The position numbers and the translations under genes are program-made. Below the pieces are notes generated by a model. That model had not been told where the DNA came from. It saw only the letters and a list, made by a program, of their open reading frames with translations, and searched no databases. DNA of 38,830 nucleotides from an uncultured Methylophilaceae bacterium (lineage in GTDB: Bacteria; Pseudomonadota; Gammaproteobacteria; Burkholderiales; Methylophilaceae). Positions within the stretch are counted from its first letter, which is position 1. Each line of letters opens with the position of its first letter. The stretch covers positions 1 to 38,830 of the forward strand of contig CAZAHP010000001.1 of assembly GCA_964484985.1 (NCBI GenBank). Reading direction: 5' to 3'. This document shows, in pieces, positions 1-38,830 of this stretch.

Positions 1-18
1 CTAAAAGTGGACTCTATT

Positions 19-309
19 TCATTTTATATTGGTAGGGCAAGTGGGGAGCAGGTCACACCAATCACTAAATTGAATACTGCTATCTTCAACTTTAATAAGC
101 TCATCGTAATCTAATAGATTAGTGCTACCAATTTTCTTATCATGAATATTGATGTGTTCGCATGCAGAACTCCATTCGATCCATTCAGAATCACTTTGGG
201 AAGATGGTACTACGTTAGATTTGAGACCAAGCCTATTTACTGTTGTTAGGCAATATCGGCAGGAAACAAGTTTTTCTCGGTGCCAGGGACAAATGTCTAT
301 AAACCCCAA
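19..309 (-). CDS. hypothetical Cys-containing protein; start uncertain, possibly a frameshifted longer gene
   Basis: ORF track gives a TTG start. The frame stays open upstream to about 402 (NCTKGKKHCNTC...) with no ATG/GTG/TTG. An ATG at 418 lies in another frame. AT-rich; no family recognised. Confidence 0.3.
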   Translation of the reverse strand: MGFIDICPWHREKLVSCRYCLTTVNRLGLKSNVVPSSQSDSEWIEWSSACEHINIHDKKIGSTNLLDYDELIKVEDSSIQFSDWCDLLPTCPTNIK

Positions 310-538
310 TTCAAAAAATACATTGTGATAGCCTTTAGAAAGGCAGGTGTTACAATGTTTTTTACCTTTGGTGCAGTTATAATCACGCTCAATCTGATAA
401 AATTAAATTGTTTTTCATGCACTTCTGCATATTTATAAATTGAATCGCCAATAGTTTTTTGATGCTAGACATTTTGATGAAAGAACAACTATTTTCAGTT
501 TTTAATAAAATGATAATGTGTCGAACATAAAAGCTACG

Positions 539-1171
539 TTATCGGAGTCGCGGAAAGAATGCTGGTGTATTGGCAGCATATTTCGAATACTCCTCAGCAA
601 ACTCAGCATAAGCCTCTTTCTCTTCGATTCTGGCGAGTCTGATGTACATGTAGGTCAAAATCGGAAACATCATCAATGTTACTATCGTTGGCCATTGCAG
701 TAAGAATCCAAACATGATCATCACGAACGCTGCATACTGCGGATGCCGAATGCGTGCGTATGGTCCAGTCGTTGCCAACGCATGCTTGCGTTGAGCACTA
801 TACAACACGCGCCAAGCACCAGAGAGCAAGAAGAAGCCGGCAATGATTAGAGCGTTGCTGAGTAAGTGGAATGGGCCAAAGTGCGGATTACCACCCCAGC
901 CAAACAGATCTTCTAGTAAATGGCCTGCATTATGTGAATATGGGTCGATTCCAGGAATATGACTTGTAAGCCAGTCAGACAAAAGGTAGATGGTCAGTGG
1001 GAAGCCGTACATCTCAACAAACAATGCTACCAGGAATGCTGAAAACGCACTGAATGTCCGCCAGTCACGCTTACTCTGCGGCTTGGCAAAACTAAAAGCG
1101 AAGATGATGAATACTAGAGAGTTGATGATGACAAGTGGCCACAAGCCGTAATCAGAAGAAGGTGCATTCAT
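539..1171 (-). CDS. ICMT/PEMT-like membrane methyltransferase family protein
   Basis: Polytopic membrane ORF with the C-terminal RHPQY...E motif typical of isoprenylcysteine carboxyl / phospholipid methyltransferase-like proteins. ATGA overlap with the upstream gene. Confidence 0.75.
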
Positions 1172-1392
1172 TTTTGATCTCCCTCTTTTGTTTCATGATG
1201 ATGATTGTGACCACCATGCCCATGATGCATGAATAAATGCATTAAAGGGCAAGCAAGTAAAATCAAGTAAGGCAGGAAACTAAGAACATGGGCGCGATGT
1301 TCTGTAAAGAGAAGTAATCCGGCAAATATCAGAAATCCATAGAATACCCATTGCCCTCTGGAAAGATGTTTCGTTTCATGTTCGTCGTTCAT
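1168..1392 (-). CDS. small His-rich membrane protein (DUF2933-like)
   Basis: 74 aa with two TM segments, then [26 protein letters not shown]. Sits between two ICMT-like genes, as in metal-resistance clusters. Confidence 0.7.
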
Positions 1393-1427
1393 GATGCTAC
1401 CCCTTCATATACAGTTAGATGTAGTTG

Positions 1428-2144
1428 TTAGTTACGTAAGGTTATCAATCCCCATAATACGATGCTTGGACATACGAGCATCAGTGCGCCGACAAATGAT
1501 GTCCATAAAGTAAAACCCCACATATAGAACACCAGCGTTGCTAATATTAATCCTAATGCGGGACATATCCACACCCATCGGCTGAGGGTATTATTCGCAA
1601 AGATTGGCAGGAAACCTGGCACTCGAACCATGTAATCGCTATATTTTGGCATCCGCTGCAACAAATCAACTTCTTCCAATCTAGCCATCACAGTAAAAAA
1701 TATGATGGAAAGGATAGATGCTAATAACCATGGTGCGGTGAAATGCACTAATACAAGCCCCAAGAAAACAATCAGGCCACCGACATATATAGGATGCCGG
1801 ACATAGGCATAAAGCCCTTTATCCATCAGTGAGTCGTTAATAGAAGGCATATGTGTACGCCATCCAAGCTGCAAATGACCTACTATGATTGGTACTGCAC
1901 CTGCGATTACTAAAAGCCAGCCTAATCCTTGCCCTATAGCACCCAAGTTCAATATCAAGGTTGAAGTTTCGCACCAAGCTAGTACAAGGCCATAACCATA
2001 GAGCGGGATTCCTAACATATTACGTAACAGGCCGGTTACCAGCCGTCCACCACTGACACCCCAAGAACGAGAAAAAGCACTTGTAAACGCGCTTGAACCG
2101 GCGAATACAAAGCCCATTAGAAGTGGAATCAAGAAATAGTACAT
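1428..2144 (-). CDS. second ICMT-like membrane methyltransferase family protein with extra C-terminal TM segments
   Basis: YVRHPIY motif, polytopic, AGGAG SD upstream of ATG 2144. Confidence 0.7.
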   Translation of the reverse strand: MYYFLIPLLMGFVFAGSSAFTSAFSRSWGVSGGRLVTGLLRNMLGIPLYGYGLVLAWCETSTLILNLGAIGQGLGWLLVIAGAVPIIVGHLQLGWRTHMPSINDSLMDKGLYAYVRHPIYVGGLIVFLGLVLVHFTAPWLLASILSIIFFTVMARLEEVDLLQRMPKYSDYMVRVPGFLPIFANNTLSRWVWICPALGLILATLVFYMWGFTLWTSFVGALMLVCPSIVLWGLITLRN

Positions 2145-2212
2145 TTCAGTCTCCTTTCATAATGTAAGCGGAATCAACAGCACCTATCATTAACTTTTAA
2201 TTAATCATAGAT

Positions 2213-4531
2213 TCAAAGTTTGGCTCGTTTAAGTAACGCAGAATTCACAATTACTGACAGTGAACTCAACGCCATTGCCGCTGCCGCGATAATGGGATTA
2301 AGAAAGCCGAATGCCGCAATTGGCACACCAATAGCGTTATAGATAAACGCCCAGAACAAGTTCTGCTTAATCTTGCGCATGGTGGCGCGTGACAGACGTA
2401 TGCTCGCCACTACGTCGCGAACATCATTCTTGATGAGGACGATGCCGCCGGTTTCCTTAGCTACATCAGATCCTGAACCAAGGGCGATACCGATCTCGGC
2501 AACCGCCAGCGCTGGCGCGTCGTTGACGCCATCCCCCACCATGGCAACTGATTTACCTTGTTTCTGTAAATCCTGTATCACTTTAGCCTTATCTGATGGT
2601 AATACTTCGGCAATGACGTGCTTAATACCGAGTTCTTTTGCAATAGCTTCGGCGGTACGACGATTGTCACCAGTCAGCATGATAACTTCCACATTTTCTT
2701 TCATGAGCTCAGCGATAGCGTCTTTGGCTTCAGGTTTGAGCGTGTCGGCCACAGCCAAGATACCGGCGAGGTCTCCATCTAGACCAACGAGCATCGCTGT
2801 CTTCCCTTGGGCTTCCAGCTTGGCCATGATTTCTTCCGCTGGCTTGGTGTCAATGCCTTCGCGCTCGAATAGCCGACGGTTGCCGAGAAGCGTGATCCTG
2901 CCATCAACGTTGCCGCGGATACCATGACCGGGAATGGCTTCGAAGTTTTCCACTTTAGGTAACGCGAGTTCGCGGTGTTGCGCAGCACGTACAATTGCTT
3001 CGCCGAGCGGATGCTCCGAACCAACCTCCACTGCAGCAGCGGCACGCAGAACGTCTGCCTCCGGTTGACTGCCAATAGCAATGATGTCGGTGATATTAGG
3101 CTCGCCACGGGTCAGTGTCCCAGTCTTATCAAATACCACTGTGGTGAGCTTTTCCGCACGTTCCAGCACTTCTGCGCCACGAATCAGGATGCCGGCCTCT
3201 GCTCCTTTCCCTACGCCAACCATCAGCGCCGCTGGGGTGGCGATACCAAGAGCGCATGGGCAGGCAATAATCAGTACCGCGATGAAAGCCATCAGGCTCT
3301 GTGGAAAATTACCCATCAACCACCAACCCACAAAAGCGGCAAACGCGACCAGCACCACTGTGGGAACAAAATAACTGGCTACTTGATCGGCGAGACGCTG
3401 GATAGGGGCGCTGGAAGCCTGTGCTTCTTCTACCAGTTTGATGATTTGTGCAAGCGCGGTTTCCGCGCCGACCCGCGTCGTCTTAAAGCGAAACAGACCG
3501 GTACGATTGATTGTTCCGCCGATTACTGCACTGCCTGATGACTTTTCCACCGGCATGGATTCGCCAGTGAGCATAGCTTCATCCACTGAGGAACGTCCTT
3601 CAAATACTACGCCATCGGCTGGAACCTTCTCGCCAGGGCGCACCACGATAATCTCATCTAACATCACACTTTCTGCGGGGACCTCCATCTCTTGGCCATC
3701 GCGGATGACATGTGCGGTTGCGGGTTTGAGATCTAGTAGTTTGCGCACCGCTGCCGATGAACGTTTTTTGATAATTTCCTCCATGTACTTCCCGAGCAGC
3801 ACGAAGGCGATAATGACTGCCGACACTTCAAAGTAGGATTGCCGCTGATCTACCGCCACAGGCAACACATTAGGGAAGAACACTACCGCGACGCTATAGA
3901 AGTACGCGACTGAGGTGCCGAGCGCAATCAGGAAATCCATATTGATGTTGCGGGCGCGAATCGCGTTCCATGCCCCCTTATAGAAGCCCCAGCCACCGAT
4001 GAATTGCACTGGTGTGACCAGTATCATCATCCATACTCCCCAAGTAAACCAAGGAAGTGCGTCAACCGGTACCCAACTCAAGGTCATCGCGCCACCGGCG
4101 AGTCCGAGAAATACCGCCGCACGCATGACTGCCAGCACCAGCACACCTGACATTGCAATCATGACTCGGGTACGCATGGATTTGAGCTCCTGCTCTGGCG
4201 ACTCAAAGGTGTGCTGGCAACCTACGCTACAGAAGTAATAGGCGCGCCCGGCGCGCTCGGTTTTCAGCGCTGTGGATTTTTCTACCATCATGCCGCAGAT
4301 TGGGTCTTTTGCTTTTTCTCCAACTGTTGTTGATGTTTTTGCCGCAGCCATGCCATGGTCGTGATCATGGGTGTGAGCTGCTTTGCCAATCCCTGCGTAC
4401 TTGGCTGGATTAGATTCGAACTCATGCTGGCATTTAGGTGAGCAGAAATAATATGTCGTCCCCGAATGTACAGCATTGCCTGCTGCTGATTTTTCTTCTA
4501 CGTTCATTCCACATACTGGATCAATTGCCAT
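2213..4531 (-). CDS. copA: Cu(I)/Ag(I)-translocating P1B-type ATPase with two N-terminal TRASH/YHS domains
   Basis: Motifs [15 protein letters not shown] (CPC), [13 protein letters not shown]. Two DPxCGM...YYFCSxxC repeats at the N-terminus. Start moved from TTG 4546 to ATG 4531 (GAAGGGA SD). Confidence 0.95.
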
Positions 4532-4552
4532 GATAGTTCCCTTCAAAAATTG

Positions 4553-4837
4553 CTAACGGCATTTTGGGCAGAATGCCACTAAGTTATAAAATAAGGCGAA
4601 CAGCACACCAACCAGAAATCCTGTCAGTGTTACATTGAATATGCCATCAGCAATTCCATCAAAGGTTAATGGAGTCTTGCTGAGGAGAATATTAAGATTA
4701 AAGCCATGTGCCCACGAGCTAACAAATCTGACCGTTGCAGCTGGAAACATATAAACTGCGATTGCACATATCAAATTGATCATCGCCGCTGTTAATGCTG
4801 TCGTGCTACCAACTCGCCAGGGATTAAGTGTGTTCAT
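4553..4837 (-). CDS. small integral membrane protein (metal-cluster associated, family not certain)
   Basis: 94 aa, 3 predicted TM segments, tightly packed upstream of copA. Confidence 0.6.
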   Translation of the reverse strand: MNTLNPWRVGSTTALTAAMINLICAIAVYMFPAATVRFVSSWAHGFNLNILLSKTPLTFDGIADGIFNVTLTGFLVGVLFALFYNLVAFCPKCR

Positions 4838-4897
4838 TTTGTCACTCCTTTCGTTAGTTCGACATCAACCAGTTTTAATCGTGCACAATCAGTAACA

Positions 4898-5638
4898 TTA
4901 GCCATCACTGGCATGGGAATCTTCGCAGAAACATGATGGGCGCTTGTAGTGATGGGAGGTATATGTCTCAGATAGCTTATGGATCAAGGTGTGGGGATCC
5001 TTTTCGTAAATCACGTGCGCGCCAGTATCCTTGCCGAAACTGGTAACTAGCTGTGGAATCTGCGTGGTGATACCGCCGCTGCCTTGAAGAATGCCAATCA
5101 CCTTGCCTTCGTCATAGGCGATAGCGAACTCACCGAGCGTACCAGAGCTCCCGCCTACGATTACAACCATGTCACTTGAGCGAATATTGATAACCTCGCG
5201 CCCCATAAGCCCGCTTCCTGTGTAAACAAGAACATCAAAGACATCTACGGGAGAAAAATACTTGTGCACATGTTCATCTTGGCTAAGGGCTGGAGAAATA
5301 CCTATCGACAAACCTCCACGACTATGCGCACCTCTTGCACATTCATACGGAAGACCGGGACAGGCACCTGTAATCAAAACAAATCCACGCTCGGCAATAT
5401 CCTGACCCATTGCAAAAACCAGCTCTTTCACTTCGGGAGTGAATCCGCCAGTGGCTGACCCCATGACTCCCACGGTTAGTCTCAAACTCGGGACTTTATC
5501 GAGAAACATACTTGGTTGCGCTAGAAACTTCTGCTTACAATCTTCTGAGCAAAAATAGTAAGCTTGCCCCTTATACTCGGTCATCGTCGCCGCACGGCGC
5601 GGATCAATAGTCATTAAACAAACAGGGTCGCGAATCAT
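4898..5638 (-). CDS. TRASH/YHS domain fused to a TIGR00725/LOG-like (SLOG, Rossmann-fold) domain
   Basis: N-terminus DPVCLM...YYFCSEDC. The rest is VGVMGSA...ITGACPG...VVIVGGSSGTLGEFAIA, typical of LOG/TIGR00725-like proteins. Start set at ATG 5638 (AAGGAG SD). Confidence 0.7.
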   Translation of the reverse strand: MIRDPVCLMTIDPRRAATMTEYKGQAYYFCSEDCKQKFLAQPSMFLDKVPSLRLTVGVMGSATGGFTPEVKELVFAMGQDIAERGFVLITGACPGLPYECARGAHSRGGLSIGISPALSQDEHVHKYFSPVDVFDVLVYTGSGLMGREVINIRSSDMVVIVGGSSGTLGEFAIAYDEGKVIGILQGSGGITTQIPQLVTSFGKDTGAHVIYEKDPHTLIHKLSETYTSHHYKRPSCFCEDSHASDG

Positions 5639-5674
5639 GTAATTTGTTCTCCTTCTATTGTGCATTCTGCAGCG

Positions 5675-6184
5675 TCATAATATATCGCCTTGATTACAGC
5701 ACTTTTTGCTTTTCGTCACCTCAAGATTGTCAACTTCAGATTCCTCCTTAAAGTGAGTGAAGACGCGTCTAAGGCGATCGGTCCACCCTTGTCCCAGCGA
5801 AGCCCCGACAGATACCAACTTGTTCTCAATTTGTTCCGCAGTGACCTGAATCAGGTCATAACTGATTTCCAAATTATCGCCATCGATATGGACATACTGA
5901 ACACCCATCATGCTGGTCAGTGCATCATGCATTTGTTGGAACTGAGTCGCATTGAGCGGACAAGCGAGACGGATATTTCGGTATTTTAAGACTTCAACGC
6001 CTTCCTGCGCTGGCGCCTTTTGACCTGGAAAGCCGATATACAGATGCGGGTTCGCAAGAAAGCGGTCTCGACATTGCTCTGAGCAAAATGCGAATGTCAT
6101 GCCAGAATACTCTGTATCAAACGATGATGCCGACACTTGCATGTGGCATACGGGATCTTTGGCTAAATCTTTCCTTTGCATCAT
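5675..6184 (-). CDS. TRASH/YHS-domain protein with uncharacterised C-terminal domain
   Basis: DPVCHMQV...FAFCSEQC motif; GAGG SD. Confidence 0.65.
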   Translation of the reverse strand: MMQRKDLAKDPVCHMQVSASSFDTEYSGMTFAFCSEQCRDRFLANPHLYIGFPGQKAPAQEGVEVLKYRNIRLACPLNATQFQQMHDALTSMMGVQYVHIDGDNLEISYDLIQVTAEQIENKLVSVGASLGQGWTDRLRRVFTHFKEESEVDNLEVTKSKKCCNQGDIL

Positions 6185-6195
6185 GTTTACCTCGT

Positions 6196-6627
6196 TTATT
6201 CAATGGAGTAAACCTTAGGTTCTTCCATGCCATTCGGAATACGATAAATTGTTAACGTGCCTTTTTTCATTTCCCCCATCCCAGGTGAATTCATTGGCAT
6301 GCCAGGTGCACTAATGCCTAGAATTGCGGGCTTTTCCTTGAGCAGTTTATTAATGGCACTCACTGGTACGTGACCCTCGACCACGTAGCCATTGACCAGT
6401 GCAGTATGGCAACTGGCGACGCGCGTCACGCCGTAACGTTTCTTTATGCTATCCATATCGTTCTGGTCGATAGCCTTAACCGCAAAGCCGTTCTCTCTTA
6501 AGTAGCTAACATATTTCTCGCAACAACCACAAGTCGGACTTTTGTAGACGGTGATAGCCTGTCCAGCGAGGGCAACAGCTGAGTTTAATGTCAGCGCAAC
6601 AGCACAAATGCGTATCCATAATTTCAT
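6196..6627 (-). CDS. copG: periplasmic CopG-like (DUF411) metal-binding protein
   Basis: Signal peptide MKLWIRICAVALTL..., CGCC motif (SPTCGCCEKY), Met-rich GMPMNSPGMGEM. Start moved to ATG 6627 (AGGAGA SD). Confidence 0.8.
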   Translation of the reverse strand: MKLWIRICAVALTLNSAVALAGQAITVYKSPTCGCCEKYVSYLRENGFAVKAIDQNDMDSIKKRYGVTRVASCHTALVNGYVVEGHVPVSAINKLLKEKPAILGISAPGMPMNSPGMGEMKKGTLTIYRIPNGMEEPKVYSIE

Positions 6628-6649
6628 GGGGTTTCTCCTGTTCAAAATT

Positions 6650-7246
6650 TCAGTGTGTATGTTCATCATGGGAATGTTCATGAGGTTGCTCATGTGAGAG
6701 TTCTTGTCCTCTAGCTTCAGTAGACATTACACCTGTATGCTCCGTGTCTTTCATCGCGGAGCTATGTTCATGTCCGTGCTGGCCGTGCTCCGCGGCGGGT
6801 AACGAAAGTACCCCCAATCCATGTCGATAAACCAATTCCCCACCATGCCAGGCGGTGGTGGCAACCATTCCCCATGCACCAATCACAGCGCCTACAAACC
6901 ACCAGGCAGGCATCGCATCCACCTTGCTGCGCCAAAAATCCCAGCCCGCTAAAACCACCAGTAACGCCAACGTAGCCAGAGCCCAAGTGCGGTGCAGCAG
7001 CATTGCGGCGTGACCGGCTTCATCGTGATTCACACTGTTGAATGCCTGCCAACCGAAAAAGACTGTTGGCAGCGCCGCCAGTGCGCCCAGCCACAGTGTG
7101 GTATGGGCTAAAGTGCTGCAATGGGCAGCACATGCCTGTTTGCCCCGCGTCGCCAGCGCTGCCACATGGAAGAATGCTGACACGGAAATCAGCGCTATCG
7201 GGAAATGCACCGCCAATGGGTGCAGGTTAGGAATGATTTCAGGCAT
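6650..7246 (-). CDS. DUF2231-like membrane protein with His-rich C-terminal tail
   Basis: N-terminus MPEIIPNLHPLAVHFPIAL, 4-5 TM segments, tail HGHEHS...HEQPHEHSHDEHTH. Confidence 0.7.
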   Translation of the reverse strand: MPEIIPNLHPLAVHFPIALISVSAFFHVAALATRGKQACAAHCSTLAHTTLWLGALAALPTVFFGWQAFNSVNHDEAGHAAMLLHRTWALATLALLVVLAGWDFWRSKVDAMPAWWFVGAVIGAWGMVATTAWHGGELVYRHGLGVLSLPAAEHGQHGHEHSSAMKDTEHTGVMSTEARGQELSHEQPHEHSHDEHTH

Positions 7247-7287
7247 GCTAGCCTCCTCTCATGAAATGTTCTTGTCGCTCGTTAAGA

Positions 7288-7650
7288 TTACTTGACCACA
7301 TCAGCTGCCTCGCGATGCATCTTGGCCAGCTCGAGATTCTCCGCTGCTGCCTGCTCGTAAAGTTTTGCCAGTTTGCTACAGTGCTGAGATAAGGATCCTG
7401 GCGCGAAACTCTTGTTCCCCGCCAGATATTTGTATTTATTAGCCAAGCTCTGGTGCATTCTGGAAGCAGCCTTGTCAGCCGCTGCCTGCTTCTCGTATTC
7501 GATGGCAATTGCCTGATGATCCGAAGGCGAGTTCGCGATTTCGATGCGTTGCTCGATACCACTCGGTTTTTTTGGGTCTTGCGAGGCACAGCCTCCAAGA
7601 ATAAGGGTTGTCGCTAATAAGGCTATAATCCATTTAGTGCGATTTTTCAT
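7288..7650 (-). CDS. lipoprotein of unknown function
   Basis: MKNRTKWIIALLATTLILGGC lipobox. Start chosen at ATG 7650 rather than GTG 7683. Confidence 0.65.
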   Translation of the reverse strand: MKNRTKWIIALLATTLILGGCASQDPKKPSGIEQRIEIANSPSDHQAIAIEYEKQAAADKAASRMHQSLANKYKYLAGNKSFAPGSLSQHCSKLAKLYEQAAAENLELAKMHREAADVVK

Positions 7651-7679
7651 GATTTGTTTCCTATGATTGAGTTGAATCA

Positions 7680-10600
7680 TCACCGATGCGCTCGGTGTAG
7701 CGAAAATTCTTTGACCAGTGCATAAATAGCAGGAATCACAATCAGCGTCAGCACAGTGGAAGACACCATGCCGCCGACCATGGGCGCAGCGATGCGCCGC
7801 ATCACTTCCGAACCAGTGCCGCTACCCCACATGATGGGTAACAGGCCGGCCATGATGGCAACTACAGTCATCATTTTTGGACGCACGCGCTCTACTGCAC
7901 CTTCCATCACCGCTGAATAAAGATCAGCCACGGCGAACGGCTTGCCCTCAGCATTTCGTTGCGCCTTCAGTGACTGATAGGCGTGATCAAGATAGATCAG
8001 CATAATCACGCCGGTTTCTGCTGCTACCCCGGCCAAGGCAATGAAGCCGACCGCTACCGCTACGCTCATGTTGTAGCCCAGCCAGTACATCAACCAGACA
8101 CCGCCCACCAGCGAAAATGGCACCGATAGCATGACGATAATGGTTTCCGTCAATCGACGGAAATTAAGGTAGAGCAGCACAAAAATGATCAGTAGCGTCA
8201 GAGGGATCACTATCTTCATTTTTGCCTTGGCACGTTCCATATATTCAAACTGGCCGCTCCAAGTGGCGTAGTAACCTGGCTGAAACTTGACTTGTTCGCG
8301 CACCGCCTTCTGCGCATCTGCCACGTAGCCGCCGATGTCACGATCACGAATATCCACGAAAATATAAGCTGATAACAGCGCATTCTCGGTACGGATACTT
8401 GGCGGGCCTTTATCAAGAGAAATGTGCGCCAGTTGACCAAGCGGAATGAGTGCACCGCTCATAGTTGGTACCAGTACCTGACGAGCAATCGTGTCTGGGT
8501 CAGAACGTAGTTCGCGCGGATAGCGCGTAATGACACCAAAACGTTCTCGACCCTCTACTGTGGTAGTAATCATTTCGCCGCCAAGAGCACTACCAATGAC
8601 TTCCTGCAAGTCACCAATCGCCAGTCCATATCTGGCTAATGCCTGCCTGTCAGGTTCGATATTCAAGTAATAGCCACCGGTGATACGCTCGGCATAAGCA
8701 CTGGTAGTACCTGGCACGGTCTTGACCACCGCTTCAATATCTTTGGCTAGTTTTTCCATTTCACCTAAATCTTTACCGAATACCTTGATACCTATTGGAG
8801 TACGGATACCAGTGGAAAGCATATCAGTACGTGCCTTGATCGGCATGGTCCAGGCATTGCTTACGCCGGGCAATTGCACCGCTTTATCCAGTTCGGCGAC
8901 CAGCTTGTCGATGGTCATGCCAGTGCGCCATTGGCTTTCTGGCTTGAGGTTGATCACCGTCTCGAACATTTCAATTGGTGCCGGATCGGTGGCGGTATTG
9001 GCGCGACCAGCCTTGCCAAATACCGAGGCTACTTCAGGGAAGCTTTTGATGATCTTGTCCTGCGTTTGCATGATCTCCGCCGCCTTGGTAACGGACAGTC
9101 CCGGCAATGTGGCCGGCATATAGAGCAGCGTACCCTCGTTCAAAGTCGGCATGAACTCGCTACCAATCTTGCTTAGTGGGTAGATAGTTACTCCCAGCAC
9201 CAATAACGCGACCAAGATGGTCATTTTCTTCCATTGCATGACCCCGGCAATGACTGGCCGATAAATCCAGATCAAGAAACGGTTCACCGGGTTTTTGCGT
9301 TCCGGCATGATCTTGCCGCGCACAAATAGCAGCATCAATACTGGCACTAATGTTATTGACAGCAACGCTGCGCCTGCCATGGAAAAGGTCTTGGTGTAAG
9401 CCAGAGGCTGAAACAGTCGGCCTTCCTGCGCTTCTAAGGTAAATACCGGCAGGAAAGAAACTGTAATAATAAGCAAGCTGAAAAATAGTGCAGGGCCGAC
9501 TTCTTTACAGGCGTCAATAATGAGTTGTAATCGAGGCGTGTCTGGCGGCGCTCGTTCGATATGCTTATGGGCATTTTCAATCATGACGATGGCGGCATCA
9601 ATCATGGCGCCAATGGCAATGGCAATGCCGCCTAGGCTCATGATGTTGGAATTGAGCCCTAGCCAGTGCATTAGCGTAAAAGCGATTAACACCCCAACTG
9701 GCAGCATCAGAATCGCCACTAAAGCACTGCGCACGTGCATCAGGAATAATACGCAAACTAATGCGACAACGATGCTTTCTTCAATCAGCGTGGTTTTCAG
9801 GTTATCGATAGCGCGGTGAATCAGGTCGGAACGGTCATATACCGTTTCGACCGTGACGCCCTGAGGCAAGCCAGGCGCAATCTCGGCGAGCTTTTCTTTA
9901 ATATTATGGATGACTTCTAGCGCATTTTGTCCATAACGCGCCATGGCGATGCCTGCGACCACTTCACCTTCGCCGTTCAACTCGGTGAAGCCGCGCCGCT
10001 CGTCTGCTGCCAGTTCAACTCTGGCCACATCTCGCAGCAATACCGGCGTACCTTTATCTGCCTTGACCACCAAGGTTTCCAGATCGCCGATGCCACGCAG
10101 GTAACCCTTACCGCGTACCATGTACTCAGTTTCAGTCATTTCCACCACGCGCCCTCCAACGTCGCGGTTGCTGTCGCGGATTACCTGCGTAATACGAGCT
10201 GGTGAAATGCCATAAGCCTGTAATTTGCGCGGATCGAGCACGACCTGATATTGTTTAACAAAACCGCCCACACTGGCCACTTCTGCCACGCCATGTGCCT
10301 TGGTCAGCTGATAACGCAAGTACCAATCTTGAATGGTTCTCAATTCCTCTAGCGAACGATTTTTAGCCAGCACTGCATACTGGTAAACCCAGCCTACGCC
10401 AGTTGCGTCAGGCCCGAGGGTAGGCGTTACACCGCGTGGTAGACGTCCTGTTACACTATTCAAGTATTCCAGCACGCGCGAACGCGCCCAGTAAATATCG
10501 GTACCATCCTCGAAGATCACATAAACAAAACTGGCACCAAAGAACGAGAAGCCACGTACCACCTTGGATTTTGGTACTGAGAGCATAGAAGTTGTGAGCG

Positions 10601-10802
10601 GATAGGTGACTTGGTCTTCTACTACTTGCGGCGCCTGTCCCGGGTATTCGGTATACACAATGACTTGCACATCGGATAAGTCTGGAATGGCATCTAGCGG
10701 AGTTTTAAGCAATGAATATACGCCTGCGCCGACCACAAACAGTGTTGCCAGCAATACCAGAAAGACATTGCGGACTGACCAGTTGATAATTCGTTCAAGC
10801 AT
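7680..10802 (-). CDS. cusA: RND heavy-metal efflux pump, CusA/CzcA family (Cu/Ag type by context)
   Basis: 1040 aa with RND topology and CusA-like blocks (AWTMPIKARTDMLSTGIRTPIG). Follows cusB with a 1-nt gap. Confidence 0.95.
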   Translation of the reverse strand: MLERIINWSVRNVFLVLLATLFVVGAGVYSLLKTPLDAIPDLSDVQVIVYTEYPGQAPQVVEDQVTYPLTTSMLSVPKSKVVRGFSFFGASFVYVIFEDGTDIYWARSRVLEYLNSVTGRLPRGVTPTLGPDATGVGWVYQYAVLAKNRSLEELRTIQDWYLRYQLTKAHGVAEVASVGGFVKQYQVVLDPRKLQAYGISPARITQVIRDSNRDVGGRVVEMTETEYMVRGKGYLRGIGDLETLVVKADKGTPVLLRDVARVELAADERRGFTELNGEGEVVAGIAMARYGQNALEVIHNIKEKLAEIAPGLPQGVTVETVYDRSDLIHRAIDNLKTTLIEESIVVALVCVLFLMHVRSALVAILMLPVGVLIAFTLMHWLGLNSNIMSLGGIAIAIGAMIDAAIVMIENAHKHIERAPPDTPRLQLIIDACKEVGPALFFSLLIITVSFLPVFTLEAQEGRLFQPLAYTKTFSMAGAALLSITLVPVLMLLFVRGKIMPERKNPVNRFLIWIYRPVIAGVMQWKKMTILVALLVLGVTIYPLSKIGSEFMPTLNEGTLLYMPATLPGLSVTKAAEIMQTQDKIIKSFPEVASVFGKAGRANTATDPAPIEMFETVINLKPESQWRTGMTIDKLVAELDKAVQLPGVSNAWTMPIKARTDMLSTGIRTPIGIKVFGKDLGEMEKLAKDIEAVVKTVPGTTSAYAERITGGYYLNIEPDRQALARYGLAIGDLQEVIGSALGGEMITTTVEGRERFGVITRYPRELRSDPDTIARQVLVPTMSGALIPLGQLAHISLDKGPPSIRTENALLSAYIFVDIRDRDIGGYVADAQKAVREQVKFQPGYYATWSGQFEYMERAKAKMKIVIPLTLLIIFVLLYLNFRRLTETIIVMLSVPFSLVGGVWLMYWLGYNMSVAVAVGFIALAGVAAETGVIMLIYLDHAYQSLKAQRNAEGKPFAVADLYSAVMEGAVERVRPKMMTVVAIMAGLLPIMWGSGTGSEVMRRIAAPMVGGMVSSTVLTLIVIPAIYALVKEFSLHRAHR

Positions 10803-10803
10803 G

Positions 10804-12300
10804 TCAGTGTCCTTGATGGCTGGCAGCGGGTTCTGGAGTGACTAGCGTTGTGGTAGATTCAACAACAGCAGGCTTCGTGCTGCCGTGTGTGCTGTGCCCA
10901 CCGAAGCTGCCCAAAGCCGCCTTCAGGTTACTTTCTGCATCAATCAGGAAATTGGCGCGTACCACCACACTTTCGTCTTCACTCAGGCCTTGCAGCACTT
11001 CGACATAGCCGTCGCTACGCATGCCTAATTTGACCTCGCGCGGCTCGAAAAGGCCATCGGCGAGCTGCACTAATACAACCTGCCTAGTACCACTATCAAT
11101 CACAGCTGAATCCGGCACAGTCAATGCACGCGCCTTGTAGTGACCAGAAGTCAGTTGCACGCTGGCATACATATCAGGTTTTAACATCCCACTTGGATTG
11201 GCCAGTTCGATCCGCACTTTGGCGGTGCGGGTTTCGGGGGTCACGGTTGGATAAATATAGGCAATCTTTCCTGACATTTCTTTATCTGGGTATGCATCGA
11301 CGCTGATCTTCACCGACTGTCCAACATGAACCAGTGCAAGATCCTGCTCAAACACATCAGCAAGTAGCCAGATAGCCGACAAGTCAGCAATCTTGAACAG
11401 CGGCTCGCCTGGCATAAAGCGCATACCTGCCACGGCTGTTTTCTCTAGCACTACACCATTGGCTGATGAATACAAAGTCAGCGTACGACTTGCTTTGCCG
11501 CTCTGTTGCAAGTGGCGTAACTGGGCATCAGAAATATCCCAGTTGCGTAGACGTTTAAGCGCACTTTCCGCCAACTGTCCAACGCCAACTAACGACTCCT
11601 CCGTGCCATTCTTGAGAGACTGGCGTCCGTTCCAGGCAACCAAGTATTCCTCTTCAGCGGAAACCAGTTCAGGACTGTAGACATCCATTAGCGGCTGCCC
11701 ACGTTTTACTGGTTGACCAGTGGCGTTGACATAAAGCCTTTCAATATAGCCTTCAAACTTGGTGGTAACGCTATGCAATCGACGTTCATCCAACTGAAAC
11801 TGACCGACGGCGCGCACCGTCCTGGTCAAATCTCGCAACGCAGTTTGCTCAGTCTTGACCCCAAGCTTCTGTACCTTGTCTGGACTGATCTTGACCTGTC
11901 CAGAAGAAGATTGCTCATCGGCATAAACCGGAGTGTAGTCCATGCCCATTGAATCCTGCTTGGGGACAGGAGATGTGTCAGGTAGCCCCATCGGGTTGCG
12001 GTAGTACAATACCTTGCGATTCGCTTTGTCATTACCTATGGCGGAATTAGCGGGTACTTCATCCGCATAGACTGGGGTGTAGTCCATGCCCATGCTGTCT
12101 TTTTTCGGTTCTGGCGAAGTATCTGGCAGCCCCATGGGATTGCGGTAGTAAAGCACTTTTCTCTCGGCTGGCTCAGAGGTGGAGGCTGGCATTTTTGTCG
12201 ACAGCTGGCCTGCCTGTTTCAATCCCCACCAGTAACCACCTCCTGTGGCAGCGGCGATGCCGACCAGTGCCAGTGCAATCCAGATTCCCGAACGCTTCAT
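10804..12300 (-). CDS. cusB: membrane-fusion (periplasmic adaptor) protein, CusB family, with a tandemly duplicated N-terminal metal-binding segment
   Basis: HlyD/MFP body. RKVLYYRNPMGLPDTSPxPKxDSMGMDYTPVYADE occurs twice (aa 47-81 and 95-129). ATGA overlap with cusC. Confidence 0.9.
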   Translation of the reverse strand: MKRSGIWIALALVGIAAATGGGYWWGLKQAGQLSTKMPASTSEPAERKVLYYRNPMGLPDTSPEPKKDSMGMDYTPVYADEVPANSAIGNDKANRKVLYYRNPMGLPDTSPVPKQDSMGMDYTPVYADEQSSSGQVKISPDKVQKLGVKTEQTALRDLTRTVRAVGQFQLDERRLHSVTTKFEGYIERLYVNATGQPVKRGQPLMDVYSPELVSAEEEYLVAWNGRQSLKNGTEESLVGVGQLAESALKRLRNWDISDAQLRHLQQSGKASRTLTLYSSANGVVLEKTAVAGMRFMPGEPLFKIADLSAIWLLADVFEQDLALVHVGQSVKISVDAYPDKEMSGKIAYIYPTVTPETRTAKVRIELANPSGMLKPDMYASVQLTSGHYKARALTVPDSAVIDSGTRQVVLVQLADGLFEPREVKLGMRSDGYVEVLQGLSEDESVVVRANFLIDAESNLKAALGSFGGHSTHGSTKPAVVESTTTLVTPEPAASHQGH

Positions 12301-13604
12301 AACTCTTCCCCAATTATTCTTTCGATTTCTGATAGGCGAATTTCCTGCACCACCTGCGCTCTGATCCTGTCCTGCCTTGCAAGCCTAATCGCACGCTGCG
12401 CATCTAGCAGTGTGGCGAAATCCACCTTACTGTTTTCATATCCAGCCAGAGCCGAGCGGAAAGTCAGCTCAGCCTGTGGCAACAATGTATTGGTGATCAG
12501 ATGCTCCTGATCCCTTGCCGCCTCATATGCCACTATGGTTTCTTGCAGTTCACCCATTACATTATTGGCGATAGACTGCTGACGTTCCTTGGCCGCGCCA
12601 AGCACGGCGCTGGCCTCCGACTCCTGAGCGCGACGTGTATCGAAGCGAATCGGAATATTGACTTCGACCATCGCCTCCCAGCCGTCGATGCCGCCGCCGC
12701 GCTGGGTCGGCGCAAGACCGAGCGTGACATCGGGATAGCGGTTCTTCTCCACCAAACGCCGGTTGACCTCTGCCGCCGTAATTTGCGCATCCTGAGTACG
12801 TAGTAGTGGATTGTTGCGCTGCGCTTTATCTGGCAGCACAGCTGCATTGAATTTCTCTGGTGGCAGGTTGCGTAGCGCCCGAGGTTCGGCTAACAGATCA
12901 TGCTGCGGTCGCCCAGCCATCGCGTTCAGTCTGGCTCTAGCCTGTTTCTGTTCAGCCTCCAGTGTAATGATTTCGGAGCGTAGTGTGGTTTTCTCGACTT
13001 GCGCACGAATCACGTCCTGCTGCGGCACTAGTCCATTAGAATAACGAGTCCTGGTAATCGCTTCAATATCCTGCAACAGAACCAAAATTTCTTCATTAAG
13101 CCGTTTCAGCTGAAAAGGCTGATAGAACTGCGCGTAGGCAGTTTTTATCTTGGAGTGAATTTCGGCAAGCAAAGCAATTCTGCGAGATTTTGCCTCACTC
13201 ACGCCAGCCGTCGCAATTTCGGTGCGCATGTCACGCTTACCCCATAGAGGGAAACTTTGCATCACAGTGTATTTGGTTCCACCAACCCTGTTCGGTAACA
13301 CACTGAAGCCATTCGGTGCAGCTGGACCAGCAAAATCCATCAACTCAACACGTAGCACTGGATCTGGCAAGGCGCCTGCCGGCACAATACGGCCCTCTGC
13401 TGCCTCAATCTCGTAATTCATAACAGCAAGGTCTGGATTGTGGGCGTCGGCCCATTGCAATAACTCCTGTAGACTAGCATCCGTAACAATGGAAGTCTTC
13501 GACGAATCAGGCATATCATCTGCCCAGCCCAGCTTGGGCAACAGTACTATTGTGAGCATTGAGGCCAACACCCAGCCCAGTGGTTTGTTCATTTTTTCTT
13601 CCAC
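12297..13604 (-). CDS. cusC: outer-membrane efflux factor, TolC/CusC family
   Basis: 435 aa, signal sequence, two OEP repeats, position in the cusCBA operon. Confidence 0.9.
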   Translation of the reverse strand: MEEKMNKPLGWVLASMLTIVLLPKLGWADDMPDSSKTSIVTDASLQELLQWADAHNPDLAVMNYEIEAAEGRIVPAGALPDPVLRVELMDFAGPAAPNGFSVLPNRVGGTKYTVMQSFPLWGKRDMRTEIATAGVSEAKSRRIALLAEIHSKIKTAYAQFYQPFQLKRLNEEILVLLQDIEAITRTRYSNGLVPQQDVIRAQVEKTTLRSEIITLEAEQKQARARLNAMAGRPQHDLLAEPRALRNLPPEKFNAAVLPDKAQRNNPLLRTQDAQITAAEVNRRLVEKNRYPDVTLGLAPTQRGGGIDGWEAMVEVNIPIRFDTRRAQESEASAVLGAAKERQQSIANNVMGELQETIVAYEAARDQEHLITNTLLPQAELTFRSALAGYENSKVDFATLLDAQRAIRLARQDRIRAQVVQEIRLSEIERIIGEEL

Positions 13605-13644
13605 CTTTATTTTTTACCAGATCGACCTGGCCGACCAAGCTTGC

Positions 13645-13977
13645 TTATTTCATCGTATTGATTTGCGTTATTAACGGCGCGCCGCCTTCTTTTCTAACGA
13701 ACTCGAATTTGACCTGATCACCAGCTTTCAATACATCTAGTTGCGATTTGTCAGCTACCTCAAAAAACATAGTCATGGCGGGCCAATCAAGTTCTGGGAC
13801 GGGTTCATGCTTCAACTTAACCTTGCCCGCGACATTATCTACAGTAACTACTTCGCCCTTCACTGCATAGCTTTTTTGCGCCTCAGTCTTTGGGTGATGG
13901 GCATCGTTGGCGTAAATCAAAGTGTTAGCAATTCCAAAAATCGTAACAATAAACACTGATATTAATATTTTTTTCAT
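13645..13977 (-). CDS. cusF: periplasmic Cu(I)/Ag(I) chaperone, CusF family
   Basis: Signal peptide plus H...W.M.M motif (LKHEPVPELDWPAMTMFF). Confidence 0.85.
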   Translation of the reverse strand: MKKILISVFIVTIFGIANTLIYANDAHHPKTEAQKSYAVKGEVVTVDNVAGKVKLKHEPVPELDWPAMTMFFEVADKSQLDVLKAGDQVKFEFVRKEGGAPLITQINTMK

Positions 13978-14005
13978 TTCTTGCTATCCTTTTTCATAGA
14001 TTGCT

Positions 14006-14032
14006 ATCAGGCAGAACATTGCTCTGCCTGAT
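14006..14032 (-). terminator. 10-bp hairpin between the Met-rich gene and cusF (attenuator or processing hairpin; no U-tract)
   Basis: atcaggcaga-acattgc-tctgcctgat. Confidence 0.35.
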
Positions 14033-14039
14033 AAATCAC

Positions 14040-14435
14040 TTAATGCTTGTGCGCGTCACCTGAATCCATAGGCATATCTTCCATCTTATGCAACATTTGA
14101 TTCTCTTGCATCATCTGATCCATAATCTCTTGCATGATCTTCCGATGCTCGATGTACCATTCCTCACGTTCCTTCTCAGACAACCCAGCCTTGGGCTGCA
14201 TGGTGCGGCATTTATCCATATCTTCTTTCATCATCTGCGTATGCTCGCCCAAAAGCTTTTTGTGTTCTGCACCCTTAGCAGCTTCAGCCTGTTGTAGTTT
14301 CAGCTTAGCTTGCTGAACGCGTTGTATCATGTCTCGTTGAAAACTATCTTGACCAGCGATGGCTGTTGCAGAGATAAAGCCAATACAACTAACGGCAACA
14401 ATAGCAATCATTTTGTGAATGGTGTGTTTGCTCAT
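14040..14435 (-). CDS. secreted Met/His-rich protein, first gene of the cus operon
   Basis: Signal peptide, QMMKEDMDK..MQEIMDQMMQENQMLHKMEDMPMDSGDAHKH. Confidence 0.6.
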   Translation of the reverse strand: MSKHTIHKMIAIVAVSCIGFISATAIAGQDSFQRDMIQRVQQAKLKLQQAEAAKGAEHKKLLGEHTQMMKEDMDKCRTMQPKAGLSEKEREEWYIEHRKIMQEIMDQMMQENQMLHKMEDMPMDSGDAHKH

Positions 14436-14567
14436 AATAAAAAACTCCTAACGAAATTAAAAAAAGTAAACTGGCAAATGTCAGCCATAAGGTAATGCTT
14501 GCTTGTTGCTTGCACCCTTTTGACGAATACCATTATGATGGTAGACGTATTACTAATAGCTTACGGC

Positions 14568-14589
14568 AACATTACAATTTTGTAATGTT
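14568..14589. promoter_or_regulatory. CusR/CopR-type copper box in the divergent promoter region
   Basis: Perfect palindrome AACATTACAA-TT-TTGTAATGTT. It resembles the E. coli CusR box AAAATGACAANNTTGTCATTTT and lies between divergent cusRS and the cus efflux operon. Confidence 0.7.
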
Positions 14590-14650
14590 GGGTAATTGGC
14601 CTGCTTACGTGCAACAATTTGCATGTTGATAAATGTCTGAAGAGAAAAAG

Positions 14651-15328
14651 ATGAAAATCTTAATAGTCGAAGATGAACAGAAAACTGGCGATTACCTGAA
14701 ACAAGGCTTATCCGAAGCTGGCTTTGTAGTAGATTTAGTGCGTGACGGCCTCGATGGCGTACATCAAGCATTAACTGATGACTACGATCTTGTAGTCCTT
14801 GATGTCATGCTACCTAAACTCGATGGCTGGCAGGTACTTCAGCAAATCAGGCAAGGAGGTAAGCATATGCCCGTGCTATTCCTTACTGCCCGCGACCAGA
14901 TTGAGGACAGGGTAAAAGGACTGGAGCTTGGTGCCGACGACTACCTTGTCAAACCGTTTGCATTTTCGGAGTTACTTGCACGAGTGCGTACATTGTTGCG
15001 CCGAGGCAAAGCCAAGGAACCTGAGCTTCTGCAAGTCGCCAACTTAGAATTGGATATTCTGCGACGTAAAGTAACGCGAGCAGGAAGACGTATTGACCTT
15101 AGCGCCAAGGAATTCTCTCTGCTTGAATTACTGTTGCGACGCCAAGGGGAGGTGCTGCCCCGTTCTCTGATTGCATCACAGGTATGGGATATGAACTTCG
15201 ACAGTGACACCAATGTGATTGAAGTTGCGATGCGTCGTTTACGCGCAAAAATAGATGACGATTTCGAGCCTAAGCTCATCCAGACCATCAGGGGCATGGG
15301 ATACGTACTGGAAATCCTAGAATCATGA
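14651..15328 (+). CDS. cusR: OmpR-family copper/silver response regulator
   Basis: MKILIVEDE receiver domain, [12 protein letters not shown], winged helix ...IRGMGYVL. Start moved to ATG 14651. Confidence 0.95.
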
Positions 15329-16734
15329 TGAATCCAAAATCAATTACTTCCCGTCTAACGCTGTTTTTTTCAACAGCATCGACTCTTGTATTGCTTATAG
15401 TAGGGTTACTAGTTGGTTCTCTGGTGGAATCGCACTTCGAAGAACAAGACCTAATGGAGCTTCACGGTAAATTGGAACTTGTCCGTCATACGCTGATTAA
15501 GGTTCACACTCCATCCGATCTCACGACCGTTCCACAAAGTCTTTCTGATGCGCTGATTGGTCATCCAGATCTTTCAGTCGCAATTCTTGGGCCAGATCAT
15601 CGCATATTATTCACTTCGCCAAGTGCTGCATTTGCCACTCACCTTCTTGAACAACCAAGCAGTAAAGAATTATCTGGTGAAGCAAAGCTCGTGATGTGGG
15701 ATCAAGGAGGACGAGTATATCGCGGCATCTCTGCTAATGCAGACACAGGTATTGCTGGACAGCCATCGGCCACTGTTGCGCTTGCAATTAGCATAGAGCA
15801 TCACCAAGCATTCATGAAAGCATTCCATAATAATTTGTGGATGGCAATCACTGCAGGTATTCTACTAACCATACTACTCGGCTGGGTTGCCGCCCGCAGA
15901 GGGCTGGCCCCAGTACGTCAAATGGCGGATGTAGCAAAAGGCATTTCGGCAAATCACCTTAGCGATCGCCTATCATCAAACTCCGTCCCTCCCGAATTAG
16001 CCAACCTTGCAATTGCCTTCAATGAAATGCTGGCTCGTCTGGAGGGTTCATTCCATCGCTTATCAGACTTCTCATCTGATTTGGCTCATGAGTTAAGGAC
16101 ACCTATCAGCAACTTGATGACGCAAACACAGGTAGCTTTATCCAAAGGGCGGTCGGCAGACGAGTACCGTGAGGTGCTATATTCAAATCTAGAAGAGTAT
16201 GAGCGACTGGCACGAATGATTGCCGATATGCTTTTTCTGGCAAAGGCTGACAATGGGCTGATAATACCAACTAACGAAATAGTAGACTTAGCTAAGGAAG
16301 GGCGAGAACTGTTTGGTTTCTATGAAGCGATTGCAGATGAACAAGGCATAAGCCTGATTCTCACAGGAGAAGGCACCGTTAGAGGTGACAGGCTAATGCT
16401 TCGTAGGGCTTTAAGCAATTTACTCTCAAATGCTATCAGACACACTTCACACGGCGGATCAATTAAGGTGTTCATCGACCAATCCAAGCCAGAAGAAACA
16501 AATCTTGCCATCGAAAATCCTGGGGAGACTATAGCGACGGAGCATCTATCCAGATTATTCGATCGTTTTTATAGAGTTGACCCTTCCCGCCAGAAAGCCA
16601 GCGATGGCGCGGGGCTTGGGCTTGCTATTACGAAATCGATTATTGAGGCACACCAAGGAAATATTCAGGTGTTTTCTTCAAATGGATTGACCCGTTTTGA
16701 AGTTAAATTTCCAAATGACAAATTAACCTCATAA
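15325..16734 (+). CDS. cusS: heavy-metal sensor histidine kinase (CusS/CopS/SilS family)
   Basis: Two TM segments flanking a periplasmic domain, HAMP, H-box [15 protein letters not shown] boxes LSNAIRHT and [13 protein letters not shown] overlap with cusR. Confidence 0.95.
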
Positions 16735-16860
16735 TTTAATTTAATCCAGTCTGATAGCAATCAAATCATAATTGTCTATTAAAGTCGAGTGGAAACTCTG
16801 TTAAAGGCATTGCTCTTCCTGAAGGCCTGTAAACAATTCTTAGCTTAAGTATTTTTGAAG

Positions 16861-17559
16861 TTACTCATTAGTGGCAAGATAGTGTGTTCGCATTTTTCGC
16901 GCCTTTCTCTGGTTAGCTTTTGCTTCGTTCATTCTATTAAGTAACACCTTTATTTTTGACTGTAAATCCTCCATTTCAGTTAACAAGTCATCCTCATAAT
17001 TGGCTTTTTTCAGCGATATTATTTCGGCTTCTAAATCTCTAATTTTTGTAGTCGCCTTCTGATGCTCCAACAAATAACACCTATTCGCGTTTTGCACTTC
17101 ACGTATCATCGTTAAATCATTTGGCTCAAAGGTCAAGTCACCTCGGTGAGGGCACGTCAGTCTGCCGTTTGTTCCAATAAACCATCCTGCCCAGTCCTTA
17201 TTTGAAAGTCTAAAATGTACGCTCTCTTCGACTAGTCTTAGTAGTTCGAATGCCATAAATGGTACTGGTCTCTTGTCTAACTCCCATAGTTTAATTTCAC
17301 GTTCAGTTACACGTAGATATGCAGCACACTGCTTAACAGACATATCTAACATAAACTGTCTCATGTAAGTGAATTGCTTTGCGCCTGGTGTAATTTTTTG
17401 TGATTGTTGCACCCATAAAGGGTGATATTCTGGCCACGCTTCGTTGATTTTGCTACTTGTAGGCTCTATTGCTTGCATGTAATAGGCCCAGCGAGTCATT
17501 TCGTTTGGGTAAGGTTTGGGTTTTGATTTTATAGTAGTATTTTTTCTTATTATTGCCAT
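16861..17559 (-). CDS. putative HTH regulator (DUF3653-like phage/ICE regulatory protein) with C-terminal coiled coil
   Basis: MSVKQCAAYLRVTEREIKLWE...PVPFMAFELLRL...WAGWFI..GRL.CP pattern recalled from DUF3653-type proteins. Not searched. Confidence 0.55.
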   Translation of the reverse strand: MAIIRKNTTIKSKPKPYPNEMTRWAYYMQAIEPTSSKINEAWPEYHPLWVQQSQKITPGAKQFTYMRQFMLDMSVKQCAAYLRVTEREIKLWELDKRPVPFMAFELLRLVEESVHFRLSNKDWAGWFIGTNGRLTCPHRGDLTFEPNDLTMIREVQNANRCYLLEHQKATTKIRDLEAEIISLKKANYEDDLLTEMEDLQSKIKVLLNRMNEAKANQRKARKMRTHYLATNE

Positions 17560-17653
17560 GTTACAGTCTCGTCGTTTTTAGTTTTAGTTACCCACTAACC
17601 GCGTGGAAACAAAATTTTAGAGTTTGACTCAACCCTAATTTGTTAACAAAGGT

Positions 17654-17680
17654 AAAAAACCGCCACGAGGGCGGTTTTTT
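17654..17680 (-). terminator. rho-independent (bidirectional-looking) terminator after the helicase gene
   Basis: aaaaaa-CCGCC-acgag-GGCGG-tttttt, immediately 3' of stop 17682. Confidence 0.8.
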
Positions 17681-17681
17681 A

Positions 17682-20033
17682 TTAATGCAACAACTGTTTT
17701 GCTAATGCTACTTCTATACTATCACCTGACTGATTTAAGACATCTAAACCAGAATCAGGCATATCACCAGATGTTGATTGTGATACTGCTATTTTCTTTG
17801 CCATAAGTTCTAAACACTGCATCTGTGCGCTGTCCTCATAACCTAAGTACCACACTTCTACATCTTCTTCTTGACCGATCCGCCAACTTCTACGTGCAGC
17901 TTGCTGTACGGTGTAAACGTTATAGCCACTTTGCATAAAGACGATAGTAGGAAACTCCAACATATCAAGACCCGTTTTAACAAGCTCTTGGTTCGTGATA
18001 ATAATATCCACTCCCCTATCCACCTGGTCAAACAGCCAATCTTCACGCTTAACAGCATCAACGCTAGATCTTAATACAGCTACTTTAAAGCCTTCTTTTT
18101 CAAGAAAACCTTTAAGTCTTGCAGCTGTATCACGCTTACCCGTGTAAGTCGTATAGACTAAAACACGGCGGCCACGTAACTTATTAGATCTACAGATTTC
18201 CAATAATTCTTGCTCTTTTGGAGTAAGCGTATTGTCATCAAATATTTCCACCAAGTAAGCAATTTGCTCTTTGGTTCTAGGATGTCTGACAAGCTCATCC
18301 CTGAAACAAGTATCTGGCCATGCAAGCAATACATTTAAAACCACACCTAGTAAGCTGGTATCACCTTTACGAAGCGCCTCTCTCAGCTCTCCAGTTAAGG
18401 TTGCACTGAGTGAGTGATACATTGCACGCATCTCACTCGTCATCAGCACTTCTTTAAAGTACTCTTGATATGGCGGTAAAATATCGCCACCAATATCTTT
18501 GAGCTTTAAAAATACTGTGATTGGTAAAATATAACGCATGATCCCCATCGGACTAAAGCCTGGTCCTTTGGATGTTCTATGAGCTACAGTATTACCACGC
18601 GCAGTACGATGTGAACCACCTTCCGTTTCCTTATAAATATCTTTAAGAATACCGTGCTCACGCATGAAGCCCATTGATGCTGTACCAAGTGTGTTTCGTT
18701 CGTTATAGTCAAATCCATCTTCGATCATCATTGACGGATTCAAACGGTGCAACAAATAGAACAAATCATCAGCATAACCACCCATTAGCGTACCAGTTAG
18801 CAACAGGATCTTTTGACACTTCGCTGCTAATACACCCATGGCTTGGCCTTGAGCCGAACTTTCATTCTTGTACTCATGCCCTTCATCAACGATTAACAAG
18901 CCAAAATAGCCTTGTGGTAAGTATCGTTTGATAAATTCAGTAGGTTGGTAACCGCCCTGGCCAAACGAAAATTCTATGTTTGCCATTGCTCGCTCCATTC
19001 TACGTGCTTGCCTGTCATTGAAATACAGCTCACCATCTTCATCCATTAAGTTGATGAACTCATAAACGTTGTCGTTAAGCATTCCAGATAACATGTCAGC
19101 ACCGAACTTATCTAATAAGTTAGCAGCCGTTTTATCGCCTATGGTTGGAATTTGGCATAGGCTTTTGGCCACCAATTCTTTAGTGTTCATAGGTTGGCCA
19201 TTTTTACTGACCAATGTCCATAAACGCTCTCCACAGTCACGTTCTGCCACACGTGAAACACCATCCTCACTTGCAACTTTACGAAACACTTTATGCTGAC
19301 AAGAGGCGCGTTTCTCATTGAGAATTGCTCCAGCCATCAATGCTGAGACTGGGTTCCCATCATCATCGAGTAATAAACCGCCACAACTAGGGCAAGCGGC
19401 ATACCGAACTCGTTGCTTATGTTCACCTTCACCTACTAGCATTTTTCTAATAGAAAATGCAGGTTTCCAATTGAAACCCATACGCATGCGTACACGCCCC
19501 ATGATAAAAAACTCAGGCACTTGTGGCTTGCATTGCATAGCACGCAACTCTAAAAGCTTGCGTAAGGTATCAGGTCCGTTCAGTATCCAAACACGCGCAT
19601 TATGTACGGTAGCTTTGATTTCTCTACGCCACTTATAGACTAAATGCGGTGGTGAAATAACAAGTGACCTTGTGTAACCCTCTTCGTGTAATACCGCTGC
19701 AGCCGCGATAGCCATCATCGTTTTACCTGTGCCCATTTCGGCATTGATAATCGCTGCAGGTTGCTTATGATCTATCAACAACTTTGAGACAGCCTGGACA
19801 ACTTCTTGCTGTGGCTCAAATGGTTTTCTAAGCAATCCCTCCATCAATTCTTTACGAACTAAATCAGGGTTTCCATCATAAATTGATGGATTTTGCTTTT
19901 GAACCGCTTCTAATAAACCATGCCCAAACTCGGCAATAAACTGGCTCAGTGGTATTACTTCTTCAGCTGCACCTTCTCCATCTAAACGTTCTGCTAAAGC
20001 AGTGTCGTCATCTTCAAAATATTGCGTTGCCAT
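17682..20033 (-). CDS. SNF2/DEAD-like superfamily-2 helicase with a Zn-ribbon-containing insertion
   Basis: Walker A AEMGTGKT, DEGH box (LLIVDEGHEYKN), motif VI QQAARRSWRIGQ. About 280 aa lie between motifs I and II, including CPSCGG...C. Confidence 0.9.
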   Translation of the reverse strand: MATQYFEDDDTALAERLDGEGAAEEVIPLSQFIAEFGHGLLEAVQKQNPSIYDGNPDLVRKELMEGLLRKPFEPQQEVVQAVSKLLIDHKQPAAIINAEMGTGKTMMAIAAAAVLHEEGYTRSLVISPPHLVYKWRREIKATVHNARVWILNGPDTLRKLLELRAMQCKPQVPEFFIMGRVRMRMGFNWKPAFSIRKMLVGEGEHKQRVRYAACPSCGGLLLDDDGNPVSALMAGAILNEKRASCQHKVFRKVASEDGVSRVAERDCGERLWTLVSKNGQPMNTKELVAKSLCQIPTIGDKTAANLLDKFGADMLSGMLNDNVYEFINLMDEDGELYFNDRQARRMERAMANIEFSFGQGGYQPTEFIKRYLPQGYFGLLIVDEGHEYKNESSAQGQAMGVLAAKCQKILLLTGTLMGGYADDLFYLLHRLNPSMMIEDGFDYNERNTLGTASMGFMREHGILKDIYKETEGGSHRTARGNTVAHRTSKGPGFSPMGIMRYILPITVFLKLKDIGGDILPPYQEYFKEVLMTSEMRAMYHSLSATLTGELREALRKGDTSLLGVVLNVLLAWPDTCFRDELVRHPRTKEQIAYLVEIFDDNTLTPKEQELLEICRSNKLRGRRVLVYTTYTGKRDTAARLKGFLEKEGFKVAVLRSSVDAVKREDWLFDQVDRGVDIIITNQELVKTGLDMLEFPTIVFMQSGYNVYTVQQAARRSWRIGQEEDVEVWYLGYEDSAQMQCLELMAKKIAVSQSTSGDMPDSGLDVLNQSGDSIEVALAKQLLH

Positions 20034-20038
20034 CGTGC

Positions 20039-20100
20039 TCTCCTAAAATAAAAAAAGGGAGCACGACCCCGAATGGGCAGTAACTCCCCATCGGGTTAAA
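20039..20100 (-). promoter_or_regulatory. short leader module A (UAACCC box, terminator-like hairpin, U7, SD)
   Basis: Minus strand: UUUAACCCGAUGGGGAGUUACUGCCCAUUCGGGGUCGUGCUCCCUUUUUUUAUUUUAGGAGAGCACGAUG. Confidence 0.8.
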
Positions 20101-20113
20101 ACAAATTTAAATA

Positions 20114-20659
20114 CTAAATCTTAATTAAAAGATTGGTCTCAATATACTCATACAACTGAAAATCAGGCATGCTCTGCTTTGCATTTTCGTACTCAACAAC
20201 TAATGCATTCAACAGTTGGCCAACTTTAGTTATATTCAGTGATATTTCTTTATGGTTTAGGGTATCGCTACCATCCCCAGTTGAGAAATAATCAGCTTCA
20301 TTTGAACAATGCTCGATAACGTTATTGAATGCCTGGAGCAATGGATCTGAGCTTTCAGGTACGTCATCATCTTCAATGTTGTATTGCAAACCTTCCTCAG
20401 CAGGTATCTCAGTGACAAAATACCCTAGACGATTTACATAATGCCAGCCATTAACAATTAACCATGAACTTTCCTCACTATCAATAAGCGTCCAAATAGT
20501 GAGTGGATTGATTTTATTTTGCTCTAGGATGAATTCATATTCTTGACCATAAGTCTCAAACATGTGGCCATCATAAGAAGCATTATTATCAAGGTGGTTC
20601 TTGACTGGTTTAAATTGTTCCCAGAACTGATCATCTGTTAACTTAACTAATTGATTCAT
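20114..20659 (-). CDS. acidic hypothetical protein
   Basis: 181 aa, own SD behind module B, D/E-rich; no family recognised. Confidence 0.7.
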   Translation of the reverse strand: MNQLVKLTDDQFWEQFKPVKNHLDNNASYDGHMFETYGQEYEFILEQNKINPLTIWTLIDSEESSWLIVNGWHYVNRLGYFVTEIPAEEGLQYNIEDDDVPESSDPLLQAFNNVIEHCSNEADYFSTGDGSDTLNHKEISLNITKVGQLLNALVVEYENAKQSMPDFQLYEYIETNLLIKI

Positions 20660-20665
20660 GGTGTA

Positions 20666-20720
20666 CTCCTAATAAAATAGGGTGCACCATGCCCAAAGGG
20701 TGGTTACACCCTTGGGTTAG
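20666..20720 (-). promoter_or_regulatory. short leader module B
   Basis: CUAACCCAAGGGUGUAACCACCCUUUGGGCAUGGUGCACCCUAUUUUAUUAGGAGUACACCAUG. Confidence 0.75.
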
Positions 20721-20734
20721 TATTAAATTTATAT

Positions 20735-21325
20735 TTAGCTAATTAAACGTGCTGTGCCTTCGTTGATTGATCCAATTAAATAGCCGCGCTGAAACACATA
20801 ATTGTCATTGAATATGATCCGCTTACCTTCTTTTCTGGATACTCTAAATTGATTGCTTGAGTATCCATTTTTGAAAGTGACTGGTTGCTCAAATTCAATA
20901 AGACTGCCAACGGTTAACGAGGCTATGAATTTGCTAGCGTTCTTTTTACTTTGGAGCCTTTGATGACAACGTTCGCGCCACTCATTGGCATACTCATGAA
21001 CAGTAGGCGTTAGCTTATTTAAAATGCGTAGTGGGCAATTGTAAGCACATGGACCACAACTTTCATCCATATCCTTATAGCAAATGTTGTTGCGGCTATC
21101 TTTGTGTAAAGTCACCAAAGTAATTGACGCAAATACCCTACGCTCACCCGTTTGTTTGTTGATGCATTCAACAGCTGCATAGAATTCACTGAAATTAACG
21201 AAAGCACTATCTAATACTTTATACGTATTAGGACTTTCATCACTCCAAGTAAATACGCCGCTACTTAAAAGAAAATCCGACACCGATTGTTCTTTCTGCT
21301 TATAGGTACAAGTCCATCCCATCAT
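20735..21325 (-). CDS. hypothetical Cys-containing protein
   Basis: True start MMGWTCTYKQ at 21325 behind AAGGAG. The 36 N-terminal residues in the ORF track are read-through of repeat C. Confidence 0.7.
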   Translation of the reverse strand: MMGWTCTYKQKEQSVSDFLLSSGVFTWSDESPNTYKVLDSAFVNFSEFYAAVECINKQTGERRVFASITLVTLHKDSRNNICYKDMDESCGPCAYNCPLRILNKLTPTVHEYANEWRERCHQRLQSKKNASKFIASLTVGSLIEFEQPVTFKNGYSSNQFRVSRKEGKRIIFNDNYVFQRGYLIGSINEGTARLIS

Positions 21326-21328
21326 GCT

Positions 21329-21567
21329 CTCCTTAAAATGAAAAAAGGGAGCACGACCCCGAATGGGCAGTGAACTCCCCATTGGGTTAAAACAAACTTC
21401 ATGTAATCCTGGTCTTGCGACCGTTGTTTTCAAGGACTGAACAACTTTAAAAGCAACACTTACGGTGTTAATCGAGCTTTAACTGAAAGCTAACAGTGAG
21501 ACACTCATAAGTACCAGGTACTTTTCTCAAATACACGCTTGGCCATGTGTTTGAGAAAAGCCCCTGA
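21329..21567 (-). ncRNA. long structured leader element C (short module plus hairpins P4-P1 plus overlapping hairpins T3/T2/T1)
   Basis: 21320-21505 is identical over 186 bp to 24961-25146. Hairpins GGUC-GCAA-GACC, GUUGUU/AACAAC, AACAC/GUGUU, AGCUUU/AAAGCU. Confidence 0.75.
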
Positions 21568-21586
21568 AGGCTTTTCTTATTCTACA

Positions 21587-22243
21587 TCAACTACATTTTG
21601 TTACCACTACATCTTGAATACTACCGATTTCGTCATCCAACTTCCAACTGGATGCAATAAAATCATCTGACTTAACCATTAGCAAAGCATGCTCTCGTGC
21701 GCTTTCTTCACTGCCTGCTTTAATAAGCAGCTCACATGACTCTGAAGCTAAGCGCATTACCAGCACTTTGTAGTTGCCTACGTCATTTGGTATTGCAAAG
21801 CCATTATTTCCATAAGTAGCTTTTGTTGGCCACTCATAGACTAACTCGTAATTAAGTATGACAAAATCATCTGCATTAGCAGGTAACGTTAATGCCTGCA
21901 GCTCACCTTCGCCTGCACTTGCATAATAATAAATGCTGTCATCATTAACGCCATAACCATCATGTTGATTGTGTTCGGTAAACGTTCCAAATGAAATGTA
22001 CACATCACTTACAGTGCCCTCATCCAACAATTGAATCCGACACTCTGCACCTATAGGTTCTTGGCTTTGTGTATAGAGTGTATCTTTACCCACAAAATCA
22101 TCCATCTCCCATTTTCCTTGAAATAGTGGGTCATCAAAGACTTCTCGTGCTAACTTTAAGGACTCTTCCATATTAATAGCATCTATGCTGATAGTGCATG
22201 ACTCAGTTAAAGCATGTGTAGCTGTTACTAAAAACTTACTCAT
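21587..22243 (-). CDS. acidic hypothetical protein with N- and C-terminal copies of an ESC..I.A...EES...A motif region
   Basis: 218 aa. Compare LTESCTISIDAINMEESLKLAREVFDDPLFQGKWEMDDFVG with ASESCELLIKAGSEESAREHALLMVKSDDFIASSWKLDDEIG. Confidence 0.7.
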   Translation of the reverse strand: MSKFLVTATHALTESCTISIDAINMEESLKLAREVFDDPLFQGKWEMDDFVGKDTLYTQSQEPIGAECRIQLLDEGTVSDVYISFGTFTEHNQHDGYGVNDDSIYYYASAGEGELQALTLPANADDFVILNYELVYEWPTKATYGNNGFAIPNDVGNYKVLVMRLASESCELLIKAGSEESAREHALLMVKSDDFIASSWKLDDEIGSIQDVVVTKCS

Positions 22244-22249
22244 TTTATT

Positions 22250-22307
22250 CTCCTGAAAATATCAAGAGAAACCCCGCCTCGCGGTGGGGTTCCGCTTGAC
22301 GGGTTAA
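22250..22307 (-). promoter_or_regulatory. short leader module D (variant with GCGA-tetraloop hairpin)
   Basis: UUUUAACCCGUCAAGCGGAACCCCACCGCGAGGCGGGGUUUCUCUUGAUAUUUUCAGGAGAAUAAAAUG. Confidence 0.7.
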
Positions 22308-22320
22308 AATATATATACGT

Positions 22321-23418
22321 CTATCGAATACTTACAATCTGGCCGTAACCTTCGCCTGGCGTGAAATCTATTCCAGTAATGGCTGGTATAAATTTGTCAG
22401 TAAAAGTTCTGGTTTCTGAAACTACTCCATTGTCACTTGTTTCGTGTGTCACAACCAGATCACGTTGCTTAAAGGTATCCCCTTTAATTAACAGCCTTCT
22501 ACCTGATTCAGACTCTACTACACCTGAGATCTGGCCAGCTGCAAGCGCTAAGGCTAAATGCCAGTTGGACAAAGCACGTAATGGTTGCCTAGGCTTGTCT
22601 TCAGCTACCGTAAACATCGTGTTAAATTGTGACCAAAGCGTATTTTTGCTTAACCTATTCAGTTCAGACTCTAATTGTCGGCCATCAATACGAATGGCTG
22701 TGAATTTAAGGTCTGCCTCCCGTATTTCTGGGACTAAATAGGGTTCTGCTTGCCAAAATTCTGGCAACACTGGGGCTTCACCAGTACCGCATAGCTCAAG
22801 AAGTTTTTGTGTTTCCACATCAACCATTTCAGCACGACGCTTCACACCAAAGATCACACACTGCTTAAATTGCTTTTCAGGTGACATAAACACTTTCACT
22901 TGCGAAAAATTGCGAGCGATCATGCTGGAATACTCTTTATCCAGTACATAGTACGGAACAATGAGCACCATCACGCCACCAAACTGCAACCAAGGCATTG
23001 TCTTACGGTAAAACTGCTTTTCAAGTCGATCACCCACTGTTTTACTGCCACAAGTGGCAGCTTTGTCAGAAACAACATCGCCGTATGGTGGGTTTAGGAA
23101 CAATAAACTTTGGCTACGCGCAGTAATAAAAACATCGTTAATATCACAGTGTGCAACCTTATCAAGCAGTGTCTTGGAATGCCAGGCACGCTCTTCATCG
23201 TACTCAACTCCCAATGCACTTACAGTAGATCCGCATTCAGTAAGATGATGCTTTATCTCAGCCAAAGCGGTTCCCTCTCCACAACAAGGATCCAGTATGC
23301 TTAGATTTGAACCACTAATATCCAAAGCATTGATTATTCTGGCCAACGTCATTTCATCCGTTGGGTAATACCCGTTTTTCAAAAAATTATGCGCTAAGCG
23401 CGAAAACATTAAAGCCAT
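22321..23418 (-). CDS. orphan N6-adenine DNA methyltransferase (motif I then NPPY; possibly DUF6094-type)
   Basis: ILDPCCGEGTAL (SAM motif I) and FLNPPYG (motif IV). No adjacent endonuclease-like ORF. Confidence 0.85.
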   Translation of the reverse strand: MALMFSRLAHNFLKNGYYPTDEMTLARIINALDISGSNLSILDPCCGEGTALAEIKHHLTECGSTVSALGVEYDEERAWHSKTLLDKVAHCDINDVFITARSQSLLFLNPPYGDVVSDKAATCGSKTVGDRLEKQFYRKTMPWLQFGGVMVLIVPYYVLDKEYSSMIARNFSQVKVFMSPEKQFKQCVIFGVKRRAEMVDVETQKLLELCGTGEAPVLPEFWQAEPYLVPEIREADLKFTAIRIDGRQLESELNRLSKNTLWSQFNTMFTVAEDKPRQPLRALSNWHLALALAAGQISGVVESESGRRLLIKGDTFKQRDLVVTHETSDNGVVSETRTFTDKFIPAITGIDFTPGEGYGQIVSIR

Positions 23419-23424
23419 GATGTA

Positions 23425-23480
23425 CTCCTAAAAAATAGAGACACCATGCCCTTGTGGGGATGATGTCCCCACAGGGTTAA
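23425..23480 (-). promoter_or_regulatory. short leader module E
   Basis: UUAACCCUGUGGGGACAUCAUCCCCACAAGGGCAUGGUGUCUCUAUUUUUUAGGAGUACAUCAUG. The stem needs two G-U pairs on the minus strand. Confidence 0.75.
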
Positions 23481-23482
23481 AA

Positions 23483-23719
23483 TTAATACTGACCTAAATT
23501 ACATATCACGCCTTTAGAATAAGAATATGGTCCTATGCTGAGAGGCTGTATATGATGGCCACTACCTTTGAGTGATACACACAGCCGTCTAAATTGCTCG
23601 ACAGTGCATGGCTCAATCACAAATGCGGTTTTATCAAAATCTGTTTGCTCGACTGTTACATCAGAGCCACAAACTTTAACGGCCGCATGATTGACTTTCA
23701 TTAGATCTAGGTTAGTCAT
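23483..23719 (-). CDS. small hypothetical protein
   Basis: 78 aa; 8-nt overlap with the upstream gene (translational coupling). Confidence 0.6.
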   Translation of the reverse strand: MTNLDLMKVNHAAVKVCGSDVTVEQTDFDKTAFVIEPCTVEQFRRLCVSLKGSGHHIQPLSIGPYSYSKGVICNLGQY

Positions 23720-24194
23720 GTGTTACCTGGTGATGAGGATGATTTATAAGTTTCAACTGCTCAAATTCATCAAACTGCATGAACCAACTATCCAAACTAC
23801 AACCTGAGTACACATCTTGAGCTGCAATCGATAAACCGTCTGGAAAGATCCGTAGGTGTATTTCATTCACTCTGACTATCGGCATATCTGCTAAAAGCGT
23901 TTGACTGCGATTTTCGCCTATGCAATTTTGAGCAAACATCAGCTCTATATCACTTGGTATCTCATTGAAGTAATGGCAGTCTATTTGCTTACCATGGTGA
24001 CGAAGTGAGTTAACACCTGCCAAAATGGATATATCAAACAAACCGAGCTTGTCATGCAGCGCACTTGCTTCTTTTACAAATGGTAATAGATCCTGCAAAT
24101 CGAAGCTCAACACTAAATAGCGTGGAAGCGCGTCATTATTGGTGACTTTTGCATCGTAAAAAGTCTTGGTGACGATTTTGTAAATGCTAGTCAT
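23712..24194 (-). CDS. hypothetical protein
   Basis: 160 aa; 8-nt overlap with the upstream gene. Confidence 0.65.
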   Translation of the reverse strand: MTSIYKIVTKTFYDAKVTNNDALPRYLVLSFDLQDLLPFVKEASALHDKLGLFDISILAGVNSLRHHGKQIDCHYFNEIPSDIELMFAQNCIGENRSQTLLADMPIVRVNEIHLRIFPDGLSIAAQDVYSGCSLDSWFMQFDEFEQLKLINHPHHQVTHD

Positions 24195-24966
24195 GATTGA
24201 CCACCAACTTCAATAGTGTGGTGTTAGTTTCAACCTCACTATCATTAGCTGCTACGGGGTAATCATCTTCGTAGAAATCATCATTACTATGACCAAACTC
24301 ATCAATGCAAATTTGACGAAAATCACCGTCTTCATCATCAACCATGCCACCATTATTACAGTATGCCACGCCTGCAAAACCACCGCCTTCATCTGCATAA
24401 GCCATCCTGAAGCTTAATTCAGGAAACGCTGCGCTCATTGCTTCAAGTACTGGATAGGCTGGCGACCAGGCTGTTTCATAGTAACAACGGAAAACGGTGT
24501 CGGAACTATCATCAGCTAATGCGTGGTTGTATGCATCCCACTTAGTCCCCCAGTTCACTATGCTCCATTCATACCAAGTTTCGTACCCATATTTTGCAAT
24601 ATTGGTAACCACTTTATGACCTAACTCAACTGCTTCAGGTTTATGTTTTGCGAACCAAGCCAAAAACTTCGGCCGAGAATGATGTAGGGCATTGATATTA
24701 GTCTGTGAAAGCTGCTCTTCTTGCATCAGCTTAATAACCCAAGGGTAATTCAGCACCGTTTTAAAATCACCTGCGACCACTTCTTTACCTAAGCTTGATT
24801 CTGATCCGCATGTAATTTGGAGTTCTTCAGGCATTGGAATGACACGGTTAAATACTAAACAATGTTCTACTTCACCAATTTTTTCACAAAACTTGGCTTT
24901 GAACGCTGCAATGTCGGCTGCATTACCGTTTACTTCTAAATTAGTCCAAACGTGGTTAGGCATCAT
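24187..24966 (-). CDS. DUF1281-like (Api92-like ferredoxin-fold) protein with acidic C-terminus
   Basis: MMPNHVWTNLEV..., WYEWSIVNWGTKWDAYN, ETAWSPAYPV. True start at 24966; the ORF-track N-terminus is repeat read-through. Confidence 0.7.
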   Translation of the reverse strand: MMPNHVWTNLEVNGNAADIAAFKAKFCEKIGEVEHCLVFNRVIPMPEELQITCGSESSLGKEVVAGDFKTVLNYPWVIKLMQEEQLSQTNINALHHSRPKFLAWFAKHKPEAVELGHKVVTNIAKYGYETWYEWSIVNWGTKWDAYNHALADDSSDTVFRCYYETAWSPAYPVLEAMSAAFPELSFRMAYADEGGGFAGVAYCNNGGMVDDEDGDFRQICIDEFGHSNDDFYEDDYPVAANDSEVETNTTLLKLVVNHD

Positions 24967-24969
24967 GCT

Positions 24970-25218
24970 CTCCTTAAAATGAAAAAAGGGAGCACGACCC
25001 CGAATGGGCAGTGAACTCCCCATTGGGTTAAAACAAACTTCATGTAATCCTGGTCTTGCGACCGTTGTTTTCAAGGACTGAACAACTTTAAAAGCAACAC
25101 TTACGGTGTTAATCGAGCTTTAACTGAAAGCTAACAGTGAGACACTACTAAGTACCAGGTACTTTTCTTAAACACACGCATGACCATGTGCTTGAGAAAA
25201 GCCCCTGAAGGCTCTTCT
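24970..25218 (-). ncRNA. long structured leader element F
   Basis: 186-bp identity with element C, then diverged T3/T2/T1 hairpins with a G-U compensated T1. Confidence 0.75.
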
Positions 25219-25225
25219 TACTACT

Positions 25226-25543
25226 TTACTTGGTTAATGATAATGCCATTAAATATTTATGGCATTCCTGGCATCCACAAGGCTTAACATAGCCTGACTT
25301 AAATATTTCTAAGCATTGGCTTATATTGTCCTCATGAATACTGTGTGTTTCTGACTGCGTATTGATATATCCATATTTCAAATGCACCCAGTAACCATCA
25401 CCATCCTTACCTTGACTACGATAATCTTCAATTTCATTGATGTACATTGCATAGGGTTTTAGGCTTGTTGGTATTGTTACGTTCTTAGTCACTTTCAGCT
25501 CAACACGTAAGTTATAAGCTAGCATATCTACCGAATCACTCAT
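25226..25543 (-). CDS. small hypothetical protein
   Basis: 105 aa, ATGA overlap with the upstream gene, CGCQEC near the C-terminus. Confidence 0.6.
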   Translation of the reverse strand: MSDSVDMLAYNLRVELKVTKNVTIPTSLKPYAMYINEIEDYRSQGKDGDGYWVHLKYGYINTQSETHSIHEDNISQCLEIFKSGYVKPCGCQECHKYLMALSLTK

Positions 25544-26718
25544 GCTGCAGCCCTTCCGTATCTTTGCTCAATAAGTTGCTTAATTTCGCTCAGTGGTTTT
25601 GGCTCAAAATACAGATCCAATTCAACATGTAATGGCACTTGTACGGCGGTCTTACTGCTACCCTCATATAAATCACCTTTGACATGAATCTGTGTACCCA
25701 CTAACTCACTAATTGAAATATAGCCCAGCTCAGCACACATTAAATCGCCATTGAGTATTGCGTAGCCAAATGCTTGCGACACGCCATCCTCAATATCTTT
25801 TTCAATAATGTACCAATCTGAATCACCTAAAAAGTAATGCAAACTCACCACTGGATCGTTTTCATCTTCACAGTCGTAAGTTTTAGGCATGCTGCCAATT
25901 CTATAAGCCATTTCTTTGAATTTTTCCTCAAAGAAACTACCCTCTTCACCTTTGCAACATTCCAGCATCGATAAATACTGTTGAGTAGATAAATAAGGCC
26001 TTAACGTAGCTTTTGCCTGCTTGCTGATGTACTGTGAATCTGATGTTGGTTGTTTACTCACGATACTATTGTGATTAACCAGACTTGCATCAAACTGTTG
26101 GCCATCAATACCGATCAATCCTGACTTCACCATGCTAGATATGATCTGGGTAAACTCTGCATCGATCACCAACTTGGCCGCGCTAATTTTACCTATTGGT
26201 GGGTAGTTGATCGTGTTCATCCAAGTGACGCAAATTTCATTATTGGAATGCATGATTGCAGACTGCCAATCATCCAACAATGGAACTGGGGAAAGATTCT
26301 TGTAAAGCCCCCATACGCCTCTTAAAAGCTGTTCACGTACACCTACATCACCCCAAGGTTGATTAAGCACCACCCAGCCTGCTTTTGTGGCTTTGCTAGG
26401 ACTAATCAGTACAGGATCGTAAATCCAAAGATGCGTTAGATTGCCAAATAGATTATCTTTAGGAAACCGACCACTATAGACCTCAAAACGATCTGGATTA
26501 CCAACTTGTACACTATGCGGCGTTTCTTTTTTATCGTTACAATTGCGTAATGAAAAATTAGAAATGCCGCCACTATTGGGTTTTAATTGCATGGAAGCTT
26601 TGAACTGCTGAATTGCAGTATCTCGGCCATAAACGGATAGAAACATTAACTCACCTGATTCATTCCGCAGACAAGCATCCACAAATAAATCAGCCAATTC
26701 AACGACTTTATAAAGCAT
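25540..26718 (-). CDS. protein with C-terminal DUF2958-like domain and unknown N-terminal 250 aa
   Basis: LHYFLGDSDWYIIEKD...AFGYAILNGDLMCAELGYISISEL matches the remembered DUF2958 pattern. Start at ATG 26718. Confidence 0.75.
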   Translation of the reverse strand: MLYKVVELADLFVDACLRNESGELMFLSVYGRDTAIQQFKASMQLKPNSGGISNFSLRNCNDKKETPHSVQVGNPDRFEVYSGRFPKDNLFGNLTHLWIYDPVLISPSKATKAGWVVLNQPWGDVGVREQLLRGVWGLYKNLSPVPLLDDWQSAIMHSNNEICVTWMNTINYPPIGKISAAKLVIDAEFTQIISSMVKSGLIGIDGQQFDASLVNHNSIVSKQPTSDSQYISKQAKATLRPYLSTQQYLSMLECCKGEEGSFFEEKFKEMAYRIGSMPKTYDCEDENDPVVSLHYFLGDSDWYIIEKDIEDGVSQAFGYAILNGDLMCAELGYISISELVGTQIHVKGDLYEGSSKTAVQVPLHVELDLYFEPKPLSEIKQLIEQRYGRAAA

Positions 26719-26725
26719 GGTATCG

Positions 26726-26780
26726 CTCCTAATAAAAAGGGATACCTGCCCTGATGGGGATGGTATCCCCAATGGGTTAA
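26726..26780 (-). promoter_or_regulatory. short leader module G
   Basis: UUAACCCAUUGGGGAUACCAUCCCCAUCAGGGCAGGUAUCCCUUUUUAUUAGGAGCGAUACCAUG. Confidence 0.75.
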
Positions 26781-26793
26781 AGTAATCTATTGA

Positions 26794-27204
26794 TTAACTA
26801 CGAAGCTTTTCAGCAATTTCAACTGCCACACCCCGCCAACCTTCTGGTGAGATGAGTCCATTTCGCATTGATTCCAATTCTTCAATTGGAGTATTGGCAA
26901 CCAAGTTTGCAAATTTGCTTACTGCATCCATAACGAACATTTGAGCCAATGCACCAAATTTGGAATACTCCATAATTCCTGTGATTTTCTCAATGTTTGT
27001 TGGGTTATTAGACGATGAGTAGCTGCTATGGCTACTTTCATTCATCAAAGCTTCGGTTAAACTACCATTTTCCGATTCGGCATCAGTTGCTGCCTGCGCA
27101 TCACTTGTTGTACAGCCAAAACTTTCTAATTGCTGTACGCGAAGTTGATATAGCTGCTGTTCATCCAACGCACCCAGTTTGATTTTAATTGATGTAATTC
27201 TCAT
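26794..27204 (-). CDS. acidic helical hypothetical protein
   Basis: 136 aa, SD GGAGAGC behind element H. Confidence 0.65.
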   Translation of the reverse strand: MRITSIKIKLGALDEQQLYQLRVQQLESFGCTTSDAQAATDAESENGSLTEALMNESSHSSYSSSNNPTNIEKITGIMEYSKFGALAQMFVMDAVSKFANLVANTPIEELESMRNGLISPEGWRGVAVEIAEKLRS

Positions 27205-27210
27205 AGCGCT

Positions 27211-27447
27211 CTCCTAAATATAAAAAGGGAGCACGACCCCGAATGGGCAGTGAACTCCCCATTGGGTTAATACAAACTTCATGTAATCCTGGTCTTGCGA
27301 CCGTTGTTTTCAAGGACTGAACAACTTTAAAAGCAACACTTACGGTGTTAATCGAGCTGTAACTGACAGCTAACAGTGAAACTGATTTTCTAAAAAATGC
27401 GTTGGCCACACTTTTTAGAAAACCCACTCATAGAGTGAGAGTTTTCT
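27211..27447 (-). ncRNA. long structured leader element H
   Basis: Same as C except for a compensatory P1 change (AGCUGU/ACAGCU) and different T2/T1 hairpins of the same layout. Confidence 0.75.
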
Positions 27448-27452
27448 TGATT

Positions 27453-27743
27453 CTATTTCAACATACCACTGCCATGACAAGCATCACATACTTCATCATC
27501 AGGCATCACTTCATCTGGGTAATAGTGGCCAGGAACATAAACGTTCATAAATCCACAACCTGAGCATTTATTACACACTGATTGATGACTGTACAACTCA
27601 ACACTGATGGTTCTATTGGGATGTTCGGTTTTTTTACTTTTTTGCGTCATACACTTTGCATGTGATTGCGGTGTAGCTGTTAAATAGGATTTAATACCTG
27701 ACTTAACGTTAACCGCAACTAGGTGATAGAGAGATTCAATCAT
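27453..27743 (-). CDS. small protein with DnaJ-type CxxCxGxG zinc-finger motifs
   Basis: CNKCSGCGF and CDACHGSG; 8-nt overlap with the upstream gene. Confidence 0.65.
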   Translation of the reverse strand: MIESLYHLVAVNVKSGIKSYLTATPQSHAKCMTQKSKKTEHPNRTISVELYSHQSVCNKCSGCGFMNVYVPGHYYPDEVMPDDEVCDACHGSGMLK

Positions 27744-28341
27744 GATTCACAGCCTTTCTAGCCCAAGACTGTGTAATTGCATCAAACAGATAACCATGCT
27801 CTTTTAATACATCACGCTGCTGACGGAATAAAGCCCTATCTACCGTTGGATCAAGTTTTACTGGTATGTGATTAGCTATTTGATAAATTAACTCAACACC
27901 AACAATAGGCACTAAGTTTTCATAATCTTTAACAGCGTCATTAGTCAGTTTGTATGAATCTGCGACTACCGTTTTAGACTCTGTAGTATTTTCAGACTCT
28001 ACGTTAGTGCTAGGCTGGACTGTAGATTGTGCAGCTGCAGCTTCGTTAACTGGATCAGGTTCAGGTACCGTAATATCTACTTCACCTTCGTCTGCAGTAT
28101 CAAGCCTAATGTCTGTCACTTTAGCTCTAATATCAGTCGTTGATTTTCCACGCCAAACATAAGAGCTTAAATAGAAGCTTTCTATAACAAACTCACCTTC
28201 ATAGCGCCCCTCCTCGAATTGATCAAGAATGGATTCTTTGACTTTGAATTCACCTATTGAAGTGCTTAAATCTCCAGTACAAAACTTGCCATTTGCCCCA
28301 GAAATTTGTTTTACTGTTAATACTCCGTTAATTGTAATCAT
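27736..28341 (-). CDS. DUF3275-like ICE protein
   Basis: MITINGVLTVKQISGANGKFCTGDLSTSIGEFKVKE...EGRYEGEFVI resembles remembered DUF3275 N-termini. Start at ATG 28341. Confidence 0.7.
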   Translation of the reverse strand: MITINGVLTVKQISGANGKFCTGDLSTSIGEFKVKESILDQFEEGRYEGEFVIESFYLSSYVWRGKSTTDIRAKVTDIRLDTADEGEVDITVPEPDPVNEAAAAQSTVQPSTNVESENTTESKTVVADSYKLTNDAVKDYENLVPIVGVELIYQIANHIPVKLDPTVDRALFRQQRDVLKEHGYLFDAITQSWARKAVNHD

Positions 28342-28347
28342 ATTGCT

Positions 28348-28404
28348 CTCCATAAAATAAAAAAGGGAGCAATCCCATAAGGGCTTGGCTTCCCCTTTGG
28401 GTTA
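28348..28404 (-). promoter_or_regulatory. short leader module I
   Basis: AUAACCCAAAGGGGAAGCCAAGCCCUUAUGGGAUUGCUCCCUUUUUUAUUUUAUGGAGAGCAAUAUG. Confidence 0.75.
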
Positions 28405-28440
28405 TGTAAAAATGTAAACTTCAAACAAAGGATAAGTCCC

Positions 28441-28644
28441 ATGTTGAAGTCAGGAAATACCATCAGATTAAACAATGCAGATATTGATAGAATTGCAGGA
28501 CTTGCTGGTGCCAGTCCTCAAGGCATAAATACCGCACAAGGTTTAAATAATTTTATAAGTTTTCACTTAACTCAGTATTCTAATAAAACGCCAGAAGAAA
28601 AACTTCTAGCGTTATTATTAGAATCTGAAAAAGTAGCTATCTAA
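28441..28644 (+). CDS. possible small plus-strand ORF (only plus-strand candidate in the island)
   Basis: 67 aa, AAGGA 8 nt upstream, converges on and overlaps 28637..28834 by 8 nt. Could equally be non-coding. Confidence 0.3.
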   Translation: MLKSGNTIRLNNADIDRIAGLAGASPQGINTAQGLNNFISFHLTQYSNKTPEEKLLALLLESEKVAI

Positions 28645-28834
28645 TTACGTCAGTGCCTAATGTTGTCATCGCCTGACAATAAACATCCCAAAGCCCTTGC
28701 CTAAGTTCTGGGTCTGCATTTAACTTATCTACTAATCGTTTTGCACCCTCTTTAGTAGATGCCAAATCTAGCAAATATGAATGTTGTTTTTTCTGCCATT
28801 GCACATCAGAAATAAAAGTTTTTGGTGTAACCAT
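28637..28834 (-). CDS. small hypothetical protein
   Basis: 65 aa, canonical GGAGAGCAUCAUG start context behind element J. Confidence 0.55.
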   Translation of the reverse strand: MVTPKTFISDVQWQKKQHSYLLDLASTKEGAKRLVDKLNADPELRQGLWDVYCQAMTTLGTDVIR

Positions 28835-28840
28835 GATGCT

Positions 28841-29065
28841 CTCCTAAATATATAAAAAGGGAGCACCACCCCGAATGGGCAGTGAACTCCCCATTGGGTT
28901 AATACAAACTTCATGTAATCCTAGGTATTGCTACCCGTTGTTTTCAAGGACTGAACAACTTTAAAGCAACACTTACGGTGTTAATCGAGCTGTAACTGAC
29001 AGCTAACAGTGAAAACGTTTAATGGCTTTCTAAAAAACACATCTATTTGTGTACTTTAGAAAGCC
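28841..29065 (-). ncRNA. long structured leader element J
   Basis: P4 is GGUA-GCAA-UACC (compensatory relative to C/F/H). T2 is GGCUUUCUAAA/UUUAGAAAGCC. Confidence 0.75.
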
Positions 29066-29397
29066 CCCAGGGCAACCCTAGAGACTGAAAGCCTGCACCA
29101 TCCAATCGTATTAGATCGTGACGCGTAATAGGCAACAAACGCGGATTTAGCGGCATGGCCGCAAACGGCGTGGAAGTCTAGGTCTCCACAACCCATAGAT
29201 TCAACTTAAGCATAACAGGAGTTGAAACCAGTGATATTGATCCGTGTGATCACAGAAAAATATCACTGGTTTCCGAATAGGGAAGACAAACTTTCGGTCT
29301 GTCTCGGGATTGAGTACAAGGTTCACGAGGCCCGTACAATTGCACCATTGAATAACGAGACGAAATTCATTCCAGTATGAATGGCAGAACTGGACAT
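29066..29397 (-). other. orphan GC-richer structured non-coding segment
   Basis: No credible ORF. 14-bp perfect stem 29224-29237/29260-29273. GUACGGG/CCUUGUAC helix (29314-29337) with G-U pairs only on the minus strand. Confidence 0.4.
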
Positions 29398-29535
29398 AAA
29401 GCAACACTTACGGTGTCAAACGCGCTAACTTAGCGAACGAGAAAATTATTCGGTGAATTTTGTTAGTTTGGGAACTTCACTTATGAGTTATCCCATAAGT
29501 GAAATCCCCAAGGGAGATTTCAAAAACCAGCTTTG
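29398..29535 (-). repeat. partial (distal-half) copy of the long element plus terminator-like hairpins after the DUF3577-like gene
   Basis: aaagcaacacttacggtgt (29398-29416) is identical to the P2 region of C/F/H/J. Followed by hairpins ttcacttat/ataagtgaa and atcccc/gggagat. Confidence 0.55.
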
Positions 29536-29537
29536 GC

Positions 29538-30407
29538 TTATTCAGCTTGGGCTAATTGAGTTTCATTTTCTTCAACTTGATTCGTGTTTTGCTCATTATC
29601 ATCGGCTTCAGAAGAAGCTAATGTTTCAGTAAGCAATGGGGTACGAACGCCATCTAAGAAAACTGCACTTATTGCGGTAAGAGCACCAATAAACTTAGCA
29701 CCTTTATCGCCAGCTTTATTAACACCAACATCTTTGGTATAAGTAAAATCAAATTTTTTGAGATTACTTACTTCAAAACGGGCAATAACTGCTGTTTCTT
29801 TACTGCTGATTTTTTGCAAGTGTTGCATGTTGCTAACTAAAGTTGTATCAATATCGCAGCTAATACGAGTGGTCTCAGCTTTAATACCTAAGTCTTTGTT
29901 ATATTCACCATGTAGCGCAGCTATAGAACAAGACATTGCGTTGGTTCTGAATGATCTAATATCATTAATATAACCAAAACCGAAAGTACCAAGTTTACGA
30001 GTATCATTAACAGGTAACTCTTCAAACGCACTGCCATTTACTGAGACATTAACTAAGTCCAATAAACGACCTTTAGCCATAAAACCTTTATCACCTTTTT
30101 GATGTTCACCAACGTCTTTATCATAAGTGAAATCGCTAATAGATAAATCACTTGCAATCCATTTAGCTTTAATTACAGCATTTTTATCAAAATGTGGCTT
30201 GATAAGCTCCAAAGCTTTAACAGCTTTAGTACTTACAGCAATCACATCAACTGATAAATCGCCAGAACGTAAAGTACAAGCATAAAAAGGTTTCCCTTTT
30301 GCTGGCTTAACCAAACGGATACGGTTAACGTAACCTTCGCTAATGTTTGTTAAATCAAAAAAGCGAGATTCGTTAGTTGTGTTAGTTGAAGTTGTAGTGT
30401 TAGTCAT
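29538..30407 (-). CDS. tandem-duplicated DUF3577-like protein (possible ssDNA-binding-type fold)
   Basis: FFDLTNISEGYVNRIRLVKPAKGKPFYAC resembles remembered DUF3577 N-termini. The internal repeat is marked by DFTYDKDVGEHQKGDKG and DFTYTKDVGVNKAGDKG. Acidic tail. Confidence 0.75.
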   Translation of the reverse strand: MTNTTTSTNTTNESRFFDLTNISEGYVNRIRLVKPAKGKPFYACTLRSGDLSVDVIAVSTKAVKALELIKPHFDKNAVIKAKWIASDLSISDFTYDKDVGEHQKGDKGFMAKGRLLDLVNVSVNGSAFEELPVNDTRKLGTFGFGYINDIRSFRTNAMSCSIAALHGEYNKDLGIKAETTRISCDIDTTLVSNMQHLQKISSKETAVIARFEVSNLKKFDFTYTKDVGVNKAGDKGAKFIGALTAISAVFLDGVRTPLLTETLASSEADDNEQNTNQVEENETQLAQAE

Positions 30408-30413
30408 GATGCT

Positions 30414-30596
30414 CTCCTAAATATAAAAAAAGGGGAGCATTACCCGATTGGGAAATGAACTCCCCAATGGGTTAAAACTAAACATAAAATGAAATCCTAG
30501 AGTTTGCACTCCGTCGTTTACAAGGACTGAACGACATTAAGGCGGTCATTTGCGTTAACCAAACGAACTGAAACTGACAGTCAACAGTGAAACTAA
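30414..30596 (-). ncRNA. long structured leader element K (most diverged copy)
   Basis: P4 GAGU-GCAA-ACUC, P3 GUCGUU/AACGAC, inner stem CAUU/AAUG; all compensatory relative to C. Confidence 0.7.
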
Positions 30597-30602
30597 GGCA
30601 GC

Positions 30603-30629
30603 TTAATAACGAAAAGCCAAACGAGTCAA
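30603..30629 (-). promoter_or_regulatory. weak sigma70-like promoter candidate upstream of element K
   Basis: Minus strand TTGACT-N15-TATTAA (spacer short, or TTTGAC-N16). Confidence 0.25.
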
Positions 30630-30694
30630 AGACTAATTAATGCAATACGCATTTTCCGCAAATAATTTTAGTTGTCAATAGTTAAACATTGTTT

Positions 30695-30961
30695 TTAGAC
30701 AAAATCCCGCTCGAAATTAAATGTTTTTAATTCCAACGCATGAACCCACTTCTCATCCATTTCCACATCAAAAAAGACGGTGTCACTGGTGGTATCATGA
30801 ACTGCCTCTGATTTAATTTCGTACAGCACTTTACGTTGCCAGCCTTCAGTTCCAACAATATGCACGCGACCTAATGTAGGGTGCATAGCTTCAAGGCCTA
30901 CTGCACCGATTAAAGTTGTTAAATCAATTTGATCCATTTCTACTTGTGAGTAATGTTCCAT
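30695..30961 (-). CDS. small hypothetical protein
   Basis: 88 aa; AAGGA SD; 3-nt gap to the upstream gene. Confidence 0.6.
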   Translation of the reverse strand: MEHYSQVEMDQIDLTTLIGAVGLEAMHPTLGRVHIVGTEGWQRKVLYEIKSEAVHDTTSDTVFFDVEMDEKWVHALELKTFNFERDFV

Positions 30962-30964
30962 TAT

Positions 30965-31162
30965 TTATCCTTTAGCTTTCTCAAATAATTTTAGAGTATC
31001 GTTAACCTTAGTAATCTCGGCCTTTGCTAGCCCTACTACTGATGCGGCTACCTCTACGCTACTGCCATGCACTAATACCAACCTAGCGGCTTCACTCAAT
31101 TGAAAGCTAAGCTTTCTGGAAAGTAGGCGTTTATCAAATTCTTCGTTTGTCAGTTTTATCAT
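30965..31162 (-). CDS. small hypothetical protein
   Basis: 65 aa, tightly packed in a 3-gene operon. Confidence 0.55.
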   Translation of the reverse strand: MIKLTNEEFDKRLLSRKLSFQLSEAARLVLVHGSSVEVAASVVGLAKAEITKVNDTLKLFEKAKG

Positions 31163-31166
31163 TATT

Positions 31167-31763
31167 TCAATTTTTATTAATTCCAGCCAGCATTTTAGCT
31201 CTTGTTAGCAACTCAGGTGATTCAAGCACAATACTAAGCGCACTTCTTACCATGTCATGACGTTTTGCTTCAGGTATATCCCACTGACGATAAAGTAATT
31301 TGTATAACTCGCCATTAATTGTGACCTGGATCACGCCACCACCACTCAGTGCTTTTCTTTTTTCACGTAAACGTTGCTGCCTGACAGCTGTTAAAAGTCG
31401 TTTGCGTTCTAGGCCAGCTCCCTTGTCATTCGCAGGAAAGTTTTCATCCAGCCATTGATTTGTCTGTGTAACCAGATTATCAAAGTATTCATCAGCGTTA
31501 AAGTTGAGTGATTTGTTACTGCTTTCTTTTTCCCATCCTTCAATCCATGACTTTTGTAATACCCGCCATGAAGCCCTCACCTCTGCAGCCACTGGGTCTG
31601 TAGGTCGATCTGCATCAAGTGCTAGGCCTACACGCTCTGACATTACAAATTTACTGAATGGATCACGCTCCTCTTCATCGAATCGCCTACTGATCCATTG
31701 AATTACGAACCAATAATTAGAGGTGTCATACAAATCTAAAATTGTAGATTGCTTACGTGCCAT
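31167..31763 (-). CDS. hypothetical protein (basic/helical)
   Basis: 198 aa, first gene after the palindrome-containing intergenic region. Confidence 0.65.
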   Translation of the reverse strand: MARKQSTILDLYDTSNYWFVIQWISRRFDEEERDPFSKFVMSERVGLALDADRPTDPVAAEVRASWRVLQKSWIEGWEKESSNKSLNFNADEYFDNLVTQTNQWLDENFPANDKGAGLERKRLLTAVRQQRLREKRKALSGGGVIQVTINGELYKLLYRQWDIPEAKRHDMVRSALSIVLESPELLTRAKMLAGINKN

Positions 31764-31850
31764 TACTTAGTTATTAACGTTATTATGTAACGCTTATGAT
31801 AATACAGTTATTCACCCCACGCAAGGCGTTACCATGTAACGGTTTTGTAT

Positions 31851-31881
31851 GTTCATTAATGTACACTGTACATTAATGAAC
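31851..31881. promoter_or_regulatory. perfect 15-1-15 palindrome (operator-like, or topB 3' hairpin)
   Basis: GTTCATTAATGTACA-C-TGTACATTAATGAAC between the topB stop and the 31763 operon. Nearby GTAACG/CGTTAC repeats at 31786, 31827 and 31835. Confidence 0.5.
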
Positions 31882-31931
31882 ATACTCTGGGGTCGCTTTT
31901 GTCTGTGAGTAAACGACCAATTACCTATATT

Positions 31932-34223
31932 TTAACTTTCTGGCCAAGCAAAAAATCGGCAAGTCGGAAACTGATCACAACCAATGTACGCTTTATTGTT
32001 TTCTTTAAACATGCGCCCGATCAGCTTACCTTTTTTACATTCAGGACACTCATCGCCAGCCTTAGCTTTTGGCTTGATCGGCTTACTTGAGACATGTGTG
32101 GGTGTTTGTTTTACTTGCTCAGGTGCTTTTTGTCCTGGCTTACCATTATCATCAGGCATGGTAGCTTTGCATTCTGGATAACCCGTACAGCCCCAAAATG
32201 CGCCACGTGGCCCTGTACGCTGCTTTAACGGTTTATGGCATATTGGACATGGGTATTTTAATTGCGCCTCTTCTGCATCATTTTTAGCCGCTTTTTGGTA
32301 GGTGTTTGTACTGACTGATCTACCTGAACTTGATTTAATGCTATAACTGCCCATATCACGCTTCATGCTGTCGGTGACATGCCTTAACCAATCACTTAAA
32401 TTGTTTTCAAACTGCAGTAAGGAAAGCTCACCTTTTTCTATTTGTGTCAGCTGCTCCTCCCACTGGGCAGTTAGCACAGGGTCGGCCAATTCAGGGGCTA
32501 TTTTTTCAATTAGCTCGATAAGCTCGTTCGCTTTATCTGAAGGTACAAGCTCTTTACCTTTGGCTGCAATGTAATCGCGTCTAAATAGACCTTCAATAAT
32601 AGATGAGCGTGTCGCGTCTGTACCTATCCCAGCTTTTTCCTTGTTTTTCATGATCTGCTTAAAGCGTGGGTCTTCGATTTCTTTATCGATGGACTCCATG
32701 GCCGCTAGCAAGGTGCCTTCTGTGTATCTTTTTGGCGGTGTGGTTGCCTTGGTCTGCAGCTCACATAAAATATTTAAGGCCGCATCACCCACATGCACTG
32801 CAGGTAACACCTGAGTTTCATCTTCTGCATCAACTTCCTTGGTTTTGTTAGGCTTTGTTGTTTCAGCTTTGTTACTTGAAAAAAGTACCTTCCACCCAGG
32901 ACTGGTAGTAACCTTGCCACTAACCCTAAATCGCTCACCACCACATTCAACTTTAATGATGGTTTTATCAAACAAATGACTACCTAAAAACTGCGCAATA
33001 TAGCGCCTGCAGACCATATCGTAAATGCGCGCCTCATCATCAGACATGGCGTTTTTATCTACATTGGCATTCATCGTTGGAATGATTGCATGGTGGGCAG
33101 TAATTTGCTTATCGTTGAATACTCTGGTTTTGAAACTCCCCTGCTTTAACTGCATTTGCGCGGTTTTAGCATAGGCCGATAGCATCTGGTTAGACTTACA
33201 AAGTACCTCTAGTGTAGTTTCGGCTTCTACCAGCATTGAATTAGGTAAATATTGACAGTCCGTTCTTGGGTAGCTGGTCGCTTTGTGTTTTTCATATAAG
33301 GCTTGAGCAGCATTTAACACGGATTGCGCTTTCATACCAAACCGTAATGAAGCTTCTTTTTGAAGTTCACCCAGGCTATATAACAAAGGCGCAACTTCTT
33401 GTTCTGCTGTTTTTTCCACAAAGCTTACTCTGCCTTGTTTTTTATCCACACTGAACCGTGCTGTATCAGCGTGTACACGATTGACCACATGTCCATCTGC
33501 ATCAAGTATCGTTGCATTAGGTTCCCATGTCATAGACACTTCAACTTGCTGCATCAGGAATTTAGTCGATAATCCATAATGTGTTTTTGGTACAAAATGC
33601 TTAATAGCCTTTTCACGTCTAACGATTAAGGCTAGTACAGGCGTTTGTACGCGGCCACAATGGAGCACTCCACCTTTACCACCCGAACCAAATGCACTTG
33701 TTAATGCCATGGTCATATTCATACCAGCTAACCAGTCCGCACGTGCTCGACCTAAGCCTGAATGATACATAGGCAACGTTTTTTCATTAGGCAGCAGTTT
33801 TGTCAGTGCTTTTTTTACTGAGGCATCATCAAGCGATGACAGCCATAATCTTGAAACTTTACCGCTATAGCCTGACATTTGCATCAACTCACGAGCGATC
33901 ACTTCGCCTTCACGATCAGCATCAGTGGCCACCACAATTTCTGAGGCTTTTTTTATCAATCCAGCCACTATTTTATATTGTGCTTTGGTTTTATCTTTGA
34001 CCTCTAAACGCCAATCAGTCGGCACCACAGGTAACAGATTGATGTCCCATGAGCTAAGTGCTGGGTTGTAGTGCTCAGGGTTGGCCAACTCGACTAAATG
34101 ACCTATCGCCCATGTCACCGTTACATCGCTGCCAGTAAAGCAACCATCACCGCGTGATCTGGCTCCTACATGAGGGGCAATATCTTTGGCTTGAGATGGT
34201 TTTTCGCAAAGGTATAATCTCAT
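31932..34223 (-). CDS. topB: DNA topoisomerase III with two C-terminal zinc ribbons
   Basis: TOPRIM N-terminus MRLYLCEKPSQAKDIA, active-site region SYPRTDCQYL, CPICHK..GCTGYPEC and CPECKKG..GCDQFPTC. Confidence 0.95.
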   Translation of the reverse strand: MRLYLCEKPSQAKDIAPHVGARSRGDGCFTGSDVTVTWAIGHLVELANPEHYNPALSSWDINLLPVVPTDWRLEVKDKTKAQYKIVAGLIKKASEIVVATDADREGEVIARELMQMSGYSGKVSRLWLSSLDDASVKKALTKLLPNEKTLPMYHSGLGRARADWLAGMNMTMALTSAFGSGGKGGVLHCGRVQTPVLALIVRREKAIKHFVPKTHYGLSTKFLMQQVEVSMTWEPNATILDADGHVVNRVHADTARFSVDKKQGRVSFVEKTAEQEVAPLLYSLGELQKEASLRFGMKAQSVLNAAQALYEKHKATSYPRTDCQYLPNSMLVEAETTLEVLCKSNQMLSAYAKTAQMQLKQGSFKTRVFNDKQITAHHAIIPTMNANVDKNAMSDDEARIYDMVCRRYIAQFLGSHLFDKTIIKVECGGERFRVSGKVTTSPGWKVLFSSNKAETTKPNKTKEVDAEDETQVLPAVHVGDAALNILCELQTKATTPPKRYTEGTLLAAMESIDKEIEDPRFKQIMKNKEKAGIGTDATRSSIIEGLFRRDYIAAKGKELVPSDKANELIELIEKIAPELADPVLTAQWEEQLTQIEKGELSLLQFENNLSDWLRHVTDSMKRDMGSYSIKSSSGRSVSTNTYQKAAKNDAEEAQLKYPCPICHKPLKQRTGPRGAFWGCTGYPECKATMPDDNGKPGQKAPEQVKQTPTHVSSKPIKPKAKAGDECPECKKGKLIGRMFKENNKAYIGCDQFPTCRFFAWPES

Positions 34224-34225
34224 GA

Positions 34226-34558
34226 CTAAACCTGACTTTCACGAATGTCTTTAGGCAACTTATTGAAATAGACAAAAGCAGCCCATAGCATGTAGCTACC
34301 TGCAATAAGGCCTACAATGGATCCACCAATGATAAGGTAACCTGTAATGGTCTTAAATTGCATCAATAAATCAGTAGAATCTGTCTTTAGGATAACTTGA
34401 CCTTGCATCAATAGATTGAACAAACCAAACGCCATTAATGCGATAACACTGAAGCTAATAAACCGCATTGCACTGCCAAAGAAATACAATGTTTTGTCCG
34501 CCAGCTCATTGACGGCTTCATCGTCCGTATCGATTAAATAAACCTGATAGATTTTCAC
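34226..34558 (-). CDS. small membrane protein
   Basis: 110 aa, 2-3 TM segments, 4-nt overlap with the upstream gene. Confidence 0.6.
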   Translation of the reverse strand: MKIYQVYLIDTDDEAVNELADKTLYFFGSAMRFISFSVIALMAFGLFNLLMQGQVILKTDSTDLLMQFKTITGYLIIGGSIVGLIAGSYMLWAAFVYFNKLPKDIRESQV

Positions 34559-34977
34559 TGATCTGCCTTTACCAGTGTCAGATCTCCATTCTCATCCAAG
34601 GTAGATTTCACAATATCACCGACTTGCAAACCATCAATAAACGGTGTGGTTTTGTAGCGTGCATTGAATTGATTGCCGTTATCCACTTTCTCCACCGCTA
34701 TTTCAGCAATGCCCTCAGTTTTTGTCGTCGCTTCGTTCACAAAAATGCTGGCCAAACTCGCTACCGCTGCTACAGCAACACCTCCTATACCGCCGCCTAC
34801 TTGCGCTCCTATCCCTGCTGCTTGGCCATTGCTATAGCCAGACGCGCCATGTGGATTTTTAATTGAAACAATTCGGACATTGGTGTTTGTTAGCTTGGCA
34901 GTGTTGGTCGCACACCCCGTCATCAGCACACTGCTAAATACGGTGGCCAACAGTAATTTTTTAGTGATGTTATTCAT
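34555..34977 (-). CDS. lipoprotein with glycine-zipper segment
   Basis: MNNITKKLLLATVFSSVLMTGC lipobox; GAQVGGGIGGVAVAAVA. Start moved to ATG 34977. Confidence 0.65.
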   Translation of the reverse strand: MNNITKKLLLATVFSSVLMTGCATNTAKLTNTNVRIVSIKNPHGASGYSNGQAAGIGAQVGGGIGGVAVAAVASLASIFVNEATTKTEGIAEIAVEKVDNGNQFNARYKTTPFIDGLQVGDIVKSTLDENGDLTLVKADQ

Positions 34978-35156
34978 ACAAAAACCTCTTTTTCTTATGT
35001 TGTGTCGTAAGCTTTTCGATGTCATTTTATTAGTTGGGGCTAGGCAGATTGTCTCTCATTAGCCAGTTCAATCACGATTGGGAAATTTCGGTCATAGACC
35101 TACTCTGTTACGTCCTCTACCGCGCAGCTTTTAGCGCTTACGCCCCCTAGTTAATA

Positions 35157-35438
35157 TCAGTTAGCAATCAAAGCCGCATCTTTCAACGCCTTAGCTATGG
35201 TAAACTTTGGCACACTTTTTGCTTTAAGCTCTAAAATAGCACCAGTCCTAGGATTTTTACCAGTTCGTGCAGCACGCACTTTTGTTGAAAACTTACCAAT
35301 TTTGTGGATGGTAACGTCTTGCTTGTCAGCTAATACACCGCATACAGTTTCACCTAGTGAAGCTAATACAGTTTTAATGAGGGTTTTGCTAATATTTGTG
35401 TCTTGGCTGATCGCCTCAACGAGTTCGTTGTGTGTCAT
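35157..35438 (-). CDS. HU/IHF-family DNA-binding protein
   Basis: MTHNELVEAIS...KIGKFSTKVRAARTGKNPRTG...VPKF. Start at ATG 35438. Confidence 0.85.
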   Translation of the reverse strand: MTHNELVEAISQDTNISKTLIKTVLASLGETVCGVLADKQDVTIHKIGKFSTKVRAARTGKNPRTGAILELKAKSVPKFTIAKALKDAALIAN

Positions 35439-35486
35439 GTTTGTTCCATATCCGTGCAATAATTTACAAGTATTTAATGGGTATAT

Positions 35487-35777
35487 CTATTCTTTAATCA
35501 TTAAGAAATAGATAATATTTCTGTTGTCTTTGTCATTACTGACAGCTGCCATGTGGTTCACTTTCCAGCCTTCTTTTGCCAGATCATTGAATTTGTACTG
35601 CTTTTCTTGCTTAAAATCGTCACCTTCACAAGCTACTGGCGAGTTCTTTACGCCCAATATGGCATTACCAAAGCTAGTTACCCCACTTTGTTTGCATATC
35701 ATGTATTCAGCGCTAAATGCTGTGCTAGAGGCCATGATGCCTACCACTGTTGCAATAACGGTCATTTTTATTTTCAT
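35487..35777 (-). CDS. small secreted protein
   Basis: Signal peptide MKIKMTVIATVVGIMASSTAFSA. Start at ATG 35777. Confidence 0.6.
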   Translation of the reverse strand: MKIKMTVIATVVGIMASSTAFSAEYMICKQSGVTSFGNAILGVKNSPVACEGDDFKQEKQYKFNDLAKEGWKVNHMAAVSNDKDNRNIIYFLMIKE

Positions 35778-35820
35778 TGCTTCAATACCTTTCAAATTTC
35801 ATTGATTTATTAAAAACTAC

Positions 35821-36228
35821 CTAGAATGGGTTATCTTCAATCGGCGCATCATTGATCGGCGGCACATCTGATGCTTGAGGCGCTTCATCTGCTGTCACTG
35901 GTTTCTTATCCAACATCAACAACCTATCGATCACAATCTCCGTAGTGTAATGAGTTACACCTTGCTTATCTTCCCACGGACGCGTTTGCAAACGACCTTC
36001 CACGTTAACCAGTGCACCTTTTTTTAGATACTCTGCTACGATTTCAGCAAGTTTACGGAAAAACACAACCCTGTGCCATTCCGTTTTTTCTTTTGACGCG
36101 CCAGTCTTACTATCCTTCCAGCGACTTGATGTTGCTACACTCACAGTGACCGTTGGTGTTCCATCAGGTAAATAACGAAGCTCTGGATCAGCCCCTAAAT
36201 GACCTATTAATTCTGCTTTATTTAACAT
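35821..36228 (-). CDS. ssb: single-stranded DNA-binding protein
   Basis: MLNKAELIGHLGADPELRYLPDG..., TEWHRVVFF, acidic C-terminal tip EDNPF. Confidence 0.95.
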   Translation of the reverse strand: MLNKAELIGHLGADPELRYLPDGTPTVTVSVATSSRWKDSKTGASKEKTEWHRVVFFRKLAEIVAEYLKKGALVNVEGRLQTRPWEDKQGVTHYTTEIVIDRLLMLDKKPVTADEAPQASDVPPINDAPIEDNPF

Positions 36229-36283
36229 ACTAACTCCTTACTCTAAATTGCTTCGTAACCCACGAAGTGAGGGTAAAACTTAA
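36229..36283 (-). promoter_or_regulatory. possible degenerate relative of the leader module upstream of ssb
   Basis: GUUUUACCCUCACUUCGUGGGUUACGAAGCAAUUUAGAGUAAGGAGUUAGUAUG: UUUUACCC box, 6-bp hairpin, A/U-rich spacer, AAGGAG. Similarity is in layout only. Confidence 0.35.
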
Positions 36284-36286
36284 CGT

Positions 36287-36526
36287 CTATTCACTGTCCC
36301 AAGGGTCTAACCCTAATAATTCTTTAAAAGCCGCTCTCACCGCCTCATTCACAGGTCTTTTTCCAGAAGTAATCATGTATAAGTGTTGTCTTGATATGCC
36401 TGCCTGTGTTGCTATGTCACCTTGGTTTATTTCTTTGGCTTGGCACAATAGATACACGACATCTGCAAAACGAAATCCTTTGCCCAACAGATATGTTCTG
36501 GCTTCTATCAGTACATTTGTTTTCAT
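36287..36526 (-). CDS. XRE-family HTH transcriptional regulator
   Basis: QGDIATQAGISRQHLYMITSGKRPV helix-turn-helix. Confidence 0.8.
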   Translation of the reverse strand: MKTNVLIEARTYLLGKGFRFADVVYLLCQAKEINQGDIATQAGISRQHLYMITSGKRPVNEAVRAAFKELLGLDPWDSE

Positions 36527-36557
36527 TTCAAACCAACCATGCTATTCTTCTTAATTA

Positions 36558-36808
36558 AGTGTTATTAGGTGGGCTGCTTGCTCACTATGGGGTTTTGCGA
36601 ATCGCTTAGCTGTTAGGCCTCGCATTTCCAATGTGTCATAACCGCGCCTTTTAGTTAAATAGATAACCATAAACCTTCTACTTAACAACTCGACCTGCAC
36701 CGTTGTCGAGTAACGGTGTGCTCCCAGTTGTTGCAACAACTGGCGTTGATTAAGCGTTTCTTAATCCACATTAGCTTCGCCCGACCAAGCAGCCCACCTA
36801 ATAACACT
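36558..36808. repeat. 251-bp element bounded by perfect 23-bp inverted repeats, with nested palindromes
   Basis: agtgttattaggtgggctgcttg (36558-36580) pairs with caagcagcccacctaataacact (36786-36808). Internal CAGTTGTTG/CAACAACTG, CTCGAC/GTCGAG, CACCGTT/AACGGTG, GATTAAG/CTTAATC. Confidence 0.6.
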
Positions 36809-36812
36809 ACTT

Positions 36813-37061
36813 TCAATTACACTCCCAAACCGTACCTGTGCCCTGTACTGCGCCATCCAGTACCAAGGCTGCCCTATTGGCAATGCTGAGCAATTCCTGA
36901 TTAAGAAGCTGCAATGCCTCTTTGTCGTATTGCATCAAACCGCTATCAATGTCACTGGCCAGACCGCACAAACTTAAATTAAACCCGTCTAGCAGTTGTT
37001 GCATGCGTGCTTTCGTTTTGAGCTGATCCAATACCTGATCTTTTTTAATCCATGCTGTCAT
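36813..37061 (-). CDS. small hypothetical protein
   Basis: 82 aa; 3-nt gap to the upstream gene. Confidence 0.55.
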   Translation of the reverse strand: MTAWIKKDQVLDQLKTKARMQQLLDGFNLSLCGLASDIDSGLMQYDKEALQLLNQELLSIANRAALVLDGAVQGTGTVWECN

Positions 37062-37064
37062 TGT

Positions 37065-37508
37065 TTATCCTAACGCCGCGATTGCTTCACTGCATTTTTC
37101 GGCTCTATTAATACAAAATCTTAAGGTCATCTCTCGCGCATTCAGTAACAACACTTGCTCTTGCGCTTCCAACACCCATGCTTGCTGCTCCACTGGTATG
37201 TTTTGTAAGAACGGTGCCACTTTTTCCCATGTCAATGTGTACGACTTTGAACCATACGAGCGCCACACTAAATAAAACTGCCCATTGCAATACTGCGTAT
37301 TTAAATCTTTACGTTGATGCCTAAATAAGTACCATGGCAAACTTGATAATTTTTTAGAACTGTCGGATAGCTGCTGCATCTCATCAATCACAGATTCATA
37401 CTCACGCCGTAGGCGTGACAACCAATCTACTGTCCCCTTACCCTTAAAAGCCCTTTTGTACCCCGCATCTGTCAACAACGCATTATTTTCTTTATTTCTA
37501 GTGTTCAT
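37065..37508 (-). CDS. hypothetical ICE protein (possibly DUF3158-like)
   Basis: 147 aa. Its position between the 375-aa protein and ssb is as recalled for PFGI-1-class ICEs. Family not verified. Confidence 0.6.
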   Translation of the reverse strand: MNTRNKENNALLTDAGYKRAFKGKGTVDWLSRLRREYESVIDEMQQLSDSSKKLSSLPWYLFRHQRKDLNTQYCNGQFYLVWRSYGSKSYTLTWEKVAPFLQNIPVEQQAWVLEAQEQVLLLNAREMTLRFCINRAEKCSEAIAALG

Positions 37509-37564
37509 ACTTCACTTCAATTCCATTTGTTTCACATGAGTGACTTTGTAAGAAAAACCATCTG

Positions 37565-38692
37565 TTACACCAAGTTTTCTAATCCTGTTGCACTATCATC
37601 ATTTTTTGTACTGCTTTCTGTGCCACCATCACTCACACCTCTAGCTACGTTGTTCAGCACTTCCTGCTCCTGACTGGTAATAAACAACTTACGTTTACTG
37701 TGACGTGGTGAAAGCTCTCCAGTAAAGATGTTCGCTGGCACATCTCCAAATATGCCGCGTATCGCTTTAACACGCTTTGTTGCTTCTACATCTGCTTGAG
37801 GCAAGAAGTCGCTACGTGACAGTGCACGCAACTCTTCACGTAATAAGTATTTCTGAAATGGCAATGCACTCTCAAAAATAGAACGAATACGTGATCTGAA
37901 TTTATTCAAATCAGCACGGCCCACTTCATCACTCACACGAGACTTAGCGATCATGGTTTTAATCAACCGTGTGTACCAATCAAAATCCACTAACATCTCT
38001 GCCACCATATAACCGTATGGGCTTCTAAAACCTAAATTCACTTTAATTGGTGCACGCGACTTCATGACATGTACAACTAAACCACGCTTCTCCAATGTAT
38101 CTAAAGTGGCTTGATGCACTTGTGTTGCACGTTCTAAAGCTTTACGCACTTCATCGATTTGGTCAGTAAATTGGATTAACATCCAATCGGCATACGGATT
38201 ATCATTTGAAGATAGATTCCACACGGATCTTAAAATAGCGGCAATCTTCTTAGCACTGGAAATACCATAACTGGATGGACTGTCGTCACGTGTTCTACCT
38301 ATGAATAAGCGATAGGCTTCTTTGGTATGGATGAACATCTCATCATTTTCTTCCTGCACCAAACCACCAATAGTACGAATACCCAATGCTTCATTGTCAG
38401 GTACGATTCTTTCTGCAAAAGAACGCTGCTTTAATTGCTGCGAACGTTTCATCAATTCTTCTTCACGGTCTAATAACACCATGAACCTGTCCCACATAGG
38501 ATCTTTGAAATCAGGATTCTCTGCTGCAATTAAATGTGCACAGGCCGCACGCTCACCATGTAGATCATAACCATCAGCAAAAGGTGAAGAAGGCGCTGTC
38601 CGTGTACGCACTGTTGCTGTAGCTGCTTTTGGTTTAGCTACTTTAGGTTCTTTCACTACCTTAGCTTTAGTTTTAGCAGGTTCTTTAGCCAT
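37565..38692 (-). CDS. conserved ICE protein with Lys/Ala-rich N-terminal tail (possibly the PFL_4669/TIGR03761 'ICE replication protein' family)
   Basis: 375 aa; MAKEPAKTKAKVVKEPKVAKPKAA tail; NPYADW block. Family assignment is from memory only. Confidence 0.7.
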   Translation of the reverse strand: MAKEPAKTKAKVVKEPKVAKPKAATATVRTRTAPSSPFADGYDLHGERAACAHLIAAENPDFKDPMWDRFMVLLDREEELMKRSQQLKQRSFAERIVPDNEALGIRTIGGLVQEENDEMFIHTKEAYRLFIGRTRDDSPSSYGISSAKKIAAILRSVWNLSSNDNPYADWMLIQFTDQIDEVRKALERATQVHQATLDTLEKRGLVVHVMKSRAPIKVNLGFRSPYGYMVAEMLVDFDWYTRLIKTMIAKSRVSDEVGRADLNKFRSRIRSIFESALPFQKYLLREELRALSRSDFLPQADVEATKRVKAIRGIFGDVPANIFTGELSPRHSKRKLFITSQEQEVLNNVARGVSDGGTESSTKNDDSATGLENLV

Positions 38693-38763
38693 ACAAATCT
38701 ATCCTAGTCTCAATAACGTTATTTAATTGTCTAATCTATTGGTTGTTGCCAAAATTGCACCAC

Positions 38764-38830
38764 TTCCAACACTTCGACCACCGAATTTACTGTTGGAAGT
38801 TCCAACACTTCGACCACCGAATTTACTGTT
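38764..38830. repeat. tandem 36-bp repeats (iteron/operator-like), truncated by the window end
   Basis: ttccaacacttcgaccaccgaatttactgttggaag occurs 1.9 times. Each unit carries CTTCCAACA-N19-TGTTGGAAG inverted arms. Confidence 0.8.

Follow-up and report, generated by a model that had tools for sequence, protein, structure and literature searches.

Eleven copies of one leader in the mobile island

The analysed window (38,830 nt of contig CAZAHP010000001.1 from an uncultured Methylophilaceae bacterium) carries a mobile genomic island in which an RNA leader of approximately 75 nt is common to 11 unrelated genes on the minus strand (positions 20028-30478). A search of the window with covariance model R1 returned exactly these 11 copies and none else, referred to below as TAACCC modules A to K; no Rfam family matched the window or the modules. 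Module K (30402-30478; 76.3 bits; P1+P2 fold, see below) is the leader of a DUF3577 gene (29538-30407), module J (28829-28905; 65.1 bits, with the predicted folds) that of a 65-aa ORF (28637-28834), and module I (28336-28408; 58.8 bits) that of a DUF3275 gene; they are followed by module H (27199-27273; 63.1 bits) in front of a 136-aa ORF, module G (26713-26783; 55.7 bits) in front of a DUF2958-like gene, module F (24958-25034; 62.6 bits) in front of a DUF1281/Api92-like gene and module E (23413-23483; 52.1 bits) in front of a DUF6094 methyltransferase gene. Module C (21317-21393; 61.7 bits) leads a DUF6927 gene, module B (20654-20723; 46.2 bits) a 181-aa ORF whose AUG lies inside helix P2 of the fold, and module A (20028-20102; 64 bits) the gene of an SNF2-type helicase (17682-20033; gene families according to Pfam). 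Module D (22238-22310) is a divergent variant (15 bits, E = 0.007), in which the predicted fold assigns the anti-SD function to the CU-rich tract that follows the hairpin.

The repetition is far from random: the pattern TAACCC-N3-GGGG..CCCTTTTT..GGAG occurs eight times in the window (0.00 expected), and TTAACCC..GGG was found at eight sites versus 0.21 expected matches. The genes behind the modules include those for ArdC, SSB, RadC, RecT, DUF3577, DUF3275, ParB, SNF2 helicase and methylase proteins (Pfam), which are of establishment or anti-restriction types; these assignments support the earlier proposal of an attenuator-like expression platform placed ahead of unrelated cassettes.

Three helices competing for shared strands

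The anatomy is best described for module J (all positions minus strand). Its UAACCC box (28896-28901), with AA-CCC conserved, contributes its CCC (28896-28898) as the opening of the 5' strand of helix P1, CCCAAUGGG (28890-28898). In the terminator-like hairpin T, the 5' arm GGGGAGUUCACUG (28880-28892) shares its GGG with P1 and otherwise forms the P1 loop; the apex CCCAUUCGGG (28870-28879) serves either as 3' strand of P1 or as tip of T. The adjoining 3' arm GUGGUGCUCCC (28859-28869) is the shared strand: its partner is either the 5' arm (T) or the SD/AUG region (P2). A U tract and A/U-rich P2 loop (28845-28858) lead to the translation initiation region (TIR) GGAGAGCAUCAUG (28832-28844; SD 28841-28844, AUG 28832-28834), the 3' strand of P2. 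Helix P1 (9-10 bp) thus joins the TAACCC-box strand to the hairpin apex, T joins the 5' arm to the 3' arm ahead of the U tract and is incompatible with both other helices, and P2 joins the 3' arm to the SD/AUG region. The GC-rich base of the T stem and the U tract are terminator-like features; among 126 modules the U share amounted to 81% in the first 6 nt past the 3' arm versus 36% in the rest of the loop.

Each module contains six G/C clamps (box CCC, GGGG, apex CCC, apex GGG, arm CCC and the GG(A)G of the SD) separated by cassette-specific filler, and every G-run has two possible C-run partners. Only the clamps and the U-rich-AA box are conserved, the P1 loop being variable. In the preliminary description, the box CCC could pair with the 5'-arm GGG; according to folds and co-variation, its partner is instead the GGG in the 3' part of the apex, and the 5'-arm GGG(G) pairs with the apex CCC. 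A compensatory change within P1 is seen between modules K and C (AAU/AUU to AUU/AAU).

The pairs of 3' arm and TIR listed earlier for A, B, C/F, D, E, G, H, I, J and K can all be read on the minus strand exactly as given, and RNAfold placed this helix in the minimum-free-energy fold of 11/11 window leaders. In the window, the P2 duplex reached a predicted -12.7 kcal/mol with its own partner versus -10.0 with swapped partners (6/20000 permutations as good), and the duplex of 5' and 3' arm -12.7 versus -9.1 kcal/mol (2/20000); exact permutation of the seven mutually divergent modules gave 6/5040 and 5/5040, respectively. The three-way complementarity is therefore real and far above chance.

The covariance model detected 337 further modules at 148 loci of beta- and gammaproteobacterial islands, in which P1, T and P2 all co-vary. 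In a first outside set of 56 distinct modules, collected with a search pattern that left the tested bases unconstrained, the duplex of 3' arm and TIR came to -12.4 for own and -8.1 for swapped partners, a difference equalled by 0/5000 permutations; the claim that both pairings co-vary is borne out within the window and beyond. For 134 covariance-model matches from 23 loci, P1 and P2 together showed 381 cells with double-sided changes versus 166 after shuffling (0/500); their covariation score was 0.366, as opposed to 0.149 in the shuffles (0/500) and 0.07-0.125 in slid controls, values that come from an alignment fitted to P1+P2 and from modules related to one another. T, which is absent from the model, nevertheless preferred its own partner (-13.7 versus -8.7 kcal/mol, 0/2000) and in fixed register gave a covariation score of 0.227 versus 0.170 (0/500). 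Co-variation has consequently maintained two mutually exclusive folds in over 100 homologous modules of other elements, the very comparison that had been named beforehand as a test of refutation and that the complementarity withstood. An ORF follows 121 of the 134 matches, and every copy runs in the direction of its gene and stops at a start codon.

It might be argued that the modules are ordinary intergenic terminators with accidental complementarity to the next SD, as a hairpin followed by GGAG is a common arrangement: approximately 17 chance matches are expected by our own estimate from the pattern degeneracy, and of the 131 distinct matches 58 did not pass the automated test for P1, most of these being plain terminators and a few real modules. 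However, 53 chance matches of terminator plus GGAG from the same scans had no preference for their own partner (-6.7 versus -6.5), as opposed to the 0/5000 of the real modules, and the permutations within the window agree. The probability of this explanation is negligible; own-partner, co-variation, T and in-window tests refute it.

T comprises 171 G-U pairs when folded from the sense strand and 13 when folded from the antisense strand (pairs per module, 9.5 versus 7.6), which identifies T as an RNA structure; the G-U enrichment belongs to T and not to P2. The alternative is an element that works at the DNA level: its hairpins would serve as promoter or priming site in the single-stranded DNA of transfer, or else as hot spots of recombination for cassette shuffling, with the RNA folds as by-products. 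In its favour, the stability of P1 and P2 does not differ between the strands, modules C and F together with their long leaders share 97% identity across 260 nt ahead of genes that are unrelated, with the repeat stopping at the ATG, the cassette order deviates from that of the gonococcal island, and the neighbourhood resembles a leading region. In the Frpo single-stranded DNA promoters of plasmid leading regions, template-strand DNA rebuilds -35 and -10 boxes, and these repeated hairpin elements likewise precede ssb and anti-restriction-type early genes. In contrast to Frpo, T of the TAACCC module is weaker on the antisense strand, and no sigma-70-like hexamers were found in the module. Furthermore, the pairing is anchored on SD and AUG, the orientation is always that of the gene, and shuffling, maybe a side effect of the repetition, leaves the compensatory changes unexplained. 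A DNA-level function is thus very improbable.

Predicted ground state and proposed regulation

The predicted minimum-free-energy fold was P1+P2 in 11/11 window leaders, and the SD tetramer was predicted to be paired in 94% of the modules. For 126 outside modules, mean predicted energies were -31.2 kcal/mol for the full leader, -20.9 for T and -18.3 for P1 alone; before the TIR exists, T and P1 are nearly isoenergetic (-20.1 versus -18.3 kcal/mol). In the window modules, P2 by itself is predicted to be at least as stable as T. The ground state would accordingly be two adjacent hairpins, approximately 10 kcal/mol below T. Both exclusive folds of the preliminary description exist, but not as equals: the SD-sequestered state consists of two hairpins and is the more stable one by this amount.

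We consider it probable (roughly 0.6) that the module acts as a cis-acting two-state mRNA leader, silent by default, with T as the alternative and one factor or cellular state for all cassettes. P1 would be complete before the 3' arm is transcribed and would thereby prevent T formation, P2 would shut once the SD emerges, and the default product would be a read-through mRNA that is translationally silent. As this default would silence the mRNA, expression would need the 3' arm to be captured in T or P2 to be opened otherwise. The alternative, one long hairpin, leaves the SD free in the predictions; folded while the polymerase is still on the U tract, it would function as an intrinsic terminator. 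Every establishment or anti-restriction cassette would then be damped at two levels.

Two objections concern T itself: if it were efficient as a terminator and formed co-transcriptionally, the gene would likewise be off, and it is predicted to lie approximately 10 kcal/mol above the ground state.

With regard to the trigger, clamps and U-rich-AA-CCC box are identical in all copies and would thereby subject all cassettes to one factor or one state of the cell; the recurrence of the module in hundreds of copies in related islands makes one shared control signal plausible. Masking of the box strand in silico freed the SD in only 20-24% of the modules, so that a simple 'mask SL1' trigger would be insufficient. 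The module resembles riboswitch expression platforms, in which terminator, antiterminator and sequestor compete, and differs from riboswitches in being without an aptamer: in the window, neither a conserved core resembling an aptamer nor an anti-box RNA nor a candidate RNA-binding protein was found, and the common trans-acting input of the preliminary description is so far inferred.

A driving ribosome, as in erm/cat, could replace such a factor: translation or termination of the upstream ORF adjoining the box would melt P1, T would take the 3' arm and the SD would be exposed. The four-segment topology is that of erm/cat translational attenuation, and such attenuators and the classical terminator/antiterminator leaders likewise have exclusive helices with one common strand and an SD-sequestering default; where the spacer is short, 10-24 nt separate the stop codon of the upstream ORF from the box CCC, and for A, B, D and G of the window this distance is a constant 20-21 nt. 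However, a terminating ribosome does not reach as far as 20 nt, about half of the modules are located 150-330 nt behind the previous gene, an upstream ATG is present in only 25/284 frames with no conserved leader ORF, the TAA of the box is not conserved as a stop codon (T at -3 in 54% only), and the aforementioned masking of P1 rarely frees the SD. Unlike erm/cat, the module has no leader peptide or stalling site, and its anti-sequestor doubles as a terminator-like hairpin. Ribosome-driven coupling therefore appears distinctly improbable.

Gonococcal RNA switches and other related systems

The gonococcal genetic island is of the same kind as the window island (helicase 53%, methylase 36% and DUF1281 protein 30% identical to the window proteins) and itself contains at least 10 TAACCC modules. 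Its traH "RNA switch" was studied experimentally in 2015, as described in Callaghan et al. 2021 (PMC8716806): two stem-loops occlude the RBS of traH and parA and repress translation up to approximately 400-fold, and an alternative single hairpin relieves the repression of traH, none having been found for parA. The traH fold was reproduced computationally here. Both leaders share with the module two adjacent stem-loops, the 3' one occluding SD and AUG, and strong translational repression (measured there, predicted for the TAACCC module); in traH, too, the alternative hairpin takes the 5' strand of the SD stem and frees the start site. The switch logic proposed for the window thus has an experimentally validated precedent in a related island. 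In contrast to the module, traH is without TAACCC box, G/C clamps and U tract, and its alternative helix combines the SL1 3' strand with the SL2 5' strand, whereas in the TAACCC module the 3' arm pairs with the P1 5' strand and loop, and the P1 3' strand becomes the hairpin tip. Moreover, traH and parA have single promoter-proximal leaders, as opposed to the multi-copy module (11 in the window). Membership of the traH leader in the TAACCC sequence family was rejected (R1 5.5 bits, E = 0.33 in 401 nt).

The gonococcal data also bear on a reading of the module as a constitutive insulator of two layers that needs no dedicated trigger: T would end most inter-cassette transcription and P2 silence the P1-first escapees, ensuring very low, noise-free output of costly genes that rises only via promoter strength or tight transcription-translation coupling. 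In the gonococcal island, transcripts of the traH and parA operons are readily detected, whereas traH-operon proteins are hard to detect and ParA/ParB are undetectable or very faint (PMC8716806). The near-equality of T and P1 before the TIR, the strong preference for P1+P2 thereafter and the failure to find an effector in the window also fit. However, a plain terminator with a weak SD would suffice for this purpose without the upkeep of three helices by co-variation and of an unpaired U-rich-AA box that does not vary, and in traH the induced alternative fold lifts repression (PMC8716806). We regard the insulator as rather unlikely. Overall, exclusive folds, platform logic and a precedent in a related island hold from the preliminary reading, but not the box partner, the equality of the folds or a demonstrated single trans-acting input.

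Other systems share single aspects with the TAACCC module. In the mom/Com system of phage Mu, a stem locks SD and AUG, as in the module, and opens when a zinc-finger activator binds the hairpin just upstream; unlike the module, this concerns one locus with a known activator, of which no homologue was identified here. The PeSL (promoter-early stem-loop) cassettes of T4-type phages (Arbiol, Comeau and Krisch, 2010) reportedly carry a promoter and likely promote shuffling; they too are short stem-loop regulatory units, repeated within a plastic region ahead of numerous small ORFs that are unrelated, differ from the module by their promoter, and to our knowledge have not been described with three-way RNA complementarity to the SD. 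The STAXI (RF01728), EFASI (RF02957) and radC (RF01754) motifs are likewise structured RNAs of unknown function in proteobacterial islands, adjoining ssb, topoisomerase, anti-restriction, methylase and radC genes. None of them matches the window or the modules, their structures differ, and they may represent the long structured leaders rather than the module; at one locus (L053), a STAXI copy is located directly upstream of a TAACCC module.

Occurrence of the leader module in the window and in related islands

The region from 17.6 to 38.8 kb of the window represents the conserved part of an integrative conjugative/GGI-type island (GGI, gonococcal genetic island), the genes of which are all encoded on the minus strand (Pfam assignments: SSB, TopB, DUF3577, DUF3275, DUF2958, DUF1281/Api92-like, DUF6094 methyltransferase, DUF6927 and SNF2-type helicase). 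Eleven genes from unrelated families are each preceded by a module of ~75 nt (modules A-K; 20028-30478) with the order U-rich-AACCC box, hairpin, U tract, GGAG and ATG. The island is related to that of the gonococcus (helicase 53%, methylase 36%, DUF1281 30% identical); no similarity to plasmids or to E. coli genomes was found, and the protein encoded behind module K had, among the matches listed, counterparts in metagenome contigs only. Copper/silver resistance cargo (CusCBA, CusF, CusRS, a P-type ATPase and YHS-domain proteins; 1-17600) directly adjoins the helicase end of the module array, and an exact 31-nt direct repeat with a spacing of 36 nt is located at the window edge (38764-38830). 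A 96-aa open reading frame (27453-27743, minus strand) with two CxxCxGxG motifs (DnaJ-type zinc finger) and without Pfam match encodes the sole small protein among the cassettes that has the appearance of a nucleic-acid-binding protein.

The defining pattern of the module occurs 8 times in the window versus 0.00 expected occurrences. The covariance model of the module, R1, recovered exactly the 11 module sites on the minus strand; its sole further match in the 38.8 kb was weak and overlapped module K on the plus strand (11.6 bits, E=0.14; all R1 E-values are rough). The Rfam search of the window gave 0 matches at the gathering threshold and none at E<=1. Two public sequence collections were scanned for homologues with a pattern that fixed only TAACCC, GGGG, CCCTTTTT and GGAG and left the positions to be tested free; the yield was 148 loci (38 from genomes, 110 from metagenomes). 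Of the distinct matches, about half proved to be plain terminators with GGAG downstream by chance, which served as a built-in negative control, while true modules were found in Methylococcales, Pasteurellales, Neisseriales, Burkholderiales, Nitrosomonadales, Enterobacterales and Pseudomonadales. Searching these loci with R1 gave 337 matches (E<=0.001); with few exceptions they share the orientation of the seed match and the genes, and they reach a density of 13 within 8 kb in locus L075. In the sequence sampled, the module amounts to at least 348 copies of an element that has no Rfam family; the Rfam matches in 10 module-rich loci were confined to the STAXI and EFASI RNAs, which were positioned beside the modules and did not overlap them.

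Architecture, predicted energetics and co-variation of the three helices

As shown by structure prediction and co-variation, the modeled leader has mutually exclusive folds composed of three helices that are maintained by evolution, a dominant ground state with sequestered ribosome-binding GGAG (SD) and a hairpin with terminator-like features. Helix P1 joins the box strand (CCC-N3-GGG) to CCC-N3/4-GGG at the apex of the "terminator"; helix T consists of the 5' arm and the 3' arm with the apex as its tip; helix P2 connects the 3' arm with GG(A)G and the spacer, often including the AUG, of the translation initiation region (TIR). The preliminary description had postulated two mutually exclusive folds, the 5' arm and the TIR competing for the 3' arm. 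This exclusivity was confirmed, T being incompatible with both P1 and P2, and the number of helices has to be raised from two to three. Each of the listed 3' arm/TIR pairs was present in the window as written; the proposed pairing of the box CCC with the adjacent 5'-arm GGG was wrong in detail, since the P1 co-variation identified the apex GGG as the partner. The middle pairs of P1 co-vary (at one position: UA 26, AU 25, CG 8, GC 5), including a compensatory change from AAU/AUU to AUU/AAU between modules K and C. Immediately 5' of P1, a U-rich stretch that ends in AA (A in 78% and 91%) is conserved, unpaired and explained by none of the helices.

All energies are predictions. The minimum-free-energy folds (RNAfold) of the window leaders contained the 3' arm:TIR helix in 11 of 11 cases and were composed of two adjacent stem-loops, the 3' one lying over the SD and start codon; among 126 outside modules, 94% were predicted to have a paired SD and 39% a paired AUG. 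Before the TIR is included, T and P1 are near-isoenergetic (means of −20.1 and −18.3 kcal/mol, respectively; in the window −10.8 to −20.5 for T and −13.0 to −18.6 for P1 where it is the best fold). With the TIR present, P1 plus P2 is favored by ~10 kcal/mol (−31.2 versus −20.9 for T). The P2 duplexes of the window are predicted at −8.8 to −17.4 kcal/mol, more than would be expected of an RNA thermometer, in which a weak SD helix melts at physiological temperatures. The refolding barriers computed by findpath were higher than those of full unfolding and were taken as uninformative upper bounds. Like an intrinsic (Rho-independent) terminator, T combines a GC-rich hairpin (mean −20.9 kcal/mol) with a directly adjoining U tract: in 94 of the 126 modules, six or more of the 8 nt past the stem are U, and the U content is 81% in the six nucleotides after the 3' arm versus 36% across the remaining loop.

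Co-variation within the window was assessed without alignment: the duplex of every 3' arm with the TIR of its module was compared with the duplexes formed with TIRs taken from the remaining modules. The P2 duplex was more stable with the own partner (−12.7 versus −10.0 kcal/mol), 6 of 20000 permutations being as good, a count that, like the others of this kind, is not an exact probability because the modules are evolutionarily related; the corresponding values for the hairpin were −12.7 versus −9.1 kcal/mol (2/20000). Exact permutation of the seven mutually divergent window modules gave 6/5040 for P2 and 5/5040 for the hairpin. Absence of the complementarity from homologous modules had been named in advance as counter-evidence; it proved to be present in the 56 distinct true modules outside the window (own −12.4 versus swapped −8.1; 0/5000), and the chance terminator matches were devoid of the signal (−6.7 versus −6.5).

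In a MAFFT alignment (A1) the arms were misaligned. In a second alignment (A2), which was fitted to P1 and P2, the 134 R1 matches from 23 non-redundant loci had 79.7% paired cells in these two helices versus 65.7% in shuffles and 381 versus 166 double-sided changes; their covariation score reached 0.366, compared with 0.149 in the shuffles (0/500) and 0.07-0.125 in slid controls. T was left out of the covariance model, so that its preference for the own over the swapped partner (−13.7 versus −8.7; 0/2000) is an unbiased signal. In fixed register its covariation was 0.227 versus 0.170 in shuffles (0/500); CCC/CCCC register shifts dilute these counts, for which reason duplex tests that do not depend on the register were preferred.

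Level of action and relation to known leader switches

The preliminary description had listed G-U pairs in the 3' arm/TIR duplexes; the argument from G-U pairs for RNA applies to T, which contains 171 of them on the sense strand versus 13 on the antisense strand and is shorter on the latter by about two pairs per module (9.5 versus 7.6), but not to P2, which like P1 is strand-symmetric. Together with the strict co-orientation of modules and genes and the anchoring on SD and AUG, this asymmetry argues for a function in the mRNA, by far the most likely level of action judging from the sequences. A Frpo-type promoter acts in single-stranded DNA, where a hairpin of the template strand rebuilds the −35 and −10 hexamers; the antisense T is the weaker one (7.6 versus 9.5 pairs), and no promoter or promoter-like site was found inside the modules. 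Integron attC sites are recognized by RYYYAAC/GTTRRRY core sites, extrahelical bases and a nearby integron integrase; GTTRRRY is missing 3' of the hairpin, as is an integrase gene in the window. The Rhodopirellula-1 motif (Weinberg 2010 supplement), despite its attC-like look, and the Cuckoo RNAs are unrelated to the module.

For the gonococcal genetic island two "RNA switches" have been described (Callaghan et al. 2021, PMC8716806), the only stem-loop regulators counted for this island in that paper. In the traH leader, SD and AUG are occluded by two stem-loops, and repression is lifted when a single stem-loop forms as the alternative (Ramsey et al. 2015, as summarized in PMC8716806); in the parA leader, stem-loop deletion increased expression ~400-fold (PMC8716806). 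Similar to the traH switch, the module has two adjacent stem-loops, the 3' one occluding SD and start codon, and an alternative single hairpin (T), which withdraws the 5' strand from the occluding stem and leaves the SD free. In contrast to traH, the alternative fold is not generally predicted to become the favored one when the upstream strand of stem-loop 1 of the module is masked, and the traH alternative helix uses a different partner strand from T. Translational repression that structure mutants relieve has been shown by experiment for traH and parA only. The traH leader, located by walking through homologous proteins, folded as published (−33.1 kcal/mol, z=−6.8) but was rejected as a TAACCC module (R1: 5.5 bits, E=0.33; box, clamps and U tract missing). 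On the basis of this comparison and of the missing Rfam match, the module is classified from its sequence as a new form of SD-occluding leader switch outside the traH family. The radC motif has similar gene contexts and a different structure; the structures of STAXI and EFASI, which adjoin modules in a Pantoea-like locus, differ as well.

The gonococcal locus itself (N. gonorrhoeae GCA_051160535.1, 144-10999) contains at least 10 TAACCC modules, which precede helicase, methylase and small open reading frames in the "unknown function" half reported as dispensable for DNA secretion; to judge from these copies, this half would be densely riboregulated. The question of what flips the gonococcal switch thereby becomes family-wide, across culturable Neisseria, Actinobacillus, Pantoea and Eikenella.

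Candidate mechanism, possible triggers and additional leader elements

The 3' strand of P1 is transcribed ahead of the 3' arm; P1 should therefore form first and would hinder T. The freed 3' arm would then close on the SD, resulting in a read-through yet silent mRNA, in agreement with the abundant transcript and scarcely detectable protein of the gonococcal island (PMC8716806). If T were formed with the polymerase on the U tract, transcription would terminate; for the gene to be expressed, some factor or state would have to hold the 3' arm in T or to open P2. Masking of the box strand alone was predicted to free the SD in only 20-24% of the modules (in the window only in D and partly in I), and in the window the predicted stability of P2 by itself is close to that of T, which together argue against a simple trigger. 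A "double damper" operating without any trigger is a serious alternative.

The search for a trigger covered several types of input. An aptamer of a metabolite riboswitch was not found in the module: the invariant positions are the paired clamps and the U-rich-AA stretch, and the P1 loop is variable. A separate anti-box RNA was not detected: every occurrence of GGGTTAAA is the complement of a module. An erm/cat-type leader peptide was not apparent, an ATG being present within 60 nt upstream in only 25 of 284 frames. The distances from module to upstream stop codon are bimodal; the box TAA was rejected as a conserved stop codon (T at −3 in only 54%; 3 of 57 upstream reading frames ending there). 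Upstream reading frames that run through the entire module and overlap the main start codon by AUGA occur in module I (28338-28475, minus strand) and modules C and F (21320-21350 and 24961-24991, minus strand) and are not general in the family. Within the window, Pfam revealed no RNA-binding effector, and no homologue of the CSD-like protein of the gonococcal island was found.

A more far-reaching reading is that the modules are a widespread and hitherto undescribed family of multi-copy riboregulators, through which a single post-transcriptional master signal would control all establishment and anti-defence cassettes of the GGI/ICE-type islands of beta- and gamma-proteobacteria; we regard it as tentative, with a probability of roughly three in ten. 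The master signal could be an RNA-binding factor, encoded by the island or by the host, or a state confined to the time during or just after transfer, and pre-made silent mRNAs would be released together. If true, the module would be the RNA-level counterpart of the single-stranded DNA promoters in plasmid leading regions. The cassettes behind the leaders (ArdC, SSB, RecT, RadC, methylase, helicase and many proteins of unknown function) are of the kind that decides the survival of a conjugative island on entering a new host, and one ~75-nt leader with three co-varying helices offers a concrete, mutable handle on their control.

Five modules are additionally preceded by long structured leaders on the minus strand: C (~21394-21579), F (~25035-25220), H (~27274-27459; predicted RNA fold z=−5.0), J (~28906-29016) and K (~30479-30650). 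In each of them, four small hairpins, one of which is GNRA-capped, come after a long A/U-rich hairpin; none has an Rfam match. Over 260 nt, copies C and F share 97% identity, yet the genes downstream are unrelated; the C, F and H copies contain a promoter-like TTAACA-16-TAAAGT. The best match to a sigma-70 promoter in this region (TTGACA-16-GAAAAT, 10/12; 30651-30678, minus strand) precedes the start codon of the DUF3577 gene by ~240 nt and is on sequence grounds the likely promoter of the K leader. A non-coding stretch of 630 nt (28906-29537), which separates the DUF3577 gene from module J and holds partial long-leader copies (e.g. 29397-29426), may be a decayed cassette or an sRNA. In the Pantoea-like island (L053), Rfam STAXI and EFASI RNAs are located just upstream of TAACCC modules (2263-2412, 2842-2991 and 4053-4203); by analogy, this placement suggests that the long leaders of the window are functional analogues of these orphan motifs.

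Follow-up and report, generated by a model that had tools for sequence, protein, structure and literature searches.

Gene content and layout of the array

The stretch of DNA analysed here, which we call the window, comprises 38,830 nucleotides from an uncultured Methylophilaceae bacterium, and its minus strand carries every gene between 38.7 kb and 17.7 kb. Within it lies a 12.7-kb array (17682-30407) of 15 genes, all read in one direction and grouped in 11 cassettes that are each tagged by a shared leader; all features located below are on the minus strand. The array closes at a strong intrinsic terminator (17653..17681), as a preliminary description of this DNA had claimed, with a 12-pair stem, including 5 G-C pairs, followed by a T run, and upstream of the first long leader there is a sigma-70-like promoter match (30678-30651; TTGACA, 16 nt, GAAAAT; 10/12 positions). 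The same description placed the array directly downstream of topB; it does lie downstream, but three small ORFs (31763-30695) intervene.

The first cassette encodes a tandem DUF3577 protein with an acidic tail (29538..30407; two DUF3577 stretches, Pfam 2.7e-25; tail net charge -9 over 30 aa), which scores 79.8 bits against the NCBIfam STY4534 "ICE replication protein", under the cut-off of 160, and has a tagged homologue in 34 related loci. Cassette 2 holds, 3' of its leader, a 65-aa orphan (28637..28834) with no family match in a Pfam search, and cassette 3 (27453..28341) joins a DUF3275 protein (27736-28341; Pfam 2e-38) to a coupled mini-protein of 96 aa (27453-27743), first described as a DnaJ-type zinc finger, which has two CxxCxGxG motifs (CNKCSGCG and CDACHGSG) and no Pfam match. 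The 136-aa protein of cassette 4 (26794..27204; pI 4.68, net -7) matches phrog_7895, of unknown function. Cassette 5 (25226..26718) combines a DUF2958 protein (25540-26718), whose Pfam match is weak (1.3e-4, 22.7 bits against a cut-off of 21) and which has a motif-tagged homologue in 18 related loci, with a coupled 105-aa ORF. Cassette 6 encodes a DUF1281_C protein (24187..24963; Pfam 1.7e-11) with a net charge of -23 over the whole protein and of -11 over the 30 aa of its acidic tail, and next to it are two coupled ORFs of 78 aa and 160 aa (23483..24194), lacking a leader, whose starts overlap upstream stop codons and for which a family search returned no match. Altogether, four translationally coupled ORFs are leaderless, starting at 25543, 24194, 23719 and 27743.

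Cassette 7 encodes an N6-adenine methyltransferase of the DUF6094 family (22321..23418; Pfam 1.3e-27; LNPPYG in the translation), with a motif-tagged homologue in 17 related loci; it is an orphan as first described, no nuclease domain being present among the window ORFs scanned. Cassette 8 is an acidic orphan of 218 aa (21587..22243; pI 4.21, net -24) with 8 homologues found and a poor AlphaFold2 model (pLDDT 62), and cassette 9 encodes a DUF6927 protein (20735..21322; Pfam 4e-16), a membership missing from the preliminary list. The acidic orphan of cassette 10 (181 aa, 20114..20659; pI 4.18, net -23) matched nothing in family searches; the N-terminal domain of its AlphaFold2 model (pLDDT 84) resembles uncharacterised phage proteins, and the model found no fold match in the PDB (top E = 0.3). 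The last cassette encodes a 783-aa SNF2-family helicase (17682..20033; Pfam SNF2-rel_dom, ResIII, Helicase_C), with a motif-tagged homologue in 21 related loci and only domain-level matches, far under the cut-offs, in PADLOC and NCBIfam. The family names first given to the SNF2, DUF1281, DUF2958 (weakly), DUF3275 and DUF3577 proteins were thus each recovered in Pfam, and among the five items first listed as strongly acidic this holds for 20114-20659, 21587-22243 and the two tails, but 26794-27204 is only moderately so.

A shared structured leader before every independent start

The chief surprise of the locus is the leader itself, whose core consists of two hairpins, P1 and P2, the latter pairing an anti-SD segment with the SD. 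This core precedes 11/11 independent starts, and at five of them it is joined by four extra covarying hairpins, H1-H4. A covariance model of the short leader, run over the 38.8 kb, gave exactly 11 copies (E 2e-8 to 6e-21), all on the minus strand and each ending at an ATG, the remaining matches being two weak ones on the plus strand (E 0.28 and 0.54), so that both the shared leader and the count of 11 cassettes stand as first reported. No Rfam family matches it, and the published work on the DUF3275 hotspot (PMC12629846) is silent on such an element, with an earlier description possible elsewhere given our limited literature search.

The short copies, made of P1 and P2, precede the genes for the SNF2 helicase (20031..20099; R1 78.8 bits, E = 4e-18), where the fold sequesters the SD; the 181-aa protein (20657..20720; R1 56.7 bits), with compensatory changes in both stems relative to other copies; the 218-aa protein (22241..22307; R1 40.5 bits, E = 2e-8), the most divergent short copy; the methyltransferase (23416..23480; R1 63.5 bits); the DUF2958 protein (26716..26780; R1 55.1 bits), in which the SD-mimic, anti-SD and SD region agree with each other on visual inspection (the fold itself was computed); and the DUF3275 protein (28339..28405; R1 63.7 bits). 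The long copies precede the genes for the DUF6927 protein (21320..21579; 260-nt repeat family D1; alignments A1, A3 and A6), the DUF1281 protein (24961..25220; 97% identity to 21320-21579; fold z = -4.0), the 136-aa protein (27202..27459; family D1, 73% identity; alignment A6), the 65-aa orphan (28832..29110; alignments A1 and A6) and the DUF3577 protein (30405..30694; alignment A6), this last being the first in the array and the most divergent long copy. The copy at 21320..21579 comprises a terminator-like hairpin, a palindrome, H1-H4 and P1-P2, and the position of the long leaders right after terminator-like hairpins points to five transcription-unit starts. We also revised several gene starts: the DUF2958 gene begins at ATG 26718 and not at TTG 26772, the DUF3275 gene at 28341, given that the closest database protein has 201 aa, and the DUF1281 and DUF6927 genes at their second ATG (24963 and 21322), their TTG-extended ORFs (annotated DUF6927 TTG at 21433) merely translating the leader.

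P1 is a G/C-clamped hairpin (CCC...GGG), and P1/P2 show a covariation score of 0.366 against at most 0.063 for slid partners. In a plain MAFFT alignment, H1-H4 have 97.7% of cells paired, double changes in 17/20 pairs and a covariation score of 0.611 against at most 0.157; alignment A5 was fitted to the structure and is biased toward the modelled pairs. The loops of H1-H4 are conserved, that of H4 often being a GNRA loop (GCAA or GUAA). Since P2 pairs the anti-SD with the SD and spacer, the ribosome-binding sites are predicted to be closed by default, and their opening cost has a median of 11.4 kcal/mol in the array against 5.8 for the other window genes (p = 3e-5). The 5' arm of P1, itself a copy of the SD region, offers the anti-SD another partner, and this pairing leaves the SD free. 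RNAalifold independently recovered this alternative helix, which covaries (0.278 against at most 0.105); in folds constrained to keep the SD unpaired it comes out best in 11/11 modules, at 4-15 kcal/mol above the closed state.

That the closed state is far more stable than the open one means that the element might do no more than dampen or insulate, constitutively. In such a reading, which we hold to be possible but doubtful, the leader would be a portable translation-initiation or insulation module, or an mRNA-processing and stabilising one, with no switch: by means of a self-contained SD/anti-SD hairpin and its U-rich standby loop, each cassette would be expressed at the same modest level whatever its context, and cassettes could be swapped. 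The stability difference, the U-rich loop of P2, the presence of near-identical 260-nt copies beside unrelated cassettes and the carriage of the element by unrelated genes, core and variable alike, agree with it, but a passive hairpin requires neither the conserved SD-mimic of P1 nor a covarying alternative helix, and the invariant loops of H1-H4 suggest recognition by something.

The leader is by no means restricted to this locus. We obtained 328 matches at E <= 0.1 in 72/80 DUF3275-anchored loci with a GC content of 33-68%, lying on the gene strand in 300/300 cases among the matches listed and ending on the start codon in 293/299 parsed matches, while searches of the region from traI to topB on this contig and of 252 kb of control viral contigs gave none. 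In the P. aeruginosa plasmid pY89 it is confined to the STY4534-to-helicase block, nearly all copies ending at annotated CDS starts, and among the genes tagged in relatives are those for RadC, LPD29, DUF6573, PAPS reductase, SSB and both C5 and N6 methyltransferases, showing fusion to unrelated core and variable genes. Being sense-strand, the leader structure could also form in transferred single-stranded DNA.

The strict strand specificity, the multi-hairpin architecture of about 180 nt and the conserved loops would also fit an element, H1-H4 above all, that works as ssDNA: on the strand being transferred, or displaced by rolling-circle replication, its copies would serve as single-strand origins or as priming sites from which the complementary strand is synthesised. 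The excised ICEclc does replicate from oriT by means of its relaxase (PMC6561031), a gene like that of the DUF3577 "ICE replication protein" is first in the array and, since all genes point the same way, it may be the sense strand that is displaced. We nevertheless consider this improbable, because P1/P2 are fixed to the SD and start codon, in register to the nucleotide, in 293/299 cases, G-U pairs are common in the helices, the H4 loop is so often GNRA, and the relation between anti-SD, SD and mimic is sensible for mRNA only.

ICE context and the anti-defence question

The array is the conserved DUF3577-to-SNF2 module found downstream of ssb and topB in a MOBH/MPF_G ICE. The window holds a PFL_4669/TIGR03761 protein, ssb, HU and topB, and elsewhere on the 107-kb contig there are a MOBH TraI_2 relaxase, traD, parA, parB and DUF2857; the ICE belongs to the ICEclc/PAPI-1/pKLC102/gonococcal genetic island lineage, with synteny shared with pKLC102-type and gonococcal-island elements. 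Across this lineage the array gene set is conserved, with variable small genes interspersed, and about half of the tagged genes are backbone rather than cargo, namely those for the DUF3577/STY4534-like, DUF3275 and DUF2958 proteins, the DUF6094 methyltransferase and the SNF2 helicase, the remainder being variable small genes, several of them acidic.

The preliminary description likened the array to the leading region of conjugative plasmids, whose anti-defence genes are expressed very early after entry. Taken in full, this reading would have the array arrive ahead of the rest of the element and be transcribed while still single-stranded, with its small acidic proteins as DNA mimics and the leader as an early-expression signal. 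The adjoining ssb, the orphan methyltransferase and the strongly acidic orphans speak for it, orphan methyltransferases and SSBs being typical companions in plasmid anti-defence regions and plasmid leading regions being rich in the same gene classes (PMC11541004), and anti-CRISPRs are reported to be over-represented in the DUF3275-bounded hotspot of Pseudomonas PAPI-1 islands (PMC12629846). In contrast, profile searches matched no window protein to known anti-defence or defence families, ArdA, KlcA, PsiB and Acr included, beyond generic SNF2 and methyltransferase domains, and the one confident model of an acidic orphan, that of the 181-aa protein, resembles neither ArdA nor Ocr nor KlcA in its fold matches. 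About 20 kb upstream of the array, on the same strand, is the relaxase gene, so that the array would point away from oriT if oriT precedes traI, as it does in the colinear gonococcal island, the wrong orientation for T-strand transcription. Moreover, no hairpin of the Frpo or ssDNA-promoter type is present in the leader, which is made of short hairpins and whose would-be -35 box, part of a covarying stem, lacks conservation, and the unusually closed ribosome-binding sites are not tuned for immediate expression. We therefore regard the leading-region reading as unlikely, while an anti-defence role of the array is plausible but unproven. As to the leader giving all cassettes one common control, its presence before every start was confirmed, and the control itself is only possible.

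It is far less probable still that the helicase and methyltransferase are host-protective defence cargo of the DISARM, BREX, MADS or Zorya type. Partial PADLOC/NCBIfam matches to ZorD, DrmD, BrxH, DpdE and mad2 suggested it, but their scores reach tens of bits where the cut-offs are 500-1500, and they are confined to the generic core of a helicase or methyltransferase, the other components of such systems are absent, and the pair is lineage backbone, pKLC102-type plasmids included.

A candidate translational switch and its relation to known systems

We favour, with a probability of roughly 55%, a conserved ICE module whose shared leader is a two-state translational switch that gives coordinated control of entry and establishment genes. 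Each independently initiated cistron would start within a structured mRNA 5' leader; in the closed state P2 would hold the SD in its anti-SD pairing, keeping translation off by default, and in the open state the 5' arm of P1 would take the anti-SD and release the SD. Some factor or condition, we infer, may flip all 11 switches at once, with a resulting burst of establishment functions that could include methylation, processing or replication of DNA and, probably, the action of some counter-defence cargo.

Several known systems share parts of this arrangement. Frpo-type leading-region islands (PMC11541004) also have ssb nearby, an orphan methyltransferase, many co-oriented small unknowns and a repeated intergenic element, but our array is probably distant from oriT and likely oriented away from it, is without known anti-defence genes, and has a repeat that joins several hairpins to the ribosome-binding site instead of forming one long promoter hairpin. 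Integron arrays are likewise serial cassettes on one strand split by imperfect hairpin-forming repeats (attC); here, in contrast, the repeat sits upstream of each gene and includes its SD and ATG, both intI and a pair of R'/R'' core sites are missing, and many of the "cassettes" belong to the conserved backbone and keep a constant order. In plasmids of the p576/pLS20 family (PMC6294495), several putative establishment genes share one conserved upstream signature and a common, probably transient post-transfer control, but that element is a DNA operator (Reg576) for a ribbon-helix-helix repressor in Gram-positive plasmids, whereas the covarying hairpins of the array occlude the SD, and thus its control is probably translational.

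SD-sequestering riboswitches and three-segment platforms (anti-anti-SD, anti-SD, SD) come near in mechanism, since there too the anti-SD pairs either with the SD or with an upstream SD-like segment but not with both, and the upstream structured H1-H4 could be a sensor; they differ in that our element has no Rfam counterpart, is repeated 11 times in 13 kb before unrelated genes, has no apparent ligand or metabolic logic and, in its short form, lacks an aptamer-sized domain. Another close system is the PAPI-1/pKLC102/ICEclc/gonococcal backbone (PMC12629846; PMC3334931), including "GI-Hotspot 1", bounded by DUF3275. The present element differs from it in its 40% GC and uncultured host, a relaxase without an adjoining integrase, a XafT-like gene after the helicase, no inserted type IVb pilus operon and no recognised anti-CRISPR. 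Both, however, have in common the order relaxase, parA, parB, DUF2857, PFL_4669, ssb, topB, DUF3577, DUF3275, DUF6094 methyltransferase and helicase, with one-stranded genes, variable small genes between the core ones and, as pY89 illustrates, the leader itself.

Gene order and leader placement in the array

Every gene from 38.7 kb down to 17.7 kb is carried by the minus strand. In gene direction, a PFL_4669/AcaB-like gene comes first (TIGR03761, 136.5 bits against a cut-off of 110.7), followed by an HTH gene, ssb, the HU gene and topB, then by three small ORFs, the array itself (30407 down to 17682), a strong terminator closing it (17653-17681), a minus-strand 232-aa ORF directly after this terminator (16861-17559), and the copper/silver resistance cargo of higher G+C (1-16734). 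The preliminary description had placed the array downstream of topB/ssb/HU and before a strong terminator, and both points were confirmed, the former through the Pfam assignments of SSB, HU and Topo III. All the gene families that it named were also recovered by Pfam, that is, SNF2/ResIII/Helicase_C, a DUF6094 methyltransferase with an LNPPYG motif, DUF1281_C, DUF2958 (weak), DUF3275, and a tandem DUF3577, with a DUF6927 protein as an addition. PDB sequence searches with DUF1281, DUF3577, DUF2958, and DUF3275 found nothing; the DUF3577 profile had no meaningful PDB match either, and an SSB-like OB fold for DUF3577 was discarded, given a hhalign probability of 0.2% against the window's SSB. A 96-aa protein contains the CxxCxGxG motif twice, with a PHROG match at E = 0.009, and it was rejected as a conserved Q-like partner of DUF3275 because the gene following DUF3275 in relatives, where found, has no CxxC and does not resemble it. 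Neither the PLSDB plasmids nor the complete genomes of E. coli contained DNA near-identical to the window.

By repeat finding and alignment, a conserved element was found upstream of the array genes in two forms. The short leader (about 68 nt) runs from (U)UUAACCC through hairpin P1 and a GGG to hairpin P2, in which an anti-SD (e.g., GUGCUCCCUU) is paired with the SD and spacer AAGGAGAGCAC, as far as the AUG. A covariance model made from the window copies returns exactly 11 copies in the window, each ending at an ATG, in agreement with the 11 cassettes counted before; the remaining window matches are two weak ones on the plus strand (E 0.28 and 0.54). Four array genes have no leader copy, and since the start of each overlaps the stop codon of the preceding gene, these genes are translationally coupled; therefore, the 15 genes form 11 initiation units in five blocks. 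The long leader, present in five copies before the ATGs at 30407, 28834, 27204, 24963, and 21322, adds four upstream hairpins, H1-H4, with a terminator-like hairpin and a palindrome farther upstream. This palindrome, CTTTTCTnAA...TTnAGAAAAG, lies just upstream of H1 (21521-21560 and 25162-25201, with variants near 27395-27435 and 29024-29065) and overlaps the 3' arm and U-tract of the terminator-like hairpin. None is expected by chance, and its outer arms are kept in three of the related loci (L001, L002, and L027); a dimeric regulator could use it as its operator, or it could be an additional RNA hairpin.

Other features of the same region deserve mention. A non-coding gap of 703 nt (28835-29537) follows the DUF3577 gene. 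It contains a hairpin immediately behind the stop codon (29468-29511), an isolated extra copy of H2 from the leader (29397-29426), and an inverted repeat of 23 nt (29224-29273). Because a gene resembling an "ICE replication protein" adjoins it, this gap could be an origin or a regulatory site; an exact-pattern search of the fetched loci with the 23-nt arms matched only L081 and L082, two copies of the same element covering the gap. Within the 283-nt gap before DUF3275, a plus-strand ORF of 67 aa (28441-28644) is the only sizeable opposite-strand ORF of the array that was also gene-called in metagenome contigs. It had no Pfam match and could be a small divergent regulator, or spurious. At the window edge, two perfect 31-nt direct repeats (38764-38794 and 38800-38830, 36 nt apart), which could be iteron-like or operator-like, sit upstream of the PFL_4669/AcaB-like gene.

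Conservation of the leader and a predicted translational gate

The shared leader is the most interesting feature of the region. Our comparison set consisted of 80 related loci anchored on DUF3275, taken from species-representative genomes of 33-68% G+C (Thiobacillus, Methylophilaceae, Comamonadaceae, Methylomonas, Pseudomonas, a Francisella MAG, and others). The short-leader model gave 328 matches at E <= 0.1 in 72 of these 80 loci; all 300 matches listed are on the gene strand, and 293 of the 299 parsed have a start codon at the match end, the ORF that follows having a median length of 154 aa. The covariation score of P1+P2 over 112 distinct matches was 0.366, against at most 0.063 for slid partners and a shuffle mean of 0.143, in an alignment that was model-fitted and so biased toward the modelled pairs. 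Hairpins H1-H4 could be tested more cleanly: in 24 long leaders aligned with plain MAFFT, 97.7% of cells were paired, both-sided changes occurred in 17 of 20 pairs, and the score was 0.611 against at most 0.157 for slid partners, a value that none of 500 shuffles reached. Most long leaders share the loops CGUAA in H2 and UCAGUCCUUGAAA in H3, and the long-leader linker is near GGAUUnCAU. Rfam 15 had no match to the leader at gathering thresholds, and permissive searches gave nothing relevant (the array at E up to 5, five related loci at E up to 1). A metagenome pattern scan contributed about 20 more loci with motif matches, those with several copies having up to 10-11, on a single strand within each locus. 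Viral contigs were dismissed as leader carriers: the same kind of scan gave 26 single matches there, which are chance hits because none carries the motif, and the contigs thus served as a negative control, with 0 matches of the leader model in 252 kb of unrelated viral sequence. The leader is, therefore, a widespread six-helix element with strong covariation that is absent from Rfam.

Through this leader, the 11 ribosome-binding sites of the array share one structural regime. Opening the site (-16 to +3) has a computed median cost of 11.4 kcal/mol at the 11 tagged starts versus 5.8 kcal/mol at 31 other window starts (Mann-Whitney p = 3e-5), so that the tagged sites are predicted to be closed. 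The sequence of the P1 5' arm, GGGGAGUUCAC, is similar to that of the SD region, AGGAGAGCAC, and complementary to the anti-SD; this mimic:anti-SD helix was chosen unprompted by RNAalifold on the MAFFT alignment, and it paired in 78.5% of cells with a covariation of 0.278 against at most 0.105 for slid partners (112 matches). When the SD and AUG were forced open, the mimic:anti-SD helix was the best fold in all 11 window copies, at 4-15 kcal/mol above the closed state. RNAalifold choice, covariation, and forced-open folds together point to an alternative pairing in which the P1 arm captures the anti-SD and frees the SD, and this predicted arrangement has the layout of a three-segment translational gate whose default state would be off.

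We suggest, at a probability of roughly 0.3, that the leader represents a widespread, hitherto undescribed class of structured cis-regulatory RNAs that is restricted to MOBH/MPF_G conjugative islands and would work as a modular translational switch. H1-H4 would be the sensor or platform and P1/P2 the three-segment SD gate; the whole leader would have been copied to the front of each independently translated gene of the establishment module, and an ICE- or host-encoded factor would flip all copies at once at transfer, a "zygotic" control acting on translation and not on promoters. The opener might be a protein or RNA that recognises the CCC/GGG clamp together with the invariant loops; a host factor, for example CsrA, is another candidate, given three conserved GGA motifs seen by eye. 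It is also possible that the leader is passive, either as a portable initiation site giving standard, insulated expression or as a processing or stabilising element. A role as single-stranded DNA, providing priming sites on the displaced strand, would fit the strand specificity of the leader, but it leaves unexplained the single-nucleotide register with SD and AUG, the frequent G-U pairs, and the SD mimic. A sigma-70-like promoter within the leader (TTAACA, 16 nt, TAAAGT) was rejected, since its "-35" forms one side of H2, a covarying stem, and, far from being conserved, varies freely in relatives. If the switch reading is true, the tagged genes in thousands of islands would become candidate establishment or counter-defence genes. 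A conserved leader closing the ribosome-binding site of each module gene would be a handle on the control of entry and establishment genes, besides being a sequence tag by which metagenomes could be searched for new establishment or anti-defence genes.

Tagged genes and the anti-defence question

Counting the related loci where a gene family follows a short-leader match, DUF3577 is tagged in 34, the SNF2 helicase in 21, RadC in 19, DUF2958 and DUF3275 in 18 each, and the DUF6094 methyltransferase in 17. The tag also precedes many small proteins without a known family and, now and then, DUF6573, LPD29, PAPS reductase, SSB, and C5 methyltransferase genes. In most relatives examined, the core order DUF3577, DUF3275, DUF2958, methyltransferase, helicase is kept, with variable genes interspersed, and the array is at least half conserved backbone. 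The DUF3577 protein at the array head resembles the NCBI "STY4534 family ICE replication protein", with a score under the cut-off, which points to housekeeping or establishment functions of the backbone genes.

The preliminary description had read the array as an establishment or anti-defence island of an ICE, with small acidic proteins perhaps acting as DNA mimics. Its observation of the array is confirmed and its interpretation partly supported: in relatives, this ICE module does accumulate such cargo, but no cassette here could be assigned an anti-defence function and none matches a known anti-defence family. Pfam, NCBIfam, and PHROGs gave no anti-restriction, anti-CRISPR, or anti-SOS family in the array; ArdA, KlcA, and PsiB had no match among the tagged-gene cluster representatives scanned, a minority of clusters; and PADLOC (defence-system models) together with NCBIfam gave generic SNF2 helicase and methyltransferase matches only. 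A DISARM, BREX, MADS, Zorya, or Dpd defence system was rejected on partial matches of only 14-57 bits, the NCBIfam models among these having cut-offs of 500-1500 bits, and no partner genes of SNF2- and methyltransferase-containing defence systems are present. An integron cassette array was likewise rejected, as the repeat is upstream of the genes, includes the SD and ATG, and has no core sites; the window contains no detected integrase.

The acidity itself stands in part. Two orphans are strongly acidic (pI 4.2, net charges -23 and -24) and the DUF1281 and DUF3577 proteins have acidic tails, while a third orphan is only mildly acidic. The 181-aa acidic protein (20114-20659) gave a confident AlphaFold2 model with no PDB match below E 0.3. 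Its first ~100 residues form a small domain that ICEs and phages share: it also occurs in proteins, themselves uncharacterised, of uncultured tailed phages (Foldseek E = 7e-13, 47% identity). The AlphaFold2 model of the 218-aa acidic protein (21587-22243) was poor (pLDDT 62); at this low confidence it has a repeated strand-strand-helix unit, its N- and C-terminal parts look internally duplicated by eye, and a search of 5.8 billion clusters yielded only 8 homologues, which makes this a rare family.

In Pseudomonas islands, a hotspot between DUF3275 and DUF2859 carries defence or anti-defence genes in about one third of cases and is especially rich in anti-CRISPRs (PMC12629846). Because this DUF3275-bounded hotspot carries such genes, it is reasonable by analogy that some variable cassettes of the module would counter defences, and a protective role would fit the orphan N6-adenine methyltransferase (PMC11541004). 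In the P. aeruginosa plasmid pY89, genes annotated as a "Lar family restriction alleviation protein" and a DNA adenine methylase (14522-15193 and 20828-21718) are in the parA-to-parB stretch, upstream of ssb/topB and outside the tagged block, which indicates that the recognisable anti-restriction genes of the lineage are not confined to the array. By itself, the anti-defence island reading would make this array one more member of a published pattern.

Element lineage and comparison with known systems

On L081, a 107-kb metagenome contig containing the window's sequence, a TraI_2 (MOBH) relaxase, traD (TraG-D_C), a DtrJ-like gene, relB, parA, parB (ParB_N), and DUF2857 lie upstream of the window in the same direction as the array, the order of the domains being TraI_2, TraG-D_C, ParA, ParB_N, DUF2857. 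The distance from the relaxase gene down to the array is about 20 kb. From the relaxase region onward, no leader motif occurs until DUF3577, where the first copies appear. The DUF3577, DUF3275, DUF6094 methyltransferase, and helicase block is colinear in pY89 and the related loci examined. The element thus has features of the MOBH/MPF_G ICE backbone known from ICEclc, PAPI-1, pKLC102, and the gonococcal genetic island: the PFL_4669 and ssb-topB cluster, the relaxase/parA-parB-DUF2857 segment, and the colinear array block.

The 232-aa ORF that follows the terminator is similar to Xer recombination activation factors of the VC1465/XafT family (NCBIfam 50.3 bits, cut-off 70), and in L001 and L002 a homologue occupies the corresponding position behind the helicase. 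Given this ORF and that no integrase was found beside the relaxase on L081, the element may integrate via XerCD/dif, as the gonococcal genetic island does. The copper/silver cargo comprises cusRS, cusCFBA, a P-type ATPase, and YHS-domain proteins at 47-55% G+C, against ~40% for the array; its copper-ATPase half recurs by an IS (rve) transposase in an unrelated context in another locus, L112, which was reached from a copper-cluster protein and does not extend the contig leftward. These features fit a separate acquisition of the cargo.

Leading-region status of the array is doubtful. As in leading regions, an orphan methyltransferase and a nearby SSB with co-oriented genes are present. A Frpo-like ssDNA promoter, that is, a long imperfect hairpin forming -35 and -10 boxes, was not found in the leader repeat, which has six short helices instead. 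In the gonococcal genetic island, oriT is upstream of the yaf-traI operon (PMC6736028); if the same holds here, tens of kilobases separate the array from oriT, and the array is directed away from it. By our own reasoning from strand polarity, plasmid leading-region genes read from the T-strand would be expected to point toward oriT. For ICEclc and the gonococcal island, we found no statement in the literature on the side of oriT that enters the recipient first.

Genes for resistance, virulence, and catabolism are spread through the Beta- and Gammaproteobacteria by ICEs of this lineage, to which PAPI-1 and pKLC102 of Pseudomonas aeruginosa belong. The pKLC102-like pY89, MOBH and MPF_G per PLSDB, has the same gene order as the window's element with a pilus operon inserted, and its leader motif is restricted to the STY4534 (DUF3577)-to-helicase block. 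The gonococcal genetic island, with the order traI, traD, parA, parB, yfeB, yfb, ssbB, topB, and yef (DUF3577) (PMC3334931), is colinear with the element as well. A control based on the leader would contrast with the promoter-based and ssDNA-promoter schemes described for plasmids.

Follow-up and report, generated by a model that had tools for sequence, protein, structure and literature searches.

radC RNA (RF01754) is described as an orphan motif of the 5' UTRs of DNA-handling and anti-restriction genes (Weinberg et al. 2010, PMC2864571). The Frpo element, an ssDNA hairpin of ~300 nt, restores -35/-10 in double-stranded form (Samuel et al. 2024, PMC11541004). The module described here shares with radC RNA its ICE family, its orientation and its neighbours (DUF3577/STY4534, DUF3275, the DUF6094 methyltransferase and a helicase). 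radC RNA immediately precedes modules in P. aeruginosa pY89 and in an Enterobacter element (15966-16113 for radC RNA and 16117-16199 for the module, in one case), and the module is discernible in the flanks of the published raw radC alignment. radC RNA is nevertheless an upstream domain separate from the module, and its Rfam model stops short of it.

The window analysed here is the whole 38,830-nt stretch at positions 1 to 38,830 of contig CAZAHP010000001.1, from an uncultured Methylophilaceae bacterium. A sequence-only reading had placed 11 copies of a structured leader on its minus strand, and both pattern matches and a covariance model (R1) find the copies at those coordinates; the rest of the window has none. 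The pattern TAACCC-N3-8-GG-N20-45-TTTT matches these 11 sites only, against a chance expectation of 0.55 matches in the window. R1 was seeded with 12 copies, six from the window and six from two relatives, and it recovers the five window copies outside the seed (F, E = 2.4e-22; E, 6e-10; G, 4e-9; B, 6e-9; D, 1.4e-4), although copy F is identical to seed copy C. The R1 search of 38.8 kb revealed no further module, the next-best match having E = 0.28. Extended to the start codon, the complete leader measures ~75 nt:

Module A, 20031..20104, minus strand: 5' of the SNF2-type helicase gene (17682-20033; Pfam); R1 85.8 bits
Module B, 20657..20725, minus strand: 5' of a 181-aa ORF; non-seed, R1 41.3 bits, E 6e-9, fold z -5.1
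Module C, 21320..21395, minus strand: 5' of a DUF6927 gene, LE-linked; R1 91.6 bits
Module D, 22241..22312, minus strand: divergent variant 5' of a 218-aa ORF; non-seed, R1 25 bits, E 1.4e-4, fold z -4.9
Module E, 23416..23485, minus strand: 5' of the DUF6094 methyltransferase gene; non-seed, R1 45.1 bits, E 6e-10, z -5.4
Module F, 24961..25036, minus strand: 5' of an Api92-like gene and two overlapping ORFs, LE-linked; non-seed, R1 91.6 bits
Module G, 26716..26785, minus strand: 5' of a DUF2958 gene and a 105-aa ORF; non-seed, R1 41.9 bits, E 4e-9, z -3.7
Module H, 27202..27275, minus strand: 5' of a 136-aa ORF, LE-linked; R1 86.1 bits
Module I, 28339..28410, minus strand: 5' of a DUF3275 gene and an overlapping 96-aa ORF; R1 76.9 bits, fold z -2.9
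Module J, 28832..28907, minus strand: 5' of a 65-aa ORF, LE-linked; R1 90.9 bits, RNA fold
Module K, 30405..30480, minus strand: 5' of the DUF3577 gene (29538-30407; Pfam), LE-linked; R1 87.6 bits, P1+P2 minimum-energy fold, z -4.8

The same search, proposed earlier for this genome and related ICEs, found 362 matches (E<=1) across 80 related ICE loci, about 61 of which were positive at E<=0.01; all but one among the matches listed lie on the gene strand. In pY89 and the Enterobacter element, 11/11 matches end exactly at independently annotated start codons. Modules occupy 5' UTRs as well as positions between cistrons. The module is sense-strand specific and its register is fixed to the start codon, as the earlier claim of constant SD and AUG spacing had it. 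An Rfam 15 search of the array returned no family even at E<=10, so the suspected identity with the STAXI, DUF3577 or ssNA-helicase motifs is unsupported; the known motif linked to the module is radC RNA. The module belongs to a widespread RNA family that has apparently not been described so far.

The genes that lack a module are joined to their predecessors by overlaps of 4 and 8 nt, as stated before, and relatives differ by the gain and loss of cassettes at the boundaries set by modules, which bears out the division into 11 cassettes. The claim that the module largely fills every gap did not hold: five gaps (5' of C, F, H, J and K) also contain a conserved ~110-nt element, LE, with a terminator/hairpin region, and the gap 5' of J contains another ~430 nt of conserved non-coding DNA. 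LE comprises a pseudoknotted H1 followed by hairpins H2, H3 and H4, ends in a conserved GGAUU, and is backed by covariation and its own covariance model (R2). The radC RNA model has no match in this window; it misses LE, and the LE model in turn misses radC sites. LE is a new element, distinct from radC RNA, that takes the position of radC RNA 5' of modules here. These and the neighbouring features are as follows:

LE, 30485..30595, minus strand: directly 5' of module K; R2 103.7 bits, covariation
LE, 28909..29017, minus strand: 5' of module J; R2 106.1 bits
LE, 27277..27384, minus strand: 5' of module H; R2 100.5 bits
LE, 25038..25145, minus strand: 5' of module F; R2 95.6 bits
LE, 21397..21504, minus strand: 5' of module C; R2 95.6 bits
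Cassette-end terminator-like hairpin (GAAAAGCC-UUCA-GGGGCUUUUC), 21505..21580, minus strand: sequence, repeat D1, RNA fold and inverted repeat I2
Regions equivalent to the cassette-end hairpin: ~25146-25221, 27385-27445, 29024-29065
Candidate sigma-70 promoter TTGACA-16-GAAAAT, 30651..30678, minus strand: 5' of the LE of module K, at the head of the array; 10/12 consensus match

In a long hairpin, H0, the U-tract of the cassette-end hairpin is reused as the 5' strand. The promoter candidate is weak evidence, since promoter-like sites are not enriched over shuffles.

From 5' to 3', the module consists of a, the ACCC box; b, GGGG(A) and the P1 loop; c, CCC; d, GGG; e, a 3' arm ending in CUCCC; a ~13-nt U-rich linker (61% U, 6% G; still 60-84% U in genomes of >=55% GC); and f, GGAG..AUG. 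In the S state, hairpin P1 is formed by a:d and b:c, and P2 by e:f, that is, by the 3' arm of the sequence-only reading paired with the Shine-Dalgarno (SD) and AUG, burying the SD and, usually, the start codon. The "UAACCC box" is consequently a pairing strand rather than a free box, because P1 pairs it with the second GGG; of this supposedly kept box only ACCC is conserved in relatives, where UAA is replaced (CAACCC, CCACCC). P1+P2 was the minimum-energy fold in 20/20 diverse copies folded singly (z -2.4 to -6.4), the SD was paired in 126/129 distinct copies of the complete leader, and 90% of S fold cells were paired, versus 44-60% with partners slid. Missing covariation had been named as a possible objection to the element, but S shows 317 double-change cells versus 75 in shuffles (0/500 shuffles reach 317), counts taken from related sequences in an alignment fitted to the model; with MAFFT, blind to structure, b:c alone was recovered. 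Family-wide, paired positions on the sense strand hold 149 G-U versus 49 A-C, in line with the earlier sense-strand reading of its G-U pairs. The element is real, repeated and structured, as the sequence-only reading had it.

The terminator-like hairpin and U-tract seen previously do exist, but as only one of two exclusive folds. In this T state, a b:e outer stem encloses a c:d mini-hairpin, giving an intrinsic-terminator shape followed by the U-tract and leaving the ACCC box and SD unpaired. P1 has a conserved asymmetry of 1 nt (a-b gap 3 nt, c-d gap 4 nt in 112/129 copies), and the 4-nt c-d gap gives the mini-hairpin its 4-nt loop. T and SD masking exclude each other except in copy D, where the U-rich tail itself pairs the SD; D is also the divergent variant that qualifies the claim of a layout kept in all copies. 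Cognate b:e duplexes averaged -12.7 kcal/mol versus -9.3 for non-cognate ones (0/2000 permutations as low), and the difference persisted without the conserved G/C cores (-2.29 versus -1.14; 0/5000 permutations), while a same-sense control for the duplex test was null. The P1 loop resembles the post-SD spacer in cognate pairs only (2/5000). A column-wise test of T gave 75.2% paired versus 74.2% in shuffles, T resting largely on invariant G/C triplets. Both pairing schemes are encoded and conserved, P1 and P2 showing the strongest covariation in the family and T a weaker but significant signal.

Energy models place S as the predicted ground state of the complete leader, with mean E(S) of -32.2 and E(T) of -23.1 kcal/mol. 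In a leader lacking f, the mean for T (ACCC box blocked) is -20.6 and that for P1 alone -18.7, T having the greater stability in 93/129 copies; in truncated RNA, T is the minimum-energy fold in 8/9 distinct window copies. Before f is transcribed, T is predicted to at least about equal P1 alone in stability. That P1 forms first and persists is something we infer, because the folding-barrier estimates leave out pseudoknotted toehold paths.

The best reading of these modelled folds is that the module gates translation, and possibly read-through, cassette by cassette in a variable ICE hotspot. On balance, we think it probable that it is a cis-acting bistable mRNA leader gating expression of the cassette behind it. 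P1 would be complete before e leaves the polymerase and, because of this order, would serve as a default built-in antiterminator, with the SD ending up masked; S, its SD buried, would keep the cassette translationally off. Were the ACCC box to be occupied together with the 16 nt 5' of it, which are poor in G, the leader could tip into T; the occupant might be the LE or radC domain upstream, a ribosome, an RNA or a protein. A switch once the polymerase has passed would unmask the SD, and one made with the polymerase on the U-tract would terminate transcription. The design is paradoxical in that S permits read-through yet blocks translation, whereas T permits translation yet is terminator-like; expression therefore requires post-transcriptional switching or antitermination. 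For modules without LE, the distance from the upstream stop codon has a broad distribution with a mode of 16-17 nt (module G begins 16 nt past the preceding gene's stop codon), and this distance exceeds the reach of a terminating ribosome for opening P1. As the cistrons that initiate independently, from the DUF3577 gene through to the SNF2 helicase, all have the same leader, one factor could switch the whole of this variable gene array, probably anti-defence or early, at the RNA level.

It seems unlikely that the modules are plain intrinsic terminators whose downstream cassettes rely on processive antitermination of the kind known from lambdoid early operons or HK022 put RNA; on that reading, LE or radC RNA might be the cis-acting antiterminator RNA "licensing" the polymerase, with P1 and P2 secondary. 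T is a GC-rich hairpin followed directly by U5-7 in the window, linker U-richness is kept even in high-GC hosts, and the raw radC alignment (Weinberg) has predicted-terminator lines in its module-side flank; the multi-hairpin LE and radC RNA also stand between likely promoters and terminators, with a further terminator-like hairpin 5' of each LE-headed unit. A simple-terminator view is contradicted by P1+P2 as the minimum-energy fold of the complete leader and by covariation of P1 and P2 that far exceeds that of T. The ACCC box and SD/AUG pairing would be superfluous in a plain terminator, T faces direct competition from P1, which completes first, U-richness extends over all 13 nt of the linker to the SD beyond the first positions, and some members have no U-run directly after the arm. 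We consider it improbable that the module marks sites of RNA processing and stabilisation, comparable to the RNase III sites that separate early genes of T7, in which an endonuclease (RNase E acting in the U/A-rich loop of P2, for instance) would part e from f, letting the 5' fragment refold to T as a 3' stabiliser and the 3' fragment gain a free SD. Such a mark would account for all the design parts and the intercistronic copies, as RNase E could plausibly cut the 13-nt loop, which is single-stranded, poor in G and rich in U/A, and T provides e with an intramolecular partner once f is cut off; it leaves unexplained the need for P1, with its strongly covarying a:d helix, and a classical RNase III site would call for longer and more regular stems than these.

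For the five LE-linked copies of the AT-rich lineage, opening by translation of a short uORF followed by termination-reinitiation (cf. tap/repA, repY/repZ) is similarly doubtful. Ribosomes starting at AGGA-N4-9-AUG, 13-16 nt 5' of ACCC, would traverse the module and stop at a UAG before the SD or a UGA overlapping the AUG. Such uORFs, 20-26 codons long and each with its SD-like AGGA, are present at C, F, H, K and at L001 copies, ending 9-10 nt 5' of the gene AUG or overlapping it as AUGA, and in J, L001:2801 and L002:12522 the frame runs on into the gene. But they are present in only 8/129 family members and missing from 6/11 window copies, neither frame nor peptide is conserved, and high-GC relatives have AUC, AUU or GUC at the AUG position. 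Far less credible is a role as ssDNA in ICE transfer or replication (a priming/ssi signal, an Frpo-like promoter or an attC-like cassette-shuffling site), for which the ssb, topB, helicase and DUF3577 ("ICE replication protein") neighbours, the exact coincidence of relatives' cassette differences with module boundaries, and consecutive intergenic positions recalling attC arrays (Weinberg 2017) might speak. The earlier suggestion of such a function is disfavoured by SD and AUG lying inside a covarying helix, since a helix covarying with the SD-to-AUG spacer is meaningful in mRNA only, and by the wobble-pair bias (sense-strand G-U:A-C of 3:1), whereas leading-region logic has the template strand transferred. 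No long hairpin rebuilding a double-stranded -35/-10 was found in LE or module, the attC core is absent, as is an integron integrase among the window ORFs scanned, and the module lies 5' of genes, not 3'.

Seen beside known systems, the bistable leader resembles Frpo/ssi promoters (Samuel et al. 2024, PMC11541004) as a dispersed repeat 5' of several genes of early or anti-defence type that share one strand of a conjugative element; unlike Frpo, LE and module rebuild no -35/-10, and their wobble-pair bias points to the sense strand. STAXI (RF01728), which has no Rfam match to the module, keeps similar genomic company (ssb, topoisomerase, anti-restriction, integrase), and LE likewise has one pseudoknot and tetraloop hairpins, but STAXI, a motif of Enterobacterales, repeats one pseudoknot in 2-3 tandem copies, and the module is two plain hairpins. 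Like the T7 early-gene RNase III sites, the module is structured punctuation between early genes of an incoming mobile element, and its hairpin could stay as a 3' stabiliser and free a downstream ribosome-binding site; its stems are shorter, and its ACCC-box switch geometry has no T7 counterpart. With riboswitch and attenuator platforms (e.g., the B. subtilis trp leader), to which it is likened by predicted folds, with no ligand, leader-peptide logic or binding protein known, it shares mutually exclusive helices with shared strands, a terminator-shaped hairpin and U-tract, use of the terminator's 3' strand in an SD-sequestering helix and, in many copies, a structured upstream domain (LE or radC RNA). 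It differs from them in that terminator formation and SD masking exclude one another instead of pulling the same way, and in that the platform is repeated 11 times in one array, also where there is no upstream domain.

The module, a leader RNA of about 75 nt, occurs in the window as 11 minus-strand copies (A to K) where the sequence-only reading had placed them. The pattern TAACCC-N3-8-GG-N20-45-TTTT matches the minus strand at these sites and nowhere else, giving 11 matches compared to 0.55 expected from shuffles. A covariance model of the module (R1), seeded with copies A, C, H, I, J and K of the window and a further six from two relatives and run over the entire window with filters off, returned the same 11 copies and no others. 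Non-seed copies were recovered at E values of 2.4e-22 for F (identical to seed copy C), 6e-10 for E, 4e-9 for G, 6e-9 for B and 1.4e-4 for D, and the next-best match in the window reached E = 0.28. Modules are confined to the array of gene cassettes, within which genes overlap by 4 or 8 nt, as had been described; each lies 5' of its gene and contains that gene's SD and AUG. In 80 related loci gathered with a DUF3275 protein profile, R1 gave 362 matches at E <= 1; among the matches listed, a single one was off the gene strand. A match at E <= 0.01 occurs in about 61 of the 80 loci. The UAACCC box had been regarded as kept throughout; its ACCC is conserved family-wide, but UAA is confined to this lineage. 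A role for this UAA as a functional stop codon was rejected, since it is not conserved in relatives.

The same reading took the module for a single terminator hairpin. Such a hairpin is present as an alternative fold (the T state), but leaders folded copy by copy, from just 5' of the box to the AUG, give two hairpins instead (the S state). From 5' to 3' the elements are the ACCC box (a), GGGG(A) with the P1 loop (b), CCC (c), GGG (d), the segment first described as a 3' arm (e), a U-rich linker and the stretch from SD to AUG (f). In hairpin P1, the ACCC box, the next 3 nt and GGG are paired with CCC-NNN-N-GGG; because the box pairs within P1, it is a helix strand. In hairpin P2, the 3' arm is paired with GGAG..AUG, and the U-rich tract between them forms the loop. 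The architecture is one of two nested hairpins. In an alignment of the 150 best R1 matches (129 distinct) fitted to the model, 90% of cells are paired in the S fold compared to 44-60% with slid partners. Double changes occupy 317 cells compared to 75 in shuffles. Compensatory changes occur at 12 of 18 pairs and double changes at 6 P2 pairs of this model-fitted alignment.

Because the alignment is fitted to the model, alignment-free checks were added. Twenty diverse copies folded singly reach P1 + P2 (z -2.4 to -6.4), and in 126 of 129 distinct copies the minimum-energy fold has the SD paired. Cognate e:f duplexes (-12.0 kcal/mol) are 4.4 kcal/mol better than non-cognate ones (-7.6 kcal/mol), with none of 2,000 permutations as low. 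Structure-blind alignment of 34 diverse copies with MAFFT, followed by RNAalifold, recovered only b:c; this alignment was too poor, and the alignment-free tests were used in its place. Folding on the sense strand, as originally suggested, is borne out by an excess of G-U over A-C at paired positions (149 compared to 49). As in an SD-sequestering switch, the SD, together with the AUG, is paired in the ground state with covariation.

The T fold is a mutually exclusive alternative to P1 + P2, in which b:e forms the outer stem, the 3' strand of P1 self-folds as a CCC-N4-GGG mini-hairpin (c:d), and the ACCC box and SD are free. Each conserved G/C block therefore has two partners, in a:d, b:c and e:f of S and in b:e and c:d of T. 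Cognate b:e duplexes are more stable than non-cognate ones by 3.4 kcal/mol (0 of 2,000 permutations), and with the invariant G/C cores removed under stricter de-replication the values are -2.29 compared to -1.14 kcal/mol (0 of 5,000; same-sense control null). The asymmetry of P1 (5' side 3 nt, 3' side 4 nt) is conserved in 112 of 129 copies, and 4 nt is what the loop of the c:d mini-hairpin requires. Counted by column, pairing in T is weak (75.2% compared to 74.2% in shuffles). We rate T as real, though under less constraint than S; it provides the exclusive alternative helix by which an SD-sequestering switch frees its SD, with the column-wise weakness just noted.

In the full leader S is preferred, at a mean energy of -32.2 compared to -23.1 kcal/mol for T. 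Without the SD segment, T with the ACCC box blocked has a mean of -20.6 compared to -18.7 kcal/mol for P1 alone, and T is more stable than P1 in 93 of 129 copies. Truncated RNA lacking f has T as its minimum-energy fold in eight of nine distinct window copies, with the competing P1 transcribed first. Barriers along nested paths are about 19 kcal/mol from P1 to T and about 14 kcal/mol from T to S, figures that are upper bounds because pseudoknotted toeholds (the P1 loop with the arm) are ignored. The T fold also has the form of an intrinsic terminator, a GC-rich hairpin directly followed by a U-tract: its fold energy in the window is -16 to -22 kcal/mol, and U5-7 comes next. At least five U fall within the first 8 nt in 58-91% of family members, varying with host GC, and in hosts with 55% GC or more the linker (61% U, 6% G) still has 60-84% U at each position. 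Such a linker fits a U-tract, and equally a U-rich S1/standby site or a flexible loop.

The view that the module largely fills the gaps between genes fails for five gaps, which hold far more than the module. A larger repeat has modules C, F, H, J and K as its 3' end, and in it an element of about 110 nt (LE) lies directly 5' of the module.

Copies of LE in the window
21397-21504, minus strand, LE 5' of module C
25038-25145, minus strand, LE 5' of module F
27277-27384, minus strand, LE 5' of module H
28909-29017, minus strand, LE 5' of module J
30485-30595, minus strand, LE 5' of module K

In LE, a 5' CACUG pairs with the H1 loop CAGU to form a pseudoknot whose variants are compensated (CACCG/CGGU, AACAG/CUGU). 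H1 is followed by three further hairpins, H2, H3 (with a CAG-UCC-CUG apex) and H4 (with a tetraloop), and the 3' end is a conserved GGAUU. A covariance model of LE (R2) found 144 copies at E <= 0.01 in the loci sampled, all on the gene strand and each abutting a module. Among these copies 97.7% of cells are paired, double changes number 223 compared to 59 in shuffles, and G-U exceeds A-C by 56 to 15. LE is absent from Rfam 15, with which the window and related loci were scanned. Pairing of GGAUU with the ACCC box was rejected, as comparison by eye gave no consistent complementarity across LE types. A terminator-like hairpin was seen at the cassette end 5' of each LE (minus strand, 21505-21580, ~25146-25221, ~27385-27445 and 29024-29065); its U-tract also pairs with a GAGAAAAG-type segment farther downstream to give the longer hairpin H0, of which it is the 5' strand. 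The cassette-end hairpin and H0 are another competing pair of structures, and the same arrangement is found in Thiobacillus loci.

Rfam 15 returned nothing relevant for the window at gathering score or for the array at E <= 10, and in ten related loci it returned only radC RNA, one sul1 RNA and a tRNA. The sul1 RNA motif (RF03058, 50.7 bits) lies at 20138-20190 of L064, at the edge of the Alcaligenes phenolicus locus. radC RNA (RF01754), which has no match in the window, is an orphan motif described in 2010 from the 5' UTRs of genes encoding DNA-handling and anti-restriction proteins (PMC2864571), and we found no later work on it in the literature. Its context (5' UTRs, DNA-handling or anti-restriction genes, proteobacterial islands) is shared by the array, a likeness of context that does not in itself make the array's elements members. 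Eight radC RNAs (75-124 bits), several of them immediately 5' of modules, lie in L081, the P. aeruginosa plasmid pY89 (pKLC102-type, MOBH/MPF_G), and in L082, an ICE-like region of an Enterobacter plasmid.

radC RNAs (RF01754) found with Rfam
L081 14596-14744, radC RNA
L081 15966-16113, radC RNA
L081 17221-17371, radC RNA
L081 19392-19529, radC RNA
L082 7718-7860, radC RNA
L082 9652-9794, radC RNA
L082 10563-10705, radC RNA
L082 14122-14271, radC RNA

Modules also occur in both elements, where 11 of 11 matches end on PGAP-annotated start codons and the genes behind them include a DUF3577/STY4534 protein and a helicase. In the published raw radC alignment the module is visible in the flanks, some with a predicted-terminator annotation, and was itself left undescribed. 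The module is not part of radC RNA, as the Rfam radC model ends before the module starts. Nor does LE represent a diverged form of radC RNA: at radC sites its model finds nothing, and the two show no detectable relation. LE in the window takes the position held by radC RNA in the Pseudomonas and Enterobacter elements, and the module also occurs alone between cistrons. radC RNA and LE are different upstream domains attached to one downstream module. The radC RNA at L081 14596-14744 is followed by a variant module, with a P1 base of CUCUUGAU/AUCAAGGAG in place of ACCC/GGG, that precedes a 5-codon mini-ORF. The PAPI-1 sRNA PesA was considered as a radC-plus-module transcript; its 5' primer maps to L081 13976-13992 with 3 mismatches, just downstream of pilM in pY89, and its probe is absent. 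PesA is not such a transcript, because its 5' end lies about 600 nt upstream of the first radC RNA.

The window is an element of the pKLC102/PAPI-1/ICEclc type.

Gene order in the window
Minus strand, from high to low coordinates: AcaB (Pfam PF08900) regulator-family gene, HTH, SSB, HU, small unannotated ORFs, topoisomerase III
Minus strand, after the topoisomerase III gene: the array, from the DUF3577 gene to the SNF2 helicase
Minus strand, after the array, at lower coordinates: cus/P-type ATPase metal-resistance cargo

The backbone (DUF3577, DUF3275, DUF2958, methyltransferase, DUF6927 and helicase) is conserved with the related locus L001, with L002 (a Methylophilaceae MAG) and with Thiobacillus. 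Lineage-specific cassettes, in the window J, H, F, D and B, enter at module boundaries. In Pseudomonas islands, DUF3275 bounds a published hotspot of defence and anti-defence cargo (PMC12629846). PHROGs searches of the variable cassette proteins gave only families of unknown function and one weak tail-assembly match. The array of modules stops at the SNF2 helicase, after which come a 122-nt module-free gap (17560-17681) and a 232-aa ORF (16861-17559, minus strand), the one with that weak tail-assembly match (E = 1.3e-4). In the metal-resistance block next to the array (539-16734) no modules were found. It encodes the two-component system cusRS, RND efflux genes of the cusCFBA type, and two proteins with YHS domains, a P-type ATPase and a SLOG-domain (LDcluster4) protein.

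Between the DUF3577 gene and the LE copy of module J lie about 430 nt of non-coding sequence (~29025-29444, minus strand), 88% identical to L001:1028-1452, of which a 44-nt piece is 100% identical in the Methylophilaceae MAG (L002:8823-8866). Within it lie an inverted repeat of 23 nt (29224-29246 / 29251-29273) and an incomplete piece of LE (29397-29426). The region adjoins a gene family named 'ICE replication protein' by NCBI, and could be a non-coding RNA, an oriT or a replication site. The sole opposite-strand ORF within the array (28441-28644, plus strand; 67 aa, no Pfam match) shares 8 nt with the end of the J cassette ORF and sits a short way upstream of module I. In metagenome contigs that carry an identical DUF3275 protein, it is conserved together with the same neighbours. 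A 31-nt perfect direct repeat, TTCCAACACTTCGACCACCGAATTTACTGTT, occurs at 38764-38794 and 38800-38830, its copies starting 36 nt apart. It lies at the edge of the window, upstream of the gene for the AcaB-family regulator, and may serve as an operator or an iteron.

The module is a sense-strand RNA element locked to a start codon, with two conserved, exclusive pairing schemes: one masks the SD and AUG, and the other exposes both while forming a terminator-shaped hairpin. P1 would be complete before the arm leaves the polymerase, and by default, therefore, the polymerase would read through and leave the SD masked. If the ACCC box and its G-poor flank of about 16 nt were captured, the leader could tip into T, which would unmask the SD once the polymerase has passed, or terminate transcription with the polymerase still on the U-tract. 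We tentatively propose, as a possible rather than a probable reading, that the module is the shared expression platform of an unrecognised RNA-level control of the early or anti-defence hotspot in pKLC102/PAPI-1/ICEclc-type elements. radC RNA or LE would serve as sensor or polymerase-modifying domains, and one ICE- or host-derived signal would flip a dozen leaders, licensing translation or antiterminated transcription of the whole array on activation or entry into a new cell. Two triggers were rejected. A leader peptide as a family-wide feature is present in only 8 of 129 copies, with no conserved frame, and a terminating upstream ribosome would be beyond reach of P1, the stop-to-ACCC distance peaking at 16-17 nt and otherwise being broad. 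The LE-linked copies C, F, H, J and K do have a uORF (AGGA-N4-9-AUG, 13-16 nt 5' of ACCC) of 22-48 codons that extends across the module. Its stop codon is a UAG directly ahead of the SD in H and K and a UGA that overlaps the AUG in C and F; in J the stop lies within the gene. The uORF is found also in L001 and partly in L002, and is absent from high-GC relatives; it may provide translational coupling in this AT-rich lineage and is not general.

Pure termination with processive antitermination, the first suggestion of the sequence-only reading, would draw on the terminator shape of T and its U-tract; we consider this account rather unlikely. RNase processing at the module seems to us quite improbable. 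A role as ssDNA is also unlikely. Frpo is a long ssDNA hairpin that restores a double-stranded -35/-10 on the template strand (PMC11541004), and a promoter of this kind was rejected here: LE and module folded as DNA give only short hairpins, none long with -35/-10. In both the module and LE, moreover, sense-strand G-U exceeds A-C, which argues against an ssDNA promoter.

The module and LE (144 copies in sampled loci) define two new RNA families. ICEs related to PAPI-1, pKLC102 and ICEclc disseminate virulence, resistance and catabolic genes, and a conserved switch before each cassette points to post-transcriptional control of their hotspot, a layer that nobody has examined; it explains how heterogeneous cassettes can be swapped with uniform control retained. 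The module offers an experimental handle on the orphan radC RNA motif and, because its family occurs in P. aeruginosa elements, is testable in a standard model organism. Should the proposed shared-platform role be true, the motif of 2010 would gain a function.

Resemblance to three published motifs had been raised, and identity was borne out for none. STAXI (RF01728) had no match in the window at gathering score, in 19500-31500 at E <= 10, or in ten related loci; it is defined as one pseudoknot in two or three tandem copies, whereas the module is two nested hairpins and LE one pseudoknot with three different hairpins. Copy K and its LE do sit 5' of the DUF3577 gene, where no Rfam family matched at E <= 10, nor did the DUF3577 motif match upstream of the STY4534/DUF3577 genes of L081 and L082; we infer its presence in Rfam 15 from that of its sibling DUF2800 (RF02960), from the same Weinberg 2017 paper. 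Copy A precedes the SNF2 helicase, yet the ssNA-helicase motif, presumed to be in the library, had no Rfam match there or before the helicase genes of L081 and L082. Identity with an integron attC was also rejected, with core sites compared by eye: attC sits 3' of the cassette ORF with R''/L''-L'/R' cores and an integron integrase nearby, whereas the module sits 5', and a scan of 40 window ORFs gave no integrase-family domain. Alternative helices, a terminator shape and SD sequestration are already known as a kind of mechanism; Rfam 15 and the literature that could be searched contain no description of this family, of its either/or geometry, of its recurrence in front of each cassette in an ICE hotspot, or of its association with radC RNA or LE.

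Follow-up and report, generated by a model that had tools for sequence, protein, structure and literature searches.

In the riboswitches SAM-II, SAM-V, preQ1-II and fluoride, a pseudoknot hides the SD in its 3′ strand. Lambda nut, with its boxA and boxB, HK022 put and EAR are processive antitermination RNAs, boxB carrying a GNRA-like loop. The Frpo and ssi single-stranded DNA promoters of plasmid leading regions reportedly go back to Masai and Arai in 1997. In Frpo the transferred (template) strand folds into one large imperfect stem-loop that rebuilds the −35 and −10 boxes (PMC11541004, PMC12672017), and the segments analysed in a study of pESBL, where large stem-loops were found, folded below −75 kcal/mol (PMC12672017). 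STAXI (Rfam RF01728; Weinberg et al. 2010) is a pseudoknotted non-coding motif of unknown function (PMC2864571).

The locus considered here lies on the 38,830-nt contig CAZAHP010000001.1 (GCA_964484985.1) of an uncultured Methylophilaceae bacterium, and the window is that entire stretch. The host element is an integrative conjugative element (ICE) of the ICEHin1056/SPI-7 type. Five of its intergenic regions share a predicted folded domain of about 105–110 nt, consisting of four hairpins (P1 to P4) and a pseudoknot, and each copy heads a sub-operon. Like STAXI it is a conserved pseudoknotted non-coding motif with no function assigned, its neighbours are likewise genomic-island genes for SSB, topoisomerase, anti-restriction and integrase, and it raises the same question of RNA or ssDNA, for which stable RNA tetraloops argue in favour of RNA. 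However, STAXI is a small pseudoknot unit, in tandem two to three times at one site and with UUCG loops, whereas here each intergenic region has a single four-hairpin domain, with GNRA loops and an SD-sequestering module fused to it, and such domains are dispersed over five operon heads. The STAXI covariance model had no match in the whole window at gathering score, in positions 19900–31900 at E-values up to 5, or in five related loci.

Five copies in one element

A repeat finder recovered the five long copies (C, F, H, J and K) on the minus strand at the places where a sequence-only reading had put them, three as long blocks (21320–21579, 24961–25220 and 27200–27459), with shorter repeat families reaching 28831–29016 and 30404–30594. 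Their spacing is 1.6–3.6 kb, all five falling within 10 kb, and a 22-nt core, GTTCAGTCCTTGNAAACNACGG, has five occurrences against the 0.00 expected from shuffles. Coordinates are collected in Table 1, together with those of a degenerate or divergent partial copy that has P1-, P2- and P3-like hairpins without P4 and lies within a 703-nt non-coding stretch. From related metagenomic ICE contigs, 24 distinct copies were gathered.

Table 1. Features of the window, with the parts of copy C given individually
Feature	Position	Strand	Remarks
Long element C, complete	21320..21581	-	T1, T2, small hairpin, P1–P4 with pseudoknot, short module, start codon of DUF6927 gene
C: T1, terminator-like hairpin	21554..21577	-	AGAAAAGCC-UUCAGG-GGCUUUUCU; directly 3′ of the upstream gene's stop codon
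C: T2, conserved long hairpin	21521..21560	-	RNAalifold; 5′ arm takes in the U-tract of T1
C: P1	21475..21491	-	AGCUUU-CAGUU-AAAGCU; 4/6 pairs covary
C: P2	21455..21469	-	AACAC-CGUAA-GUGUU; 5/5 pairs covary
C: P3	21423..21445	-	GUUGUU-CAGUCCUUGAA-AACAAC; 5/6 pairs covary; 100% of cells pair
C: P3-loop GUCCU	21433-21437	-	5′ strand of pseudoknot
C: P4	21411..21422	-	GGUC-GCAA-GACC; GNRA hairpin stacked straight onto P3; 4/5 pairs covary; 23/24 loops GNRA
C: AGGAUUACAUG	21400..21410	-	AGGAU, 3′ strand of pseudoknot, then conserved AUG opening a short leader ORF of variable length
C: short module	21320..21389	-	H1, CCCAAUGGG/CCCAUUCGGG; H2, anti-SD UCGUGCUCC with SD GGAG and start-codon flank
Long element F	24958..25222	-	97% identical to C; coordinates are C + 3641; CM core 25032-25146; upstream of DUF1281_C/Api92-like gene
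Long element H	27199..27445	-	T1 27423-27439, T2 27386-27424, CM core 27271-27385, then short module; upstream of 136-aa gene
Long element J	28829..29081	-	T1 ~29067-29081, T2 ~29024-29065, CM core 28903-29018, short module 28829-28912; upstream of 65-aa gene
Degenerate or divergent partial copy	29350..29449	-	CM 32.5 bits, E = 2e-6
Long element K	30402..30596	-	CM core 30479-30596, short module 30402-30485; without T1 or T2; upstream of DUF3577 (STY4534-family) gene
Sigma-70 promoter-like site	30651..30678	-	TTGACA-16-GAAAAT; ~55 nt upstream of P1 of K

The operon block encodes SSB, topoisomerase III, a DUF6094 methyltransferase, an SNF2 helicase, DUF1281/Api92-like proteins and ‘ICE replication proteins’. 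The genes downstream of the copies are mutually unrelated (DUF6927, DUF1281, DUF3577, RadC and small unknown proteins), and therefore the element marks an operon head and is not tied to one pathway. The window also holds a cus/czc-like efflux cluster; neither an integron integrase nor an oriT was found within it. A MITE or REP-like selfish repeat was considered and set aside, as terminal inverted repeats are lacking, orientation and register to start codons are fixed, and positions are orthologous in diverged elements.

Has the motif been met before? Rfam gave nothing relevant with the gathering score as cutoff for the whole window, or with a permissive E-value, or in five related loci, and no tRNA or tmRNA was found in the window. 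There was no match by megablast against phages and plasmids, by blastn (word size 11) against plasmids and E. coli genomes, or by blastn of element C (word size 11) against the 72,556 plasmids of PLSDB, among which the F and IncI1 reference plasmids may not be included. From 185,579 representative genomes a pattern scan returned two chance matches only, scans of viral contigs returned none or one chance match, and in the literature on DUF3577 with an RNA motif and on ICEHin1056 no earlier description was found. The motif is absent from Rfam and is, on comparative sequence evidence, a real RNA motif.

A fold that is kept while its sequence changes

The hairpin sequences quoted earlier for P1, P2, P3 and P4 are correct. 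The P1 arms are the same in F as in C, and AGCUGU/ACAGCU in H and J. P2 is identical in C, F, H and J and is GGUUA-ACGCAAA-UGACC in K; its loop is CGUAA in 17 of the 24 copies, ACGCAAA in five and CGUUA in two. The arms of P3 become GUCGUU/AACGAC in K, and P4, the same in C, F and H, is GGUA-GCAA-UACC in J and GAGU-GCAA-ACUC in K. The P4 loop had been termed invariant. As a GNRA loop it is nearly so, with GCAA in 14 copies, GUAA in eight and GAAA in one, but not strictly, because one copy carries CCCG.

Across the 24 copies standard pairs occupy 96.7% of the pair cells, versus 26–47% with slid partners, and double-sided compensatory changes are seen at 19 of the 27 pairs; with concerted evolution of the copies inside one element, independent events are fewer than the cells counted. 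The observed covariation score was reached by none of 500 shuffles. Covariation in P1–P4 is found on a MAFFT alignment and on covariance model (CM) alignments alike, RNAalifold, unaided, predicts the identical four hairpins, and copies of two lineages detected by the covariance model alone (L035 and L041) keep all helices with new sequences. That this is a selected fold and not a simple repeat, as had been proposed from the five copies, is well supported by strong covariation in P1, P2, P3, P4 and the upstream hairpin T2. One further candidate pairing, of a 5′ flank ACUG with the P1-loop CAGU, was rejected, being broken where the loop is CAGCU or CAGGU.

What the sequence-only reading did not have is the pseudoknot, in which GUCCU of the P3 loop pairs with the invariant AGGAU 3′ of P4. 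All five pairs, one of them an invariant G·U (G·T), are formed in all 24 copies (100% paired). In the L035 lineage both sides have switched, from UCCU/AGGA to UCCA/UGGA (U-A to A-U), the pseudoknot covariation being that of this single lineage. At the sequence level the pairing is well supported.

Which strand, and RNA or DNA?

Pairs that are G·U on one strand are A·C on the other, and their balance here, 49 to 8, favours the gene (sense) strand; the fold therefore belongs to the sense strand, and its earlier placing on the minus strand of the window is upheld. The sense RNA of element C folds at −92.1 kcal/mol (z = −5.45), the antisense at −76.9. With DNA folding (267 nt) the values are −43.1 kcal/mol for the template strand and −48.1 for the coding strand, in eight to nine separate small hairpins. 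Most likely the fold is one of the sense strand, in mRNA, and a DNA-level alternative is disfavoured.

The comparison with Frpo bears on this. Like the Frpo/ssi promoters, the elements are repeated, strongly folding and non-coding, about 250 nt long, and all face one way, preceding ssb, anti-restriction and methylase-type genes on a conjugative element. Unlike Frpo, each consists of many small hairpins and a pseudoknot, with its wobble pairs on the coding and not the template strand, and its promoter-like hexamers are not kept in every lineage. On neither strand is there one large stem-loop below −75 kcal/mol, and no −35/−10 duplex is rebuilt: the only conserved hexamers fall in the P3 loop and the single-stranded stretch that follows P4, and T2, with the longest stem (~17–22 bp), is too short for both promoter boxes. 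If the plasmid rule for genes holds, a Frpo-type role is excluded because a fold of the coding strand cannot template these genes.

Upstream hairpins and candidate promoters

T1-equivalent hairpins, differing in sequence, were found in at least 14 related copies. A terminator scan calls only that of H (27439–27423), those of C, F and J having 3–6 G-C pairs and short tracts, UUUUCU or UUUCU; the operon scan as a whole gave 16 terminator-like hairpins versus 8.0 expected. T2, as predicted by RNAalifold from 17 copies, has 17 pairs, eight with compensatory changes and many G·U, and is in the MFE fold of every T1-bearing copy. It is lacking in K-type copies and in the related locus L027, where P1–P4 are kept. 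The suggestion that T1 and T2, by sharing a strand, exclude each other stands for C and F only: in H about 2 nt of the core T1 overlap T2, and in J both are present and adjacent.

The element had also been thought to embed a promoter, TTGAAA…TAGGAT. These hexamers are instead the two strands of the pseudoknot helix, GUCCU with AGGAU. TTGNAA and YAGGAT are invariant in 21 of the 24 copies, spaced by 16 or 18 nt. In the three copies of L035 they become ATGCAA and CTGGAT, with loss of the A at position 2 of the −10, so that a sigma-70 pattern, which asks for A at position 2 and T at position 6 of the −10 and for a spacing of 16–18 nt, fails there while the pairing is kept. Nor was the spacing of 17–18 nt first given for them accurate, since it is 16 nt in C, F and H (CAGGAT) and 18 nt in J and K (TAGGAT), shifting by 2 nt per P4 base pair. 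Of the combined terminator, switch, promoter and leader function once envisaged, a leader after a terminator-like hairpin is what survives; the promoter does not, and the exclusivity needed for a switch is confined to C and F.

A different site does look like a sigma-70 promoter. TTGACA-16-GAAAAT, upstream of K, was the top site of a 12-kb scan (10 of 12 matches) and is kept in the K-type copies of L022, L023 and L031 despite diverged flanks; with this predicted promoter the P1–P4 of K would fall within a 5′ UTR. For C, F, H and J the scan found no convincing promoter between T1 and P1, because of which transcription across their P1–P4, which we infer, would rest on read-through of T1. Other candidates were tried and rejected. 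A second pair, TTAACA…TAAAGT across P2, has a spacing of 15–19 nt and its −10-like linker is lost in L035 and L041, and, by eye, no LexA box, IHF site or RfaH ops fits across copies.

The leader AUG and the short module

In 23 of the 24 copies the P1–P4 domain is 10–25 nt upstream of the short module, which is absent downstream of the L027 copy. The MFE fold of the module is H1 plus H2 in all 16 variants, one of them pVS127 from Vibrio, and the H2 pairing covaries with the start-codon flank; in these modelled folds H2 demonstrably sequesters SD and AUG. By eye the module is also ahead of four ICEHin1056 genes, two of which are rows of the H2 alignment. In its alternative X:Y fold a hairpin precedes a U-run.

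The 3′ strand of the pseudoknot is SD-like, with the leader AUG 3 nt past AGGAU in 20 of 24 copies, as expected of an SD-sequestering pseudoknot. In three K-type copies the AUG is shifted 5 nt downstream, and L041 has none (ACAUU); the bases neighbouring it vary. Of 22 leader ORFs facing a short module, 14 end ≤12 nt from the main AUG and four end 64 nt before it, lengths and frames differing. A gap of only 3 nt between SD-like AGGAU and AUG is short, and in L035 the tract weakens to UGGAU. Could AGGAUUACAUGA lure away, as a decoy, the short module's anti-SD strand? There is no co-variation with the real SD flank, and the pairing, energetically possible in L035, is outdone by other alternative folds in C and K; the candidate was dropped, and the idea is speculation.

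How might the domain act?

The reading that we put forward, tentatively and with less than even confidence, is that of a new cis-acting leader RNA gating translation of the first genes of the ICE sub-operons. From 5′ to 3′, T1 would end the previous unit, to be followed by T2, P1–P4 with the pseudoknot, the AUG and the short module. The pseudoknot would hide the SD-like AGGAU beside the leader AUG. On its opening, perhaps by protein, small ligand or temperature, ribosomes could load at that AUG and read the short non-conserved ORF into or through the short module, and their halting at or near the real SD and AUG would melt H2 and allow the first gene to be translated. Genes with the short module only may be unlocked by ribosomes from a closely preceding ORF. 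Both leader-AUG use and the coupling step are presumed. The leader domain most likely controls expression of ICE replication and anti-restriction genes.

The SAM-II, SAM-V, preQ1-II and fluoride riboswitches offer the nearest parallel in form. In common with them there is an H-type pseudoknot whose 3′ strand has an SD-like purine tract a few nucleotides before an AUG, with invariant loop and junction nucleotides, covarying stems and an expression platform directly downstream. Unlike them the present domain is larger, has four hairpins and no Rfam match, its downstream genes are without a metabolic theme, and the start that it would control is that of a variable leader ORF and not the gene itself. 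The gene context offers no ligand clue. That P1–P4 and the pseudoknot are the sensor of a new class of ligand- or protein-responsive RNA switch, which would license translation of the ICE's replication and anti-restriction genes through a leader-ORF start site, hidden or exposed, that unlocks the SD-sequestering module, is a doubtful proposal at present.

Other RNA-level explanations have to be weighed. A processive antitermination RNA of the nut, put or EAR type, unlikely as we judge it, would modify RNA polymerase, alone or with an ICE protein, to pass T1 and the terminator-like fold of the short module; its synthesis would come right behind the operon promoter (K) and anew past every internal terminator. 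The copies are well placed for this, as each opens a unit, with a promoter before it (K) and the next T1 still to come, in an operon with the excess of terminator-like hairpins noted above and with a short module whose X:Y fold ends in a U-run. The known examples are likewise hairpin leader RNAs after promoters of long mobile-element operons with internal terminators, and a GNRA-capped hairpin beside conserved single-stranded boxes recalls boxB and boxA. However, a conserved boxA (GCUCUUUA-like) with an N-type protein was not found: the boxA-like linker YGC..UUUAAWG becomes AC-UCGAAU in L035 and GC-CAAAG in L041, none of the genes nearby was recognised as coding for an N-like, Q-like or NusG-like protein, and 20 small proteins of the neighbourhood, searched with Pfam and NCBIfam, yielded no RNA-binding partner. 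There are five copies and not one per promoter, and neither the constant short-module spacing, a tight link to translation initiation that the known antitermination RNAs lack, nor the SD-plus-AUG look of the pseudoknot 3′ strand is explained. With the RNase III sites between the early genes of phage T7 as parallel, a processing and stability cassette would have T2 as an RNase III-type site at which polycistronic RNA is cut and P1–P4 as protection of the new 5′ end. A long conserved G·U-containing duplex does lie directly upstream of the domain, and the elements are exactly at unit boundaries, five in 10 kb, but K-type copies and L027 keep P1–P4 without T2, and plain 5′ protection needs neither invariant loops nor a pseudoknot, so that this is rather improbable. 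For a fold so compact and conserved, a self-cleaving ribozyme that would cut operon RNA into units is also conceivable.

At the DNA level, two proposals differ in what they make of the fold. One takes it as an ssDNA element of the sense strand during conjugative transfer or rolling-circle replication, a priming site or single-strand origin, a Frpo-like promoter or an attC-like recombination site. In its favour, genes for SSB, topoisomerase III and ‘ICE replication proteins’ are present in the region, whose wealth of anti-restriction functions recalls the leading region of a plasmid (PMC11541004), the motif is in consecutive intergenic regions, and ssDNA and RNA folds are not strictly separable by bioinformatics (PMC5737381). 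What makes it very improbable to us is the want of a single long stem-loop or a rebuilt −35/−10, the DNA folding energy being spread over many small hairpins, the abundance of G·U (G·T), invariant at one place in the pseudoknot and frequent in T2, the fixed register with an SD-sequestering hairpin that pairs the start codon and, for attC, the missing integron integrase. The other proposal, that of the sequence-only reading, is a dsDNA sigma-70 cassette in which TTGNAA of the P3 loop, together with the YAGGAT that follows P4, would restart transcription past T1. For it are the near-invariance of the hexamers at 16 or 18 nt and the expectation of a promoter after a terminator. Terminator–promoter cassettes (PeSL) are indeed known from T4 early genes. 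Yet the L035 segments still pair when they no longer resemble a promoter, the whole P3 loop is conserved beyond the hexamer, the spacing tracks the P4 pair count and is never the optimal 17, K keeps the motif despite a much better upstream promoter of its own, and covariation in P1, P2 and P4 is left unexplained; we regard this cassette as hardly credible.

Meaning for ICE biology

Antibiotic and metal resistance travels with ICEs of the ICEHin1056/SPI-7/pKLC102 type, and to our knowledge the timing with which their replication and anti-restriction genes are expressed is poorly understood. Repeats break metagenome assemblies, and such ICEs are therefore systematically fragmented at just these regulatory sites. 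The motif, well supported and missing from Rfam, is open to mutational tests, and the RBS-locking module is shared with a Vibrio plasmid and Haemophilus ICEHin1056. A leader domain at the head of every sub-operon, together with an RBS-locking module before most genes, points to post-transcriptional control, in contrast to the ssDNA promoters described for plasmids.

The long copies and the units they head

The motif carried by the five long minus-strand elements C, F, H, J and K is a real, well-supported structure that is uncatalogued, and its function is putative. A repeat finder recovered all five copies, the blocks delineated by a sequence-only reading are visible in their alignment and the stem and loop sequences which that reading quoted are all correct; a 22-nt core is present five times, the chance expectation being zero. 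Rfam 15 holds no family that matches, and no description was found in the searchable literature.

The window belongs to a mobile element. Its two main blocks differ in G+C content (Table), and the minus-strand one includes, in transcription order, genes for AcaB, SSB, an HU-like protein and topoisomerase III, for a tandem DUF3577 protein (STY4534-family 'ICE replication protein'), for DUF3275, DUF2958 and DUF1281_C/Api92-like proteins, and for a DUF6094 methyltransferase, DUF6927 and an SNF2 helicase. The DUF3577 protein is tied by tblastn to MOBH/MPF_G conjugative elements, e.g., ICEHin1056 and Vibrio plasmids. Near-identical contigs come from metagenome assemblies only. Three peripheral features may be mentioned: the weak family match of the protein after the helicase gene hints at a connection with Xer/dif-type integration, the repeat and palindromes before the 198-aa gene look like operators, and the array at the window's end may continue past it.

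The long elements mark unit boundaries. Transcribed first is unit K, with DUF3577 and then a non-coding stretch; units J and H follow with three genes each, F with five, and C comes last with three, the final one encoding the SNF2 helicase, before a strong terminator. The 703-nt non-coding stretch may be a separate non-coding RNA. Since related elements differ in the genes lying from the last long element to the helicase gene but keep the adjoining leader and short module, cassette exchange may also use the repeats as anchors.

Features located in the window and in related loci
Locus	Positions (strand)	Feature	Remarks
Window	2213-16734	~51% G+C block	P-type ATPase, CusABC/Czc-like efflux system, CusRS-like two-component system
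Window	17682-38692	~40% G+C block	nearly all genes on minus strand
Window	16861-17559 (-)	232-aa protein, after SNF2 helicase	weak match, VC1465-family Xer recombination activation factor (50 bits, below cut-off 70)
Window	20028-20109 (-)	lone short module	
Window	20654-20730 (-)	lone short module	
Window	22238-22317 (-)	lone short module	
Window	23413-23490 (-)	lone short module	
Window	26713-26790 (-)	lone short module	
Window	28336-28415 (-)	lone short module	
Window	20735-21325	DUF6927 and 181-aa gene	between last long element and SNF2 helicase
L019	6038-6467	two small genes	same interval
Window	28441-28644 (+)	67-aa gene	sole plausible plus-strand gene inside minus-strand block
L027	2775-3014	homologue of 67-aa gene	
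Window	28835-29537 (-)	703-nt non-coding stretch	between DUF3577 gene and element J; conserved in L014, L022, L024, L025, L032; 58-aa ORF at this site in L014, absent from window
Window	29350-29449	degenerate P1-P3 copy	inside 703-nt stretch
Window	29469-29548	hairpin pair	weak Gut-1-like score; at 703-nt stretch
Window	31839-31890	perfect 19-bp inverted repeat, GTATGTTCATTAATGTACA / TGTACATTAATGAACATAC	upstream of 198-aa gene
Window	31764-31931	two smaller palindromes, CGTTACATGGTAACG and a related one	upstream of 198-aa gene
Window	38764-38830	31-nt exact repeat, TTCCAACACTTCGACCACCGAATTTACTGTT, 36 nt apart	extreme end of window
L027	4753-5081 (-)	P1-P4/pseudoknot copy	plasmid-like contig with Rep_3-like initiator; lacks T1, T2, short module
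L033 (pVS127)	~4050-4300, 5790-5980	long repeated structured leaders	its own, unrelated; upstream of DUF3577 gene and one other gene
L034 (ICEHin1056)	8099-8982	long repeated structured leaders	as for pVS127, its own

The fold and its conservation

A pattern scan of representative genomes yielded chance matches only. Diverged copies came instead from short contigs bearing DUF3577 homologues at 64-68% identity; a single metagenome scan, anchored on single-stranded conserved segments only, added 16 loci, and contigs reached via DUF1281 homologues contributed four far more diverged copies (one in L041, three in L035) which, as the covariance model (CM) of the domain alone found them, are free of pattern bias. 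Many contigs begin or stop within long elements or short modules (including ends of L004, L014, L018, L020, L029 and L036-L041), and the repeats thus break assemblies of such ICEs.

In a plain MAFFT alignment of 18 copies RNAalifold predicted hairpins P1-P4 unaided, and 95.1% of pair cells were standard versus 32-45% with slid partners. The final CM alignment comprises 24 distinct copies, representing perhaps eight independent lineages rather than 24; 96.7% of its cells pair, and compensatory changes affect 4 of 6 pairs in P1, all 5 in P2, 5 of 6 in P3 and 4 of 5 in P4, so that the fold first read from the sequence was right. The covariation score is 0.513; slid controls give at most 0.108 and shuffles 0.180, and none of 500 shuffles reached it. 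The P4 loop is GCAA in 14 copies, GUAA in eight, and GAAA and CCCG in one each. Copies within one element are more alike than each is to its orthologues elsewhere, which indicates concerted evolution.

Upstream of that domain lies T2, a conserved hairpin in which eight of the 17 pairs show compensatory changes, and every copy that has T1 shows T2 in its minimum free energy (MFE) fold. The proposal that T1 and T2 are mutually exclusive holds in part: the T1 3′ arm is shared with T2 in C and F only, the overlap in H is about 2 nt, and in J the two are adjacent. T1 is wholly different in sequence among copy types, and both hairpins are absent from K-type copies and from L027.

Promoter or pseudoknot, RNA or DNA?

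Are the conserved TTGNAA and YAGGAT hexamers a promoter, as had been suggested? They coincide exactly with two segments of a pseudoknot, in which the invariant GUCCU of the P3 loop is complementary to the invariant AGGAU 3′ of P4, and its five pairs all form in each of the 24 copies. The three L035 copies all carry UCCA in the loop and UGGA in the 3′ segment, a compensatory switch, and the hexamers there become ATGCAA and CTGGAT, their promoter likeness gone. Whole base pairs gained or lost in P4 account for a spacer of 16 or 18 nt. About 55 nt upstream of K's P1 stands TTGACA-16-GAAAAT, the best promoter candidate anywhere in the 12-kb region; it is conserved in diverged K-type copies, and K retains the hexamers despite this better site of its own. 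On these grounds the promoter reading was probably wrong, and the hexamers are read as pseudoknot strands.

Which strand folds, and does it do so as RNA or as single-stranded DNA? On the gene strand there are 49 G·U pairs versus eight A·C cells (which would be G·U in the opposite strand), G·U pairs are numerous in T2 too, and sense RNA folds at -92.1 kcal/mol versus -76.9 for antisense; DNA folding of either strand yields only numerous small hairpins (-43 and -48 kcal/mol). The ssDNA promoters described in the literature (PMC12672017, PMC11541004) each consist of one large stem-loop, in which -35 and -10 boxes are rebuilt on the template strand, and in the long elements no such stem-loop, rebuilt boxes or template-strand placement was found. 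Within the general limit on telling such folds apart (PMC5737381), the fold very probably acts as RNA; a sense-strand ssDNA role is less probable. STAXI (PMC2864571) is the closest known element by context and by this same question, yet is unlike the long elements in model match and architecture, and Frpo/ssi elements are functional neighbours whose defining features fail here. Closest in design are SD-hiding pseudoknot riboswitches.

The short module and a proposed mechanism

The short module, which forms the 3′ portion of each long copy and precedes most genes of the minus-strand block, has no Rfam match. It follows a conserved UUAACCC and has four segments: X (SD mimic), W (partner of X), Y (anti-SD) and Z (SD and start-codon flank). 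All 16 variants have an MFE structure made up of H1 (X:W, with CCC/GGG closing it) and H2 (Y:Z), H2 covarying with the bases immediately 5′ of the AUG; with SD and AUG kept unpaired, both give way to an X:Y hairpin and a following U-run. By these predicted folds the module alone is a two-state RNA element, in which one hairpin locks SD and AUG and the upstream SD mimic can compete for the anti-SD strand to give a terminator-like hairpin and U-run.

An AUG lies 3 nt after the 3′ pseudoknot strand in 20 of 24 copies, amid variable neighbouring bases; it is 5 nt further downstream in three K-type rows and lost in L041. Of 23 leader ORFs, 22 are read in front of a short module and that of L027 has none downstream. 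Where a stop was found they span 4-27 codons, with frame and peptide unconserved: the stop is UAG inside the SD in nine of the 22, UGA no more than 2 nt from the main AUG in five and the UAA of UUAACCC in four, while three lack such a stop and run into or beyond the main gene. From this arrangement we propose that the pseudoknot would gate ribosome entry at the leader start, and that a ribosome translating the leader or terminating there would free H2 for each unit's first gene; genes with the short module only would be unlocked by ribosomes from an ORF ending 4-20 nt upstream. Against this stands the short spacing between SD-like tract and AUG, and L041, L027 and the module at 28336-28415 are exceptions, the last being without a close same-strand ORF upstream owing to the plus-strand gene there. 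Antitermination and RNA processing are rival readings of the domain that may hold instead.

The L027 copy has a promoter-like TAGACA-17-CACAAT that would begin an RNA at P1, and then another GNRA hairpin and a weak terminator; given that layout, it may be a free-standing small RNA.

P1-P4 was found in one clade of metagenomic elements only; of pVS127 and ICEHin1056, the CM was run on the former, where it gave nothing significant (best E 0.15). The same short module stands 5′ of genes in Vibrio scophthalmi pVS127 and Haemophilus ICEHin1056, so that at least two named MOBH/MPF_G elements besides this one have it. The layout of promoter, long structured leader and short module seems general in this family, with leader sequences differing.
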